This document shows positions 1 to 32,000 of a stretch of 32,000 nucleotides of DNA, one piece after another. The notes beneath the pieces were generated by a model, which was given only the letters and a program-made list of their open reading frames with translations, was not told the origin of the DNA and did no database searches. Source of the DNA: Desulfocapsa sulfexigens DSM 10523 (GTDB taxonomy: Bacteria; Desulfobacterota; Desulfobulbia; Desulfobulbales; Desulfocapsaceae); contig NC_020304.1 in NCBI RefSeq assembly GCF_000341395.1, positions 1,980,001 through 2,012,000 of the forward strand. The letters run 5' to 3'. The first letter of the stretch is position 1; every line of letters begins with the position of its first letter. The position numbers were made by a program, and so were the translations under genes.

Positions 1-1124
1 GTGGAGCAGTGGAGTATTGCGCAGTAAGTCTGCCCGAGGATACCATACTTCTTGTTCTGCCGGCCGATCATCTGATTCTTCGTAAGGCGGTGTTTCAAGA
101 GGTGGTGGCCGAGGCCGTCAGGCTTGCAGTAGAAGGGAAAATAGTCACATTCGGTATTGAGCCCCAGCATCCTGAAACCGGTTATGGCTACATAGAAAAA
201 GGGGAAGGAAGTTCTGTCAGATCCTTTCGCGAAAAACCTGATTATGAAACCGCAAAGTCCTATCTTGAGAAGGGAAATTATTTATGGAACTCTGGAATGT
301 TTGCTTTTAGCATTAAAACGTTCCGGGAAGAGATGGAACGGCTTGCCCCTGAAATGGTATCCTGCATGAGAGAATCTGTTCTGCTTGGCAAGAGAGATGG
401 AAGCTTTTTCAGGTTGGATGAGGCTGCTATGTCCCGTAGCCCGAGTGATTCCATCGATTATGCGCTCATGGAGAAGACGGATCGGGCCGCAGTGGTTGCG
501 GCTGATCTCGACTGGAGCGACATTGGCTCCTGGCATGCCCTGTGGGAAGTTTCCGCCAAAGACAAAGATGGTAATGTTACCAAGGGCGACGTTATTCTGG
601 AGGACACAAAAAACTGCCTGATACGCTCTGAAGACACTCTTGTGGCCACCGTTGGGCTGGAGGATATTCTTGTCGTTGAAACATCCGATGCTGTTTTGGT
701 GGCACCTCTTTCCCGGGCTCAGGATGTTAAAAAGATTGTTGCGAGACTAAAAAAAGACAGCAGGAGTGAGTTCAAGCTTCATCGTACAGTATACAGGCCC
801 TGGGGCAGTTATACCGTGCTTGAGCAGCATGAACGGTATCAGATAAAACGTATTACCGTGAGTCCCGGTTCAAAACTTTCCCTGCAGATGCATCATCACC
901 GCCATGAGCATTGGGTTGTGGTTTCGGGAACGGCACGTATTACAAATGGCGAGAAGGTTTTTCTCCTGTACGAAAATCAGTCAACCTATATTCCTGCTGG
1001 CGTCAATCATCGCCTGGAGAACCCAGGGGTTATGGATCTTGAATTGATTGAGGTGCAGAATGGGAGTTATCTGGGTGAGGATGATATCGTGCGGTTTGAG
1101 GACGATTACGGTCGTGGTGAGTAG
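1..1124 (+). CDS. manC: Mannose-1-phosphate guanylyltransferase / mannose-6-phosphate isomerase; the 5' end is cut by the window edge (about 100 aa missing)
   Basis: The frame is open to position 1. The C-terminal cupin block RPWGSYTVLEQHERYQIKRITVSPGSKLSLQMHHHRHEHWVVVSGTA is typical of ManC/CpsB. The upstream nucleotidyltransferase part includes NSGMFAF. Confidence 0.85.
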   Translation, partial: GAVEYCAVSLPEDTILLVLPADHLILRKAVFQEVVAEAVRLAVEGKIVTFGIEPQHPETGYGYIEKGEGSSVRSFREKPDYETAKSYLEKGNYLWNSGMFAFSIKTFREEMERLAPEMVSCMRESVLLGKRDGSFFRLDEAAMSRSPSDSIDYALMEKTDRAAVVAADLDWSDIGSWHALWEVSAKDKDGNVTKGDVILEDTKNCLIRSEDTLVATVGLEDILVVETSDAVLVAPLSRAQDVKKIVARLKKDSRSEFKLHRTVYRPWGSYTVLEQHERYQIKRITVSPGSKLSLQMHHHRHEHWVVVSGTARITNGEKVFLLYENQSTYIPAGVNHRLENPGVMDLELIEVQNGSYLGEDDIVRFEDDYGRGE

Positions 1125-1240
1125 GAATACTTTCTAAGCACCTCAGTTGCTCATGATCGCTTCATTTCATATGATGTAACTTCTGTGAGCCGATCACGAG
1201 CGCTGAGAGTGACGCTAAGTCCTTATGAAGAGGGCTCCTC

Positions 1241-2341
1241 CTATGAATGTTCTGGAAATAATTTATGTATTGCCTCTTTATTGGCTGCGACAACTCCCCG
1301 TTCTGTGATAAGGCCAGTCACCAGGCGTGCTGGCGTGATATCAAAGCTGTAGTTCAGTGCCCGGGTTCCAGGCGCGGTAAGTTGTACCGTCTCAATCCTG
1401 CCGTTATCGGTCAGGCCACTGATGGTGGTGACTTCATCGCCTGAACGCTCTTCAATGGGGATGTCGCTGCCATTGCTAATATTCCAGTCAAATGTGGAAG
1501 AGGGCAGGGCAACATAAAAAGGAATGTTGTTGTCATGAGCGGCCAGTGCTTTCAGGTAGGTTCCTATTTTATTTGCCACATCTCCTGTATGGGTGGTTCT
1601 GTCGGTTCCCACAATTACCATATCTACCATCTTCTGCTGCATAAGATGTCCTCCTGCGTTATCCGTTATCAGGGTGCAGGGTATTCCTTCCTGCTGCAGT
1701 TCCCAGGCAGTTAGTTTTGCCCCCTGGTTCCAGGGGCGTGTCTCGTCGACCCACACATGGACATCTATCCCGGCGTCCCTCGCCGCATAAATAGGAGCAG
1801 TTGCGCTCCCGTAGTCTACAAAGGCAAGCCAACCGGCATTGCAGTGGGTGAGGATATTGACAGTCCCACCACTCTTAGCCGTACTTATGTCCCTGATGAT
1901 CCCAGATCCATGTTGTCCGAGTGCCTTGCAGAAGGCAGCATCTTCGTCGGCAATTTCACAGGCTGTTTCAAAGACAATTCTTTTTTTGTCCTCCTCATCG
2001 GTTCCCTGCTCTGCTGCTTTGAGCACTCGATCAACTGCCCATTTAAGGTTTCTTGCTGTAGGTCTGCTTTTGTCGAGACGCTGACCACCATCTGCAAGGG
2101 CATTGGCCAGTTGACCAGGTCTGGCCTGCGCTGCTGCAAGGTGCATCCCAAAACCTGCTGTTGCCCCGATCAGGCCGGCTCCTCGTACGTGCATGTCCCG
2201 GATAGCCGTTATGGCGTCATCAACAGTGCAGAGAGATTCAATGATAAATTGATGAGGAAGTTTTCTCTGGTCAATGATCATAATCGTGTTGCTGTCGTCT
2301 GTTGGCCAGATTGTTCTGTAATGCTGATTTTTTATGTTCAT
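1241..2341 (-). CDS. mtnA: S-methyl-5-thioribose-1-phosphate isomerase (eIF-2B alpha/beta/delta family)
   Basis: 366 aa. N-terminus IIDQRKLPHQ...TAIRDMHVRGAGLIGATAGFG and the motifs ILTHCNAG and GTDRTTHTGDVANKIGTY are characteristic of MtnA. Confidence 0.85.
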   Translation of the reverse strand: MNIKNQHYRTIWPTDDSNTIMIIDQRKLPHQFIIESLCTVDDAITAIRDMHVRGAGLIGATAGFGMHLAAAQARPGQLANALADGGQRLDKSRPTARNLKWAVDRVLKAAEQGTDEEDKKRIVFETACEIADEDAAFCKALGQHGSGIIRDISTAKSGGTVNILTHCNAGWLAFVDYGSATAPIYAARDAGIDVHVWVDETRPWNQGAKLTAWELQQEGIPCTLITDNAGGHLMQQKMVDMVIVGTDRTTHTGDVANKIGTYLKALAAHDNNIPFYVALPSSTFDWNISNGSDIPIEERSGDEVTTISGLTDNGRIETVQLTAPGTRALNYSFDITPARLVTGLITERGVVAANKEAIHKLFPEHS

Positions 2342-2602
2342 GTTTGTGGTGTTTTAGTGAATTGTTTTTGTGAGACTAGCCGTGGAGGCTTCCCCTGAAA
2401 AGATAAACCATCGATTCTGCTTTAACAAGAGTCGTTCGGTTTTTGTCTGAATCGTGGTGTCGCTGTAAAGTTACAAGTTTGCAATATTTTCCGAGAATCG
2501 TTACAAAAATGTCACAATAACCATCCTGTATGTTTCTCTCTGAAATGAAAAAATGATTTTGAATGACCTTGCTGTTGGAGTGTTAGAGGTTCTCTGGCAT
2601 TC

Positions 2603-2618
2603 TGGCACGACTGTTGTA
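2603..2618 (+). promoter_or_regulatory. Sigma-54-like -24/-12 element upstream of amtB
   Basis: TGGCAC-N5-TTGT (TGGCACGACTGTTGTA). The spacing is correct for TGGCAC-N5-TTGC, but the -12 GC is GT. It lies about 180 nt upstream of the amtB ATG, and TCTGGCA is duplicated just upstream. Confidence 0.3.
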
Positions 2619-2798
2619 AGGAGGGGATAATTTTCTGTCTCTCTTGTGAAAATGTTTGTGGGGAGCACAGGTGGCAGGAGATGAAAACAACATATAGAGG
2701 ATTGCAGGTATGGATTGGAAGAGCCGTTTCTGTGATTTATTCAAAATTCGGGGGTTCTTTTCGGGAATCTTTCGAGTCTACATCCAGGGAGAAGAAAA

Positions 2799-4022
2799 AT
2801 GATTAGCGCTGCAGATACAGCCTTTATTCTGGCAGCGGCAGGACTGGTGTTGTTGATGACACCGGGGCTTGCCCTTTTTTACGCAGGAATGGTACGAAGT
2901 AAAAATGTTCTCGGTACCATGATGCAAAGTTTTTTTATGATAGCGCTTATCTCCATAGAATGGGTGTACCTTGGTTACTCCATGTCTTTTGGGCCGGATG
3001 TTGGTGGGGTGATTGGCGATCTTTCCTGGTTTGCTTTAAGTGGTGTGACGACTGCACCGAGCGCAGATTATGCGACAACCATTCCGCAGATCGTTTTTAT
3101 GATTTATCAGTGTATGTTTGCCATAATAACTCCGGCACTTATTACAGGAGCTTTTGCGGAGAGGGTTCGTTTCGTGCCGTTTCTTGTCTTTGCCTTTCTG
3201 TGGGCTGTTTTTGTCTATAATCCTGTTTGCCACTGGGTCTGGGGGAAGGGGGGCTGGCTTGGAAGTATGGGAGTCATGGATTTTGCCGGTGGCCTGGTTG
3301 TTCATGTGACATGTGGCGCGGCGGCTTTCGCTTCAATCCTCGTCATTGGGCCACGGCGCGGTTTTGGGAAGCGAAGTTTTATCCCCCACAGTCTGCCTCT
3401 CACGTTTATTGGAACAGGGCTACTCTGGTTTGGCTGGTTTGGCTTTAACGGCGGGTCGGCCCTTGCTGCAGATGAAGTGGCAGCTACTGCTTTTGTAGCA
3501 ACTCATCTTGCGGGTATGGCCGGTATGCTTATGTGGGTGATTGTTGAATGGGTTGTCCTTCGGCGCGCAACCACCCTTGGTGCGATGTCGGGTGCTATTG
3601 CGGGACTTGCAACCATTACTCCTGCTGCAGGCTTTGTCGGACCCAATTCTGCAATCATCATTGGATGTATTGCTGGTCTGGTCTGCTTTGGAGCCGTGAA
3701 CTTAAAAGTGAAATTGAAACTGGATGATTCTCTGGATGTTGTCGGGATTCATGGTGTGGGAGGAGCCGTTGGAACACTCTGCCTTGGGATTTTTGCTTCA
3801 ACCGCCGTGAATCCAGGCGGTGTCGATGGCCTGCTTGCCGGGAATATGGCTCAACTTTGGAAACAGGCTTTTGGGGTTGTCGTTGTGGGAGGATACACCT
3901 TGATTGTGAGCTGGATATTGTTGAAAGTCGTACACATTACCCTGGGTCTGAGAGTTTCTGAAGAGGCTGAGGTGGGAGGTGTTGATTATGCCGAGCATTC
4001 CGAAAATGCATACAATAGTTAG
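2799..4022 (+). CDS. amtB: Ammonium transporter (Amt family)
   Basis: 407 aa and polytopic. It carries the Amt signatures LLMTPGLALFYAGMVRSKN, DFAGGLVVH and VGIHGVGG. Confidence 0.95.
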   Translation: MISAADTAFILAAAGLVLLMTPGLALFYAGMVRSKNVLGTMMQSFFMIALISIEWVYLGYSMSFGPDVGGVIGDLSWFALSGVTTAPSADYATTIPQIVFMIYQCMFAIITPALITGAFAERVRFVPFLVFAFLWAVFVYNPVCHWVWGKGGWLGSMGVMDFAGGLVVHVTCGAAAFASILVIGPRRGFGKRSFIPHSLPLTFIGTGLLWFGWFGFNGGSALAADEVAATAFVATHLAGMAGMLMWVIVEWVVLRRATTLGAMSGAIAGLATITPAAGFVGPNSAIIIGCIAGLVCFGAVNLKVKLKLDDSLDVVGIHGVGGAVGTLCLGIFASTAVNPGGVDGLLAGNMAQLWKQAFGVVVVGGYTLIVSWILLKVVHITLGLRVSEEAEVGGVDYAEHSENAYNS

Positions 4023-4268
4023 CCCGGATTTCTTACGAGTCGAGATGACCATAGATGTGAGGAACGAGCAAGAAGTATGGGTTAAGTAGGAACTGATCAC
4101 TAAGTAGAGAAAAAAGAGCAGTGTTTGTCTGTTTTACTGCAACCTTCTGTTCTTTGGCCTGTTCAGTTGTGTGAACTTTTGGTATCCTGCAGATGGTGAC
4201 GGTTCTACGGAGAAAGTTGATATGCTGTGTAGCGCTCCAGTGAAGAAATACTTTGGAATAAGAGGTGA

Positions 4269-4610
<342 letters not shown>

Positions 4611-4754
4611 AAGAAGCTTAGGAGTCGTCACGGAATAACATGGTCGTTTGTATCGATTTCGTTACGACTCTTTATGTCGCGCTGGTTCCTTCAATGCTCA
4701 TGTTGTTTTTTCTCAGCTGCTTAATTTGCAGTGTAAACCCTTTTGTGTGAATCC

Positions 4755-7322
4755 ATGTCCCAACTACGTGCTCAAAGAGAAACACTTGAGGAGTTATGGA
4801 AGAAGGGGTTGAGTGGTCAGGCTCTGCTTCTCGAGCAAAGTCGACTGGTTGATGGGTTTATTGCCACTCATTTCAATGCTGCGGCAAGTGAAAAAGCCAC
4901 AAAAGGAGTTGCCCTTGTAGCTCTTGGCGGATACGGGCGCAGTGAGCTTTTTCCATATTCTGATATCGATCTTCTAATTCTTTTTAGAGAAGATGCGAAA
5001 GAGGAAATGGAAAAAATTGCAAATGGTGTACTGTATCCTCTTTGGGATACCGGGCTTGAAGTGGGGCACAGTGTCCGAACTTTGGAAGAGTGTTTGGATT
5101 TTGCAAAAGAAGATTTCTTCTTTCAAGTTGCCATGCTCGACGCTCGTCTCCTGGTAGGGTCAAATAGGCTTTTTGATGAGCTCCTTGTTCGCTACAGGAC
5201 TCAATTTATAGAAGGCTCACGGGATGAGTTTGTTCATGCCATGAAAACCTTTCGCAGTGACCGAAGAAAGCGTTTTGGCAGCCACAGCTACCTCCTTGAA
5301 CCAAACATTAAAGAAAGCAAGGGTGGAATGCGGGATATCCAGGCCATGCTCTGGACTGCCGCCTTTGTTTTCGGGTTGGTAGATCTCGACGCAATAACTG
5401 GAGCGGGAATACTTCTTGAAGAGGAGAGGGATGCCTTTGGTGAGTCCTGGAATATGCTCACCAGGGTACGGAATCGTCTCCATTATATCAGTGGCAGAAA
5501 GAATGATCAGCTCTACTTTGAGCAGCAGGAAGAGGTTGCTACCGCCTTTGGGTATCAGGCTCAAGATGGGGTGCTCGGGGTGGAGCATTTTATGCGGGAT
5601 CTCTATGGGCATCTGCAGGTCATTGCCGTTACCACTGATCTCTTTTTTGATCATGTGGATGATGTTCTCGGTTTTGCCAGTGGAAAAGGGGCAAGGCTGC
5701 AGGTTGTAGAGAAAGGAATAGAGTGTCGGAATAATCGAATTCATCTTACGACCTCGGAAGAGGATCTGAAGAGTCGACCTTATCTGTTGATGCGTTGTTT
5801 TCTTGCCTCTGCAAAAACTGGTTTTCCTCTTCATCACAGAACCAGAAAAATGATCACTGGGAATCTGGACCTGGTGACAGACAAGATGAGAAGTTCGGCG
5901 CGAATGTCCAAGCCATTTTTTGAGATTCTTGAAAGTGGTGAGGATGTTTTGACGGTGCTTGAAGTTATGCTCGAAACGGGTTTGCTCTCCGCGTATATCC
6001 CGGAGTTCGGAAATATTGAGTTACTGGTTCAGCATGATATTTACCATATATACACTGTTGATCGGCATTTGTTGCAGAGTGTTGCAGATTTGCAGGAGGT
6101 TACCAGAAGTGAAGAGTCAGTTTTTCAGACCATAGCGTCACCGCACGTCCTGTTTCTTGCGACTCTGCTTCATGATATTGGAAAGGGTTCCGGGGGGGAT
6201 CACTCAAATATTGGGGCAGAGATGGTTGGTGCGGTAGGAAGGCGTCTGGGGCTGAACGATGCTGAGTGTGCCTGCCTTGAGTTTGTTGTTCGCTATCATC
6301 TGTTTATGCCCGAAAGTGCCCTGCGTCGGGACTTGAATGATGAGCAGTTTGTGCAGCGCTGTGCAGAAACAATTGGAGATACTGAACGTCTCGCCATGCT
6401 ATACCTGATATCGGTTGCGGATGCTCGTGCCACTGGTCCTTCAGCCTGGAGTGACTGGAAGGGGGCGCTTCTATATGAGATGTATATGAAGGTTCACCCG
6501 TATCTTCAGTTTCAGGCAGTGGATGATGTGCTACCGATGGTGGATCAGGGGCTTGACTGGTTGCGTGAGCAGGTTGCCTCTCTTATTGGTGATGAGAGAG
6601 AGTGCGGAGTGACGGTGGATGATTTTCCTCCTGACTATTTGCTAAGCTTTACCCCTGAGGCCGTTGCTGCACATGTTCGGATACGTTGTGAGAATTACAA
6701 GGTGCTCCAACAGAAAGCTATAATTTTTCCTCGCAAACGGCAGGCGCAGTGGTCGCTCCTTATTATGTGCCGGGATCGCCGTGGATTGCTGGCGAAAATT
6801 TGTGGAGTACTTGGCCTTCACAATCTGTCAGTGCTTAATGCCCAAATTTTTACCTGGAAGGATGGAAGCGCCGTGGATATTCTCGATGTCCTTCCTGAAG
6901 ATGGTGTTGAGTATGAAGAGAAGGATTGGCAGGCGATAAATGATGATCTTAACCTGGCCTTGAATCATCGACTTGGGCTCGGTCACAGGTTGTATAAAAA
7001 ACTTTCCTCTGGTATTGGCAGAGCTAAACGTTCTACAGGAACGAACGAAATTAGAGTAGTGGTGGATAATAAGGCATCTGACAACTACACTGTCGTGGAA
7101 GTATATTCGGATGACAGTCCTGGGCAGTTGTATCGTATAACTCAGACTCTTGCCGATTTTGGGATAAACATCTATCGGGCTTTCATCGCAACGGAGGTTG
7201 AGCAGCTTATTGATGTTTTTTATGTGCTGGACAGTCAGCAGGAAAAGATAGTGGAGCCTGCATTTATCAAGGAATTGCGAGATGGCGTTCTCTATGCAAT
7301 AGGCGGTGGATTGCAGGGGTAG
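4755..7322 (+). CDS. glnD: [Protein-PII] uridylyltransferase / uridylyl-removing enzyme
   Basis: It has the nucleotidyltransferase motif GGYGRSELFPYSDIDLLILF, the HD motif LLHDIGKG, and two C-terminal ACT-like segments. The ATG at 4755 is preferred over the TTG at 4743 given by the ORF track. Confidence 0.9.
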   Translation: MSQLRAQRETLEELWKKGLSGQALLLEQSRLVDGFIATHFNAAASEKATKGVALVALGGYGRSELFPYSDIDLLILFREDAKEEMEKIANGVLYPLWDTGLEVGHSVRTLEECLDFAKEDFFFQVAMLDARLLVGSNRLFDELLVRYRTQFIEGSRDEFVHAMKTFRSDRRKRFGSHSYLLEPNIKESKGGMRDIQAMLWTAAFVFGLVDLDAITGAGILLEEERDAFGESWNMLTRVRNRLHYISGRKNDQLYFEQQEEVATAFGYQAQDGVLGVEHFMRDLYGHLQVIAVTTDLFFDHVDDVLGFASGKGARLQVVEKGIECRNNRIHLTTSEEDLKSRPYLLMRCFLASAKTGFPLHHRTRKMITGNLDLVTDKMRSSARMSKPFFEILESGEDVLTVLEVMLETGLLSAYIPEFGNIELLVQHDIYHIYTVDRHLLQSVADLQEVTRSEESVFQTIASPHVLFLATLLHDIGKGSGGDHSNIGAEMVGAVGRRLGLNDAECACLEFVVRYHLFMPESALRRDLNDEQFVQRCAETIGDTERLAMLYLISVADARATGPSAWSDWKGALLYEMYMKVHPYLQFQAVDDVLPMVDQGLDWLREQVASLIGDERECGVTVDDFPPDYLLSFTPEAVAAHVRIRCENYKVLQQKAIIFPRKRQAQWSLLIMCRDRRGLLAKICGVLGLHNLSVLNAQIFTWKDGSAVDILDVLPEDGVEYEEKDWQAINDDLNLALNHRLGLGHRLYKKLSSGIGRAKRSTGTNEIRVVVDNKASDNYTVVEVYSDDSPGQLYRITQTLADFGINIYRAFIATEVEQLIDVFYVLDSQQEKIVEPAFIKELRDGVLYAIGGGLQG

Positions 7323-7470
7323 AAAATTACATTTATGTAAACAAAAATATTTTCATTTTATTTATTTTCGCAAAATGGTAATGAATAGGTGTTTCTTATA
7401 GGCGTTCCATTTAAGAACGAAAATACGGCTACAAACCCATACGGGAAATTTCTTTCATTCGCCTTTAATC

Positions 7471-7479
7471 TGGTAAAAT
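7471..7479 (+). promoter_or_regulatory. Possible extended -10 promoter element for glnA
   Basis: TGGTAAAAT (TGn + TAAAAT) lies about 40 nt upstream of the glnA ATG. There is no convincing -35. Confidence 0.25.
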
Positions 7480-7519
7480 GAGAGAAGTATATTCAACTTT
7501 TAGTAAAGGAGACCAAACG

Positions 7520-8848
7520 ATGACCAGAGATGACATTATGAGAACTATCGAGGAGGAAAATATTCACTATTTCCGCCTTCAGTTTGTTGATATTTTCGGT
7601 TTTATGAAAAATGTTGCTATTCCACGCAGCCAGATAGAGAAGGCACTCGACGGCCAGATGATGTTTGATGGGTCATCCATCGATGGTTTCGTCCGTATTA
7701 ACGAATCTGATATGTACCTTAAGCCGGATTATAATACCTTTACCATTCTTCCCTGGAGAAATCAGGATGGTATTGCAGCAGCAAGGATTATCTGTGATGT
7801 GGCGAAATCCGACGGATCTCCTTTTGCTGGGTGCCCACGTAATAACCTGAAACGTGTTCTTGCAGAGGCAAAAGAGCTTGGCTACACCATGAATGTGGGT
7901 ACCGAAGCTGAGTTCTTCCTCTTTGAAAAAGACGAAGAAGGACGTGCTACCACTATCACCAATGATGTTGCCGGATACTTCAGCCTTGATCCCGAGGATA
8001 CCGGAAACGATTGTCGCCGTGAGATTATCGAGACCCTTGAAGAAATGGGTTTTGAGATTGAGGCGTCTCATCATGAGGTTGCAGAAGGTCAGCATGAGAT
8101 TAACTTCAAATATGCCGATGCACTCACTGCTGCTGATAATACTATCACCTTTAAGTGGGTAGTTAAGTCTATTGCTGCACGTTATGGGCTGTATGCCACC
8201 TTTATGCCAAAGCCAATTTTTGGAATCAATGGTTCAGGTATGCACACCAACCAGTCACTGTTTAATGCAGATGGTACCAATGCTTTTTTTGACGAGAATG
8301 GCCCCCTCAAACTTTCAGAGGTTGCCTACCAGTACATTGCGGGAGCTTTGAAGAACGCCCGTGGTTTTGCAGCGGTTACTAATCCATTAGTAAACTCCTA
8401 TAAGCGTCTTGTTCCAGGATACGAGGCTCCTGTTTATGCTGCATGGTCTGCATCTAACCGTTCTGCCCTTGTTCGTATTCCAGCTTCTCGTGGAATGGGA
8501 ACCCGTACTGAGATTCGATGTCCCGATCCAACCTGTAACCCATATCTTGCACTGGCAATGATGCTGAATTCAGGTCTTGACGGAGTGAAGAATAAACTGA
8601 CACCTCCACCTGCAGTTAATAAAGATATCTTTAAGATGTCTTCTGCTGAAATGGATGAGGTAGGTATCAAGGTAATGCCAGGTAGCCTGAAAGAGGCCAT
8701 CGAAGAACTTAAAAATAACCCAATTGCCGAGGCTACTCTTGGTTCTCATATCTTCGAGAAGTATATTGAAGCGAAGGAAGCTGAGTGGGATCGCTATCGT
8801 ACTGCGGTTACCGATTGGGAGCTTGATGAGTATCTTGATATTTATTAG
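7520..8848 (+). CDS. glnA: Glutamine synthetase, type I (Bacillus-like GSI-alpha)
   Basis: An AAGGAG RBS sits 7-8 nt before the ATG at 7520, giving 443 aa. Recalled similarity to B. subtilis GlnA runs along the whole length ([50 protein letters not shown]). Confidence 0.95.
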
Positions 8849-8890
8849 TAGTAGTTCTTTGTAAGAAACTTGGTCTAAAAATAAAAGAAA

Positions 8891-8924
8891 GACCGTTAGC
8901 TCTTGGCTGACGGTCTTTTTTTTT
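8891..8924 (+). terminator. Rho-independent terminator of glnA
   Basis: The stem GACCGTTAGC / GCTGACGGTC (one G-U pair) has a short loop and is followed by T9. Confidence 0.8.
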
Positions 8925-9070
8925 GTTTAACGAAAGGTGATCCATTGCGATTGACTGCCTTGGTTGTCTCTTTAGTGAATATTTTTTTGTCAGAGGGATT
9001 GTGTGTAGTGCTAACGATAGAAACAGTTTAGGATCCTAGTTAAAGTGACTATTTTAATTAAGTTGATGAA

Positions 9071-9099
9071 AATAGGTATGTTTACCTATTGTTTTTTTT
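9071..9099 (+). promoter_or_regulatory. AT-rich palindrome plus T-run upstream of the PEP-CTERM gene (weak terminator/attenuator or operator)
   Basis: AATAGGTA-tgtt-TACCTATT is a perfect 8-bp inverted repeat followed by GTTTTTTTT, about 65 nt before the ATG at 9164. Confidence 0.3.
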
Positions 9100-9163
9100 A
9101 AAAGGATACATTACTGTTCAATATATAAGTAAAAAGATATATGTAAAATACTGGAGGTTCATC

Positions 9164-10036
9164 ATGAGAATCAAAATACTCCCTATAGTAGCAGCCGGTT
9201 TATTAGTGTGTGGTGTTATCGAATCGAATGCTACGGAATTTAATGGAAGTGCCACAGGAGAATGGGTTAGAGGGTCAGTTGTCATTGACCAAAGTCTGTG
9301 GCCAGCGAATTATACCGGCGACGTGTGGGGAATGGTTAATCAGGATGACGGTGTCACCGATCCTTTAGCTACTCCACCACCCGCTACATCTCCAGCTTTC
9401 AGTCCGTCACAAAACCCGTCTGGAAGCCCAGCTATCCCGGATGAAAGCGTGTCGCCTACGGCACTTTTCTGGTGGGGAAACCCGGGTACTGGTCTTACAC
9501 AGCCTGGCTGGGATAAGGAGTCTTCACCTAATAAATTTAATTTTGATGGCGTGGGTAGTACAGCTCCTCTTGGTGTTATGGAGACCAACGCTGGTGAGAG
9601 GTTTAAGTTTGGTGACTTTTGGTATACAAACGGAGACACATGGAGCGCCAGGGGTGTGACAGCTGTTGATTTGGCTGTTGATTTTTACATCCAAGAGATT
9701 AACAAAGAATTTACGATGTCAGGTACATTTGGGATTCTGAACACTATAAATGATGGTGGGGATGTAGATGATCTTGTTTCCCTAAGCGGATTCCAAGGAA
9801 CAACAGAATATTTCAGCTATAACAATAAAGACTATATGTTTACTGTTCTTGGTTTTTCTCAAGATGGTGGGGTCACGATAATCAATAGTTACGTAGCTCC
9901 CGAAAATAGTATAAGCTATGCAGGGTTGTATGCTGAGATAGTAGAGGTTCCAGTCCCTGAGCCAGCAACTTTTCTGCTCTTTGGTGTTGGCGTGATAGGC
10001 TTGATTGGTACGAAATTTAGAAAGAAAAACGTATAG
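9164..10036 (+). CDS. Secreted PEP-CTERM sorting-domain protein (exosortase substrate)
   Basis: A GGAGG RBS lies 6 nt before the ATG at 9164. It has a signal peptide (MRIKILPIVAAGLLVCGVIESNA), a Pro/Ser-rich linker, and the C-terminal VPEPATFLLFGVGVIGLIGTKFRKK (PEP motif, TM helix, basic tail). Confidence 0.85.
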   Translation: MRIKILPIVAAGLLVCGVIESNATEFNGSATGEWVRGSVVIDQSLWPANYTGDVWGMVNQDDGVTDPLATPPPATSPAFSPSQNPSGSPAIPDESVSPTALFWWGNPGTGLTQPGWDKESSPNKFNFDGVGSTAPLGVMETNAGERFKFGDFWYTNGDTWSARGVTAVDLAVDFYIQEINKEFTMSGTFGILNTINDGGDVDDLVSLSGFQGTTEYFSYNNKDYMFTVLGFSQDGGVTIINSYVAPENSISYAGLYAEIVEVPVPEPATFLLFGVGVIGLIGTKFRKKNV

Positions 10037-10051
10037 CAGGGTTGTGCTGTG

Positions 10052-10081
10052 TTGAACTCATATTGAGTGGGGTGTTATAAT
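10052..10081 (+). promoter_or_regulatory. Sigma70-like promoter for the lasso precursor gene
   Basis: TTGAAC (10052-10057), an 18-nt spacer, then TATAAT (10076-10081). The -10 overlaps the ATG at 10080, which argues that the precursor starts at 10137. Confidence 0.45.
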
Positions 10082-10136
10082 GATAGAGCAAAGTGAAGGC
10101 TCAGTTGATAATGGTAAAAAAGGAATTAGTTCCTCC

Positions 10137-10292
10137 ATGCCTCCTAAAAAATTAGAGTATTCAAAATCTATTCTTATTAATCATGGGTCTGTTGTGAGGC
10201 TAACTGCTGGATGTGCGGGTTCAGGGGCCGATTCTGGTACATATAGTGAGAGTTCATTTATTGGTCCCGATGGTTCATGTCAGTCAACTTGA
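10137..10292 (+). CDS. Lasso peptide precursor (A): 24-aa leader plus 27-aa core GCAGSGADSGTYSESSFIGPDGSCQST
   Basis: The leader MPPKKLEYSKSILINHGSVVRLTA has Tyr(-17), Leu(-12), Gly(-8) and Thr(-2), as in the YxxPxLxxxGxxxxxTx RRE-recognition motif. The core starts with Gly1 and has Asp8 as the ring acceptor. It sits next to the full set of maturation genes. Confidence 0.7.
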   Translation: MPPKKLEYSKSILINHGSVVRLTAGCAGSGADSGTYSESSFIGPDGSCQST

Positions 10293-10325
10293 TTCTTGTT
10301 GTTAATATGTAGTCACAAAGAGAAA

Positions 10326-10357
10326 GTCGAAACAGGGTATCTGTTTCGACTTTTTTT
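10326..10357. terminator. Bidirectional intrinsic terminator between the precursor gene (+) and the cyclase gene (-)
   Basis: A perfect 10-bp stem, GTCGAAACAG-ggtat-CTGTTTCGAC, is flanked by AGAAA upstream and T7 downstream. Confidence 0.8.
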
Positions 10358-10380
10358 GTGTAAAGTGGTTTTCACCTGTC

Positions 10381-12246
10381 TTATCTTGTGGATTTTACCC
10401 ACGTCTCAAGTGCTAGTGCAAACCAAATTTCCCAGTTTTTATTCCCTCTGTGAAAGGCGTTTTCTTTAAATGCTTTTTGTTTATCATTAAGAGCAGACAG
10501 GAATTTGTCTTGTTCTATCCATCCAACTTCTGAAGATAACATCTTTTCACTTTTCTCTGTCAAACTGTAAGAGTCGAAGGCTTTTCCGAAGAAAAACGAG
10601 AAGTCTGCTTTGCTTTGTCGCTTTCGAATTAATTCTGGTAATAAATGATTCTGTTTTTGTCGTAGTATTTTTTTTATCTCTCCTTGGAGGTTGTGTTCGT
10701 ACTCTGGTACAGAGAATGAAAATTCTGCTATTCTTCGGTCAAGGAATGGTGATCTGTATTCAAGTTTTGCAATAGCATGGTATCTATCCATGGTTTCAAG
10801 GAAAAATGTATGAGTTCCCATCGCAATAATCGTGTTCTGCAAAAGGTTTCCTAGATTTGAGGAGGTTGTTCTCTGGTCGGAAAGAAGGATCTTCTCTCGA
10901 ATATTACTACGGTTGACAAAGACTGGTGAAATCCATGCAGGAAAAAGCTTATTATTCTTATTACATAGATTCCTACGAATAGCATGTGGAACCAGTGGCC
11001 ATAAAATGTTGAAGAGAAAACGTTTTATGGTATGGAGTTGGTTTTGGGAAAAGGAATAGCGTAAATGTGAAAACAGTGCTGGATACCTTTTATTTTTCAA
11101 GAGATCCAGGTATGGGAAACCAGATCCGGAAAACCACTCATCCCCACCAATGCCGGAGAGTAGAATCCTGGAACCACTATTGGTAACTTGTTTGATCAGT
11201 GCATTACGCATTGAAATATTTGGTATGTCTGGTGGTTCATACGTTTTGTGAACTTGCTTTTGCCATTGAGGTTCGTTGAAGTGTTGTGAATCTATCAAGT
11301 TTACTGAAATATTGTGCTCTTTGGAGACGGCAAGAATATACAAACTCTCGTCAAAAGGTAAGCCTGGGAAAACCATTCCATACACTACGGGGGCTGGTTT
11401 GTTTTTGAGTCTCAAAATATTGTGTGCCATGCCAACGACACATGAAGAGTCTAATCCACCGCTAAGCTCAATGCTTATGGGTGTCGAACTCCTGAGCCTG
11501 CTGGTCACTGATTTATTAAAAATCTCCAGGAAATGATTGGTGTAGTCCTCAGATTTTTTGTAATAGATTTGCTTAGTCGAGTTAAATGACCAATATCTGT
11601 GGCTGGTAAGACCTTGGTGTGAAACGGTTAGGTAGTGACCAGGAGAGAGACGATTAATCCCTTGGAACAAGGTTTCAGTTTTACTGCAAAAAGAAAAGAA
11701 GAGATATTCAGCCACCATTCCTTCGTTTGGCGATAGAATGACATCCGGATGTTCAGCCAGCTGCTTAATCTCGGAACTGAAAAGAAATTGCTCTGGAGTG
11801 AAGTGGTAATAAAATGGTTTGACTCCAATATAATCCCTGACGCAAATTAATTGTTGTTTCAGTGGATCCCACAGGGCAAAAGCAAAATCACCCAATAGGT
11901 GTAGAAATCCATCTACACCCCATTTTTTATACGTATATATTATGAGTTGGCTGTCTGGTAAGGAACTGCTTTGCCGTATACCAAGCTTGTTGAACAATTC
12001 TTCTCGGTTGTCAATTCGAGCATCGGCGGTAATTACGAGACCAGTTTCCGAGTCAGTGTGTGGTAATATTTCGGTTAGTGATTCCGGTGTAGTGTGCAGC
12101 ATGCTGTGGCCAAAGCCGATATGCTCTTGAATTAATGTATTTGTCCCGTCAGGACCACGGTGAGCACTGCTTTTCGCCATTCCTTGCAGGTGCGATGGAT
12201 TAATTGGTCGATTGTCCGAGTGATATATTCCGAAAATGCCACTCAT
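10381..12246 (-). CDS. Lasso peptide isopeptide-bond-forming cyclase (asparagine synthetase B-like; C protein)
   Basis: 621 aa with an AsnB-like fold and the PP-loop SGGLDSS. The N-terminus is MSGIFG, so Ser replaces the glutaminase Cys nucleophile. Its ATG overlaps the kinase stop (ATGA). Confidence 0.85.
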   Translation of the reverse strand: MSGIFGIYHSDNRPINPSHLQGMAKSSAHRGPDGTNTLIQEHIGFGHSMLHTTPESLTEILPHTDSETGLVITADARIDNREELFNKLGIRQSSSLPDSQLIIYTYKKWGVDGFLHLLGDFAFALWDPLKQQLICVRDYIGVKPFYYHFTPEQFLFSSEIKQLAEHPDVILSPNEGMVAEYLFFSFCSKTETLFQGINRLSPGHYLTVSHQGLTSHRYWSFNSTKQIYYKKSEDYTNHFLEIFNKSVTSRLRSSTPISIELSGGLDSSCVVGMAHNILRLKNKPAPVVYGMVFPGLPFDESLYILAVSKEHNISVNLIDSQHFNEPQWQKQVHKTYEPPDIPNISMRNALIKQVTNSGSRILLSGIGGDEWFSGSGFPYLDLLKNKRYPALFSHLRYSFSQNQLHTIKRFLFNILWPLVPHAIRRNLCNKNNKLFPAWISPVFVNRSNIREKILLSDQRTTSSNLGNLLQNTIIAMGTHTFFLETMDRYHAIAKLEYRSPFLDRRIAEFSFSVPEYEHNLQGEIKKILRQKQNHLLPELIRKRQSKADFSFFFGKAFDSYSLTEKSEKMLSSEVGWIEQDKFLSALNDKQKAFKENAFHRGNKNWEIWFALALETWVKSTR

Positions 12247-13205
12247 AGTGTGGTGTCAACTTTATTTGTTGTAGAGATTTTGATGATGGTTTTCATAATT
12301 TCTGGGAGTGATTGAATGGTGCGAGGGTATTTGAGGCGGTAAAATTGAGTTGAACTGTTTTTGATTAGTTCTGCAAGATTAGTTAATTGTGTAGTAGTTT
12401 GTTTTGAGTCTGTAATGTCCAATGGAAAACAGTGTTTGATGAGTTCGATGAGGGCTGATGCCCTTGGGATGGGTTCCAGGGAAATTGATGAGGTATTATA
12501 TTGTTGCTCAGGGTCATTTAGGAAAAATATGGTGGAAATGGGAATCGATTGCTTCTGGTTACTTTTCGAAACTGTAACTCTTCTTTTGGGGGCGTAGTGG
12601 CAGACAGCAGTGGTTTTGTTTTGTGATGCAGGAAGTAAGGTGAGGCTGTCGCTAAGAAGTCGTAAGCCCTGGTAGCTTGGAATACCTACCATGGTGGAAT
12701 TATTCGTTTCAAGAAGAAGGCAGTCGTCAGTTATCAGAGTGTGTCCCTGTCCATAAAGGTATGCAGCAAGAGTAGATTTTCCCCAACCAGATTCTCCACA
12801 GAAACCGACTAAAGAATCTCCGATTTGTACGCAACTGGCATGAATAATAAGCTGCCCTTTGTGGCTGAGTAAACGTGGAATGGTTTGGTCAAGAAGCAGG
12901 TGGCGTAGGGTGTTGTCAGGCATGCCAGTGTTGCAATATGATTTGATCTTGTTGGTTTCAGGTTCAATCTTGAAGTCGACAAGTTGTGGAAAACGGAGCC
13001 AGTAATATTCCTTTTCTTTTCCAACAGAAATGGAGATTTTTCCGTTGGACAGTCGCCAGTGATGGCGCCAGTCGATACCTGTTCTGGTAGCTTTAGAGTT
13101 GTTTGATGACTCAAAAAAAAGAGTAGGCAGGGAGTTGTCGCGTATTTGCAGTTCAGGAAGTGGGATATTGCTCTCGATGATGTGGTGAAATACTGAATAT
13201 CTCAA
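12243..13205 (-). CDS. HPr kinase-like (HprK-related) serine kinase, predicted lasso-precursor kinase
   Basis: 320 aa from a TTG start. It has the Walker A GESGWGKST within GFCGESGWGKSTLAAYL, and an N-terminus YSVFHHIIESNIPLPEL typical of HprK-related kinases. It lies between the B1 and C genes. Confidence 0.75.
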   Translation of the reverse strand: MRYSVFHHIIESNIPLPELQIRDNSLPTLFFESSNNSKATRTGIDWRHHWRLSNGKISISVGKEKEYYWLRFPQLVDFKIEPETNKIKSYCNTGMPDNTLRHLLLDQTIPRLLSHKGQLIIHASCVQIGDSLVGFCGESGWGKSTLAAYLYGQGHTLITDDCLLLETNNSTMVGIPSYQGLRLLSDSLTLLPASQNKTTAVCHYAPKRRVTVSKSNQKQSIPISTIFFLNDPEQQYNTSSISLEPIPRASALIELIKHCFPLDITDSKQTTTQLTNLAELIKNSSTQFYRLKYPRTIQSLPEIMKTIIKISTTNKVDTTL

Positions 13206-13271
13206 TGGTTTGTTGCTGCTAGAGCTGATTTGTCATCTTTGTACATAAGAGATCAAAGAATGTAATATTTT

Positions 13272-13547
13272 TTAGGAAGGGGAGATAAGCCCAGCATCCA
13301 GTAACTGTTGCAGGAGCTCAGTAATGTCAATTTCCAGCTGTTGTTTTCCTATTTCATAAATACTCAAAAGGTGGCTTACGAGACTATCAAGGTTTGAGCC
13401 ATCTTGAAGCATTTCCAGTACATGACTGCCAACATCATTGAGGCCAAAGTAGTTCTCACTTTTCATGTCGAGTAAAACTGTTTCTCCATCAATCTCCTGC
13501 CTGAGAACATCTTTTGACAATTTGTATACTTGAGTTTTTATAATCAT
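13272..13547 (-). CDS. PqqD-family RiPP recognition element (lasso B1)
   Basis: 91 aa. The segment QEIDGETVLLDMKSENYFGLNDVGSHVLEML...IDITELLQQLLDAGLI is a typical PqqD/RRE. Confidence 0.85.
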   Translation of the reverse strand: MIIKTQVYKLSKDVLRQEIDGETVLLDMKSENYFGLNDVGSHVLEMLQDGSNLDSLVSHLLSIYEIGKQQLEIDITELLQQLLDAGLISPS

Positions 13548-13679
13548 AATTTTGAAAGGAAACTTTTAATCTATATTACATGAAGTTTTTATATAAGAAT
13601 ATAGTGAGATATCGATATGTTATTTCTCTGGTGAATGCCGTCTGACCAGACTTTTACTAAATATTTTTGATGCAGTATT

Positions 13680-14129
13680 TTACCATTTGAAGACTGATAT
13701 TACCGTGTATAATTCGTGTTCAGCGGCTCCTGTTACAATCTTGCTGCCACACTGAGACCATGCATGAGCCTCTAATCCTTTGTTTGACAACTTGTCTTTT
13801 ACTATCCCAACATAGAGTACACCAGGGAGATTGTATCTGTAAAGCATTCGATGTGCTGTTAGGGCCTGTACCAGGCAAGTGCTTTTCCAGGGAGTATATA
13901 GGACGGCTCTATTTATTGCTCTACTTACCAAATGAACGCTGCTCATTTCTGTTTGGGATAGAAGAGGGAGTTGCCTGATACTTTTCTGCTGATCAAGCGA
14001 GCGCGTAAGTAGCTTGAAGGGGAGTGTTAAGAGAGCAAAACGCATAATACCAAGAATTACAAAAGCCTGTAAAAAAAGTTTTTTTTCTTCGAATGATAGT
14101 TTGTTGAATTTATGAATTTTAGTGACCAT
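13680..14129 (-). CDS. Lasso peptide biosynthesis B2 protein (transglutaminase-like Cys leader peptidase)
   Basis: 149 aa. It has the catalytic Cys context WKSTCLVQALTAHRML and the His context LEAHAWSQCGSKIVTG. Confidence 0.85.
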   Translation of the reverse strand: MVTKIHKFNKLSFEEKKLFLQAFVILGIMRFALLTLPFKLLTRSLDQQKSIRQLPLLSQTEMSSVHLVSRAINRAVLYTPWKSTCLVQALTAHRMLYRYNLPGVLYVGIVKDKLSNKGLEAHAWSQCGSKIVTGAAEHELYTVISVFKW

Positions 14130-14171
14130 TAATTTTCATAGCTCCATTAAGAGTCTCTTTGTGGATGAAAT

Positions 14172-14852
14172 TTAGTAATGTAAAAGAGAACCTTCGTTTT
14201 TTGCTACTTTTAAACCATAATAAATGGAAACAAAACCAGTCGCTAATGAAACTATAGAGAGTATGGCGAGGAATAGAAGCTGATTATGTACATCAATAAT
14301 TCCTGCCCCATTTAAGAGTATCTGGCGTATCGCCTCCAGTCCATGGGTGATTGGAAGTATCACCGAGAATGGTTTGAGCCAACCTGGTAGTACGGTTACC
14401 GGATACATTACTCCACCAAGCAATCCAGAACTCATAATCATTAACCCACCGATCGGATTACCCTGTTTGAAGACAATTATAAAAGCGGCCGAGACAAGGC
14501 CAATACCAAAAAAAGGGAGTAGTGTGAGCAGAAATGCCAGAGACAATGCGATAATGTTCACTGATTGTATCGACATATCAAAGAGGTAAATACCTACAAG
14601 AATATAAAAGAAAATTCGGAAGCTGGTGGAAAAAAGCTTGTACACATAGGAGGACAGTAAAATAGTGATGATGGATGTTGGGGTTACCAGAAGTGATTCA
14701 AGGGTACCAACAACCTGCGAGGTGCGAATTTCGTTGGCAAATGTGTTGGTAGAGATGGTGAAGTAATCTGAAAGTGCTATTCCAATGATTACAAAAGAAA
14801 AATAATCACCACCATAGGGTTCCAGTTGAGAGACTTGGTTGCCCTCAAACAT
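14172..14852 (-). CDS. ABC-2-type transporter permease, main reading frame (C-terminal 226 aa)
   Basis: It is multi-TM and hydrophobic and lies directly downstream of the ABC ATPase. The expected N-terminal segment is in a different frame (see 14789..14995). Confidence 0.75.
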   Translation of the reverse strand: MFEGNQVSQLEPYGGDYFSFVIIGIALSDYFTISTNTFANEIRTSQVVGTLESLLVTPTSIITILLSSYVYKLFSTSFRIFFYILVGIYLFDMSIQSVNIIALSLAFLLTLLPFFGIGLVSAAFIIVFKQGNPIGGLMIMSSGLLGGVMYPVTVLPGWLKPFSVILPITHGLEAIRQILLNGAGIIDVHNQLLFLAILSIVSLATGFVSIYYGLKVAKNEGSLLHY

Positions 14853-14995
14853 TTTAGATAGAAGAAAAATGAAAAGGTAGTGAGTATAATACCAAACCCC
14901 TGTGTTGCATATTGCATGCGGTAGCTGGTCGCAATTTTGAAATCCCGCTTGAAAAAAGCGAAAGGTTTTGCAAAAAGTGTTGGCCTTGCCCTCAT
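14789..14995 (-). pseudogene. N-terminal fragment of the same ABC-2 permease in another frame (apparent 1-nt frameshift)
   Basis: The sequence MRARPTLFAKPFAFFKRDFKIATSYRMQYATQGFGIILTTFSFFFYLK looks like an ABC-2 permease N-terminus plus TM1. Its ATG overlaps the ATPase stop (ATGA). A -1 shift at the CTAAAATG run (about 14850-14857) joins it to MFEGNQVSQLEPYGGDYF... Confidence 0.5.
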
Positions 14996-15819
14996 ATTGA
15001 ATTGTCCCTAGTGGTATTTATGCCTGCTCCAGCAAGTGGTGAATTCTGAAAAAAGTCAACCAGGTTGCTGAATGCCAGTTCAATGTTCTGGGAACCAGAG
15101 TCTGACATCTCTTCTAATTTTCCACTGTAAAGAACCTTTCCTTTATGGAGTATGGTCGCATGATCACATATCTCTTCAGCTTCATGGAGATTATGTGTAC
15201 ACCAGATAATAGTTTTTTGTTCCTGTCGGGCAAGGGTCTCTTTAGTGAAAGTGAGGAGCTTTCTGGTGGCAATGGGATCGAGACTGGTAGTGGCCTCGTC
15301 CATAAGGAGAACTTCTGGATCAGAAAGCATGGCTCTTGCAATTGCCAGGCGCTGTTTCTGGCCGGAAGAATAAGACATGAATCGAGAATCGGCTTTGTCC
15401 TCCATTCCAGTGAGTTGCAAGGCTTTGTTGATTCGTTCAGCCTTTACTGAGCCATGTAAATTATAGAGTGTGGCAAAAAAATCGAGATTTTCACGTCCGG
15501 TAAGCCGCCAGTAGAAAGTTCGGTCATTCGTGCTGACCAGCCCAATTTTATTTCTGATTGCCAGAGATTGTGTGGCCAGGGAGAGTCCTGAAATTGATCC
15601 TTCACCACTGTCAGGGGTAACCAGAGTGGAAAGAATTTTGATAAGTGTTGTCTTGCCGGCACCATTTGGTCCAAGTAAACCCATGATTGTTCCTTTTTCA
15701 ACTGTCAGGGAGACGTTGTCAAGAGCAAGGGTTTGACGGGGCTTGCGAAACAAAAATGTCTTCCAGTTTCGTTCAGTAAAGGTTTTTGAAATATTATGGA
15801 GCTCAATTGCTGGAAGCAT
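14992..15819 (-). CDS. ABC transporter ATP-binding protein (export/immunity component of the lasso cluster)
   Basis: Walker A GPNGAGKTT, signature YSSGQKQRL, Walker B LLMDEATTSLD, H-loop CTHNL. Confidence 0.9.
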   Translation of the reverse strand: MLPAIELHNISKTFTERNWKTFLFRKPRQTLALDNVSLTVEKGTIMGLLGPNGAGKTTLIKILSTLVTPDSGEGSISGLSLATQSLAIRNKIGLVSTNDRTFYWRLTGRENLDFFATLYNLHGSVKAERINKALQLTGMEDKADSRFMSYSSGQKQRLAIARAMLSDPEVLLMDEATTSLDPIATRKLLTFTKETLARQEQKTIIWCTHNLHEAEEICDHATILHKGKVLYSGKLEEMSDSGSQNIELAFSNLVDFFQNSPLAGAGINTTRDNSI

Positions 15820-15864
15820 ATAATTATGTCAGGAAGGTAGTGTGCGAGAAAAATGATCTGGCGA

Positions 15865-15893
15865 ATTATACGTGACAGCGAAGGGGATGTAAA
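15865..15893 (-). promoter_or_regulatory. Sigma70 promoter of the lasso maturation/export operon
   Basis: On the minus strand: TTTACA (15893-15888), a 17-nt spacer, then a perfect TATAAT (15870-15865), about 45 nt upstream of the ATPase ATG. Confidence 0.55.
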
Positions 15894-15935
15894 CAGGAAT
15901 AGGTAGATTGTAGCAAGAGCGAAGGGCAATACAAT

Positions 15936-15965
15936 CCCCCTTTTCCAAAAAAAATGAAAAGGGGG
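15936..15965 (-). terminator. Strong hairpin downstream of the ComEA-like gene (terminator-like, no clear U-tail)
   Basis: A perfect 10-bp stem, CCCCCTTTTC / GAAAAGGGGG, encloses a 10-nt A/T loop, 29 nt past the stop at 15994. Confidence 0.45.
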
Positions 15966-15993
15966 CCAGGTGATTGTCAGGTTGGTTGGAAAG

Positions 15994-16248
15994 TTACTCT
16001 ACGGTGATTTCCTTAGAGAGTTTCTCAAAAACTTTTTGACCTATCCCTTTTACCTGTACGATATCTTGGGGAGATTTGAAATTTCCATTATCTTTACGGT
16101 ACTGCACTATTGCGGCAGCTTTTGCTTCACCAATCCCGGGAAGTGTGGCCAATGTTTTCTCATCGGCGGTGTTAATGTTAATGGCAGCAATTGCTATATT
16201 TACGGTTAGGAATAAGAGGGTTAATAAGAGTAGTATCGTTTTCTTCAT
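15994..16248 (-). CDS. ComEA-family helix-hairpin-helix DNA-binding protein (secreted)
   Basis: An AAGGAG RBS precedes the ATG at 16248. It has a signal peptide (MKKTILLLLTLLFLTVNIAIAA) followed by INTADEKTLATLPGIGEAKAAAIVQYRKDNGNFKSPQDIVQVKGIG. Confidence 0.8.
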   Translation of the reverse strand: MKKTILLLLTLLFLTVNIAIAAININTADEKTLATLPGIGEAKAAAIVQYRKDNGNFKSPQDIVQVKGIGQKVFEKLSKEITVE

Positions 16249-16491
16249 GACGGTCTCCTTTTCTGTAACATTATAGTTTATAAGTACTTTCACCTGTTTT
16301 CAGAAGGGAGCCTATCATTGAGGTGCAGTCTTTGTCAAATTAAAATGTATGAAAAAAATACATACAATTTAGTGATAGGAAGTGTGTGATCTGTAGGGCG
16401 CGAAATTATTAAAAGGATGGAGAAAGTTGGCAGAAAAATAAAAATGAAAATTTATTTGTAATCGGCAAGCTTTGGCGAACAGACCAGGAAC

Positions 16492-17094
16492 TCAATGCAA
16501 AATTATTCCCCGTTCCCGTAGCTCAGCAATAATGTCATTTACACAGTCACGGAGAGGACGTGTCCCTGTGTCGAGTTCAATGTCAGGATTCTCAGGGACT
16601 TCATAGGGGGAGGAGATGCCGGTATAGTTTTTAATCTCACCTGTTCTGGCTTTTTTATACAATCCTTTAACATCACGCTCTTCACATATTTCAAGAGGGC
16701 AGTTGCAGTAAACCTCGATAAGATTTTCAGCACCAATAATCTCTTTTACCCGTTCACGATCAGCCTTTAACGGAGAAATAAAAGCGGTGAGAGAAATAAC
16801 TCCGGAATCAAGAAAAAGATTTACCATTTCAGCGATACGACGCATATTCTCACTACGATCTTCCAGGCTGAACCCAAGGTCACCACATAACCCGTGTCGA
16901 ACATTATCACCGTCAAAAACATAGGTTCTGCACCCCATCAGGTGTAATCGCTCCTCTACTGCATGGGCCAGAGTCGATTTGCCTGAGCCTGAGAGCCCGG
17001 TAAACCAGAGGTTGATACTCATGTGGCCGTTCAGGGTTTCGCGACGTGGACGGCTGACTGCTGCGCGCTGTCGGATTACATGTGGAGAGTGCAT
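16492..17094 (-). CDS. cysC: Adenylyl-sulfate (APS) kinase
   Basis: 200 aa. It has the P-loop WFTGLSGSGKSTLA, DGDNVRHGL, and FISPLKADRE. Confidence 0.9.
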   Translation of the reverse strand: MHSPHVIRQRAAVSRPRRETLNGHMSINLWFTGLSGSGKSTLAHAVEERLHLMGCRTYVFDGDNVRHGLCGDLGFSLEDRSENMRRIAEMVNLFLDSGVISLTAFISPLKADRERVKEIIGAENLIEVYCNCPLEICEERDVKGLYKKARTGEIKNYTGISSPYEVPENPDIELDTGTRPLRDCVNDIIAELRERGIILH

Positions 17095-17143
17095 GGAATG
17101 GGCTGAAGGGTTAAGGTTTTTAGGCTGAAGTAAAGGGAAAATA

Positions 17144-17362
17144 TTAATTTTGACGTAGTGAGCGGATTAGGCCGCTTAATACTTTCTCTATTTCTTCGAT
17201 TTTTGGTTCAATTGATGTTGTATCTTGTTGGTTGATAAAGCCCAAGCGTTTGGAGAGATTTACCTGATATTTTAGTTCTCGTAAAGATCCAAAGGCTATA
17301 GAGAGAAACCGAAGGTAATCCCCGACGGTCTCACGTGCACAGCCCTCAACAAAACATCTCCT
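17144..17362 (-). pseudogene. 5'-truncated relic of a four-helix-bundle protein gene (23S rRNA intervening-sequence protein family)
   Basis: My own translation of the minus strand gives (VEGCAR)ETVGDYLRFLSIAFGSLRELKYQVNLSKRLGFINQQDTTSIEPKIEEIEKVLSGLIRSLRQN*. There is no start codon, and the frame closes at a TGA (17363-17365) inside the galU 3' end. The ORF track does not list it. Confidence 0.5.
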
Positions 17363-18212
17363 TCAAATAAGGCAACAAAATATCCTTAATCTCAGGGTGT
17401 TCAAGCGCAAATGCAAGGTTCGCCATCTGAAATCCAGCCTTATCGCCACAGTCAAAGCGGGTACCTTCGAAACGATAGCCAAAAATAGGCTGTTCTTTAA
17501 GGAGTTGCGACATGGCATCTGTGAGTTGGATTTCACCCCCAGCACCTTTCCCCTGGCCACCAAGGATGTCAAATATTTTTGGAGTCAGGATATACCGGCC
17601 AATTACCGCCATATTGGATGGTGCTTCTTCAGCAGCCGGTTTCTCGATCATCCCATTTATGCGGAAGGTTGCCTCCGTTGTGGGATTAGCATCAAGAATA
17701 CCATATTTTGAGGTCTCTTCCTTTGGAACCTCAATGACTGCAACGGTAGATGCTCTCAGCCGATCAAATTCCTTAATCATTTGATAGAGTACAGGGGTCT
17801 CGCTTTTGATCAGATCGTCTGCCAGGAGAACGGCAAAGGGCTCGTCCCCGATAATATCTCTAGCACACCAGATCGCGTGGCCAAGACCTAAAGGTTCGCT
17901 CTGTCTGGTGTAAATGATAGTTCCTGACTCAGGCACAAGGGATTCGATTTCTTTTAAAAGTTCAACTTTATGACGATCTTTAAGGGTCTCTTCGAGCTGG
18001 AAGGATCGGTCAAAATGGTTTTCAAGTGCTCCCTTTCCACTGCCAGTGACAAAGATTAATTGTTCAATTCCTGACGCCAACGCCTCTTCAACCGCATATT
18101 GAATAAGAGGCTTATCGACAACGGGCAGCATTTCTTTTGGCATGGCCTTCGTCGCAGGAAGAAAACGAGTACCCAGTCCTGCAACCGGGAAGACAGCTTT
18201 TTTGACTTTCAT
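17346..18212 (-). CDS. galU: UTP--glucose-1-phosphate uridylyltransferase
   Basis: 288 aa. The N-terminus KAVFPVAGLGTRFLPATKAMPKEMLPVVDKPLIQY and the motif LLADDL are canonical GalU. Confidence 0.92.
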   Translation of the reverse strand: MKVKKAVFPVAGLGTRFLPATKAMPKEMLPVVDKPLIQYAVEEALASGIEQLIFVTGSGKGALENHFDRSFQLEETLKDRHKVELLKEIESLVPESGTIIYTRQSEPLGLGHAIWCARDIIGDEPFAVLLADDLIKSETPVLYQMIKEFDRLRASTVAVIEVPKEETSKYGILDANPTTEATFRINGMIEKPAAEEAPSNMAVIGRYILTPKIFDILGGQGKGAGGEIQLTDAMSQLLKEQPIFGYRFEGTRFDCGDKAGFQMANLAFALEHPEIKDILLPYLKEMFC

Positions 18213-18434
18213 GGAATCACCTTGGAAGTGTGTTGAAGGAATTTTCTCATAATTTGATTTGTTATTATATCATTTTAGTGAAGTTTTATAAACCTAACCA
18301 CTATAAAAAACCACAAGGGATTGTTAATTGGCAGTGATAGCGATTTTCTATTGATATTTTTCTTGCTATTATCGCATGGTTTACGGTTTGATTATGAGAG
18401 AGATTGTTAAATTCTACCCTTATCAGGAATAAAA

Positions 18435-19175
18435 ATGAAATACCTTTTTACTATTCTAGCGGTCGTCGCCTTGAGTTCAGTGGTTACGTTATATTATATT
18501 TGGCCCTCAGGAAGTACAAAGTCTGGAGATACTGCTCTCAGTGTCAATGGGCATATGATCTCACAGAAACAGGTTGATGATCAATCCCGTAAACAGGGCT
18601 ATCATTCTGGAGAAGCAAATGATTCCGTTAATTCTTTTGTGACGAGGCAGCTCTTACTTGATGAGGCGCAACGGCTTGGTATTGACAAGGAGAATGATTT
18701 CCGTAAGGCCCTCAAAGATTATTACGAGCAGTCTCTTATCAAGGTTCTTACGGATCGTAAACTGCAATCAATTACGGTGACTGTTGGTGAAGAAGATATA
18801 GATCGCTATCTCTCCTGTTCCGGAAAAATGTTCACCTTTACCAGGACTCCGGCAGAAAACGGGAAGATCCTGAGCGAACAGGGGCGTCAAAACAGCGTGC
18901 TTTTTGATGATTTGTCCGAATCGCTACGGTTGATACTAGCCAATCTGAAGCCTGGGGAAAATGTTATGCAGTTTGAGACCGGAACCGAGGTCAGTATGAT
19001 TTCTTTAGATAAAGTAGAAGATGCAGATGGTTTTGAACCAGTACCTTATGATCGAAAAAGGGTGGCTGAACTTCTGGTTGATTACAAGAAAGCTGCTGAG
19101 ATCGATAGCTGGATAGCCAGTTTGCGTAAGAAAGCATCCGTCGTTGTATATGGTGAGGAAGCAAAGAATGACTAG
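18435..19175 (+). CDS. Membrane-anchored periplasmic protein, SurA-N-terminal/PPIase-chaperone-like (tentative)
   Basis: It has an N-terminal TM helix. The segment VNGHMISQKQVDD...FVTRQLLLDEAQRLGIDKENDFRKALKDYYEQSLIKVL resembles SurA_N-type chaperone domains. No catalytic motif was recognised. Confidence 0.4.
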   Translation: MKYLFTILAVVALSSVVTLYYIWPSGSTKSGDTALSVNGHMISQKQVDDQSRKQGYHSGEANDSVNSFVTRQLLLDEAQRLGIDKENDFRKALKDYYEQSLIKVLTDRKLQSITVTVGEEDIDRYLSCSGKMFTFTRTPAENGKILSEQGRQNSVLFDDLSESLRLILANLKPGENVMQFETGTEVSMISLDKVEDADGFEPVPYDRKRVAELLVDYKKAAEIDSWIASLRKKASVVVYGEEAKND

Positions 19176-19773
19176 GAATCGTTATAAACGCAGAAATTAT
19201 TTTATTAAAAAGAATTTCCAGGGCAAGCTGATTCTCGGATATTTTCTTTTTATGGTTGTTGGGTGCCTTGTGTTTGCAGTTATTCTTACACTTTTGTCTG
19301 CAGACAGTATGACTATGACCTATCAGAATAATGACCTGCGCCTTGGTCAGACCCCTTTTATACTGATCAAGGAATTAGTGACAGCCCACTGGATTTTCAT
19401 AGTTTTGGGAAGTGCAATTGTGGTGGTCTGTGCGATGTTTATAACCCACAGACTTGCCGGTCCCATGTTTCGTCTTGAGCGAGCTGTTGATAATATGGTG
19501 AGTGGGCAGCTTGATGATGTCGTTTATTTGCGGGAAAAAGATGAAGGTAAGGAACTGGCGGCAAAACTCAATCAGTTCAATAGTCAATTATCTAAAAATA
19601 TAGGGGAAATCAGAAAGCGATCTAAAAATATTGACGATCTTCTGGCACAATATTCTTCCATCGAACAATCGGAAACAACTGCTGAAGATTGTGCTTCTAT
19701 TCAGAGTTCCATTGCCCGGCAAAATAAGATTATCCGGGAGATTGTCGTGACATACCAAATTCTTGATGAGTAA
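19168..19773 (+). CDS. Small membrane protein with a HAMP-like linker domain
   Basis: A GAGGAAG RBS precedes the ATG at 19168, which overlaps the upstream stop by 8 nt. It has two TM segments, then ITHRLAGPMFRLERAVDNMVSGQLDDVVYLREKDEGKELAAKLNQF (HAMP-like) and a coiled-coil tail. Confidence 0.55.
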   Translation: MTRNRYKRRNYFIKKNFQGKLILGYFLFMVVGCLVFAVILTLLSADSMTMTYQNNDLRLGQTPFILIKELVTAHWIFIVLGSAIVVVCAMFITHRLAGPMFRLERAVDNMVSGQLDDVVYLREKDEGKELAAKLNQFNSQLSKNIGEIRKRSKNIDDLLAQYSSIEQSETTAEDCASIQSSIARQNKIIREIVVTYQILDE

Positions 19774-20302
19774 AATACAGCTTTCAGTTCTCGTGCTTTT
19801 ACTCTGGCTGCCCGGTGCAGTTAATACTGTTCTGGCAGGGGAGCACAAAAGCCGATACGCAACCCTTACATACACTAATAACGAGGTGTTGCGGGAATTT
19901 AATGATAATATGCGTTTGAATAAGAAACTGAATTATTCAATGCGAAAGAACAATGTCGTTACTATGGCCGACGAGGTTCTGGCCAAGGCAGATATTATTA
20001 TTGAGAAGGTCCAGGTTGTGCTCGATATGTTTCCCGGAAAATACCATGTTCGTCTCGTTGTTGTTGGGGATTCCGGTGATGTCGCTCGTATTTACAAACA
20101 AAAATACGGTAAACGGGTGAGTCATATAGCCTATTATTCGCTCTCCGAAAAAACAATTTATATTTCAGCAGAGGATGCCAGCCTTCGGGTTCTCGCTCAT
20201 GAAGTTGGTCATTCCATTGTCGATCACTACTTTAAAGTCCGTCCACCCTATAACATTCATGAATTGATGGCTCAATTTGCTGAAAAGCATGTTACGGATT
20301 AG
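19766..20302 (+). CDS. Secreted HExxH zinc-metallopeptidase-like protein
   Basis: It has a signal peptide (MSKIQLSVLVLLLWLPGAVNTVLAG). LAHEVGHSIV is followed 17 aa later by HELMAQ, a gluzincin-like arrangement. Its ATG overlaps the upstream stop (ATGAGTAA). Confidence 0.5.
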   Translation: MSKIQLSVLVLLLWLPGAVNTVLAGEHKSRYATLTYTNNEVLREFNDNMRLNKKLNYSMRKNNVVTMADEVLAKADIIIEKVQVVLDMFPGKYHVRLVVVGDSGDVARIYKQKYGKRVSHIAYYSLSEKTIYISAEDASLRVLAHEVGHSIVDHYFKVRPPYNIHELMAQFAEKHVTD

Positions 20303-20345
20303 AAAGCTCAGCTTTTTTCCGTCATTCCCGCACAGGTGAGAATTT

Positions 20346-21809
20346 TCATGGCTTGGATTTTTTTAATGTATTGGTGAATAGGTTTAATACGGATTTCTGC
20401 TCCGCTGTAAGATCCTTGAATTTGAATCCATGGATGTGCTTTTCATCCTGTGTTGCAATCCACAGATGCTCAATGGTAAATTCCAATGGTGGAATGTTTG
20501 CGGAATCCTGGTTCTCAAAGTTGATTTTGGTGAAAAATGTCGATTCCAGCGTTGTCAGTTGCGGGATTGAGGCCATAAAGCCGCTTTTGGATATATTGGT
20601 TATCGTTCCATCCAGGTATCTGTCCTTTTCGGTGGTGTAATACCGGGCGGGAATAGAGACAGCATGCCTTGTATCACTGCGTATAATGTTAAAAATGTCA
20701 AGAGACTGACATATGAACTTGAGAGCTTTACAGGGAGCACCGCAGGAATCACGTTTTCTGCGGAATCTGCAACTGTAGCGCAGCAGATCCAGGATAAAGA
20801 ATGACGAAATAAAATAAAAGATCAGGTAGATTGCAAAAAACAGGAAGAGAGTGGAGTCGGTCAAATTATAAATTCGTCCCACAATACTGATGCTGCCAAG
20901 AAGGATACTGAGACCGATAATAATTTTTACGGTGTTTTCGCGGCTGAATCCATAGCGCATGAAAATATGATGTAAATGTTTTTTGTCAGCATGAAACGGA
21001 CTGGTTCCCTGGAGGATCCTCTTTGTCATCACTGTCAGCGTGTCGGCAATGGGAATACTGAGAATTAACAGGGCAGATATGGGAGACATGCAGGCATTGT
21101 CGCCCTGCGTCATTCCAAGTGACATAAAGGCAAGGGCAAATCCCAGTGACAGACTTCCGGCATCGCCCATAAAGAGCTTGGCCGGATGCCAGTTAAAACG
21201 AAGAAATCCCAATAGAGCACCTGCAAAAGCCAGGTTCAGAAGTAAAAATGTCTGATTTTGGGCAAGAGAGGCGTGAGCGGCAAATAACAAAAACGCAACA
21301 AAGCCAATCCCGCCGGCCAAGCCATCCAGCCCGTCAATAAGGTTGATGGCATTGATGACCCCTAGAAGACAAAAAATAGATATAAGAACAGACAGCCAGT
21401 ATCCCGGAATAATAATATCTCCCAGCCCGAGAAGATTGCCGAAGGAAACCAACCTGATATTACTAAAATAAATGAGGAGGGCGACAGCAAGGATCTGGCC
21501 CATGAATTTCTGACGATGTCCCAACTCTTTCAAATCGTCGAGAAACCCGATAAACAGCATCACCGTTAATCCCGCAAAAAAACCCCTTAGGCCGGTTGCC
21601 GGCATAATAAGTGCCGCTGCAAAACAGGCGGAAATGACAAAACCAAGACCACCCACGAGGGGTTTTGGGTCCACGTGTACCTTCCGTTCACTGGGCCAGT
21701 CGAGCAAATTTATCTTTTTGGCTATGTTTGCAAGCTTGGGCAGTATGAACATAGTCACGAAAAGTGCTATTAAAAAAATAAGTATGGGGCGGACATCCGA
21801 GTGAATCAT
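20346..21809 (-). CDS. WecA/MraY-family (GT4) polyprenyl-phosphate sugar-1-phosphate transferase fused to a C-terminal PilZ domain
   Basis: The N-terminal ~340 aa are polytopic with LDDLKELG, INLIDGLDGLA and MGDAGSLSLGF. The C-terminal ~110 aa carry the two PilZ c-di-GMP motifs: RSDTR (RxxxR, aa 377-381) and NISKSG ([D/N]xSxxG). Confidence 0.85.
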   Translation of the reverse strand: MIHSDVRPILIFLIALFVTMFILPKLANIAKKINLLDWPSERKVHVDPKPLVGGLGFVISACFAAALIMPATGLRGFFAGLTVMLFIGFLDDLKELGHRQKFMGQILAVALLIYFSNIRLVSFGNLLGLGDIIIPGYWLSVLISIFCLLGVINAINLIDGLDGLAGGIGFVAFLLFAAHASLAQNQTFLLLNLAFAGALLGFLRFNWHPAKLFMGDAGSLSLGFALAFMSLGMTQGDNACMSPISALLILSIPIADTLTVMTKRILQGTSPFHADKKHLHHIFMRYGFSRENTVKIIIGLSILLGSISIVGRIYNLTDSTLFLFFAIYLIFYFISSFFILDLLRYSCRFRRKRDSCGAPCKALKFICQSLDIFNIIRSDTRHAVSIPARYYTTEKDRYLDGTITNISKSGFMASIPQLTTLESTFFTKINFENQDSANIPPLEFTIEHLWIATQDEKHIHGFKFKDLTAEQKSVLNLFTNTLKKSKP

Positions 21810-22165
21810 AATTTCACAACATCACCATCAGGGAGCAGAATTGCTTGTGGAGAACGTGTCACTTCGATAATGTAAATGTATCAAAGATACGGGTAAAAGA
21901 ATACAGACTTGCCATCTTTTTACCAAAAATATTTCAGGAAAATTCTTAAGGCAAGGAGAGCATCCTAAAGGACATGTGCTGAGAAGTAAATAGGTAGAAA
22001 TACTGGTTTATCGTTTTTTCTTTGGGTTGAGACCTGTAACAACTCAAAGCTGCCCTGTATGTTGCAACCAGGGAGAGCGGGGTAAGCAGCAGCTTAAGCA
22101 TTACTTTCTAACTGAGGAGGAGCTCAAGAGAGCCTTCAGAGTTTTAATGATTTGCGGGGTGTCAA

Positions 22166-22414
22166 TTACGGCTGCATCTGTGACTCTTCCAGGTATTTCT
22201 TGTAGCCGTTTTGAGAAATATCAGAGTCTTTTACGACACCCTTAAGGGACTGAACAGTTGGAGTGACCTGGTAGTTCTTTTTTAATTTTCCGTTTTTAAT
22301 AATTACGAAAAAGTCTGAGAAAATCTTTGAGACTTATTTACCCGTTTTAGCAGAATATTCTTTTGCAGATTCGATCAGGTGGTCATCAAGTCGTAATGTG
22401 AGTTTTATGTTCAT
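22166..22414 (-). pseudogene. DUF6364-like (ribbon-helix-helix-type) antitoxin gene interrupted by one in-frame TAA
   Basis: A GGAGGG RBS precedes the ATG at 22414. My translation is MNIKLTLRLDDHLIESAKEYSAKTGK*VSKIFSDFFVIIKNGKLKKNYQVTPTVQSLKGVVKDSDISQNGYKKYLEESQMQP*. The premature TAA is at 22334-22336, and family-like sequence continues in the same frame. Confidence 0.55.
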
Positions 22415-22450
22415 TTCACCCTCCGGTTCTGTGTGACGGATTGTTTTAAG

Positions 22451-22478
22451 AGACTATAAGGAAATGTCAATTTGTCAA
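22451..22478 (-). promoter_or_regulatory. Putative promoter of the DUF6364-like gene
   Basis: On the minus strand: TTGACA (22478-22473), a 16-nt spacer, then TAGTCT (22456-22451). TTGACA is directly repeated (TTGACAAATTGACA). Confidence 0.35.
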
Positions 22479-22489
22479 GCCTGCCCCTG
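22465..22489. repeat. Left copy of a 25-bp direct repeat bracketing the TA/IR patch
   Basis: TGTCAATTTGTCAAGCCTGCCCCTG matches 23752-23776 at 23 of 25 positions. Confidence 0.8.
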
Positions 22490-22532
22490 ATTCCGAAGAG
22501 TAAATACATCGAGAAGAGAATTGGCATCAACC

Positions 22533-23009
22533 TTATAACAACGGAAGCATCAATGTGTTGGAGACGATATTGTTGTTCGTAAAGCCGTGTTTACGATAAA
22601 AGGCTTCTGCCTTATCATTAAGAACATGGACGATAATAACACGGACACCGACCTGTTCGGAAACGTTAATTGCTCGGGCAAGAGCATCTTTTAACAAACC
22701 TCGGCCAATATTCTGCCCCTGCCAGTTACAATCAACCGCCAAGCGACCAAGCACTAGAGCAGGGATAGGATCAGGCATATTCTTTTTTATGCGGTTTGTC
22801 GCTTCAGCACGAGCAACGCTTCCAGCAGCTAGAGCATAGTACCCTATCACCTGATTTTTAAAACAAACCACATACGTGCGTGACCCGCCACTCTGTTCGT
22901 TTTTCAATGCCCGGTGGATAAGCCATTCGTTGAGTGAAACTGTTCCACAATCAAAACCACTTAATAGGTGATTCGCTGTCAATTGTTCAGGAGCGCTTAT
23001 TTTTCCCAC
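22533..23009 (-). CDS. GNAT-family acetyltransferase toxin (TacT/KacT/ItaT-like)
   Basis: 158 aa. It has the DUF1778-partnered GNAT toxin hallmarks FDCGTVSLNEWLIHRALKNEQSGGSRTYVV and NWQGQNIGRGLL. It overlaps the antitoxin gene by 13 nt. Confidence 0.85.
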   Translation of the reverse strand: MGKISAPEQLTANHLLSGFDCGTVSLNEWLIHRALKNEQSGGSRTYVVCFKNQVIGYYALAAGSVARAEATNRIKKNMPDPIPALVLGRLAVDCNWQGQNIGRGLLKDALARAINVSEQVGVRVIIVHVLNDKAEAFYRKHGFTNNNIVSNTLMLPLL

Positions 23010-23284
23010 GGTGCTTTTGATAACAGTAGCTTACGGATAGCTTTGTTTTCATTAAGTGGCGTTTCTAAAGCTTTCTCAAAATCAGAAAATGCTTTATCAT
23101 CCAAGACAAAATTACGCCGATCACACAAAACTTGCTCAGCCTCACGACATGACGCTTCAAGGATAAAATCGGTCATCTTTTTGTGACTTGCAGCACAAGC
23201 CTGACCAATCAGCTCCCTCTGTTCCGGAAATGCACGGAGACTAATTACAGATGTGCGACGTGCTGTTGTGTTACTTGGTTTCAT
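22997..23284 (-). CDS. DUF1778-family antitoxin (TacA/KacA-like)
   Basis: 95 aa. The sequence ISLRAFPEQRELIGQACAASHKKMTDFILEASCREAEQVLCDRRNFVLDDKAFSDFEKALETP is typical of DUF1778. A GGAG RBS lies upstream. Confidence 0.85.
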   Translation of the reverse strand: MKPSNTTARRTSVISLRAFPEQRELIGQACAASHKKMTDFILEASCREAEQVLCDRRNFVLDDKAFSDFEKALETPLNENKAIRKLLLSKAPWEK

Positions 23285-23302
23285 AACGGTTTCTCCTTTT
23301 CA

Positions 23303-23353
23303 GTACAATATTGCACATACAGGAACCATATATCTCTGTATAGCTATTGTCAA
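23303..23353 (-). promoter_or_regulatory. TA-operon promoter plus near-palindromic operator candidate
   Basis: On the minus strand: TTGACA (23353-23348), a 17-nt spacer, then TATGGT (23330-23325). The near-palindrome GTACAATATTGCAC (23303-23316) has a perfect CAATATTG core and lies between the -10 and the RBS. Confidence 0.45.
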
Positions 23354-23410
23354 TACATGGTGCAGAGTTGTATAAGAGGAAAAAGTGGTGAATTTTTGAA
23401 AAAAGACAAC

Positions 23411-23676
23411 GGGGTCGCATCTTAATTATTAATTGTTGAGCCCCCGTCCGTTGACGAATGTTTAAAGCAATTATCTCGGTATGTTCACCTAAAATCCCGT
23501 ACGAAGAAAATGACAGGGGAAAGCGGTGTCGGCTCGAGCCGCTACTTTGGAATATCTGGAGCTGGCGTAGCTGTCAGGCATGGAATAATCGAAGGAAAAA
23601 TTACAAAGGATCGTAAATTGAGCAGGTAAGTCAATAGGCTCAGGAAGGCAATAACTAATAATTAAGATGCGACCCC
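23411..23676. repeat. 266-bp unit bounded by perfect 21-bp inverted repeats (MITE-like element or long-stem structured RNA)
   Basis: GGGGTCGCATCTTAATTATTA (23411-23431) is the exact reverse complement of 23656-23676. The 224-bp interior holds a GGCTCGAGCC palindrome and no convincing ORF. Confidence 0.6.
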
Positions 23677-23716
23677 AGTCCGTTTTCTTGACACAGTCGT
23701 GTCCTCGGCGAAGATT

Positions 23717-23764
23717 GTTTGTCAGTTTGTCAGTTTGTCAGTTTGTCAGTTTGTCAGTTTGTCA
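23717..23764. repeat. Perfect tandem repeat (GTTTGTCA) x 6
   Basis: Six uninterrupted 8-bp units. On the minus strand they read TTGACAAAC(TGACAAAC)n, a ladder of -35-like boxes. The last unit merges into the right direct-repeat copy. Confidence 0.9.
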
Positions 23765-23776
23765 AGCCTGACCCTG
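23752..23776. repeat. Right copy of the 25-bp direct repeat bracketing the TA/IR patch
   Basis: TGTCAGTTTGTCAAGCCTGACCCTG matches 22465-22489 at 23 of 25 positions. Confidence 0.8.
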
Positions 23777-23818
23777 GGTCTTTTATCAATCAATGGGTAA
23801 AGGTAAAGTTACAAGCAT

Positions 23819-24991
23819 CTATTGAAAAATCTTTTTTACACCTTCCCAACCCAGACGAAAAGGACGGCACACATTGTAGAGGTAGCATAACTTTCCAGGA
23901 AACGTAAATCTGCGGTAGTCTTCAATGGTAGGATTAAACAGCATTGTCAGAATAAGCCGTAACCGTGCCATGTTCGAATCCATGCACTTAAGTTGCCAGG
24001 AAGTGAAACGGCTGTTTTCGCCCTGGATTGTATTGCTCTTTGCAGGATCAAGAAAGATATTCTCCACCGATGTAGCCATATTTAATGCGTGTTGGTCCAG
24101 CCTCAGAATTTCCATGACTTTCTTTGGCATCTCTGTTGCAAAGAGACGTTGTGCTGCAAGCAGCCCTGTCGCAACCATTCTTTTTGCAGACCATTGTTCT
24201 GCAAGAAAAAGGACCAAATTCCAATCCATCTTTTTGTTTTGTGTGACAATTTCATGAACAGAAAACAACCATTCCAGGCGACCCCAGATATGTTTGGAAC
24301 CGTGAATGCAAAGATAGATAAGAAGATCCTCATTGCTTAGTGAAGGAACAGTGTAGTTCAGTAATTGAGCGTCAATCAGGCGATCTTGAAAAACATCCAT
24401 TGTTAACGCGTGTGGCAAACACCGGCCAGATAACTCCCAATGCAATTCCACGATAACGCCGGATTGAGAGTGGATGAAATTCAGATTGTCTTCCGTTTTT
24501 ATAAGGTGCTTCAGCTGTGAATGTGAAAATTGGATTTCAGGGGTATATCCTGATTTATTGAGGATTTCATAGACGGAAGAGACATCATTTATACTTACAA
24601 GGACATCGAGATCACAAAATGGACGAAGAGAGAGGTCGTTATAGAGATTACAGGCAAGTAGCGGGCCTTTGAAAGCGACAGCTGAAATATTATGTTCAGT
24701 AAGTAAGTTGATAAGCTGAATCAACACACCGACTTTACCAAGGTTGGATATGCCAATAGACCGCACGGTTCTTTTAATATCAGCAGCAATATTCTCTGGT
24801 ATCAGTTCCGGGCAACAATTGTTCCATGATGAGTGAATTAATGGTAGAAGTCCGTGGCGTGTGGCGAGTGAAAAAAAATGATTCAGGTCTATACCATCAT
24901 TTATCGCCTCAACAACTTTCTTGCGTAAAGCTGATGGCTCAATTGTTTTCAGGGAATAGAGGATGAGGTGTTGGCAATTATTTTGATTCAT
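23819..24991 (-). CDS. Nucleotidyltransferase family protein (NTP_transf_5-like)
   Basis: 390 aa. The region AVAFKGPLLACNLYNDLSLRPFCDLDVLV and the overall pattern match the 'uncharacterised nucleotidyltransferase' family. It overlaps the wecB 3' end by 14 nt. Confidence 0.65.
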   Translation of the reverse strand: MNQNNCQHLILYSLKTIEPSALRKKVVEAINDGIDLNHFFSLATRHGLLPLIHSSWNNCCPELIPENIAADIKRTVRSIGISNLGKVGVLIQLINLLTEHNISAVAFKGPLLACNLYNDLSLRPFCDLDVLVSINDVSSVYEILNKSGYTPEIQFSHSQLKHLIKTEDNLNFIHSQSGVIVELHWELSGRCLPHALTMDVFQDRLIDAQLLNYTVPSLSNEDLLIYLCIHGSKHIWGRLEWLFSVHEIVTQNKKMDWNLVLFLAEQWSAKRMVATGLLAAQRLFATEMPKKVMEILRLDQHALNMATSVENIFLDPAKSNTIQGENSRFTSWQLKCMDSNMARLRLILTMLFNPTIEDYRRFTFPGKLCYLYNVCRPFRLGWEGVKKIFQ

Positions 24992-26087
24992 GTTTGATCA
25001 GCCAGTCCACTATACGAATTGCTGAATGGCCATCCCATTTGTCAGGAATCCGTCTTTCTATCCCATTACCACTTAATGCAGCTTGAGCCGCAGCAATTAT
25101 TTTTTGGCCACTATTTCCAACGATTACGTTTGTTCCTACTTCGCAGGTGATTGGTCGTTCTGTGTTGTGTCGCATGGTGATGCATGGAACCCCCAGAACA
25201 GTGGTCTCCTCTTGCAAACCACCACTATCCGTTAAAACCAGTTTGGCATTCATGTTTAAATGGAGAAAATCGAGATAGCCCATTGGCTCAGTAATCCATA
25301 TCCCACTGACGACCGTATCCATATTTAGATAATGTGATAAGCCAAACTGCTCTATCATTTTTCTCGTTCTGGGATGGATAGGGAAAATAATAGGAAGGTC
25401 TTTACTGATTGTCTTTAAAGCCCCTAAAATTTCTTCAAGTGTTTCTTTGTCGTCAACATTGGATGGGCGATGCATTGTCAGGGTAGCGTAGCCCTTTTTC
25501 CGTAGGCCAAGTTTGGATAACAGATTTAATTGTGTCGCCATGGCCTTGTGTTTCAGTAACGTGTCAATCATCACATTACCCACAAAAATGATCTTTTCTG
25601 CTGCTACTCCTTCCGCGCGTAGGTTCTCATCGGCAAAATGGTCGGTAATAAAGAGATAGTCGCAAAGCACATCGGTACAGAGCCTGTTGATTTCTTCGGG
25701 CATTTCCATGTCCCTTGAACGTAACCCAGCTTCTACGTGCGCAACTTTGATACCAAGTTTTTTAGCTGTAATGGTACAGGCCATGGTTGAATTTACGTCG
25801 CCAACAACGATTACAAGATCAGGCTTTTCCCTGAGACAGATTTTTTCAAACAGCACCATAATCTTTGCCGTTTGCTCAGCATGGCTACCTGATCCAACTT
25901 CCAGATCGATATCTGGCTTTGGCATACCCAGATCATTAAAAAATGCCTTGGACATCTTTTCATCATAGTGCTGCCCAGTATGTACAAGTAAATGCTCTAT
26001 CTGCTCAGGGTGCTGATTCATAGCGTCAATGATTGGGGCCATTTTCATGAAGTTTGGTCTTGCACCGACAATATTAATTATCTTCAT
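24978..26087 (-). CDS. wecB: UDP-N-acetylglucosamine 2-epimerase (non-hydrolysing)
   Basis: 369 aa. The N-terminus MKIINIVGARPNFMKMAPII, HTGQHYD, and LTDSGGLQEE are canonical. Confidence 0.92.
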   Translation of the reverse strand: MKIINIVGARPNFMKMAPIIDAMNQHPEQIEHLLVHTGQHYDEKMSKAFFNDLGMPKPDIDLEVGSGSHAEQTAKIMVLFEKICLREKPDLVIVVGDVNSTMACTITAKKLGIKVAHVEAGLRSRDMEMPEEINRLCTDVLCDYLFITDHFADENLRAEGVAAEKIIFVGNVMIDTLLKHKAMATQLNLLSKLGLRKKGYATLTMHRPSNVDDKETLEEILGALKTISKDLPIIFPIHPRTRKMIEQFGLSHYLNMDTVVSGIWITEPMGYLDFLHLNMNAKLVLTDSGGLQEETTVLGVPCITMRHNTERPITCEVGTNVIVGNSGQKIIAAAQAALSGNGIERRIPDKWDGHSAIRIVDWLIKHESK

Positions 26088-26096
26088 TATTGCTCT

Positions 26097-26834
26097 CTAT
26101 TTCCTGAATCCAATTTTTGTCATAAATATCTGCCATGCAAAAACAGGTAATACCATTTGTCTTTTTATGCGTCTGGGCTCTGCCAGTAACCGATAAAACC
26201 ATTCAAGACCCAATTTACAGAAAATCTCAGGGGCTCTTTTCACCGTACCGGTAATAACATCCAGGGTTCCGCCAATCCCCTGACAGACACGAATGTGTTT
26301 TAACTTGTCCTGATGCCTTGCGAACCACTTCTCCTGTTTAGGTGAACCAAGAGCCAGAAAAAGAATCACAGCTTTGGATTCATTAATTTTATCCACAAGC
26401 ATGTCCATTTGGTCTTCAGGCCAATACCCATTACAACGTCCTGCAACCTGCAAGCCAGGTAAACGTTCTTCAAGGATCTCAACTGCTTTTTTATTCACTT
26501 CTTCTTTAGCACCATAAATAAATATCTTATACCCCTGCCTGGCAGATAAAGCACAGGTCTCCTGCATGAATTCACAACCGGGAACCCTGGATATTTGGGC
26601 ACCATGCAGTATTTTAGCTCCAAGCACCATACCAATACCATCGGGTAAAAGCAGGTCTGCATTCTTGAAACAATTATACAAGAACGGATCTGCAGGCACA
26701 GAAAAATTCTTTTCCGGATTGGTTGCAAAAATAGTGTGGGGACGGTCGCCATGATCAACGAAATCGCTGACTTTTTGCAAGGCTTCAGCCATGCTGACAG
26801 CATCGGTCCAGATATTTAATATCGGGTATCTCAT
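26097..26834 (-). CDS. WecG/TagA/CpsF-family (GT26) glycosyltransferase
   Basis: 245 aa with LLLPDGIGMVLGAKILHG, LALGSPKQEKW and QGIGGTLDVITGTVKRAP. Confidence 0.85.
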   Translation of the reverse strand: MRYPILNIWTDAVSMAEALQKVSDFVDHGDRPHTIFATNPEKNFSVPADPFLYNCFKNADLLLPDGIGMVLGAKILHGAQISRVPGCEFMQETCALSARQGYKIFIYGAKEEVNKKAVEILEERLPGLQVAGRCNGYWPEDQMDMLVDKINESKAVILFLALGSPKQEKWFARHQDKLKHIRVCQGIGGTLDVITGTVKRAPEIFCKLGLEWFYRLLAEPRRIKRQMVLPVFAWQIFMTKIGFRK

Positions 26835-26846
26835 GTCAGTATGACC

Positions 26847-28640
26847 TCATTCTTTAATGACAGAAATAGTGGTTGTAAAAGAGACGTTGTCGGGGAAACC
26901 ACATTTAATGACCTGGATGGTGGTGGTTGGCTCTTTCTTGCCATAGGCTGGAGAGTACCAACCTGCAAAGGGGGCTTGTTGCCCACGCAGGAGATTGATT
27001 GTATCGGCATTGATGGTAAGAGACATGACGATATTGTCATGATGTAAATAAAGGCAATTCCCTTCTTTTTCAACTGTCACCAACGGATGGAGGTGAAAAT
27101 GCAGCGAATATTCATGATTACCACCACCTGCAAAGCTGTCTTCAATGGTTAAAATTCCATCAGGATCAAAAGTCAGCGTACGGCTGTGGCTGACAGCTAA
27201 GTTTTGCAGAACATAACCGTTGTGAGTACCGGTAACAATGTGCTGCCCTTCATCGGTAACTCTGTGGTTGCAGGAGACCGTAAACGAATGATCCCAGACA
27301 AAACTGGTGAGTTGTCTGGCTTGATCACGCCCATCTATGCATACTGTATTGTGGGCATTTGTACTTTTGAAATATCGGCGTAGGGTCGTGTCACCATTGT
27401 ATTGAAAGGTTCCCGGATCAATAAGAAAATCTTTATCCCCAACCGAGACAAAGATAGATAGACAATCCGCATGGCCATGATTGTTCAATGGTTCCATGCC
27501 AAGTATGCCATGATCAAAGAGAACACGTAAGCCGTTTTTGTCCCTTAAAAGAGAATAGCCACTATCGGTAAAAGATTCAAAAGGTTCTGGTAGATTGCTG
27601 GTGGGTAGGATTTTTCGTAATGGAAACAGGTAGGGAGCAACAGCAAAACCATCATCGCTGTCTCCAATCATAGGTAATGATTCATTCTCATGTTGAATCG
27701 TCTGCATAAATGTTTCGCCAAGCGTAACACGTTGTTGCATCTCGGAACAATCATGGAGCTTATTGTCGGTAAGAAAATGGATTGCCAACCAGTAAAGATC
27801 CAGAACAAAACGATGATAGGCAAAAGATTGTTCTGCCGGGCCGCCGTCAGCAAGGATCTGGTGACAACATTCCTGTTCTAAAAGGTCTATTCCTGTTCTT
27901 TGCCATTCCTGCCCTTGTATGCTTTGTTGAAACAGACCACCGGCCATAATCAAACCGAGAGATTCACTCACCGTGTGATTACCTAAAGAAGAGTAAAGGG
28001 ACAAACGATTTCTGACTAACCAGCCATGCTGAAAAATCGTCAACAAAAGTTTGTTTCGTTGGGCATCACTCAAATGCTCTAAATTTTGGAAGGCTTTAAT
28101 GAAGACAGGGATACGTAAACCACATTCCATCATAGACATATAATGTGGCCCATGGAGAAAGGGGTTCCGTGCCAGCCATTCAAATAGTTTGTCTTGAACA
28201 GCATGTTGAATTAATTCATATGTCTCAGCATTGCAGTCCGCAGACAGATGTTGCAACAAGATCATCAGGTGTTGTAATCTCGCAGGTTCCCATACTGAAC
28301 GAATGTCCGGGTCTCCTTTTTTTTGTTTCACCTCTACAAAAAGGCTATCTTTCCATCTGTCTGCAAAATTTTGAATCAACGCTGCATTTTCGCCAAGGGT
28401 AAATTCTTTTCCATGCAAAAGCTGGGTGATTACCTCGGAACTGACTGAAGATAATATTTTCGGAACTATAAGGTTAGTGTTTGCTGTTTTTTCGAGGTCA
28501 AAGGTGAGGTCTTTTTTATAGAAATTCGGTTTGATCGTTATTTTTTTTAAGAACAGATAGTCAGCTAATCTGTGGCGTAATTCCGCGAGAGAAGATCGCT
28601 TTAGTCTGTAGAAGTAAAATTTAAATCGTTTAATGGTCAT
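26847..28640 (-). CDS. Heparinase II/III-family protein (polysaccharide-locus type)
   Basis: 597 aa. It has WEPARLQHL in the N-terminal alpha-toroid part and HGHADCLSI in the C-terminal heparinase II/III-like domain. Confidence 0.8.
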   Translation of the reverse strand: MTIKRFKFYFYRLKRSSLAELRHRLADYLFLKKITIKPNFYKKDLTFDLEKTANTNLIVPKILSSVSSEVITQLLHGKEFTLGENAALIQNFADRWKDSLFVEVKQKKGDPDIRSVWEPARLQHLMILLQHLSADCNAETYELIQHAVQDKLFEWLARNPFLHGPHYMSMMECGLRIPVFIKAFQNLEHLSDAQRNKLLLTIFQHGWLVRNRLSLYSSLGNHTVSESLGLIMAGGLFQQSIQGQEWQRTGIDLLEQECCHQILADGGPAEQSFAYHRFVLDLYWLAIHFLTDNKLHDCSEMQQRVTLGETFMQTIQHENESLPMIGDSDDGFAVAPYLFPLRKILPTSNLPEPFESFTDSGYSLLRDKNGLRVLFDHGILGMEPLNNHGHADCLSIFVSVGDKDFLIDPGTFQYNGDTTLRRYFKSTNAHNTVCIDGRDQARQLTSFVWDHSFTVSCNHRVTDEGQHIVTGTHNGYVLQNLAVSHSRTLTFDPDGILTIEDSFAGGGNHEYSLHFHLHPLVTVEKEGNCLYLHHDNIVMSLTINADTINLLRGQQAPFAGWYSPAYGKKEPTTTIQVIKCGFPDNVSFTTTISVIKE

Positions 28641-28739
28641 TTAGAGGGACATTTATAGGGACATCGGGTGTCCTGATTTGATCAAATTGATACGATGCTT
28701 ATTCCCATAAAGTAAAATTTCAAGTCGAGTTACTTTTGG

Positions 28740-29627
28740 TTACTGATTTCCAATATATTTCCTGCCAAGTTCTGTTAATCTGTATTGTTGCAGTTTGCTG
28801 CTGGGTTTGTCAGGTATTGTGTACTCAATAAAGCCACTTTTTAAGGCGGGATTCAGATAGGCCTTATAAAAATATTTTCGATCTTTAATTCCTAAACGTA
28901 TTTGTAATTGTTCCCTATTTGTTGGCTCAGTGCAAACTCTAAGTAGTCTTACAACATGGGGGGTGTCATGGGGGGTGTCATGGGGGGTAACATGGGGGGT
29001 AACATGGGGGGTGGTTTCCACATCCGTATTCGTTTCCTTATTCAGGCTACCCATAGGATATAAAGTAACCTTAAAAAAACCACTGGAATACTCAAAAGCA
29101 GGAGTCCTGCCTTTTACCTGATGGATGGCCTGTAACACTCTTTTGATTCCCGAGCCATATTTTTCTATCAATCCAGCCTCTCTAAAAATGGAGGCTATCT
29201 GTTTGTTATGAGGTACCGAAGGGTTGGTACCGGAGAGAATGGATTCGATGGTGATTGAAGCGGGTAATTCGGCTGGGTTGAAAAATTCGATTTTATCAGA
29301 ATGAATCTTTATAGTTGAGTCGCAGGCAGCACGGTAGTCGCGATGGACTATCATATTCAGCACGATCTCTCGCACTGCTTCCATTGGATATTCCCACACC
29401 TCATCTCTTTGGGCCTTCCCTGTGATTAAATACCGTTTGCTTATATGCTTTTTTATAAACCCAAGCACTGATTCCAGTTCGGTAAAAAGATCACAGCGGA
29501 TAGTTATAGAGTCCCTGATGATAGTCTCACTATCAAAACGCCCTGCATCAATGGTGGTGAGTAATGTTTCGGAACCGGTAAATAATAGAAACGACAGGAA
29601 GTACTGCAGTGGGTTAATATCAGTCAT
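28740..29627 (-). CDS. ATP-binding/wHTH protein of the 'RecG-like C-terminal' (HATPase_c_4) family, apparently missing the usual N-terminal AlbA_2 domain
   Basis: It has YPMEAVREIVLNMIVHRDY, NKQIASIFREAGLIEKYGSGIKR, and a C-terminal wHTH (REQLQIRLGIKDRKYFYKAYLNPALKSGFIEYTIPDKPSSKLQQYRLTELG). The linker holds (TPHV/TPHD) x 5. Confidence 0.7.
   Translation of the reverse strand: MTDINPLQYFLSFLLFTGSETLLTTIDAGRFDSETIIRDSITIRCDLFTELESVLGFIKKHISKRYLITGKAQRDEVWEYPMEAVREIVLNMIVHRDYRAACDSTIKIHSDKIEFFNPAELPASITIESILSGTNPSVPHNKQIASIFREAGLIEKYGSGIKRVLQAIHQVKGRTPAFEYSSGFFKVTLYPMGSLNKETNTDVETTPHVTPHVTPHDTPHDTPHVVRLLRVCTEPTNREQLQIRLGIKDRKYFYKAYLNPALKSGFIEYTIPDKPSSKLQQYRLTELGRKYIGNQ
28955..29014. repeat. 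12-bp x 5 in-frame tandem repeat, each unit containing a G6 run
   Basis: CATGGGGGGTGT, CATGGGGGGTGT, CATGGGGGGTAA, CATGGGGGGTAA, CATGGGGGGTGG. On the minus strand this encodes TPHVTPHVTPHDTPHDTPHV. Confidence 0.9.
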
Positions 29628-29660
29628 TTATAACTCTCAAAGCTTTTATCTCCTGCATGG

Positions 29661-31832
29661 TTAATGGCTCAACAAAACCACTTCACGCCGTCTCAAAGAT
29701 TCCAAAACAGCAAAAGTAGCACGGGTAACAGCAAATATCTCATCAGGTGTAATCGGTGGAACACCACCATCCTTGATGGCGCCTAAGAAGTCACCAAGCA
29801 TCTTCTTCTGGCCCTTATCCTGTCCCATGAGTTTTTTTCGGAAAACTTTGCCGGAACCATGAATCTCCAGTTCTTTGTAATCTCGAATAATCCCCGTTGA
29901 TCCACTTGTATATATCTCAACATACTCCTTCGCCAACGATTTAGCGCCATTGGCAAAATAGGCTATAGTACCGATAGAGCCATCCTCAAATTCCAGATTA
30001 ATGCTAACGGTATCGTTTAAACTTTGAGGGTCGGGAAGCGCAGAGGAGTAGACAGACTTGGGCAAAGAGCCACACATAAAAGACATGAAATCAATGAAAT
30101 GACAAACTTCGCCAAGAATTCGTCCTCCACCAATTGTACCATCCTGGATCCAGGAGTCAGCGGGAATGGAACCAGCGCTGACCCGGTAGAGCATAGACAT
30201 GGAACCACTGCCAAGCTTATCTTTCATGATCTGGACAAGTGGAGCAAAACGACGGTTAAATCCTACCATTAAGTGACTGTCACCAGTTGCGGCATTTTCT
30301 ATCTCAGCCAGTTCTCCAAGGGTCAGACAGAGGGGTTTTTCCACGAAAACGTTTTTAGCAGTTTGCAGCGCTTCCAATACATATTCAGCATGACTGTTGT
30401 GCCGGGTGGAGATGAAGACAGTGTTTATTTCCGTATTGCCAAAGATATCTGCTTTGTCAGAAGTACAGAATTCAAAGGAAAACTTCTCTGCAACCGTTTT
30501 TGAGGTGGTACCGGATGAGGTCATTACCCCTTTATTGACAATATCAGAGTCGTTCCCAGGGATATTGGGTAATAAGCTTCCTTGGGCGTAACTTCCTGCA
30601 CCGATAAAAGCCAATCCTATTTTCCCGGCAGCCTTTACCGGGGCTACAGGGATCTTTTCTCTCTTAAGTGGCTTTTTCACATCATATTTAATAAGGATTC
30701 CAAGGAAGGGCTCACTGCGGTTAACCACCATGTCGTAAGCCTCAGGTGCATCCTCCAGCGAGAATTCATGGGTGGTTAGAAAGTCCAGATTGATCTTTTC
30801 TGTACGGATGAGTTCCTGAAAAGCTGCCATATTACGATTTTCCGTCCAGCGAACATAGGCAGCAGGGTAATCAATCCCTTTTTCTTCATAATTGATATCA
30901 TATCGCCCAGGACCGTAGGAACATGACATGCGAATATCCAGTTCTTTACGATAGTAATATGGATCCCGGTCAAACCCTGTGGGAACAGCACCAGAAACAA
31001 TGACTTTACCCTTCTTTCTAGCAATCTCACCGGCAAAGTTGATTGGCCCTAGACTATCTGTTGCGGCAGTAATAATAACAGCATCACAACCAAGGCCACT
31101 GGTAAATGCCGAAATGGAATCAGCCACACCTGTCTCTCCAAGAGCAAAGGCCAGATCGGCACAATTTTCCCGGGCCCGTTTAACTGCAGACTGATCAACA
31201 TCCAGACCAATTACCCGTATCCCTGAAGCCTGCAAAAACAAACACGACAGTTGGCCAAGCAAACCAAGGCCTATAACCGCACATGTCTCTCCAAGCCTCA
31301 GGTCGGCCTGACGAACCCCCTGCATAGCAATGGCACCAAGGGTGTTATATGCAGCTTGTTTCAGCAGTTTGTCTCCTCGCGCCTCACTCCTTTCACCTTT
31401 CACGTCCCCATTTACCTTGACGCATAAGTTTTTTGGTACAGATACAATCTCGGCATGATTGGCGGATAAACCACCGCAGGCAACTACATCACCAATTTGG
31501 AATTCTGTTATGTCAGGTGCAACATCAATGACTTCCCCGACACAGGAGTAACCAAGGGGGGAGTAAGCATCGAGTTTTTTCATGACAGCTCGATACGTTT
31601 GTACCGGCCCTTGGGTTTTTAATACATCGATAACCTGTTTAACCTGTTGGGGTCTTTCTTTGGCTTTGCCGATAAGGCCTTTTCGTGCAGTTTTGACAGT
31701 ACTGCCTTCGGTGCCCGCACTTATGAGGGAGTAGTGGTTACGAACCAATATACAACCCGAGGAGAGTGACGGCCAAGGGACTTCGATTGTTTTCATGTTG
31801 CCGTCTTTTAGTTTTTGGGCGAGTTGTTGCAT
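29661..31832 (-). CDS. Bi-domain oxidoreductase (N-terminal Zn-dependent MDR dehydrogenase plus C-terminal Gfo/Idh/MocA domain)
   Basis: 723 aa. The N-terminal part has GHEFS-type MDR features and the Rossmann motif VIGLGLLG. The C-terminal half has GLAFIGAGSYA, EKPLC and GFNRRF, typical of Gfo/Idh/MocA. Confidence 0.85.
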   Translation of the reverse strand: MQQLAQKLKDGNMKTIEVPWPSLSSGCILVRNHYSLISAGTEGSTVKTARKGLIGKAKERPQQVKQVIDVLKTQGPVQTYRAVMKKLDAYSPLGYSCVGEVIDVAPDITEFQIGDVVACGGLSANHAEIVSVPKNLCVKVNGDVKGERSEARGDKLLKQAAYNTLGAIAMQGVRQADLRLGETCAVIGLGLLGQLSCLFLQASGIRVIGLDVDQSAVKRARENCADLAFALGETGVADSISAFTSGLGCDAVIITAATDSLGPINFAGEIARKKGKVIVSGAVPTGFDRDPYYYRKELDIRMSCSYGPGRYDINYEEKGIDYPAAYVRWTENRNMAAFQELIRTEKINLDFLTTHEFSLEDAPEAYDMVVNRSEPFLGILIKYDVKKPLKREKIPVAPVKAAGKIGLAFIGAGSYAQGSLLPNIPGNDSDIVNKGVMTSSGTTSKTVAEKFSFEFCTSDKADIFGNTEINTVFISTRHNSHAEYVLEALQTAKNVFVEKPLCLTLGELAEIENAATGDSHLMVGFNRRFAPLVQIMKDKLGSGSMSMLYRVSAGSIPADSWIQDGTIGGGRILGEVCHFIDFMSFMCGSLPKSVYSSALPDPQSLNDTVSINLEFEDGSIGTIAYFANGAKSLAKEYVEIYTSGSTGIIRDYKELEIHGSGKVFRKKLMGQDKGQKKMLGDFLGAIKDGGVPPITPDEIFAVTRATFAVLESLRRREVVLLSH

Positions 31833-31855
31833 TGAGCGAGGTTCCCGAATAAAAA

Positions 31856-32000
31856 TTATTTTAGTAAATCATCTATTTTTTCAAATAATACATCACGAGA
31901 AAAGGAATTTCTAATTTGAATGACTGCCTTGCTTTTATTGATTATGTCCTCAACAGTGAGAGAATCTAGCAGCTGAGACACACTTTCCTTGTTAAAAGAA
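31856..32000 (-). CDS. 3' end of an upstream minus-strand gene (partial, product unknown; possibly a glycosyltransferase C-terminus)
   Basis: The frame is open to the window edge and ends ...SQLLDSLTVEDIINKSKAVIQIRNSFSRDVLFEKIDDLLK* with the TAA at 31856-31858, 23 nt upstream of the oxidoreductase ATG. Confidence 0.4.
   Translation of the reverse strand, partial: SFNKESVSQLLDSLTVEDIINKSKAVIQIRNSFSRDVLFEKIDDLLK

Follow-up and report, generated by a model that had tools for sequence, protein, structure and literature searches.

A predicted lasso peptide cluster with a kinase gene and a convergent precursor gene in Desulfocapsa sulfexigens

Lasso peptide gene clusters that contain a kinase together with a split B1/B2 pair were reported in Proteobacteria in 2016, with SyanK as the example (PMC5067487, PMC8498205), and a further kinase-linked cluster, that of BsfK, has been characterised in Bradymonas (PMC10368454). 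Two kinds of phosphate acceptor have been described, the C-terminal serine of the precursor (PMC9266682, PMC8498205) and Ser3 within the ring (PMC10368454). The bsf cluster was silent in all hosts tried (PMC10368454).

We have analyzed a stretch of 32,000 nucleotides from the genome of Desulfocapsa sulfexigens DSM 10523 (the window; positions below are those of the window). An earlier note on this DNA had placed six minus-strand genes of a lasso peptide cluster between 10052 and 15893, encoding an ATPase, a permease, B2, B1, a kinase and a cyclase. All six open reading frames lie where they had been placed, in the same direction, with the following features in and around them:

10052 to 10081, plus strand: promoter-like site TTGAAC-18-TATAAT with a TG extension, before the precursor gene (10 of 12 consensus matches; putative function)
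10137 to 10292, plus strand: precursor gene, 51 aa, with leader MPPKKLEYSKSILINHGSVVRLTA and core GCAGSGADSGTYSESSFIGPDGSCQST, assigned by fit to the leader and ring motif
10323 to 10353, no strand assigned: hairpin of 13 bp in the gap where the cyclase and precursor genes converge (terminator scan and folding)
10381 to 12246, minus strand: predicted lasso macrolactam cyclase, Asn-synthetase-like, 621 aa (best model NF033535)
12243 to 13205, minus strand: HprK-like P-loop kinase, 320 aa, TTG start (BsfK similarity, motif, model fold)
13272 to 13547, minus strand: B1, or RiPP recognition element (RRE), PqqD family, 91 aa (PF05402)
13680 to 14129, minus strand: lasso leader peptidase B2, transglutaminase-like Cys protease, 149 aa (NF033537 lasso_biosyn_B2)
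14172 to 14995, minus strand: ABC-2 permease, frameshifted in the reference assembly, intact form 274 aa (PF01061)
14992 to 15819, minus strand: ABC transporter ATP-binding subunit, DrrA-like, 275 aa (PF00005, 112.7 bits)
15865 to 15893, minus strand: sigma-70-like promoter TTTACA-17-TATAAT of the six-gene operon (11 of 12 consensus matches; putative function)
15936 to 15966, minus strand: GC-rich hairpin CCCCCTTTTC...GAAAAGGGGG, 3' of the upstream ComEA-like gene, which it sets apart from the lasso operon (read from the sequence)

The gene order is thus D1 D2 B2 B1 K C, with the precursor gene A convergent. Stops and starts overlap as ATGA, as had been claimed, at two junctions (ATPase/permease, 14992-14995; kinase/cyclase, 12243-12246), but the remaining junctions have gaps of 42, 133 and 66 nt. 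The cluster genes are annotated only generically in the public genome of this strain; GenBank lists the precursor and B2 as hypothetical and the cyclase as 'asparagine synthase (glutamine-hydrolyzing)'. A literature search for a Desulfocapsa lasso peptide, including the locus tags and accessions, found no mention of the cluster in the library searched. Rfam and tRNA scans of the whole window were empty.

The conclusion that emerges is that the six genes and the convergent precursor very probably constitute a kinase-linked lasso peptide cluster that would make its product by the pathway set out below; support comes from the family models, from the catalytic motifs and from homologous precursors, about 97 in number. 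In this central respect the models, motifs and comparative data uphold the earlier note.

For the cyclase the best model is NF033535, the lasso cyclase, at 452 bits (under its cut-off of 525). The SGGLDSS PP-loop quoted in the earlier note is present. At the N terminus, MSGIFG carries serine in place of the cysteine nucleophile of AsnB, and serine also occupies this position in 58 of 62 kinase-linked homologues. Comparison with solved structures returned no lasso cyclase among the matches. The sequence data point strongly to a lasso cyclase.

B2 scores 97.1 bits against NF033537 (cut-off 33), covering the full model, and 79.7 bits against PF13471; its cysteine (STCLVQAL) and histidine (EAHAW), both in the motifs previously quoted, correspond in an alignment by eye to QCLQRAL and EGHAW in BsfB2, which has been characterised. 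A phmmer search of the PDB with B2 gave no match. B1 scores 61.5 bits against PF05402 (cut-off 23.4). Its top NCBIfam matches are two lasso PqqD chaperone models, with 62.9 and 53 bits against cut-offs of 70 and 80, and it resembles the solved lasso RREs TbiB1 (5v1u, E 2e-9) and TfuB1 (6jx3, E 3e-6), as well as BsfB1 (E 1e-15). The 149-aa and 91-aa proteins are therefore recognised by the B2 and PqqD models, a point on which the earlier note had made its proposal depend.

The kinase falls under the cut-off of both PF07475 (29.1 bits; cut-off 33.3) and TIGR04352 (46 bits; cut-off 200). Over 202 aa it shares 27% identity (E 2e-15) with BsfK, a lasso kinase that has been characterised, and its residues H122, G137, G140, G142, K143, S144, D160 and D161 match exactly the spacing of the BsfK catalytic motif (H148...D187; PMC10368454). 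These residues are invariant or nearly so in 26 homologues. The AF2 model (pLDDT 89.7) has PEP carboxykinase and HPr kinase as its top folds, and a phmmer search of the PDB gave only weak HprK matches. Relatives of the kinase occur in 275 species genomes, mostly of Gram-negative phyla, and include one of 34% identity in a Sphingomonadales MAG (L083).

The ATPase is an exact match to D. sulfexigens AGF78340.1, and its top NCBIfam match is drrA TIGR01188 (209.7 bits, under the cut-off). The permease frame is broken into a 68-aa ORF (14789-14995) and a 226-aa ORF (14172-14852), the latter scoring 49.9 bits against PF01061. The frameshift lies at an A5/T5 run near 14865-14869 that is A6 in contig L001 (17,042 bp), where the one extra A is the sole difference from the window. 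There the permease is an intact 274-aa PF01061 protein whose start codon overlaps the stop of the ATPase gene as ATGA. The cluster had been called complete; all six genes and the precursor are located, but the permease is frameshifted in the reference assembly.

The near-consensus promoter TTTACA-17-TATAAT proposed for the operon (15893-15865) is the best promoter-like site of the region, although such sites overall are not commoner than expected (17 found against 15.2 from shuffles). In the sister lineage (assembly L002) the hexamers and spacer are identical while the 40 nt upstream have diverged, and a Desulfobulbaceae MAG (L008) has TTTACA-17-TATAGT upstream of its ATPase gene. The promoter-like site before the precursor is likewise identical in L002. 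The precursor is annotated as 70 aa, from ATG 10080; the −10 box of this site overlaps that ATG, so ATG 10137 is favoured as the start. Between the convergent genes, the hairpin folds at −25.2 and −25.8 kcal/mol (z = −4.9 and −5.8). Its U-run is on the plus strand only, and the operon-side tail is weaker (CUCUUUGUG). This hairpin is a canonical intrinsic terminator of the precursor transcript. The terminator scan of the window missed the hairpin at 15936-15966.

The convergent precursor ORF at 10137-10292 exists as previously described, and its motif has this one occurrence in the window; of 300 shuffled windows, 3 contained it (0.01 per shuffled window). A search of the whole window, its intergenic gaps included, gave no further precursor. 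Tyr-17, Leu-12, Gly-8 and Thr-2 fit the leader motif of about 97 precursors that adjoin homologous kinases, and core residues Gly1 and Asp8 match their ring pattern. The leader, Y(-17)SKS(-14)IL(-12)...G(-8)...T(-2)A, follows the YxxPxL pattern except at position −14, where D. sulfexigens has serine and 96 of the approximately 97 genuine family precursors have proline. The core GCAGSGADSGTYSESSFIGPDGSCQST is predicted to form a Gly1-Asp8 ring and ends in C-Q-S-T, with no C-terminal serine. Cys2 and Cys24 of the core, both retained in the core of the closest relative, could bridge ring to tail, if a disulfide can form in an anaerobe that produces sulfide. BI-32169, an actinobacterial class III lasso peptide that is not known to be phosphorylated, has one ring-to-tail disulfide; the D. 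sulfexigens core likewise has one ring cysteine (Cys2) and one tail cysteine (Cys24).

The same kinds of gene recur elsewhere. Most of 80 genome loci fetched with the kinase have an adjacent cyclase homologue, often with B1 or B2, and a metagenome scan with the kinase alignment as query gave 80 loci. The precursor pattern Y..P.L...G.....T.G......[DE] is found in 55 of 86 sequences (85 loci and the window), and in further metagenome loci. The convergent arrangement of the precursor recurs in two Desulfocapsa-clade loci (L006 and L008).

How might the product be made? We have shown which genes are present, their catalytic motifs, and a precursor that is conserved; the ring residues, the sequence of steps, phosphorylation and export we infer. 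Transcription of the precursor gene, which encodes 51 aa or, by the annotation, 70 aa, would run convergently towards the operon and probably start at a promoter of its own. The PqqD-type B1 would bind the leader through Tyr-17, Leu-12 and nearby residues. The HprK-like kinase would then phosphorylate a serine or threonine of the linear precursor with the leader still attached; phosphorylation before leader removal is the order shown for PadeK, ThcoK, SyanK and BsfK. B2 would cleave after Thr(-2)-Ala(-1), and the cyclase, using ATP, would activate the Asp8 side chain and join it to the Gly1 amine. The result should be a ring of 8 residues through which a tail of 19 residues is threaded, and the two-gene ABC-2 transporter would be expected to export this product.

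The lasso product is probably phosphorylated, but at which residue? Our first guess for the acceptor is Ser5 of the ring, because it is retained in all five Desulfocapsa-clade cores; the alternative is the C-terminal Thr27. In the D. sulfexigens core Ser5 is the sole hydroxyl residue of the ring, position 3 being alanine. Across the family, serine or threonine occurs at ring positions 2-7 in 44 of 44 cores and within the last two residues in 9 of 44, and 4 of the 44 end in serine. Gly and Ser abound in these rings, however, so that a ring serine is weak evidence for the acceptor site. It is possible, although we hold this tentatively, that the system is of the paeninodin/SyanK type, in which the kinase attaches one or more phosphates to the last residue of the precursor; in D. 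sulfexigens that residue is Thr27 and not serine. The lasso kinases characterised before BsfK all act on a C-terminal serine (PMC9266682, PMC8498205), the cores of the window, L006 and L008 end in threonine (ST, TT and TT), and BsfK still accepted its own site when the serine there was replaced by threonine (PMC10368454). On the other hand, the C-terminal serine that defines such systems is missing from the D. sulfexigens precursor, the Desulfocapsa-clade cores of L007 and L012 end in HK or RP, and the count of 9 in 44 for the last two residues is low.

A broader proposal is that the product belongs to a new subtype, with phosphate at ring Ser5 or the C-terminal threonine and maybe a Cys2-Cys24 link, in a family that is mostly ring-phosphorylated. 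Taken as a whole this seems doubtful, but if true, phosphorylation in the ring, and not at the textbook C-terminal serine, would be the common mode in a large kinase-linked family.

Could the cluster instead be silent or decaying in the D. sulfexigens lineage, and yield no mature product? The permease of the reference assembly is frameshifted, the Pro(-14)Ser change in the leader is unique, Shine-Dalgarno sequences are weak and the kinase starts with TTG. In the sister lineage the kinase has a stop codon at Q179, found in four assemblies (L002-L005), and phosphorylation is therefore dispensable there. Nevertheless, the permease frameshift amounts to one homopolymer base that is not shared by the otherwise identical contig, and BsfA with alanine at −14 was still processed (PMC10368454). 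In comparison with the sister lineage (97.6% identical), dN/dS ranges from 0.04 to 0.43 across the genes, far below 1 in all of them; the B1 protein is 100% conserved, as is the precursor (in L002-L005), and the promoter hexamers are kept. We therefore regard decay as unlikely, and retain the reading of a cluster that would make its product.

It is most improbable that the Asn-synthetase homologue is a true AsnB, or an amidotransferase associated with exosortase and PEP-CTERM proteins, and that its neighborhood reflects a PEP-CTERM system: although a PEP-CTERM protein gene does adjoin the cluster, as previously described and as also seen in L006 and L008, and although GenBank names an asparagine synthase, the protein misses the cut-offs of both the XrtA amidotransferase model TIGR03108 (199.1 bits; cut-off 816.9) and the AsnB model TIGR01536 (236.6 bits; cut-off 267) against 452 bits for the lasso cyclase, has serine and not the N-terminal cysteine nucleophile expected of an XrtA/PEP-CTERM amidotransferase, and is adjoined by B2, B1 and a matching precursor. 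On these scores the check named in the earlier note comes out in favour of its proposal. Shared ancestry explains the PEP-CTERM adjacency, because the galU-to-glnD block is syntenic across Desulfocapsa; a functional link to the PEP-CTERM gene was dropped, as the whole of this synteny recurs in L006 and L008.

Strain DSM 10523 is cultured and publicly available, and so the lasso cluster is directly testable. Should the product be made, a strictly anaerobic, sulfur-disproportionating bacterium would be the source of a lasso peptide, and the peptide would reveal where a large, mostly uncultured Gram-negative kinase family places phosphate. This placement is informative because the substrates of the family mostly lack the C-terminal serine used by the firmicute and Sphingobium enzymes. 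The analysis also corrects the public annotation, in which the cyclase is mislabelled and the precursor and B2 are called hypothetical.

The earlier note found it surprising that an architecture of Firmicutes, of the paeninodin/pseudomycoidin type, should sit in a Gram-negative genome. This does not hold, since such clusters were already published for Proteobacteria and the relatives of the kinase are mostly Gram-negative. The paeninodin and pseudomycoidin clusters (C A K B1 B2 (N) D; PMC5067487, PMC6993621) do resemble that of D. sulfexigens in having separate B1 and B2 genes and a kinase of the HprK family that works on the precursor while it is linear. However, they differ in phylum and gene order, and the analogy fails on the defining feature of the substrate, the C-terminal Ser acceptor, for which D. 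sulfexigens has threonine. As for the exporter, the published description of the firmicute clusters gives one D transporter gene (PMC5067487), in contrast to the ATPase/permease pair here.

As described in the literature (Zhu et al. 2016 FEBS Lett, via PMC5067487, PMC9266682), the SyanK cluster of Sphingobium yanoikuyae resembles the D. sulfexigens cluster in being proteobacterial and in encoding separate B1 and B2 proteins together with a kinase and a transporter. In that description its order is A B1 B2 C K D, as against D1 D2 B2 B1 K C with convergent A, and SyanA ends in a (poly)phosphorylated serine where the D. sulfexigens core ends in threonine.

The bsf cluster of Bradymonas sediminis FA350 (BsfA/B1/B2/C/K/N/D; PMC10368454) likewise belongs to a Gram-negative host from what used to be the Deltaproteobacteria. 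Its B1 and B2 are separate, its HprK-like kinase carries the H-G-G-GKS-DD motif at identical spacing, its leader is of the YxxPxL type, and its core, which has a Gly1-Asp8 ring, lacks a terminal serine; in all this it resembles the D. sulfexigens cluster. The two kinases cannot be aligned over their N-terminal halves. BsfA has isoleucine at −2 and its phosphate acceptor at Ser3, whereas D. sulfexigens has threonine at −2 and alanine at 3, and so lacks both the Ser/Thr at core position 3 and the Ile/Val at −2 of BsfK-type precursors. A nucleotidyltransferase gene lies inside the bsf cluster; PF14907 homologues adjoin the kinase in 32 of 80 loci, but the sole PF14907 gene of the window (23819-24991) is 8 kb away among WecB/WecG polysaccharide genes and is not in the L006 locus, and we rejected it as a PsmN/BsfN-like partner. 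The gene order of bsf also differs, the convergent precursor being a feature of D. sulfexigens. The D. sulfexigens cluster is thus real and uncharacterised, a useful lead and not a surprise: its type is already known from Gram-negative bacteria, and it is no new kind of system.

Six consecutive open reading frames occupy the minus strand at 10381-15819 and converge with a short precursor gene on the plus strand. The features are as follows.

14992-15819, minus: ABC ATPase (PF00005, 112.7 bits)
minus: ABC-2 permease (PF01061, 49.9 bits)
minus: B2, lasso leader peptidase (NF033537, 97.1 bits against a cut-off of 33, whole model spanned)
minus: B1, PqqD family (PF05402, 61.5 bits; the top NCBIfam matches are two lasso PqqD chaperone models)
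minus: kinase, HPr kinase-related (PF07475, 29.1 bits; TIGR04352, 46 bits; both under cut-off)
minus, last gene: Asn-synthetase homologue (lasso isopeptide cyclase NF033535, 452 bits; cut-off 525)
10137-10292, plus: precursor

For the last gene product the lasso cyclase is by far the top-scoring model, ahead of AsnB at 237 bits and the XrtA/PEP-CTERM amidotransferase at 199, and in 58 of 62 homologues position 2 is Ser where glutamine-hydrolysing Asn synthetases have their Cys nucleophile. The motifs quoted in the earlier note (STCLVQAL, EAHAW and SGGLDSS) are all found in the sequence. Two of its ATGA stop/start overlaps are real (ATPase/permease and kinase/cyclase), and its TTTACA-17-TATAAT at 15893-15865 is the top promoter-like match of the region (11/12). 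The locus is a genuine kinase-linked lasso cluster, apparently functional and so far unstudied, in a strain that is in culture. Exact protein matches identify the window as Desulfocapsa sulfexigens DSM 10523, for which GenBank labels the cyclase (AGF78335.1) 'asparagine synthase (glutamine-hydrolyzing)', and B2 (UWK_01780) and a 70-aa form of the precursor (UWK_01776) 'hypothetical protein'; the literature searched neither ties Desulfocapsa to lasso peptides nor mentions these identifiers.

The precursor comprises the leader MPPKKLEYSKSILINHGSVVRLTA, with Tyr-17, Leu-12, Gly-8 and Thr-2, and the core GCAGSGADSGTYSESSFIGPDGSCQST, with Gly1 and Asp8. A single match to the precursor pattern is present in the window, and of 300 shuffled windows three had a match. 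At 10052-10081 is a TG-extended TTGAAC-18-TATAAT site, and because its -10 box overlaps ATG 10080, the start of the annotated 70-aa ORF, the 51-aa product from ATG 10137 is the more likely precursor. Its leader (10137-10208), at 24 aa the shortest seen, is the only one of ~97 genuine family precursors with Ser at -14, where 96 have Pro; BsfA, of the bsf cluster of Bradymonas sediminis, is still processed with Ala at this position (PMC10368454). Between the precursor and the cyclase stop is a 13-bp hairpin (10323-10353; fold energy ~-25 kcal/mol, z = -4.9 and -5.8), followed by a proper U-run on the plus strand only.

The bsf genes printed in PMC10368454 were translated and aligned directly with those of the cluster. 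BsfK aligns with residues 112-309 of the kinase (27% identity, E 2e-15), and its motif H148-G163-G166-G168-K169-S170-D186-D187 (PMC10368454) is matched with identical spacing by H122, G137, G140, G142, K143, S144, D160 and D161, all invariant or nearly so in 26 homologues. The AlphaFold model of the kinase (pLDDT 89.7) matches PEP carboxykinases (TM ~0.5 on query) and HPr kinase 3tqf (TM 0.60 on target), the fold to be expected of its kinase superfamily. The protein collection contains at least 127 homologues, and a scan of species-representative genomes found relatives in 275, the closest (55%) in a Desulfocapsa MAG and others in Desulfobulbales, Acidobacteriota, Nitrospira, Gammaproteobacteria, Methylomirabilota and Chloroflexota. 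In most of 80 retrieved loci a cyclase homologue adjoins the kinase, often with B1 or B2. The window was scanned together with 85 loci, and 55 of these 86 sequences carry a precursor of the form Y..P.L...G.....T.[GSA]......[DE], as do further metagenome loci.

The permease is broken in the window into ORFs of 68 and 226 aa. A 17,042-bp Logan contig (L001, SRR25712206) differs from the window solely by one added A in the run at 14865-14869 (A6 vs A5), and there the permease is uninterrupted: 274 aa long, with a PF01061 match and a start that overlaps the stop of the ATPase gene. The A5 run is probably a homopolymer error of the reference genome; the alternative is a mutation in the sequenced stock.

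A sister lineage, comprising NCBI MAG GCA_975001335.1 and three Logan assemblies (L002-L005), is 97.6% identical across the cluster. In all four assemblies kinase codon 179 is changed from CAG to TAG (L002 10535-10537), and the kinase is thus probably inactive there. Since the gene carries just two other nonsynonymous and eight synonymous differences, this looks like the recent loss of a tailoring step. Between window and sister lineage, dN/dS is 0.04-0.43 over the cluster genes, the precursor and B1 proteins are identical, and the promoter keeps both hexamers and its spacer although the DNA immediately 5' of it has diverged; in the Desulfocapsa-clade relative L008 the ATPase gene has TTTACA-17-TATAGT ahead of it. 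Taken with the kinase stop, these data suggest that the cluster is under purifying selection and that the kinase looks dispensable. The ATPase gene (14992-15819 vs L002 7386-8213) has a dS of 0.18, the remaining cluster genes 0.02-0.04, and may be a recombination patch.

The cluster and its flanking genes form a block, galU-cysC-(lasso cluster)-PEP-CTERM gene-glnA-glnD, that is syntenic in several Desulfocapsa genomes, with 87-95% identity for the flanking proteins and only 38-60% for the lasso enzymes. The PEP-CTERM/choice-of-anchor-K gene (9089-10036, plus) lies on the same strand as the precursor and immediately 5' of it, as it does in the relatives L006 (~11138-11887) and L008 (~5816-6559), making three species of Desulfocapsaceae/Desulfobulbaceae. 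The PEP-CTERM proteins are 39-41% identical among them, and the flanking GlnA 92-93%. In L006 a gap of just ~25 nt suggests co-transcription with the precursor. Since the whole region is syntenic, the adjacency needs no functional link to the lasso cluster.

An 'uncharacterised nucleotidyltransferase' gene (PF14907, 182 bits; 23819-24991, minus) was not counted as a cluster member, being 8 kb distant among polysaccharide genes and adjoining WecB- and WecG-like genes. In 32 of 80 related loci a homologue is the immediate neighbour of the kinase, and a nucleotidyltransferase gene, likewise uncharacterised, is part of the psm and bsf lasso clusters (PsmN, BsfN). A 158-aa GNAT acetyltransferase overlapping a 95-aa upstream ORF (22533-23284, minus) resembles a GNAT toxin-antitoxin pair in layout. 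At the C-terminus of the WecA-like family-4 glycosyltransferase (20346-21809, minus; 145 bits) is a weak match to PilZ (22.2 bits, narrowly under the 22.5 cut-off), a hint that polysaccharide initiation may be under c-di-GMP control. L002 lacks both the GNAT pair and the WecA-like gene, and its nucleotidyltransferase gene directly follows a 179-aa gene.

Ser or Thr is present at ring positions 2-7 in all 44 family cores tabulated, and within the last two residues in only nine. Ser5 is constant in the five Desulfocapsa-clade cores (window, L006, L007, L008 and L012), of which just three have a C-terminal Thr. We therefore tentatively favor ring Ser5 as the phosphorylation site, with low confidence because the rings are Gly- and Ser-rich anyway. 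The L006 core, GCPGSGSDSGGPGNSAPYGPGGSCGTT, shares Cys2, Cys24 and a GSCxxT tail with that of the window, suggestive of a ring-to-tail link through the two cysteines. Recurring C-termini of kinase-linked cores, drawn from L023, L030, L033, L052 and L055-L085 (Nitrospira, Acidobacteriota) and other loci, are Cys-Leu in Nitrospira and Terriglobia, Thr-Thr or Ser-Thr in Desulfocapsa, Arg-Pro and Arg-Ser.

The earlier note took this architecture to be proper to Firmicutes. That premise is wrong, because such clusters have been published for Proteobacteria: in 2016 for Sphingobium yanoikuyae (SyanK; split B1/B2, order A B1 B2 C K D; PMC5067487, PMC8498205, PMC9266682) and in 2023, when one was characterised, for the deltaproteobacterium B. 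sediminis (PMC10368454), with others noted in Acidobacteriaceae and Sphingomonadales (PMC10368454). To meet such a cluster in a Gram-negative genome is therefore expected; its type is already known, and the main question concerns the site of kinase action. In the firmicute and Sphingobium systems characterised, the residue phosphorylated is a conserved C-terminal Ser, whereas BsfK phosphorylates ring Ser3 in a precursor with Ile at -2. Judged by its residues, the D. sulfexigens core fits neither pattern, because it ends in Ser-Thr and has Ala at position 3, with Thr at -2.

Follow-up and report, generated by a model that had tools for sequence, protein, structure and literature searches.

Closest described systems and the lasso enzyme cluster of Desulfocapsa sulfexigens

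Two of the described lasso peptide systems closest to the locus analysed here combine a split B protein with a homolog of HPr kinase. In the paeninodin type, known from the kinases PadeK, ThcoK and SyanK, the gene for this homolog lies within a split-B lasso cluster, and the enzyme modifies the C-terminal Ser of the precursor while the latter is still linear (PMC8498205). The Bsf system of Bradymonas sediminis FA350 likewise has split B1 and B2 proteins, a cyclase and an HPr-kinase-like K protein, and its kinase BsfK, which is stimulated by B1, phosphorylates the ring residue Ser3 of a precursor, BsfA, that ends in Asp (PMC10368454). The NCBIfam families NF033528, NF033521 and NF033535 provide the best models for the peptide, its orthologs and the cyclase described below, and the wider family has the same complement of genes as the present locus (B1, B2, C, A, K and ABC). 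We know of no characterised lasso peptide from the D. sulfexigens lineage, and the papers searched gave no mention of the locus tag, of the core sequence or of a Desulfocapsa lasso peptide.

The window analysed here is a stretch of 32,000 nucleotides from the genome of D. sulfexigens DSM 10523. Downstream of a small plus-strand ORF, its minus strand carries a complete split-B lasso cluster in the order B2-B1-kinase-C, together with two ABC transporter genes:

10381..12246, minus strand: lasso cyclase (C), with Asn_synthase and GATase domains; best NCBIfam match NF033535
12243..13205, minus strand: HPr-kinase-like lasso peptide kinase (K), with partial matches to PF07475 and TIGR04352; 4-nt overlap with the start of C
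13272..13547, minus strand: B1, PqqD-type leader-binding (RRE) protein; PF05402 (E 1e-16) and the lasso PqqD models NF033530 and NF033536
13680..14129, minus strand: B2, transglutaminase-like leader peptidase; PF13471 (E 2e-22) and NF033537 (97 bits against a cutoff of 33)
14172..14852, minus strand: ABC-2 permease, probable part of the exporter; also kept in orthologous clusters
14992..15819, minus strand: ABC ATPase, probable part of the exporter; also kept in orthologous clusters

The cyclase scores 452 bits (E 4e-135) against NF033535, which is below the 525-bit cutoff of that model. The window surrounding these genes is a polysaccharide-biosynthesis region. A gene of the NTP_transf_5 type hinted at a second lasso-like system at 22.5-31.8 kb; this candidate was rejected, as the genes there are polysaccharide genes of the WecA/WecB/TagA type, with no cyclase among them.

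The likeness to the Bsf system reaches beyond the gene set. The window B1 protein is 24% identical to BsfB1, and BsfA shares with the window precursor Tyr-17, Leu-12, a Gly1-Asp8 ring (cores GTSGNEVD... and GCAGSGAD..., respectively) and a C-terminal residue other than Ser. There are also clear differences: BsfA has Ile at -2, no Cys and a phosphorylated Ser3, whereas the window peptide has Thr-2, Cys2 and Cys24, Ala3 and a conserved Ser5; the window has no nucleotidyltransferase gene between its lasso genes; its exporter is of the ABC-2 two-gene type; and its precursor gene lies on the opposite strand, an arrangement that goes unmentioned in the account of the Bsf system (PMC10368454). Unlike the precursors modified by paeninodin-type kinases, which as far as characterised require a C-terminal Ser, the window precursor ends in Thr, and because a C-terminal Ser is absent we do not file it as paeninodin type. 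Finally, in contrast to the NCBIfam families named above, the window peptide and cyclase score below the curated cutoffs, the genes follow a rearranged order, (B2)-B1-K-C, and the A gene is inverted.

A small ORF next to the cyclase gene is very probably the lasso precursor gene

The small ORF and its parts are as follows:

10080..10292, plus strand: precursor gene, long form (70 aa plus stop), annotated as hypothetical protein UWK_01776
10137..10292, plus strand: short form, 51 aa from Met20, the in-frame 3' part of the 70-aa ORF 10080..10292
10158..10208, plus strand: leader recognition segment YSKSILINHGSVVRLTA (Tyr-17 to Ala-1), the region matched by NF033528 and NF033521
10209..10289, plus strand: core peptide GCAGSGADSGTYSESSFIGPDGSCQST, 27 aa, with a predicted Gly1-Asp8 macrolactam, Cys2, Cys24 and a C-terminal Thr

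We conclude that this ORF is very probably the precursor (A) gene of the adjacent D. sulfexigens lasso peptide cluster. It ends 88 nt from the stop codon of C, the two genes being convergent. The interval 10137..10292 contains 51 codons and a stop, and its translation is exactly the sequence quoted in the preliminary description, which had recognised four of the five positions of the lasso leader motif YxxPxLxxxGxxxxxTx, with Ser in place of Pro-14. All of these positions were verified. Counting back from the putative cleavage site between Ala43 and Gly44 (LTA/G), which leaves Thr as the penultimate residue of the leader, gives Tyr-17, Ser-14, Leu-12, Gly-8 and Thr-2. Invariance of the Tyr, the Leu, the Gly and the penultimate Thr was seen in an alignment of seven sequences (A3) and then in further relatives, and Tyr-17, Leu-12, Gly-8, Thr-2, Gly1 and Asp8 are all invariant in the 15 distinct peptides that comprise the window peptide and its relatives. 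The proposed cleavage site and Gly1-Asp8 ring are likewise favoured by the presence of Thr-2, Gly1 and Asp8 in all 15, and also by the pairing of Cys residues described below. Pro-14 is found in 12 of the 15 and is replaced by Ser in the window peptide and in ortholog L085 and by Ala in ortholog L002; in the Bsf system, a P(-14)A variant of BsfA is still cleaved (PMC10368454).

A strict version of this pattern (Y-17, L-12, G-8, T-2, G1 and D or E at 8, at most 30 aa from the stop) occurred in none of 1000 composition-matched random 32-kb windows, and a looser version of the motif was present in 0.7% of 1000 such windows. Among 18,950 NCBIfam models, the top matches of the window peptide were NF033528 (lasso_cyano) and NF033521 (lasso_leader_L3), with scores of 13.9 and 13.5 bits, respectively, both short of the curated cutoffs (33 and 19 bits). 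One or both of these models were the top matches for all 10 precursors tested, in each case at Tyr-17 to Ala-1, and three orthologs pass the 19-bit cutoff of NF033521, namely, L090 (22.9), L087 (19.6) and L003 (19.1).

Comparison with the closest homolog, P0002 on metagenome contig L002, showed 16 synonymous and 5 nonsynonymous differences in the 27 core codons (pS 0.80, pN 0.08) and a pN/pS of 0.24 from Lys24 to the stop. The low pN relative to pS shows that the frame is translated and under strong purifying selection; the gene is real and coding, and its motif, Cys pairs, position and orientation are conserved alongside the partner enzymes. No rival precursor ORF carrying the motif was found between B2 and B1 (13548..13679), in the stretch ahead of the ABC genes (15820..16490) or on either strand of 9900..10500. 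The small ORFs in these regions were rejected as the precursor, being 20-40 aa long and lacking the motif, and an Rfam search over 9800..10600 returned only a chance match to REN-SRE (E 0.42).

The precursor gene is inverted throughout the D. sulfexigens clade

Ten orthologous loci (L083/L084, L085-L091 and L002) were fetched via the cyclase, the identity of which ranges from 51% upward (51-71% where measured). In these loci a single strand carries GalU, APS kinase, the ABC genes, B1, K and C, and in all 10 a homologous ORF of 59-69 aa is convergent on C. The ortholog ORF directly follows a PEP-CTERM gene, beyond which lie glnA, glnD and a P-II gene; in the window, too, glnA and glnD lie beyond the upstream PEP-CTERM gene. 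The ortholog peptides can be aligned with the window peptide, and the alignment keeps the motif. The question, raised with the preliminary description, of whether orthologous clusters have a conserved small ORF is thus answered by 10 of 10 loci that have one, placed and oriented as in the window. The convergent orientation, which had been pointed out as unusual, is conserved in these same loci and is a stable, clade-wide feature and not an annotation accident.

Searching for the peptide itself, a word-index protein search gave a single homolog (P0002), and the remainder emerged only when 1.84 billion representative proteins were searched exhaustively with a profile. This gave 12 related peptides built to the same plan, of which four were new, and a repeat protein that is a spurious match. 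A metagenome scan with the pattern LTAGC[AGP]GSG, derived from a four-sequence alignment, gave 257 pattern matches, of which none was confirmed. More distantly, a wider family of at least 80 genome loci, with cyclases ~30-49% identical, is found in Cyanobacteria, Acidobacteriota, Rokubacteria, Chloroflexota, Methanobacteria and others. Its gene order is mostly B1-B2-C-A-K-ABC, and in these loci a Y..P.L...G.....T.G...D/E peptide is encoded directly after C on the same strand. In L003, from an uncultured Desulfocapsa with 49% cyclase identity, the order is B1-B2-K-C-A; A shares the strand of C, whose end it overlaps, and the PEP-CTERM gene is opposite. The same-strand position after C in both the wider family and L003 indicates that this position is ancestral and that A became inverted in the D. 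sulfexigens clade.

The neighbourhood of the ORF also lends itself to another reading, in which it encodes a conserved small protein of the PEP-CTERM/exopolysaccharide locus that has its functional tie to the upstream PEP-CTERM protein, is no substrate of the lasso enzymes and resembles a lasso leader by coincidence. The ORF does directly follow a PEP-CTERM gene on the same strand, the two overlapping by 4 nt in L087, it lies on the strand opposite to the lasso enzymes, and the window around it is devoted to polysaccharide biosynthesis. We nevertheless consider this reading highly improbable, because the L003 homolog departs from the PEP-CTERM gene and sits on the cyclase strand, because dozens of unrelated phyla encode a peptide with this leader and core design after C and have no PEP-CTERM gene there, because Thr-2, Gly1 and Asp8 are invariant and because the best NCBIfam matches are lasso precursor models. 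The identification as a lasso precursor made in the preliminary description is in turn upheld by the adjoining cyclase, B1 and B2 genes, the homologous ORF in each of the 10 fetched loci and the invariant motif.

Taken by its sequence relationships, the precursor is one of the kinase-associated group and is related to the cyanobacterial-type lasso family. It departs from known cases in five respects: A is inverted and lies in a probable PEP-CTERM operon, Ser replaces Pro-14, a kinase is present without a C-terminal Ser, the exporter is of the ABC-2 type, and B2 varies in position. The window precursor nevertheless stays within the known kind of lasso precursor. A nearby B2 is missing in some sister clusters (L083, L087 and L091), which suggests that processing in this clade may be not fully canonical.

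The precursor is most likely the 70-aa form, made from a probable PEP-CTERM operon

The following elements bear on the start codon and on transcription:

9164..10036, plus strand: PEP-CTERM / choice-of-anchor-K protein gene, directly upstream; same neighbour in every ortholog
10052..10081, plus strand: sigma-70-like match TTGAAC-18-TATAAT, of putative function; 10/12, TG before the -10, overlaps ATG 10080
10065..10074, plus strand: Shine-Dalgarno-like GAGTGGGGTG, 5 nt before ATG 10080
10323..10360, no strand assigned: intrinsic terminator, probably bidirectional, between the convergent precursor and cyclase genes

The preliminary description had credited the gene with a promoter of its own and had, on that basis, favoured the 51-aa form over the 70-aa form. 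According to this proposal, the gene would have the same function, with the product being translated from ATG 10137 on a separate transcript from TTGAAC-18-TATAAT. The promoter-like site matches at 10 of 12 positions and has an extended -10 TG, and because its -10 element overlaps ATG 10080, a transcript from it would lose the long-form start. The resulting 24-aa leader would still span Tyr-17 to Thr-2 in full, and leaders of 21-24 aa occur in cyanobacterial relatives. Set against this, the promoter is a single consensus match of a kind no commoner than in shuffled sequence (18 such sites in 6.8 kb against 15.6 expected, and in another count 3 against 3.4), and a similar site was found at the equivalent position in none of the nine orthologs compared. 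An alignment of the upstream intergenic DNA of six loci has a column identity of 48%, too diverged for any conserved promoter.

The coding sequence and the ribosome-binding signals speak for the longer product. Met20 is replaced by Leu in P0002 and is absent from every other ortholog, and the AGGA that precedes ATG 10137 lies 12 nt upstream, a weak spacing. Upstream of the long-form start lies TGGGGTGTT, which is homologous to the Shine-Dalgarno sequence TGAGGTGAT in L002 and L085; over its full extent, GAGTGGGGTG is homologous to GAGTGAGGTG in L002 and to AATGAGGTG in L085, each of which precedes a GTG start of its own. Ortholog leaders are 34-45 aa long, compared with 43 aa in the long form of the window precursor and 24 aa in the short form. 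The separate promoter and the preference for the short form thus both lack support, and we regard production of the 51-aa form as unlikely.

The PEP-CTERM gene, which has a likely start at ATG 9164 with a GGAGG Shine-Dalgarno, is separated from the precursor ORF by a spacer of 43 nt in the window and of 34-78 nt in the orthologs (a 4-nt overlap in L087), and no terminator was found in the 43-nt spacer. The unit formed by these two genes is bracketed by the glnA terminator and by the hairpin at 10323, which has a 13-bp stem flanked by an A-run and a T-run (dG -25.2 kcal/mol, z -4.3, with 0 of 200 shuffles as stable) and which has an equivalent, with a T-run, in L002, L083, L086, L089, L090 and L091. 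Given the ortholog leaders, the conserved Shine-Dalgarno sequence, the lack of an intervening terminator and the unconserved promoter and Met20, start at 10080 and transcription with the PEP-CTERM gene are the better supported. It is therefore most likely that the precursor is made as the 70-aa form from 10080, and it is probably cotranscribed with the PEP-CTERM gene on a message that would end at the shared terminator.

The core peptide has paired cysteines and may be of class III-like topology

The preliminary description had considered a 27-aa core to be at the long end for lasso peptides. Its length is in fact ordinary: orthologs have cores of 16-29 aa, and since cores in the wider family span 16 to more than 50 residues, 27 aa is unexceptional. 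The number of Cys residues in the core is either 0 or 2 in all 15 peptides. In seven peptides one of them is Cys2, each time with exactly one further Cys located 3-6 residues from the C-terminus; L088 has Cys6 and Cys24, in three others both Cys lie in the tail, and four are without Cys. The window core has exactly two, one in the ring (Cys2) and one in the tail (Cys24), which is the class III pattern. The ring-to-tail Cys pair noted previously is therefore present, and a near-C-terminal partner accompanies Cys2 in seven of seven cases. A Cys2-Cys24 disulfide of class III-like type may form, for which the paired Cys counts across the 15 peptides are the best support.

The class III peptide BI-32169, from an actinobacterium, is 19 residues long, 9 of them in the ring, and has a Cys6-Cys19 bond. 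As summarised in PMC4289311, it resembles the window peptide in starting with Gly1 and in joining ring to tail by one Cys-Cys disulfide (predicted in the window peptide); the latter differs in its 8-residue ring, the positions Cys2 and Cys24 and its 27-aa core. Tyr12 and Phe17 had been suggested as plug residues, but neither is conserved, even among orthologs of the Cys2 type.

A precursor that is genuine may still give rise to a product other than a threaded class III lasso, for instance, a branched-cyclic peptide or one in which the Cys residues are reduced or have another role, such as metal binding. No bulky tail plug is conserved among the Cys2-type orthologs, and the tail of the core is rich in Gly, Ser and Pro. 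Desulfocapsa is moreover a strictly anaerobic producer, so that disulfide formation is an assumption. In lasso peptides of classes I and III, however, a disulfide can stand in for steric plugs (summarised for BI-32169 in PMC4289311), and the Cys residues of this family are paired in all 15 peptides, Cys2 always with a near-C-terminal Cys. We therefore judge a product of this other kind to be unlikely. Overall, the sequence comparisons lead us to regard the window precursor as genuine, probably class III-like and kinase-associated, with the usual C-terminal Ser absent.

Kinase and proposed maturation pathway

The motifs of K are intact (P-loop GESGWGKST and the DD motif, LITDD), and the protein is 27% identical to BsfK over 200 aa (E 4e-16). 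The window peptide ends in Thr27; among the orthologs the last residue is T, V, D, K, H or L, and a C-terminal Thr is found in 8 of the 15 peptides. Ring Ser5 occurs in 14 of the 15. Given the precedent of BsfK, which modifies a ring Ser in a precursor that has no C-terminal Ser, and given the conservation of these residues, the nearly invariant ring Ser5 and the C-terminal Thr27 are candidate phosphorylation sites.

By analogy with the characterised split-B systems (PMC8498205, PMC10368454), we infer a maturation scheme that runs from leader binding to a product with a possible biological activity. The PqqD protein B1 would bind the leader segment Y-S-K-S-I-L...G...L-T-A, and B2 would cut after Ala43. 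The cyclase would then link the amine of Gly1 to the side chain of Asp8, giving an 8-residue macrolactam around a 19-residue tail, and a disulfide between Cys2 in the ring and Cys24 in the tail would lock the two together in a class III-like topology. The HPr-kinase-like K protein probably phosphorylates the precursor prior to cleavage, and the finished product would be exported by the ABC-2 transporter.

These elements can also be combined into a single, more speculative picture. The lasso peptide made by members of this anaerobe clade would be both phosphorylated and disulfide-locked (class III/IV-like), with Ser5 or the C-terminal Thr as the target of the kinase, the precursor would come from a PEP-CTERM operon, and the sister clusters that have no B2 would use a noncanonical or trans-encoded leader peptidase. 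We think it doubtful that all of this holds together. To our knowledge, neither ring Ser5 nor a C-terminal Thr has been described as the target of such a kinase. If the combination were true, expression from an operon for a PEP-CTERM (exosortase-sorted surface) protein would couple lasso peptide production to the exopolysaccharide/biofilm programme.

Implications for lasso peptide discovery

The assignment proposed here would give a function to a hypothetical protein and identify the substrate for a lasso cluster that is otherwise an orphan, in an anaerobe that disproportionates sulfur. Since the usual C-terminal Ser target is missing, the associated kinase could reveal a new phosphorylation site. 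For genome mining, the locus illustrates that precursor genes may be inverted and lie inside a neighbouring operon and that start-codon calls need comparison with orthologs. The peptide family is rare: 1.84 billion representative proteins yielded 12 clusters of related peptides. Within this family, a narrow clade switches naturally among Cys arrangements for a ring-to-tail disulfide, a tail-to-tail disulfide and no disulfide, which would make it a compact system for studying how disulfides replace steric plugs.

Neighborhood of the precursor and the kinase-cyclase junction

The gene immediately 5' of the precursor, and on the same strand, encodes a PEP-CTERM protein of the choice-of-anchor K type (the pair occupies 9164..10292 of the window), and this arrangement recurs in all of the orthologous loci; in L087, the PEP-CTERM gene and the precursor overlap by 4 nt. 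The lasso cluster as a whole sits inside a polysaccharide locus that includes GalU, APS kinase, WecA, WecB, and TagA-like genes. This polysaccharide region also carries an uncharacterized nucleotidyltransferase gene (23819..24991; PF14907, NTP_transf_5), whose neighbors are a GNAT gene and an ORF of 95 aa; neither a cyclase gene nor a PqqD gene lies alongside it.

On the biosynthetic side, the start of the cyclase gene is overlapped by the stop of the kinase gene over 4 nt (12243..12246), and the gene calls of L083, L086, L087, L089, and L091 show the identical overlap. This stop/start overlap suggests that the kinase and the cyclase are translationally coupled. In the close relative L088, the cyclase (1597..3471) is called in two pieces of 378 aa and 164 aa, a split that points to a frameshift, pseudogenization, or misassembly. 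The precursor gene that converges on it is intact and belongs to the Cys6/Cys24 type.

Variable position of the B2 peptidase gene

Comparison of the window with six orthologous loci (L083, L086, L087, L089, L090, and L091) and with L003, from an uncultured Desulfocapsa, showed that placement of the gene for the leader peptidase, B2, is unstable within this clade:

Window, region 13548..14129: B2 ahead of B1, with a gap of 133 nt
L086, L089, and L003: B2 between B1 and K
L090: B2 on the far side of the PEP-CTERM gene

No B2 was found in L083, L087, or L091 (loci of 10-14 kb), even with a B2 profile. The B2 proteins of the window and L089 share only 31% identity, compared with 55% for their cyclases.

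Start of the ABC-2 permease gene

14172..14995 region: ABC-2 permease, listed as 226 aa from the ATG at 14852

In the gene calls of L001, a contig near-identical to the window, and of the orthologs, the permease is ~274 aa long and its gene overlaps the 3' end of the ATPase gene; hence, the true start probably lies upstream of 14852.

Precursors of the wider family

Related clusters in Acidobacteriota, Rokubacteria, and Terriglobales encode precursors with methionine-rich tails and a conserved C terminus ending in Cys-Leu:

L006, 3446..3721
L007, 8601..9044
L009, 8879..9115
L011, 7846..9060

The tail ends among these four are ...MMMMCL, ...MMGCL, ...MPCL, and ...MMMACL. In a cyanobacterial relative (L020, 9052..10137), four nearly identical precursor genes lie in tandem 3' of the cyclase gene, each with a core of 40 aa or more.

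What the first reader, a model, noticed from the sequence alone, without database searches (positions are those of the whole stretch)
20346..20700. Priming phosphoglycosyl transferase (WecA/MraY family) fused to a canonical PilZ c-di-GMP receptor domain
The last ~110 aa of the 487-aa GT4-family membrane enzyme contain both c-di-GMP-binding signatures in the right order and spacing. These are RSDTR (RxxxR) and, 22 residues later, NISKSG ([D/N]xSxxG), followed by beta-rich sequence.

PilZ control is well established for processive synthases and co-polymerases (BcsA, Alg44). Here it would act on the very first lipid-linked step of a Wzx/Wzy- or ABC-type pathway. That would place glycan initiation under direct second-messenger control. 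I am not aware of an experimentally characterised example.
Basis: partly seen in the sequence, partly recalled or inferred. Interest (0 to 1): 0.65.

Follow-up and report, generated by a model that had tools for sequence, protein, structure and literature searches.

The report
WecA-like priming enzyme fused to PilZ
A membrane enzyme that starts sugar-polymer assembly on the lipid carrier has a sensor domain for the bacterial signal c-di-GMP fused to its cytoplasmic tail. The signal could therefore control the first step of slime-polysaccharide synthesis directly, an arrangement that is conserved in nature but apparently never tested.

Summary
ORF 20346..21809 (-) encodes a 487-aa protein in two parts.

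- **Catalytic body:** an 11-helix MraY/WecA-type polyprenyl-phosphate HexNAc-1-phosphate transferase. It matches Pfam Glycos_transf_4 at E 2e-42, and every catalytic residue known from E. coli WecA is kept.
- **Tail:** a canonical PilZ domain (aa 377-485).
  - It has RSDTR at aa 377-381 and NISKSG at aa 405-410.
  - The model shows a six-stranded barrel and a C-terminal helix.
  - It scores 26.3 bits against Pfam PilZ when scanned alone.
  - Foldseek matches it to c-di-GMP-bound PilZ structures.

The fusion is a conserved family, not an accident. In 110 full-length homologues (47-83 % identity) the five signature positions are kept in 108-110 sequences. Named relatives are almost all Desulfobulbales.

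In nine fetched loci the gene heads a block for polysaccharide export and polymerisation: an outer-membrane barrel, a Wza-like exporter, a Wzc-like tyrosine kinase and a Wzy_C/TPR protein. The window's own Desulfocapsa-like clade lacks that block at this site.

I infer that c-di-GMP binds the tail and allosterically switches, most likely on, the transfer of HexNAc-1-P to undecaprenyl phosphate. Binding and its effect on activity are untested. I found no paper on this architecture, although databases already tag both domains. I rate it a new variant of a known kind, of moderately high interest.

The parts
20346..21809 (-). Whole gene: 487-aa WecA-like polyprenyl-phosphate HexNAc-1-P transferase with a C-terminal PilZ domain (stop codon included).
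   Evidence: ORF list. Pfam finds Glycos_transf_4 plus PilZ. Most of the 120 best-scoring homologues listed are full-length and most carry both precomputed domains.
20757..21809 (-). Catalytic membrane body, aa 1-351, with 11 predicted transmembrane helices. The Pfam Glycos_transf_4 core is aa 76-231 (window 21117-21584).
   Evidence: AF2 helices H7-32 through H318-351, with pLDDT mostly above 90. Foldseek matches MraY at E 4e-11, TM-score (normalised to target length) 0.75-0.80, and also DPAGT1. TIGR02380 ECA_wecA scores 209 bits, below its 326-bit cut-off. Identity to E. coli WecA is 33 %, E 4e-44.
21534..21539 (-). D91-D92, equivalent to E. coli WecA D90/D91. These residues are taken to form the Mg2+/diphosphate site.
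   Evidence: Alignment to WecA. Invariant in all 110 homologues. The functional role is from established WecA mutagenesis, recalled from my own knowledge.
21318..21353 (-). N153-x-x-N156-x-x-D159-G-x-D162-G-L164 motif in cytoplasmic loop 3. D159 and D162 correspond to WecA D156 and D159.
   Evidence: N153, N156, D159, G160, D162, G163 and L164 are all invariant.
21162..21173 (-). F213-M-G-D216 motif in cytoplasmic loop 4. D216 corresponds to WecA D217.
   Evidence: F213, G215 and D216 are invariant.
20967..20978 (-). H278-L-H-H281 in cytoplasmic loop 5, corresponding to the WecA H279-I-H-H sugar-nucleotide recognition motif. R264 (WecA R265) lies upstream.
   Evidence: H278, H280, H281 and R264 are invariant.
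20694..20738 (-). Linker helix aa 358-372 between TM11 and PilZ. It follows the basic stretch RYSCRFRRKRD (aa 344-354), which marks the cytoplasmic side.
   Evidence: AF2 secondary structure, pLDDT about 53-61. Sequence.
20667..20681 (-). PilZ motif 1, R377-S-D-T-R381 (RxxxR), in a flexible loop at the start of the barrel.
   Evidence: R377 is kept in 108 of 110 and R381 in 110 of 110. The loop just before it, aa 370-376, has pLDDT below 50.
20580..20597 (-). PilZ motif 2, N405-I-S407-K-S-G410 ([D/N]xSxxG).
   Evidence: N/D405, S407 and G410 are kept in all 110.
20355..20681 (-). PilZ domain, aa 377-485: six beta-strands (382-465) followed by a C-terminal helix (469-485).
   Evidence: Pfam PilZ at 26.3 bits when scanned alone. 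All 27 family C-termini tested hit PilZ, best E 2e-15. AF2 model. Foldseek matches 4xrn_D (TM-score normalised to target length 0.78, rmsd 2.7), MapZ 5xly, MotI 5vx6, YcgR 5y6g and BcsA 4p00. A profile of the family C-termini hits PP4397 (2gjg/3kyf) at E 3e-4.
20460..20471 (-). Family-specific E447-H-L-W450 motif. Together with H460-G461-x-x-F464 it lies on the last two strands. Its role is unknown; it could be a domain interface or an extra ligand contact.
   Evidence: W450 and G461 are invariant. E447, H448, H460 and F464 are kept in at least 90 % of sequences.
18435..20302 (+). Three small convergent genes (246, 209 and 179 aa) that accompany the wecA-PilZ/export locus in all related loci. 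They are a weak EpsD-like PPIase, a TM+HAMP-like protein, and a secreted protein with an HEVGH motif.
   Evidence: tblastn synteny table. NCBIfam weak hits.
23819..26834 (-). Upstream same-strand sugar genes: NTP_transf_5 (23819-24991), UDP-GlcNAc 2-epimerase WecB-like (24978-26087) and a WecG/TagA/CpsF-family transferase (26097-26834).
   Evidence: Pfam. NTP_transf_5 also neighbours the gene in L002, L004 and L010.

Best explanation
The gene encodes a polytopic phosphoglycosyl transferase of the MraY/WecA superfamily. It transfers a HexNAc-1-phosphate, most likely GlcNAc-1-P, from its UDP-sugar to undecaprenyl phosphate. This is the first committed step of a Wzy-dependent exopolysaccharide pathway.

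An eleventh transmembrane helix brings the chain back into the cytoplasm. There a short linker helix carries a canonical PilZ domain, on the same face of the membrane as the active-site loops.

Proposed mechanism, by analogy with BcsA and YcgR: c-di-GMP binds the RxxxR loop and the [D/N]xSxxG strand. This orders the flexible junction between linker and barrel and re-orients PilZ against the cytoplasmic loops. That movement switches catalysis, most probably relieving an auto-inhibited state. Undecaprenyl phosphate would then be committed to this exopolysaccharide only when c-di-GMP is high.

Shown here: both domains, their intact signature residues, the predicted fold and topology, family-wide conservation and the genomic context. 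Inferred: ligand binding, the sugar transferred, allosteric coupling and the direction of the effect.
For: **Domains**
- Pfam finds both domains. All 27 family C-termini tested hit PilZ, best E 2e-15. Distant members score 35-45 bits against PilZ.
- The AF2 model has pLDDT 88 and pTM 0.77. It shows 11 TM helices, a linker helix, a six-stranded barrel and a C-terminal helix. The loop just before the RxxxR motif is low-confidence, as expected for a flexible switch.
- Foldseek matches the body to MraY/DPAGT1 and the tail to c-di-GMP-bound PilZ structures, including BcsA. A sequence profile of the tail hits the PP4397 PilZ domain.

**Residues**
- The binding residues are kept in 108-110 of 110 homologues down to 47 % identity.
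- All WecA residues known to be essential are kept.

**Context**
- In L001, L004, L008 and L010-L014 the gene directly precedes a 143-aa gene, a BBP2_2 barrel, a Poly_export/EpsE-like exporter, a Wzz+tyrosine-kinase protein (EpsF/G-like) and a Wzy_C+TPR protein. L009 shows the first three before its DNA ends.
- The window itself carries WecB-like and WecG/TagA-like genes, GalU and ManC nearby.
- L002 has a separate PilZ-less paralogue next door, 30 % identical, as expected if the fused copy is a pathway-dedicated, regulated version.
Against: - No binding or activity data exist.
- PilZ in the window protein itself is only borderline against Pfam when scored in the full-length protein (22.2 against 22.5 bits).
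- The protein is below the WecA equivalog cut-off (209 against 326 bits), so the sugar transferred is not established.
- In the window's own clade (window, L005, L007) the export block is not adjacent. The pathway link there rests on relatives.
- WecB and WecG were not found within the held flanks of the other loci.
- Model coordinates and PAE were not available, so no PilZ-to-active-site contact could be examined.
- A few close relatives lack PilZ (P0123, P0130), and P0016 lacks the first Arg. The domain can therefore be lost.
Confidence: 0.55

Rival explanations
1. PilZ binds c-di-GMP but acts as a signal-dependent docking module rather than an allosteric switch on catalysis. It would recruit or release a partner, such as the next glycosyltransferase, the Wzc-like kinase or co-polymerase, or a polar landmark, in order to assemble or localise the pathway.
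For: PilZ C-terminal helices and surfaces often mediate protein-protein contacts, for example MapZ-CheR1 and PilZ-FimX (preprint 10.1101/814665). Family-specific conserved surface motifs EHLW and HGFxF lie outside the c-di-GMP signatures. The gene has tight, conserved linkage to the Wzc-like and Wzy_C genes. A precedent exists for partner-mediated PGT activation: EpsW acting on EpsZ (PMC12802240).
Against: Covalent fusion directly after the last TM helix, next to the catalytic loops, resembles BcsA, where the effect is intramolecular. No partner has been identified.
Confidence: 0.2
2. c-di-GMP inhibits the enzyme. At high c-di-GMP, undecaprenyl phosphate would be diverted away from this glycan, for example a planktonic-phase surface polymer, towards other pathways.
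For: The direction of the effect cannot be read from sequence. PilZ proteins such as YcgR and MotI are inhibitory (Foldseek neighbours). Undecaprenyl phosphate is a shared, limiting substrate (PMC12802240 abstract).
Against: The context is a Wza/Wzc/Wzy exopolysaccharide locus of the PEP-CTERM-associated type. From established knowledge, characterised cases of c-di-GMP acting on polysaccharide enzymes (BcsA, Alg44, PgaCD, HfsJ) are activating.
Confidence: 0.12
3. The PilZ domain is a structural or degenerate adaptor that no longer binds c-di-GMP, like the type-II PilZ proteins of Pseudomonas and Xanthomonas.
For: The Pfam score in the window protein is marginal. A few relatives have lost the domain or lack part of the motif: P0123 has no PilZ, P0016 lacks the first Arg, and P0138 has no clear RxxxR.
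Against: Both motifs are kept in 108-110 of 110 sequences at 47-83 % identity with fixed spacing. That pattern indicates selection for ligand binding. Degenerate PilZ domains characteristically lack these motifs (10.1101/814665).
Confidence: 0.1
4. The fusion is an assembly or gene-calling artefact that joins two separate genes.
For: None found.
Against: The reading frame is continuous. About 100 full-length homologues from independent assemblies share the same architecture. The AF2 model shows a continuous TM11-linker-PilZ chain.
Confidence: 0.01

Closest known systems
BcsA cellulose synthase (PilZ-gated)
   Same: A membrane-embedded glycan-synthesis enzyme with a canonical PilZ domain fused directly after its last transmembrane helix, on the cytoplasmic side near the active site. 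Foldseek aligns the tail to BcsA 4p00/5ej1. The RxxxR motif sits in the flexible linker.
   Different: BcsA is a processive GT-A (GT2) synthase that polymerises and translocates without a lipid carrier. This enzyme is a PNPT-fold phosphoglycosyl transferase that performs a single transfer to undecaprenyl phosphate, at the head of a Wzy-dependent pathway. No gating-loop equivalent has been identified.
E. coli WecA (also TagO and WbpL; the MraY/DPAGT1 PNPT superfamily)
   Same: 33 % identity to WecA (E 4e-44), 11 TM helices, and all essential Asp/His/Arg motifs conserved. The fold matches MraY.
   Different: WecA ends after TM11 at 367 aa. This protein carries about 125 extra residues forming PilZ. 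It scores below the WecA equivalog cut-off, so it is a WecA-like paralogue whose sugar specificity is unproven.
Alg44 (alginate co-polymerase with PilZ)
   Same: A PilZ domain that binds c-di-GMP is needed post-translationally for exopolysaccharide production. This rests on established knowledge. Alg44 is named as a PilZ-HlyD fusion and a PilZ dimer in 10.1101/814665.
   Different: In Alg44 the PilZ domain sits on a non-catalytic partner in a synthase-dependent pathway. Here it sits on the catalytic priming enzyme itself.
Caulobacter HfsJ
   Same: c-di-GMP binds directly to a glycosyltransferase that acts on a lipid-linked intermediate of a Wzy-type adhesin pathway, and activates it (PMC9980756).
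   Different: HfsJ is described there as a predicted glycolipid glycosyltransferase, not the priming PGT. From my own knowledge it is a soluble WecG/TagA-family enzyme without a PilZ domain.
Myxococcus EpsZ activated by EpsW
   Same: Post-translational activation of the initiating phosphoglycosyl transferase of a Wzx/Wzy EPS pathway by a signalling module (PMC12802240).
   Different: EpsZ is a monotopic-type (WbaP-like) PGT. Its regulator is a separate phosphorylated response regulator, not a fused c-di-GMP receptor.
E. coli NfrB (MshEN-domain glycosyltransferase)
   Same: A membrane glycosyltransferase whose polysaccharide output is controlled locally by c-di-GMP (PMC8669469). From my own knowledge, the receptor domain is fused at the C-terminus.
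   Different: From my own knowledge, NfrB is a GT2-type synthase and its receptor is MshEN, not PilZ.

Membership tests
PilZ domain (Pfam PF07238), canonical c-di-GMP-binding type | Match to the PilZ profile at or above the curated cut-off | tested here: met
   26.3 bits against a 22.5-bit cut-off for the isolated C-terminus, and 22.2 bits in the full-length context. All 27 family C-termini tested match, best E 2e-15. Distant members score 35-45 bits.
PilZ domain (Pfam PF07238), canonical c-di-GMP-binding type | RxxxR motif in the N-terminal flexible segment | tested here: met
   R377-SDT-R381. R377 is kept in 108 of 110 and R381 in 110 of 110. The loop just before it, aa 370-376, has pLDDT below 50.
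PilZ domain (Pfam PF07238), canonical c-di-GMP-binding type | [D/N]xSxxG motif about 20-30 residues downstream | tested here: met
   N405-I-S407-K-S-G410, 23 residues after R381. N/D, S and G are kept in all 110, and the 23-aa spacing in 100 of 110.
PilZ domain (Pfam PF07238), canonical c-di-GMP-binding type | Six-stranded beta-barrel followed by a C-terminal alpha-helix | tested here: met
   AF2 predicts strands 382-391, 398-406, 410-414, 424-429, 442-454 and 457-465, and helix 469-485. Foldseek matches 4xrn_D with TM-score (normalised to target length) 0.78 and rmsd 2.7 A, plus MapZ, MotI, YcgR and BcsA.
PilZ domain (Pfam PF07238), canonical c-di-GMP-binding type | Specific binding of c-di-GMP | not testable with these tools
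   Needs DRaCALA, ITC or MST on aa ~355-487 with R377A, R381A and S407A controls.
MraY/WecA polyprenyl-phosphate HexNAc-1-P transferases (PNPT, polytopic PGT; Pfam PF00953) | Profile match and PNPT fold | tested here: met
   PF00953 at E 2e-42. Foldseek matches MraY at E 4e-11, TM-score (normalised to target length) 0.75-0.80, and also DPAGT1.
MraY/WecA polyprenyl-phosphate HexNAc-1-P transferases (PNPT, polytopic PGT; Pfam PF00953) | Catalytic motifs: DD, NxxNxxDGxDGL, FMGD and the loop-5 HxHH/Arg | tested here: met
   D91/D92, N153...L164, D216, R264 and H278-L-H-H align with WecA D90/D91, D156/D159, D217, R265 and H279-I-H-H. All are invariant in 110 homologues.
MraY/WecA polyprenyl-phosphate HexNAc-1-P transferases (PNPT, polytopic PGT; Pfam PF00953) | WecA-type 11-TM topology with a cytoplasmic C-terminus | tested here: met
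   The model has 11 long helices. The catalytic loops and the basic stretch after TM11 (aa 344-354) lie on one side. This is model-based and not experimental.
WecA proper (TIGR02380 equivalog: UDP-GlcNAc:Und-P GlcNAc-1-P transferase) | Score at or above the equivalog cut-off, implying GlcNAc specificity | tested here: not met
   209.3 bits against a 326.05-bit cut-off. The HxHH motif and the nearby WecB/WecG genes favour GlcNAc, but the substrate is unproven. I therefore file it as 'WecA-like' only.
PilZ-gated polysaccharide synthases (BcsA type) | Processive GT2 synthase and translocation channel | tested here: not met
   No GT2 domain is present. The fold is PNPT. It may work like BcsA in its regulation, but it is not a member.
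PilZ-gated polysaccharide synthases (BcsA type) | Auto-inhibitory contact between a PilZ arginine and a gating element, released by c-di-GMP | not testable with these tools
This needs structures with and without c-di-GMP, or mutagenesis.

The most novel reading that the evidence does not exclude
This is the first family in which a second messenger acts directly on a polytopic priming phosphoglycosyl transferase. In this reading, c-di-GMP binding to the fused PilZ opens the UDP-sugar/undecaprenyl-phosphate site. Commitment of the shared lipid carrier to a Wzy-dependent exopolysaccharide would then be gated at step one. It would be a regulatory principle for Wzx/Wzy pathways parallel to BcsA gating in synthase pathways. 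A relative carrying a weak GGDEF-like tail (P0128) hints that such fusions may have arisen more than once.
Probability: 0.4. Interest if true: 0.75.

Novelty: new variant of a known kind. Interest (0 to 1): 0.6.

Why it matters
Post-translational control is well worked out for synthase-dependent polysaccharides, where BcsA, Alg44, PelD and PgaCD all respond to c-di-GMP. A 2025 study states that it is incompletely understood for Wzx/Wzy-dependent pathways (PMC12802240).

The priming transferase is the logical control point. It commits undecaprenyl phosphate, a scarce carrier shared with peptidoglycan and other glycans. A natural fusion of that enzyme to a c-di-GMP receptor would show that bacteria use the second messenger at exactly this step.

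The fusion also offers a compact single-polypeptide system for studying allosteric regulation of the MraY/WecA/DPAGT1 fold, which is a drug-target fold. The family is conserved in Desulfobulbales, sulfur-cycling sediment bacteria, where it could link surface attachment or aggregate formation to c-di-GMP.

Tried and rejected
- **c-di-GMP riboswitch or other RNA upstream of the gene:** Rfam gave no match at gathering score anywhere in the window. The promoter/terminator scan of 20200-23900 was no better than shuffles.
- **GTDB genome scan with the broad C-terminal alignment A2:** A narrower alignment, A3, worked but returned only 11 loci, so taxonomic breadth is under-sampled.
- **Cluster-member names for taxonomy:** uninformative.
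- **Literature:** PilZ was combined with WecA, Glycos_transf_4, undecaprenyl, phosphoglycosyl transferase, MraY/domain architectures and GlcNAc-1-phosphate. I also searched c-di-GMP plus priming glycosyltransferase, polyPGT plus fusion, and HfsJ. None described this architecture. Two PubMed Central ids I tried from memory for older c-di-GMP reviews were not held, so a passing mention in a subscription paper or in a database architecture table cannot be excluded.
- **The 540-570-aa WecA-like proteins:** I considered that these, from the representative search, might carry another receptor domain. Two were read in sequence (P0145, P0161) and their extensions are extra hydrophobic helices. A third, P0135 (543 aa), has a low-complexity tail. 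Rejected.
- **The ABC-2/ABC transporter at 14172-15819:** I considered that it might mark an ABC-type glycan pathway. It sits with a set of genes resembling a lasso-peptide cluster instead.
- **Gene-fusion artefact:** rejected.
Full report
**1. What is in the sequence**

ORF 20346..21809 on the minus strand encodes a 487-aa protein. Pfam finds Glycos_transf_4 (PF00953) at aa 76-231, E 2e-42. It finds PilZ (PF07238) at aa 377-476. In the context of the whole protein PilZ scores 22.2 bits, just under the 22.5-bit gathering score. Scanned alone, the C-terminal 124 aa score 26.3 bits, E 9.5e-06.

NCBIfam's best hit is the WecA equivalog TIGR02380, at 209 bits against a 326-bit cut-off. MraY models score much lower.

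RSDTR is aa 377-381 (window 20681..20667) and NISKSG is aa 405-410 (20597..20580). They are separated by 23 residues. The ordered pair with 15-35 aa spacing occurs in only 85 of 200,000 shuffles of the C-terminal 125 aa.

The gap is 23 residues, not 22. The motif serine is S407; residue 396 is Asp. Pfam's 'Glycos_transf_4' is the MraY/WecA PNPT superfamily, not CAZy family GT4.

**2. The enzyme part is intact**

BLASTP against E. coli K-12 WecA (fetched) gives 33 % identity over 300 aa, E 4e-44. The WecA residues known to be essential align as follows:

| E. coli WecA | This protein |
|---|---|
| D90/D91 | D91/D92 |
| D156/D159 | D159/D162 |
| D217 (VFMGD) | D216 |
| R265 | R264 |
| H279-I-H-H | H278-L-H-H |

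That these WecA residues are essential is recalled from the WecA mutagenesis literature. One such paper appears in the reference list shown. All the aligned residues are invariant in 110 homologues.

E. coli WecA ends at residue 367, just after its eleventh helix. The protein here continues for about 125 more residues.

**3. Structure**

AlphaFold2 was run with the 110-sequence alignment. It gives mean pLDDT 88 and pTM 0.77. The model contains:
- eleven long helices between residues 7 and 351;
- a linker helix at 358-372;
- a low-confidence loop at 370-376, immediately before the RxxxR motif;
- six beta-strands between 382 and 465;
- a C-terminal helix at 469-485.

The last two elements are the canonical PilZ layout.

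Foldseek against the PDB matches the body to MraY (E 4e-11, TM-score normalised to target length 0.75-0.80) and to human DPAGT1. It matches the tail to PilZ structures:
- BcsA with c-di-GMP, 4p00 (E 1.5e-5);
- MotI, 5vx6;
- the P. aeruginosa PilZ/c-di-GMP complex, 4xrn_D (TM-score normalised to target length 0.78, rmsd 2.7 A over 105 columns);
- MapZ, 5xly;
- YcgR PilZ, 5y6g.

A sequence profile of the family's C-termini hits the PilZ domain of PP4397 (2gjg/3kyf), E 3e-4.

The catalytic loops and the basic stretch RYSCRFRRKRD after TM11 lie on one side of the membrane. PilZ is therefore predicted to be cytoplasmic and adjacent to the active-site face. This is inferred from the model and the positive-inside rule.

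**4. It is a conserved family**

The homologue search returned 5,725 hits at E ≤ 1e-5. Most of the 120 best-scoring hits listed are full-length proteins of about 480-500 aa at 47-83 % identity. Most carry precomputed PF00953 and PF07238.

In the 110-sequence alignment, conservation is as follows:
- R381, S407 and G410 are invariant.
- R377 is kept in 108 of 110.
- Position 405 is N in 104 and D in 6.
- The 23-aa spacing is kept in 100 of 110.

All 27 C-terminal domains that were tested individually hit Pfam PilZ, best E 2e-15.

An exhaustive search of 1.84 billion representatives clustered at 50 % identity found about a dozen full-length clusters whose match runs through the PilZ part, down to 35 % identity. 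The five checked score 35-45 bits against PilZ.

Other relatives differ. Some are plain WecA-like proteins (P0123, 364 aa, 51 % identity). P0138 has a PilZ domain that does not align with this one. P0128 has a weak, sub-threshold GGDEF-like tail. Of the 540-570-aa relatives, the two I read (P0145, P0161) simply have extra hydrophobic helices.

A scan of GTDB species genomes found 11 loci. The seven with a named lineage are all Desulfobulbales: Desulfocapsa, Desulfocapsaceae, Desulforhopalus, Desulfobulbaceae and Desulfobulbus sp. Tol-SR. The other four are unclassified delta proteobacteria or Desulfobacterales.

The closest locus is a Desulfocapsa metagenome-assembled genome. It is 83 % identical over the whole protein, and its neighbouring GalU and APS kinase are 95 % identical. 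The window therefore most likely comes from a Desulfocapsa-like organism.

**5. Genomic context**

In L001, L004, L008 and L010-L014 the gene is immediately followed on the same strand by five genes:
- a 143-aa gene;
- a BBP2_2 outer-membrane barrel (weak TIGR03016, PEP-CTERM-associated);
- a Poly_export protein (best hit EpsE);
- a Wzz/GNVR protein with a tyrosine autokinase (best hits EpsF/EpsG/Wzc);
- a 778-aa Wzy_C+TPR protein.

L009 shows the first three of these before its DNA ends. L015 keeps most of the block, but no wecA-PilZ match covering more than half the query was scored there.

Three small convergent genes follow the block. This is the machinery of a Wzy-dependent exopolysaccharide system of the Wza/Wzc type, and the PilZ-bearing priming enzyme is its first gene.

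In the window and its two closest relatives (L005, L007) the three small genes are still adjacent, at 18435-20302, but the five-gene block is absent at this site.

The window is nevertheless a sugar-polymer neighbourhood. It contains:
- ManC (9-1124);
- a PEP-CTERM protein (9089-10036);
- APS kinase;
- GalU;
- NTP_transf_5;
- a UDP-GlcNAc 2-epimerase (24978-26087);
- a WecG/TagA/CpsF-family transferase (26097-26834);
- a heparinase II/III-like protein;
- a Gfo/Idh/MocA fusion protein.

From established knowledge, WecG/TagA enzymes act on Und-PP-GlcNAc. Together with the HxHH motif this favours GlcNAc-1-P as the sugar transferred. This is not proven, and WecB and WecG were not found within the held flanks of the other loci.

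In L002 a second PilZ-less PNPT paralogue sits next door. It is 349 aa and 30 % identical, and it has no HxHH motif. This fits the view that the fused copy is a dedicated, regulated version.

**6. How it most likely works**

Two things are shown by computation. The protein is a catalytically competent-looking WecA-type priming transferase. It carries a covalently attached, motif-complete PilZ domain on the cytoplasmic side, and this arrangement is conserved under selection.

The rest is inferred. c-di-GMP, probably as an intercalated dimer as in other PilZ domains, binds R377/R381 and N405/S407/G410. This orders the flexible linker-barrel junction and changes how PilZ packs against the cytoplasmic loops, as in the BcsA and YcgR 'c-di-GMP switch'. 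Catalysis is altered as a result.

Two observations make activation, by release of auto-inhibition, the most likely direction. The context is exopolysaccharide export. The characterised c-di-GMP effects on polysaccharide enzymes are also activating: BcsA, Alg44, PgaCD and HfsJ.

My estimates are:
- about 0.97 that the architecture is real;
- about 0.8 that it binds c-di-GMP;
- about 0.55 that it allosterically controls catalysis;
- about 0.4-0.45 that the effect is activation.

The rival explanations are a c-di-GMP-dependent docking role, inhibition, a degenerate non-binding PilZ, and an artefact. The last is excluded.

**7. Comparison with what is known, and novelty**

Its regulation is most likely to work like that of BcsA, but it is not a BcsA-type synthase. 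It has no GT2 domain, it has the PNPT fold, and it performs a single transfer to a lipid carrier.

It is a member of the PNPT superfamily and carries a bona fide PilZ domain. It is not an equivalog of WecA by NCBI's cut-off.

Two known cases come close:
- HfsJ is a glycosyltransferase acting on a glycolipid intermediate. It binds c-di-GMP (PMC9980756).
- EpsZ is a priming PGT of a Wzx/Wzy pathway. It is activated by the separate response regulator EpsW (PMC12802240).

The EpsZ paper states that post-translational regulation of Wzx/Wzy pathways is incompletely understood, and it lists c-di-GMP only for synthase-dependent systems.

Nine full-text searches, the Galperin and Chou PilZ survey and a 2025 review of c-di-GMP effectors yielded no description of a PilZ-fused priming transferase.

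The domain pair is visible to automated annotation. Both Pfam domains are precomputed in the protein database, and one relative is named 'PilZ domain-containing protein'. The architecture is therefore not invisible, only undescribed and untested.

I classify it as a new variant of a known kind, with interest 0.6.

**8. Limits**

- No binding or activity data exist.
- Model coordinates and PAE were not available, so the domain interface is unexamined.
- The sugar specificity is unknown.
- The pathway link in the window's own clade rests on relatives.
- Taxonomic breadth is under-sampled.
- Older subscription reviews could not be read.

Noticed in passing
window 10080-15819: A gene set resembling a lasso-peptide cluster sits beside the polysaccharide genes. 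It comprises an Asn-synthase-like cyclase (10381-12246, best hit NF033535 lasso cyclase, 452 bits against a 525-bit cut-off), an HprK-related kinase (12243-13205), PqqD (13272-13547), Transglut_core3 (13680-14129) and an ABC-2/ABC transporter (14172-15819). A 70-aa ORF on the opposite strand (10080-10292) ends ...VVRLTA|GCAGSGADSGTYSESSFIGPDGSCQST. It has Thr at -2 and a possible Gly1-Asp8 ring, so it looks like a precursor, and its C-terminal Ser/Thr could be the kinase target.
   Followed up: partly
window 18435-20302 (+); L001 19871-21482; L004, L008, L010-L015: Three small genes always lie convergent to the wecA-PilZ/export locus across Desulfobulbales. They are a 246-aa protein with a weak EpsD-type PPIase hit, a 209-aa membrane protein with a HAMP-like segment, and a 179-aa secreted protein with an HEVGH zinc-protease-like motif. 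Their function is unknown.
   Followed up: partly
window 20302-20346 compared with L001 11483-19870: In the window, L005 and L007 (Desulfocapsa clade) the five-gene export block is missing between wecA-PilZ and the three small genes. The block (143-aa gene, BBP2_2, Poly_export, Wzz-tyrosine kinase, Wzy_C-TPR) follows wecA-PilZ in the other fetched loci. L005 has two other ORFs (217 and 288 aa) in that position instead.
   Followed up: partly
window 22533-23284 (-): A TacT-like GNAT toxin and TacA antitoxin pair is inserted between wecA-PilZ and the upstream sugar genes. Related loci (L002, L004) also have toxin-antitoxin modules (AbiE, ParE, HipA, VapBC, BrnT) packed around the gene.
   Followed up: no
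window 16492-17094 (-) and 17346-18212 (-): An APS kinase lies next to GalU. The two are also found together in L002, L005 and L007. This may indicate PAPS supply for a sulfated exopolysaccharide.
   Followed up: no
protein P0128 (506 aa; representative-library hit): A WecA-like relative, 48 % identical over the enzyme part, carries a weak GGDEF-like C-terminal domain (22.7 bits, below the 23.8-bit cut-off) instead of PilZ. It may be a second, independent fusion of a c-di-GMP-related module to this enzyme type.
   Followed up: partly
window 23819-24991 (-); L002 11653-12744; L004 3730-4917; L010 6248-7246: An uncharacterised nucleotidyltransferase (Pfam NTP_transf_5) recurs near wecA-PilZ in several loci. 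Its order and orientation relative to the gene vary.
   Followed up: no
window 2799-8848 (+): An ordinary nitrogen-regulation cluster (AmtB, PII, GlnD, GlnA) borders the polysaccharide region. The GlnD/GlnA-APS kinase-GalU arrangement is shared with L002.
   Followed up: no
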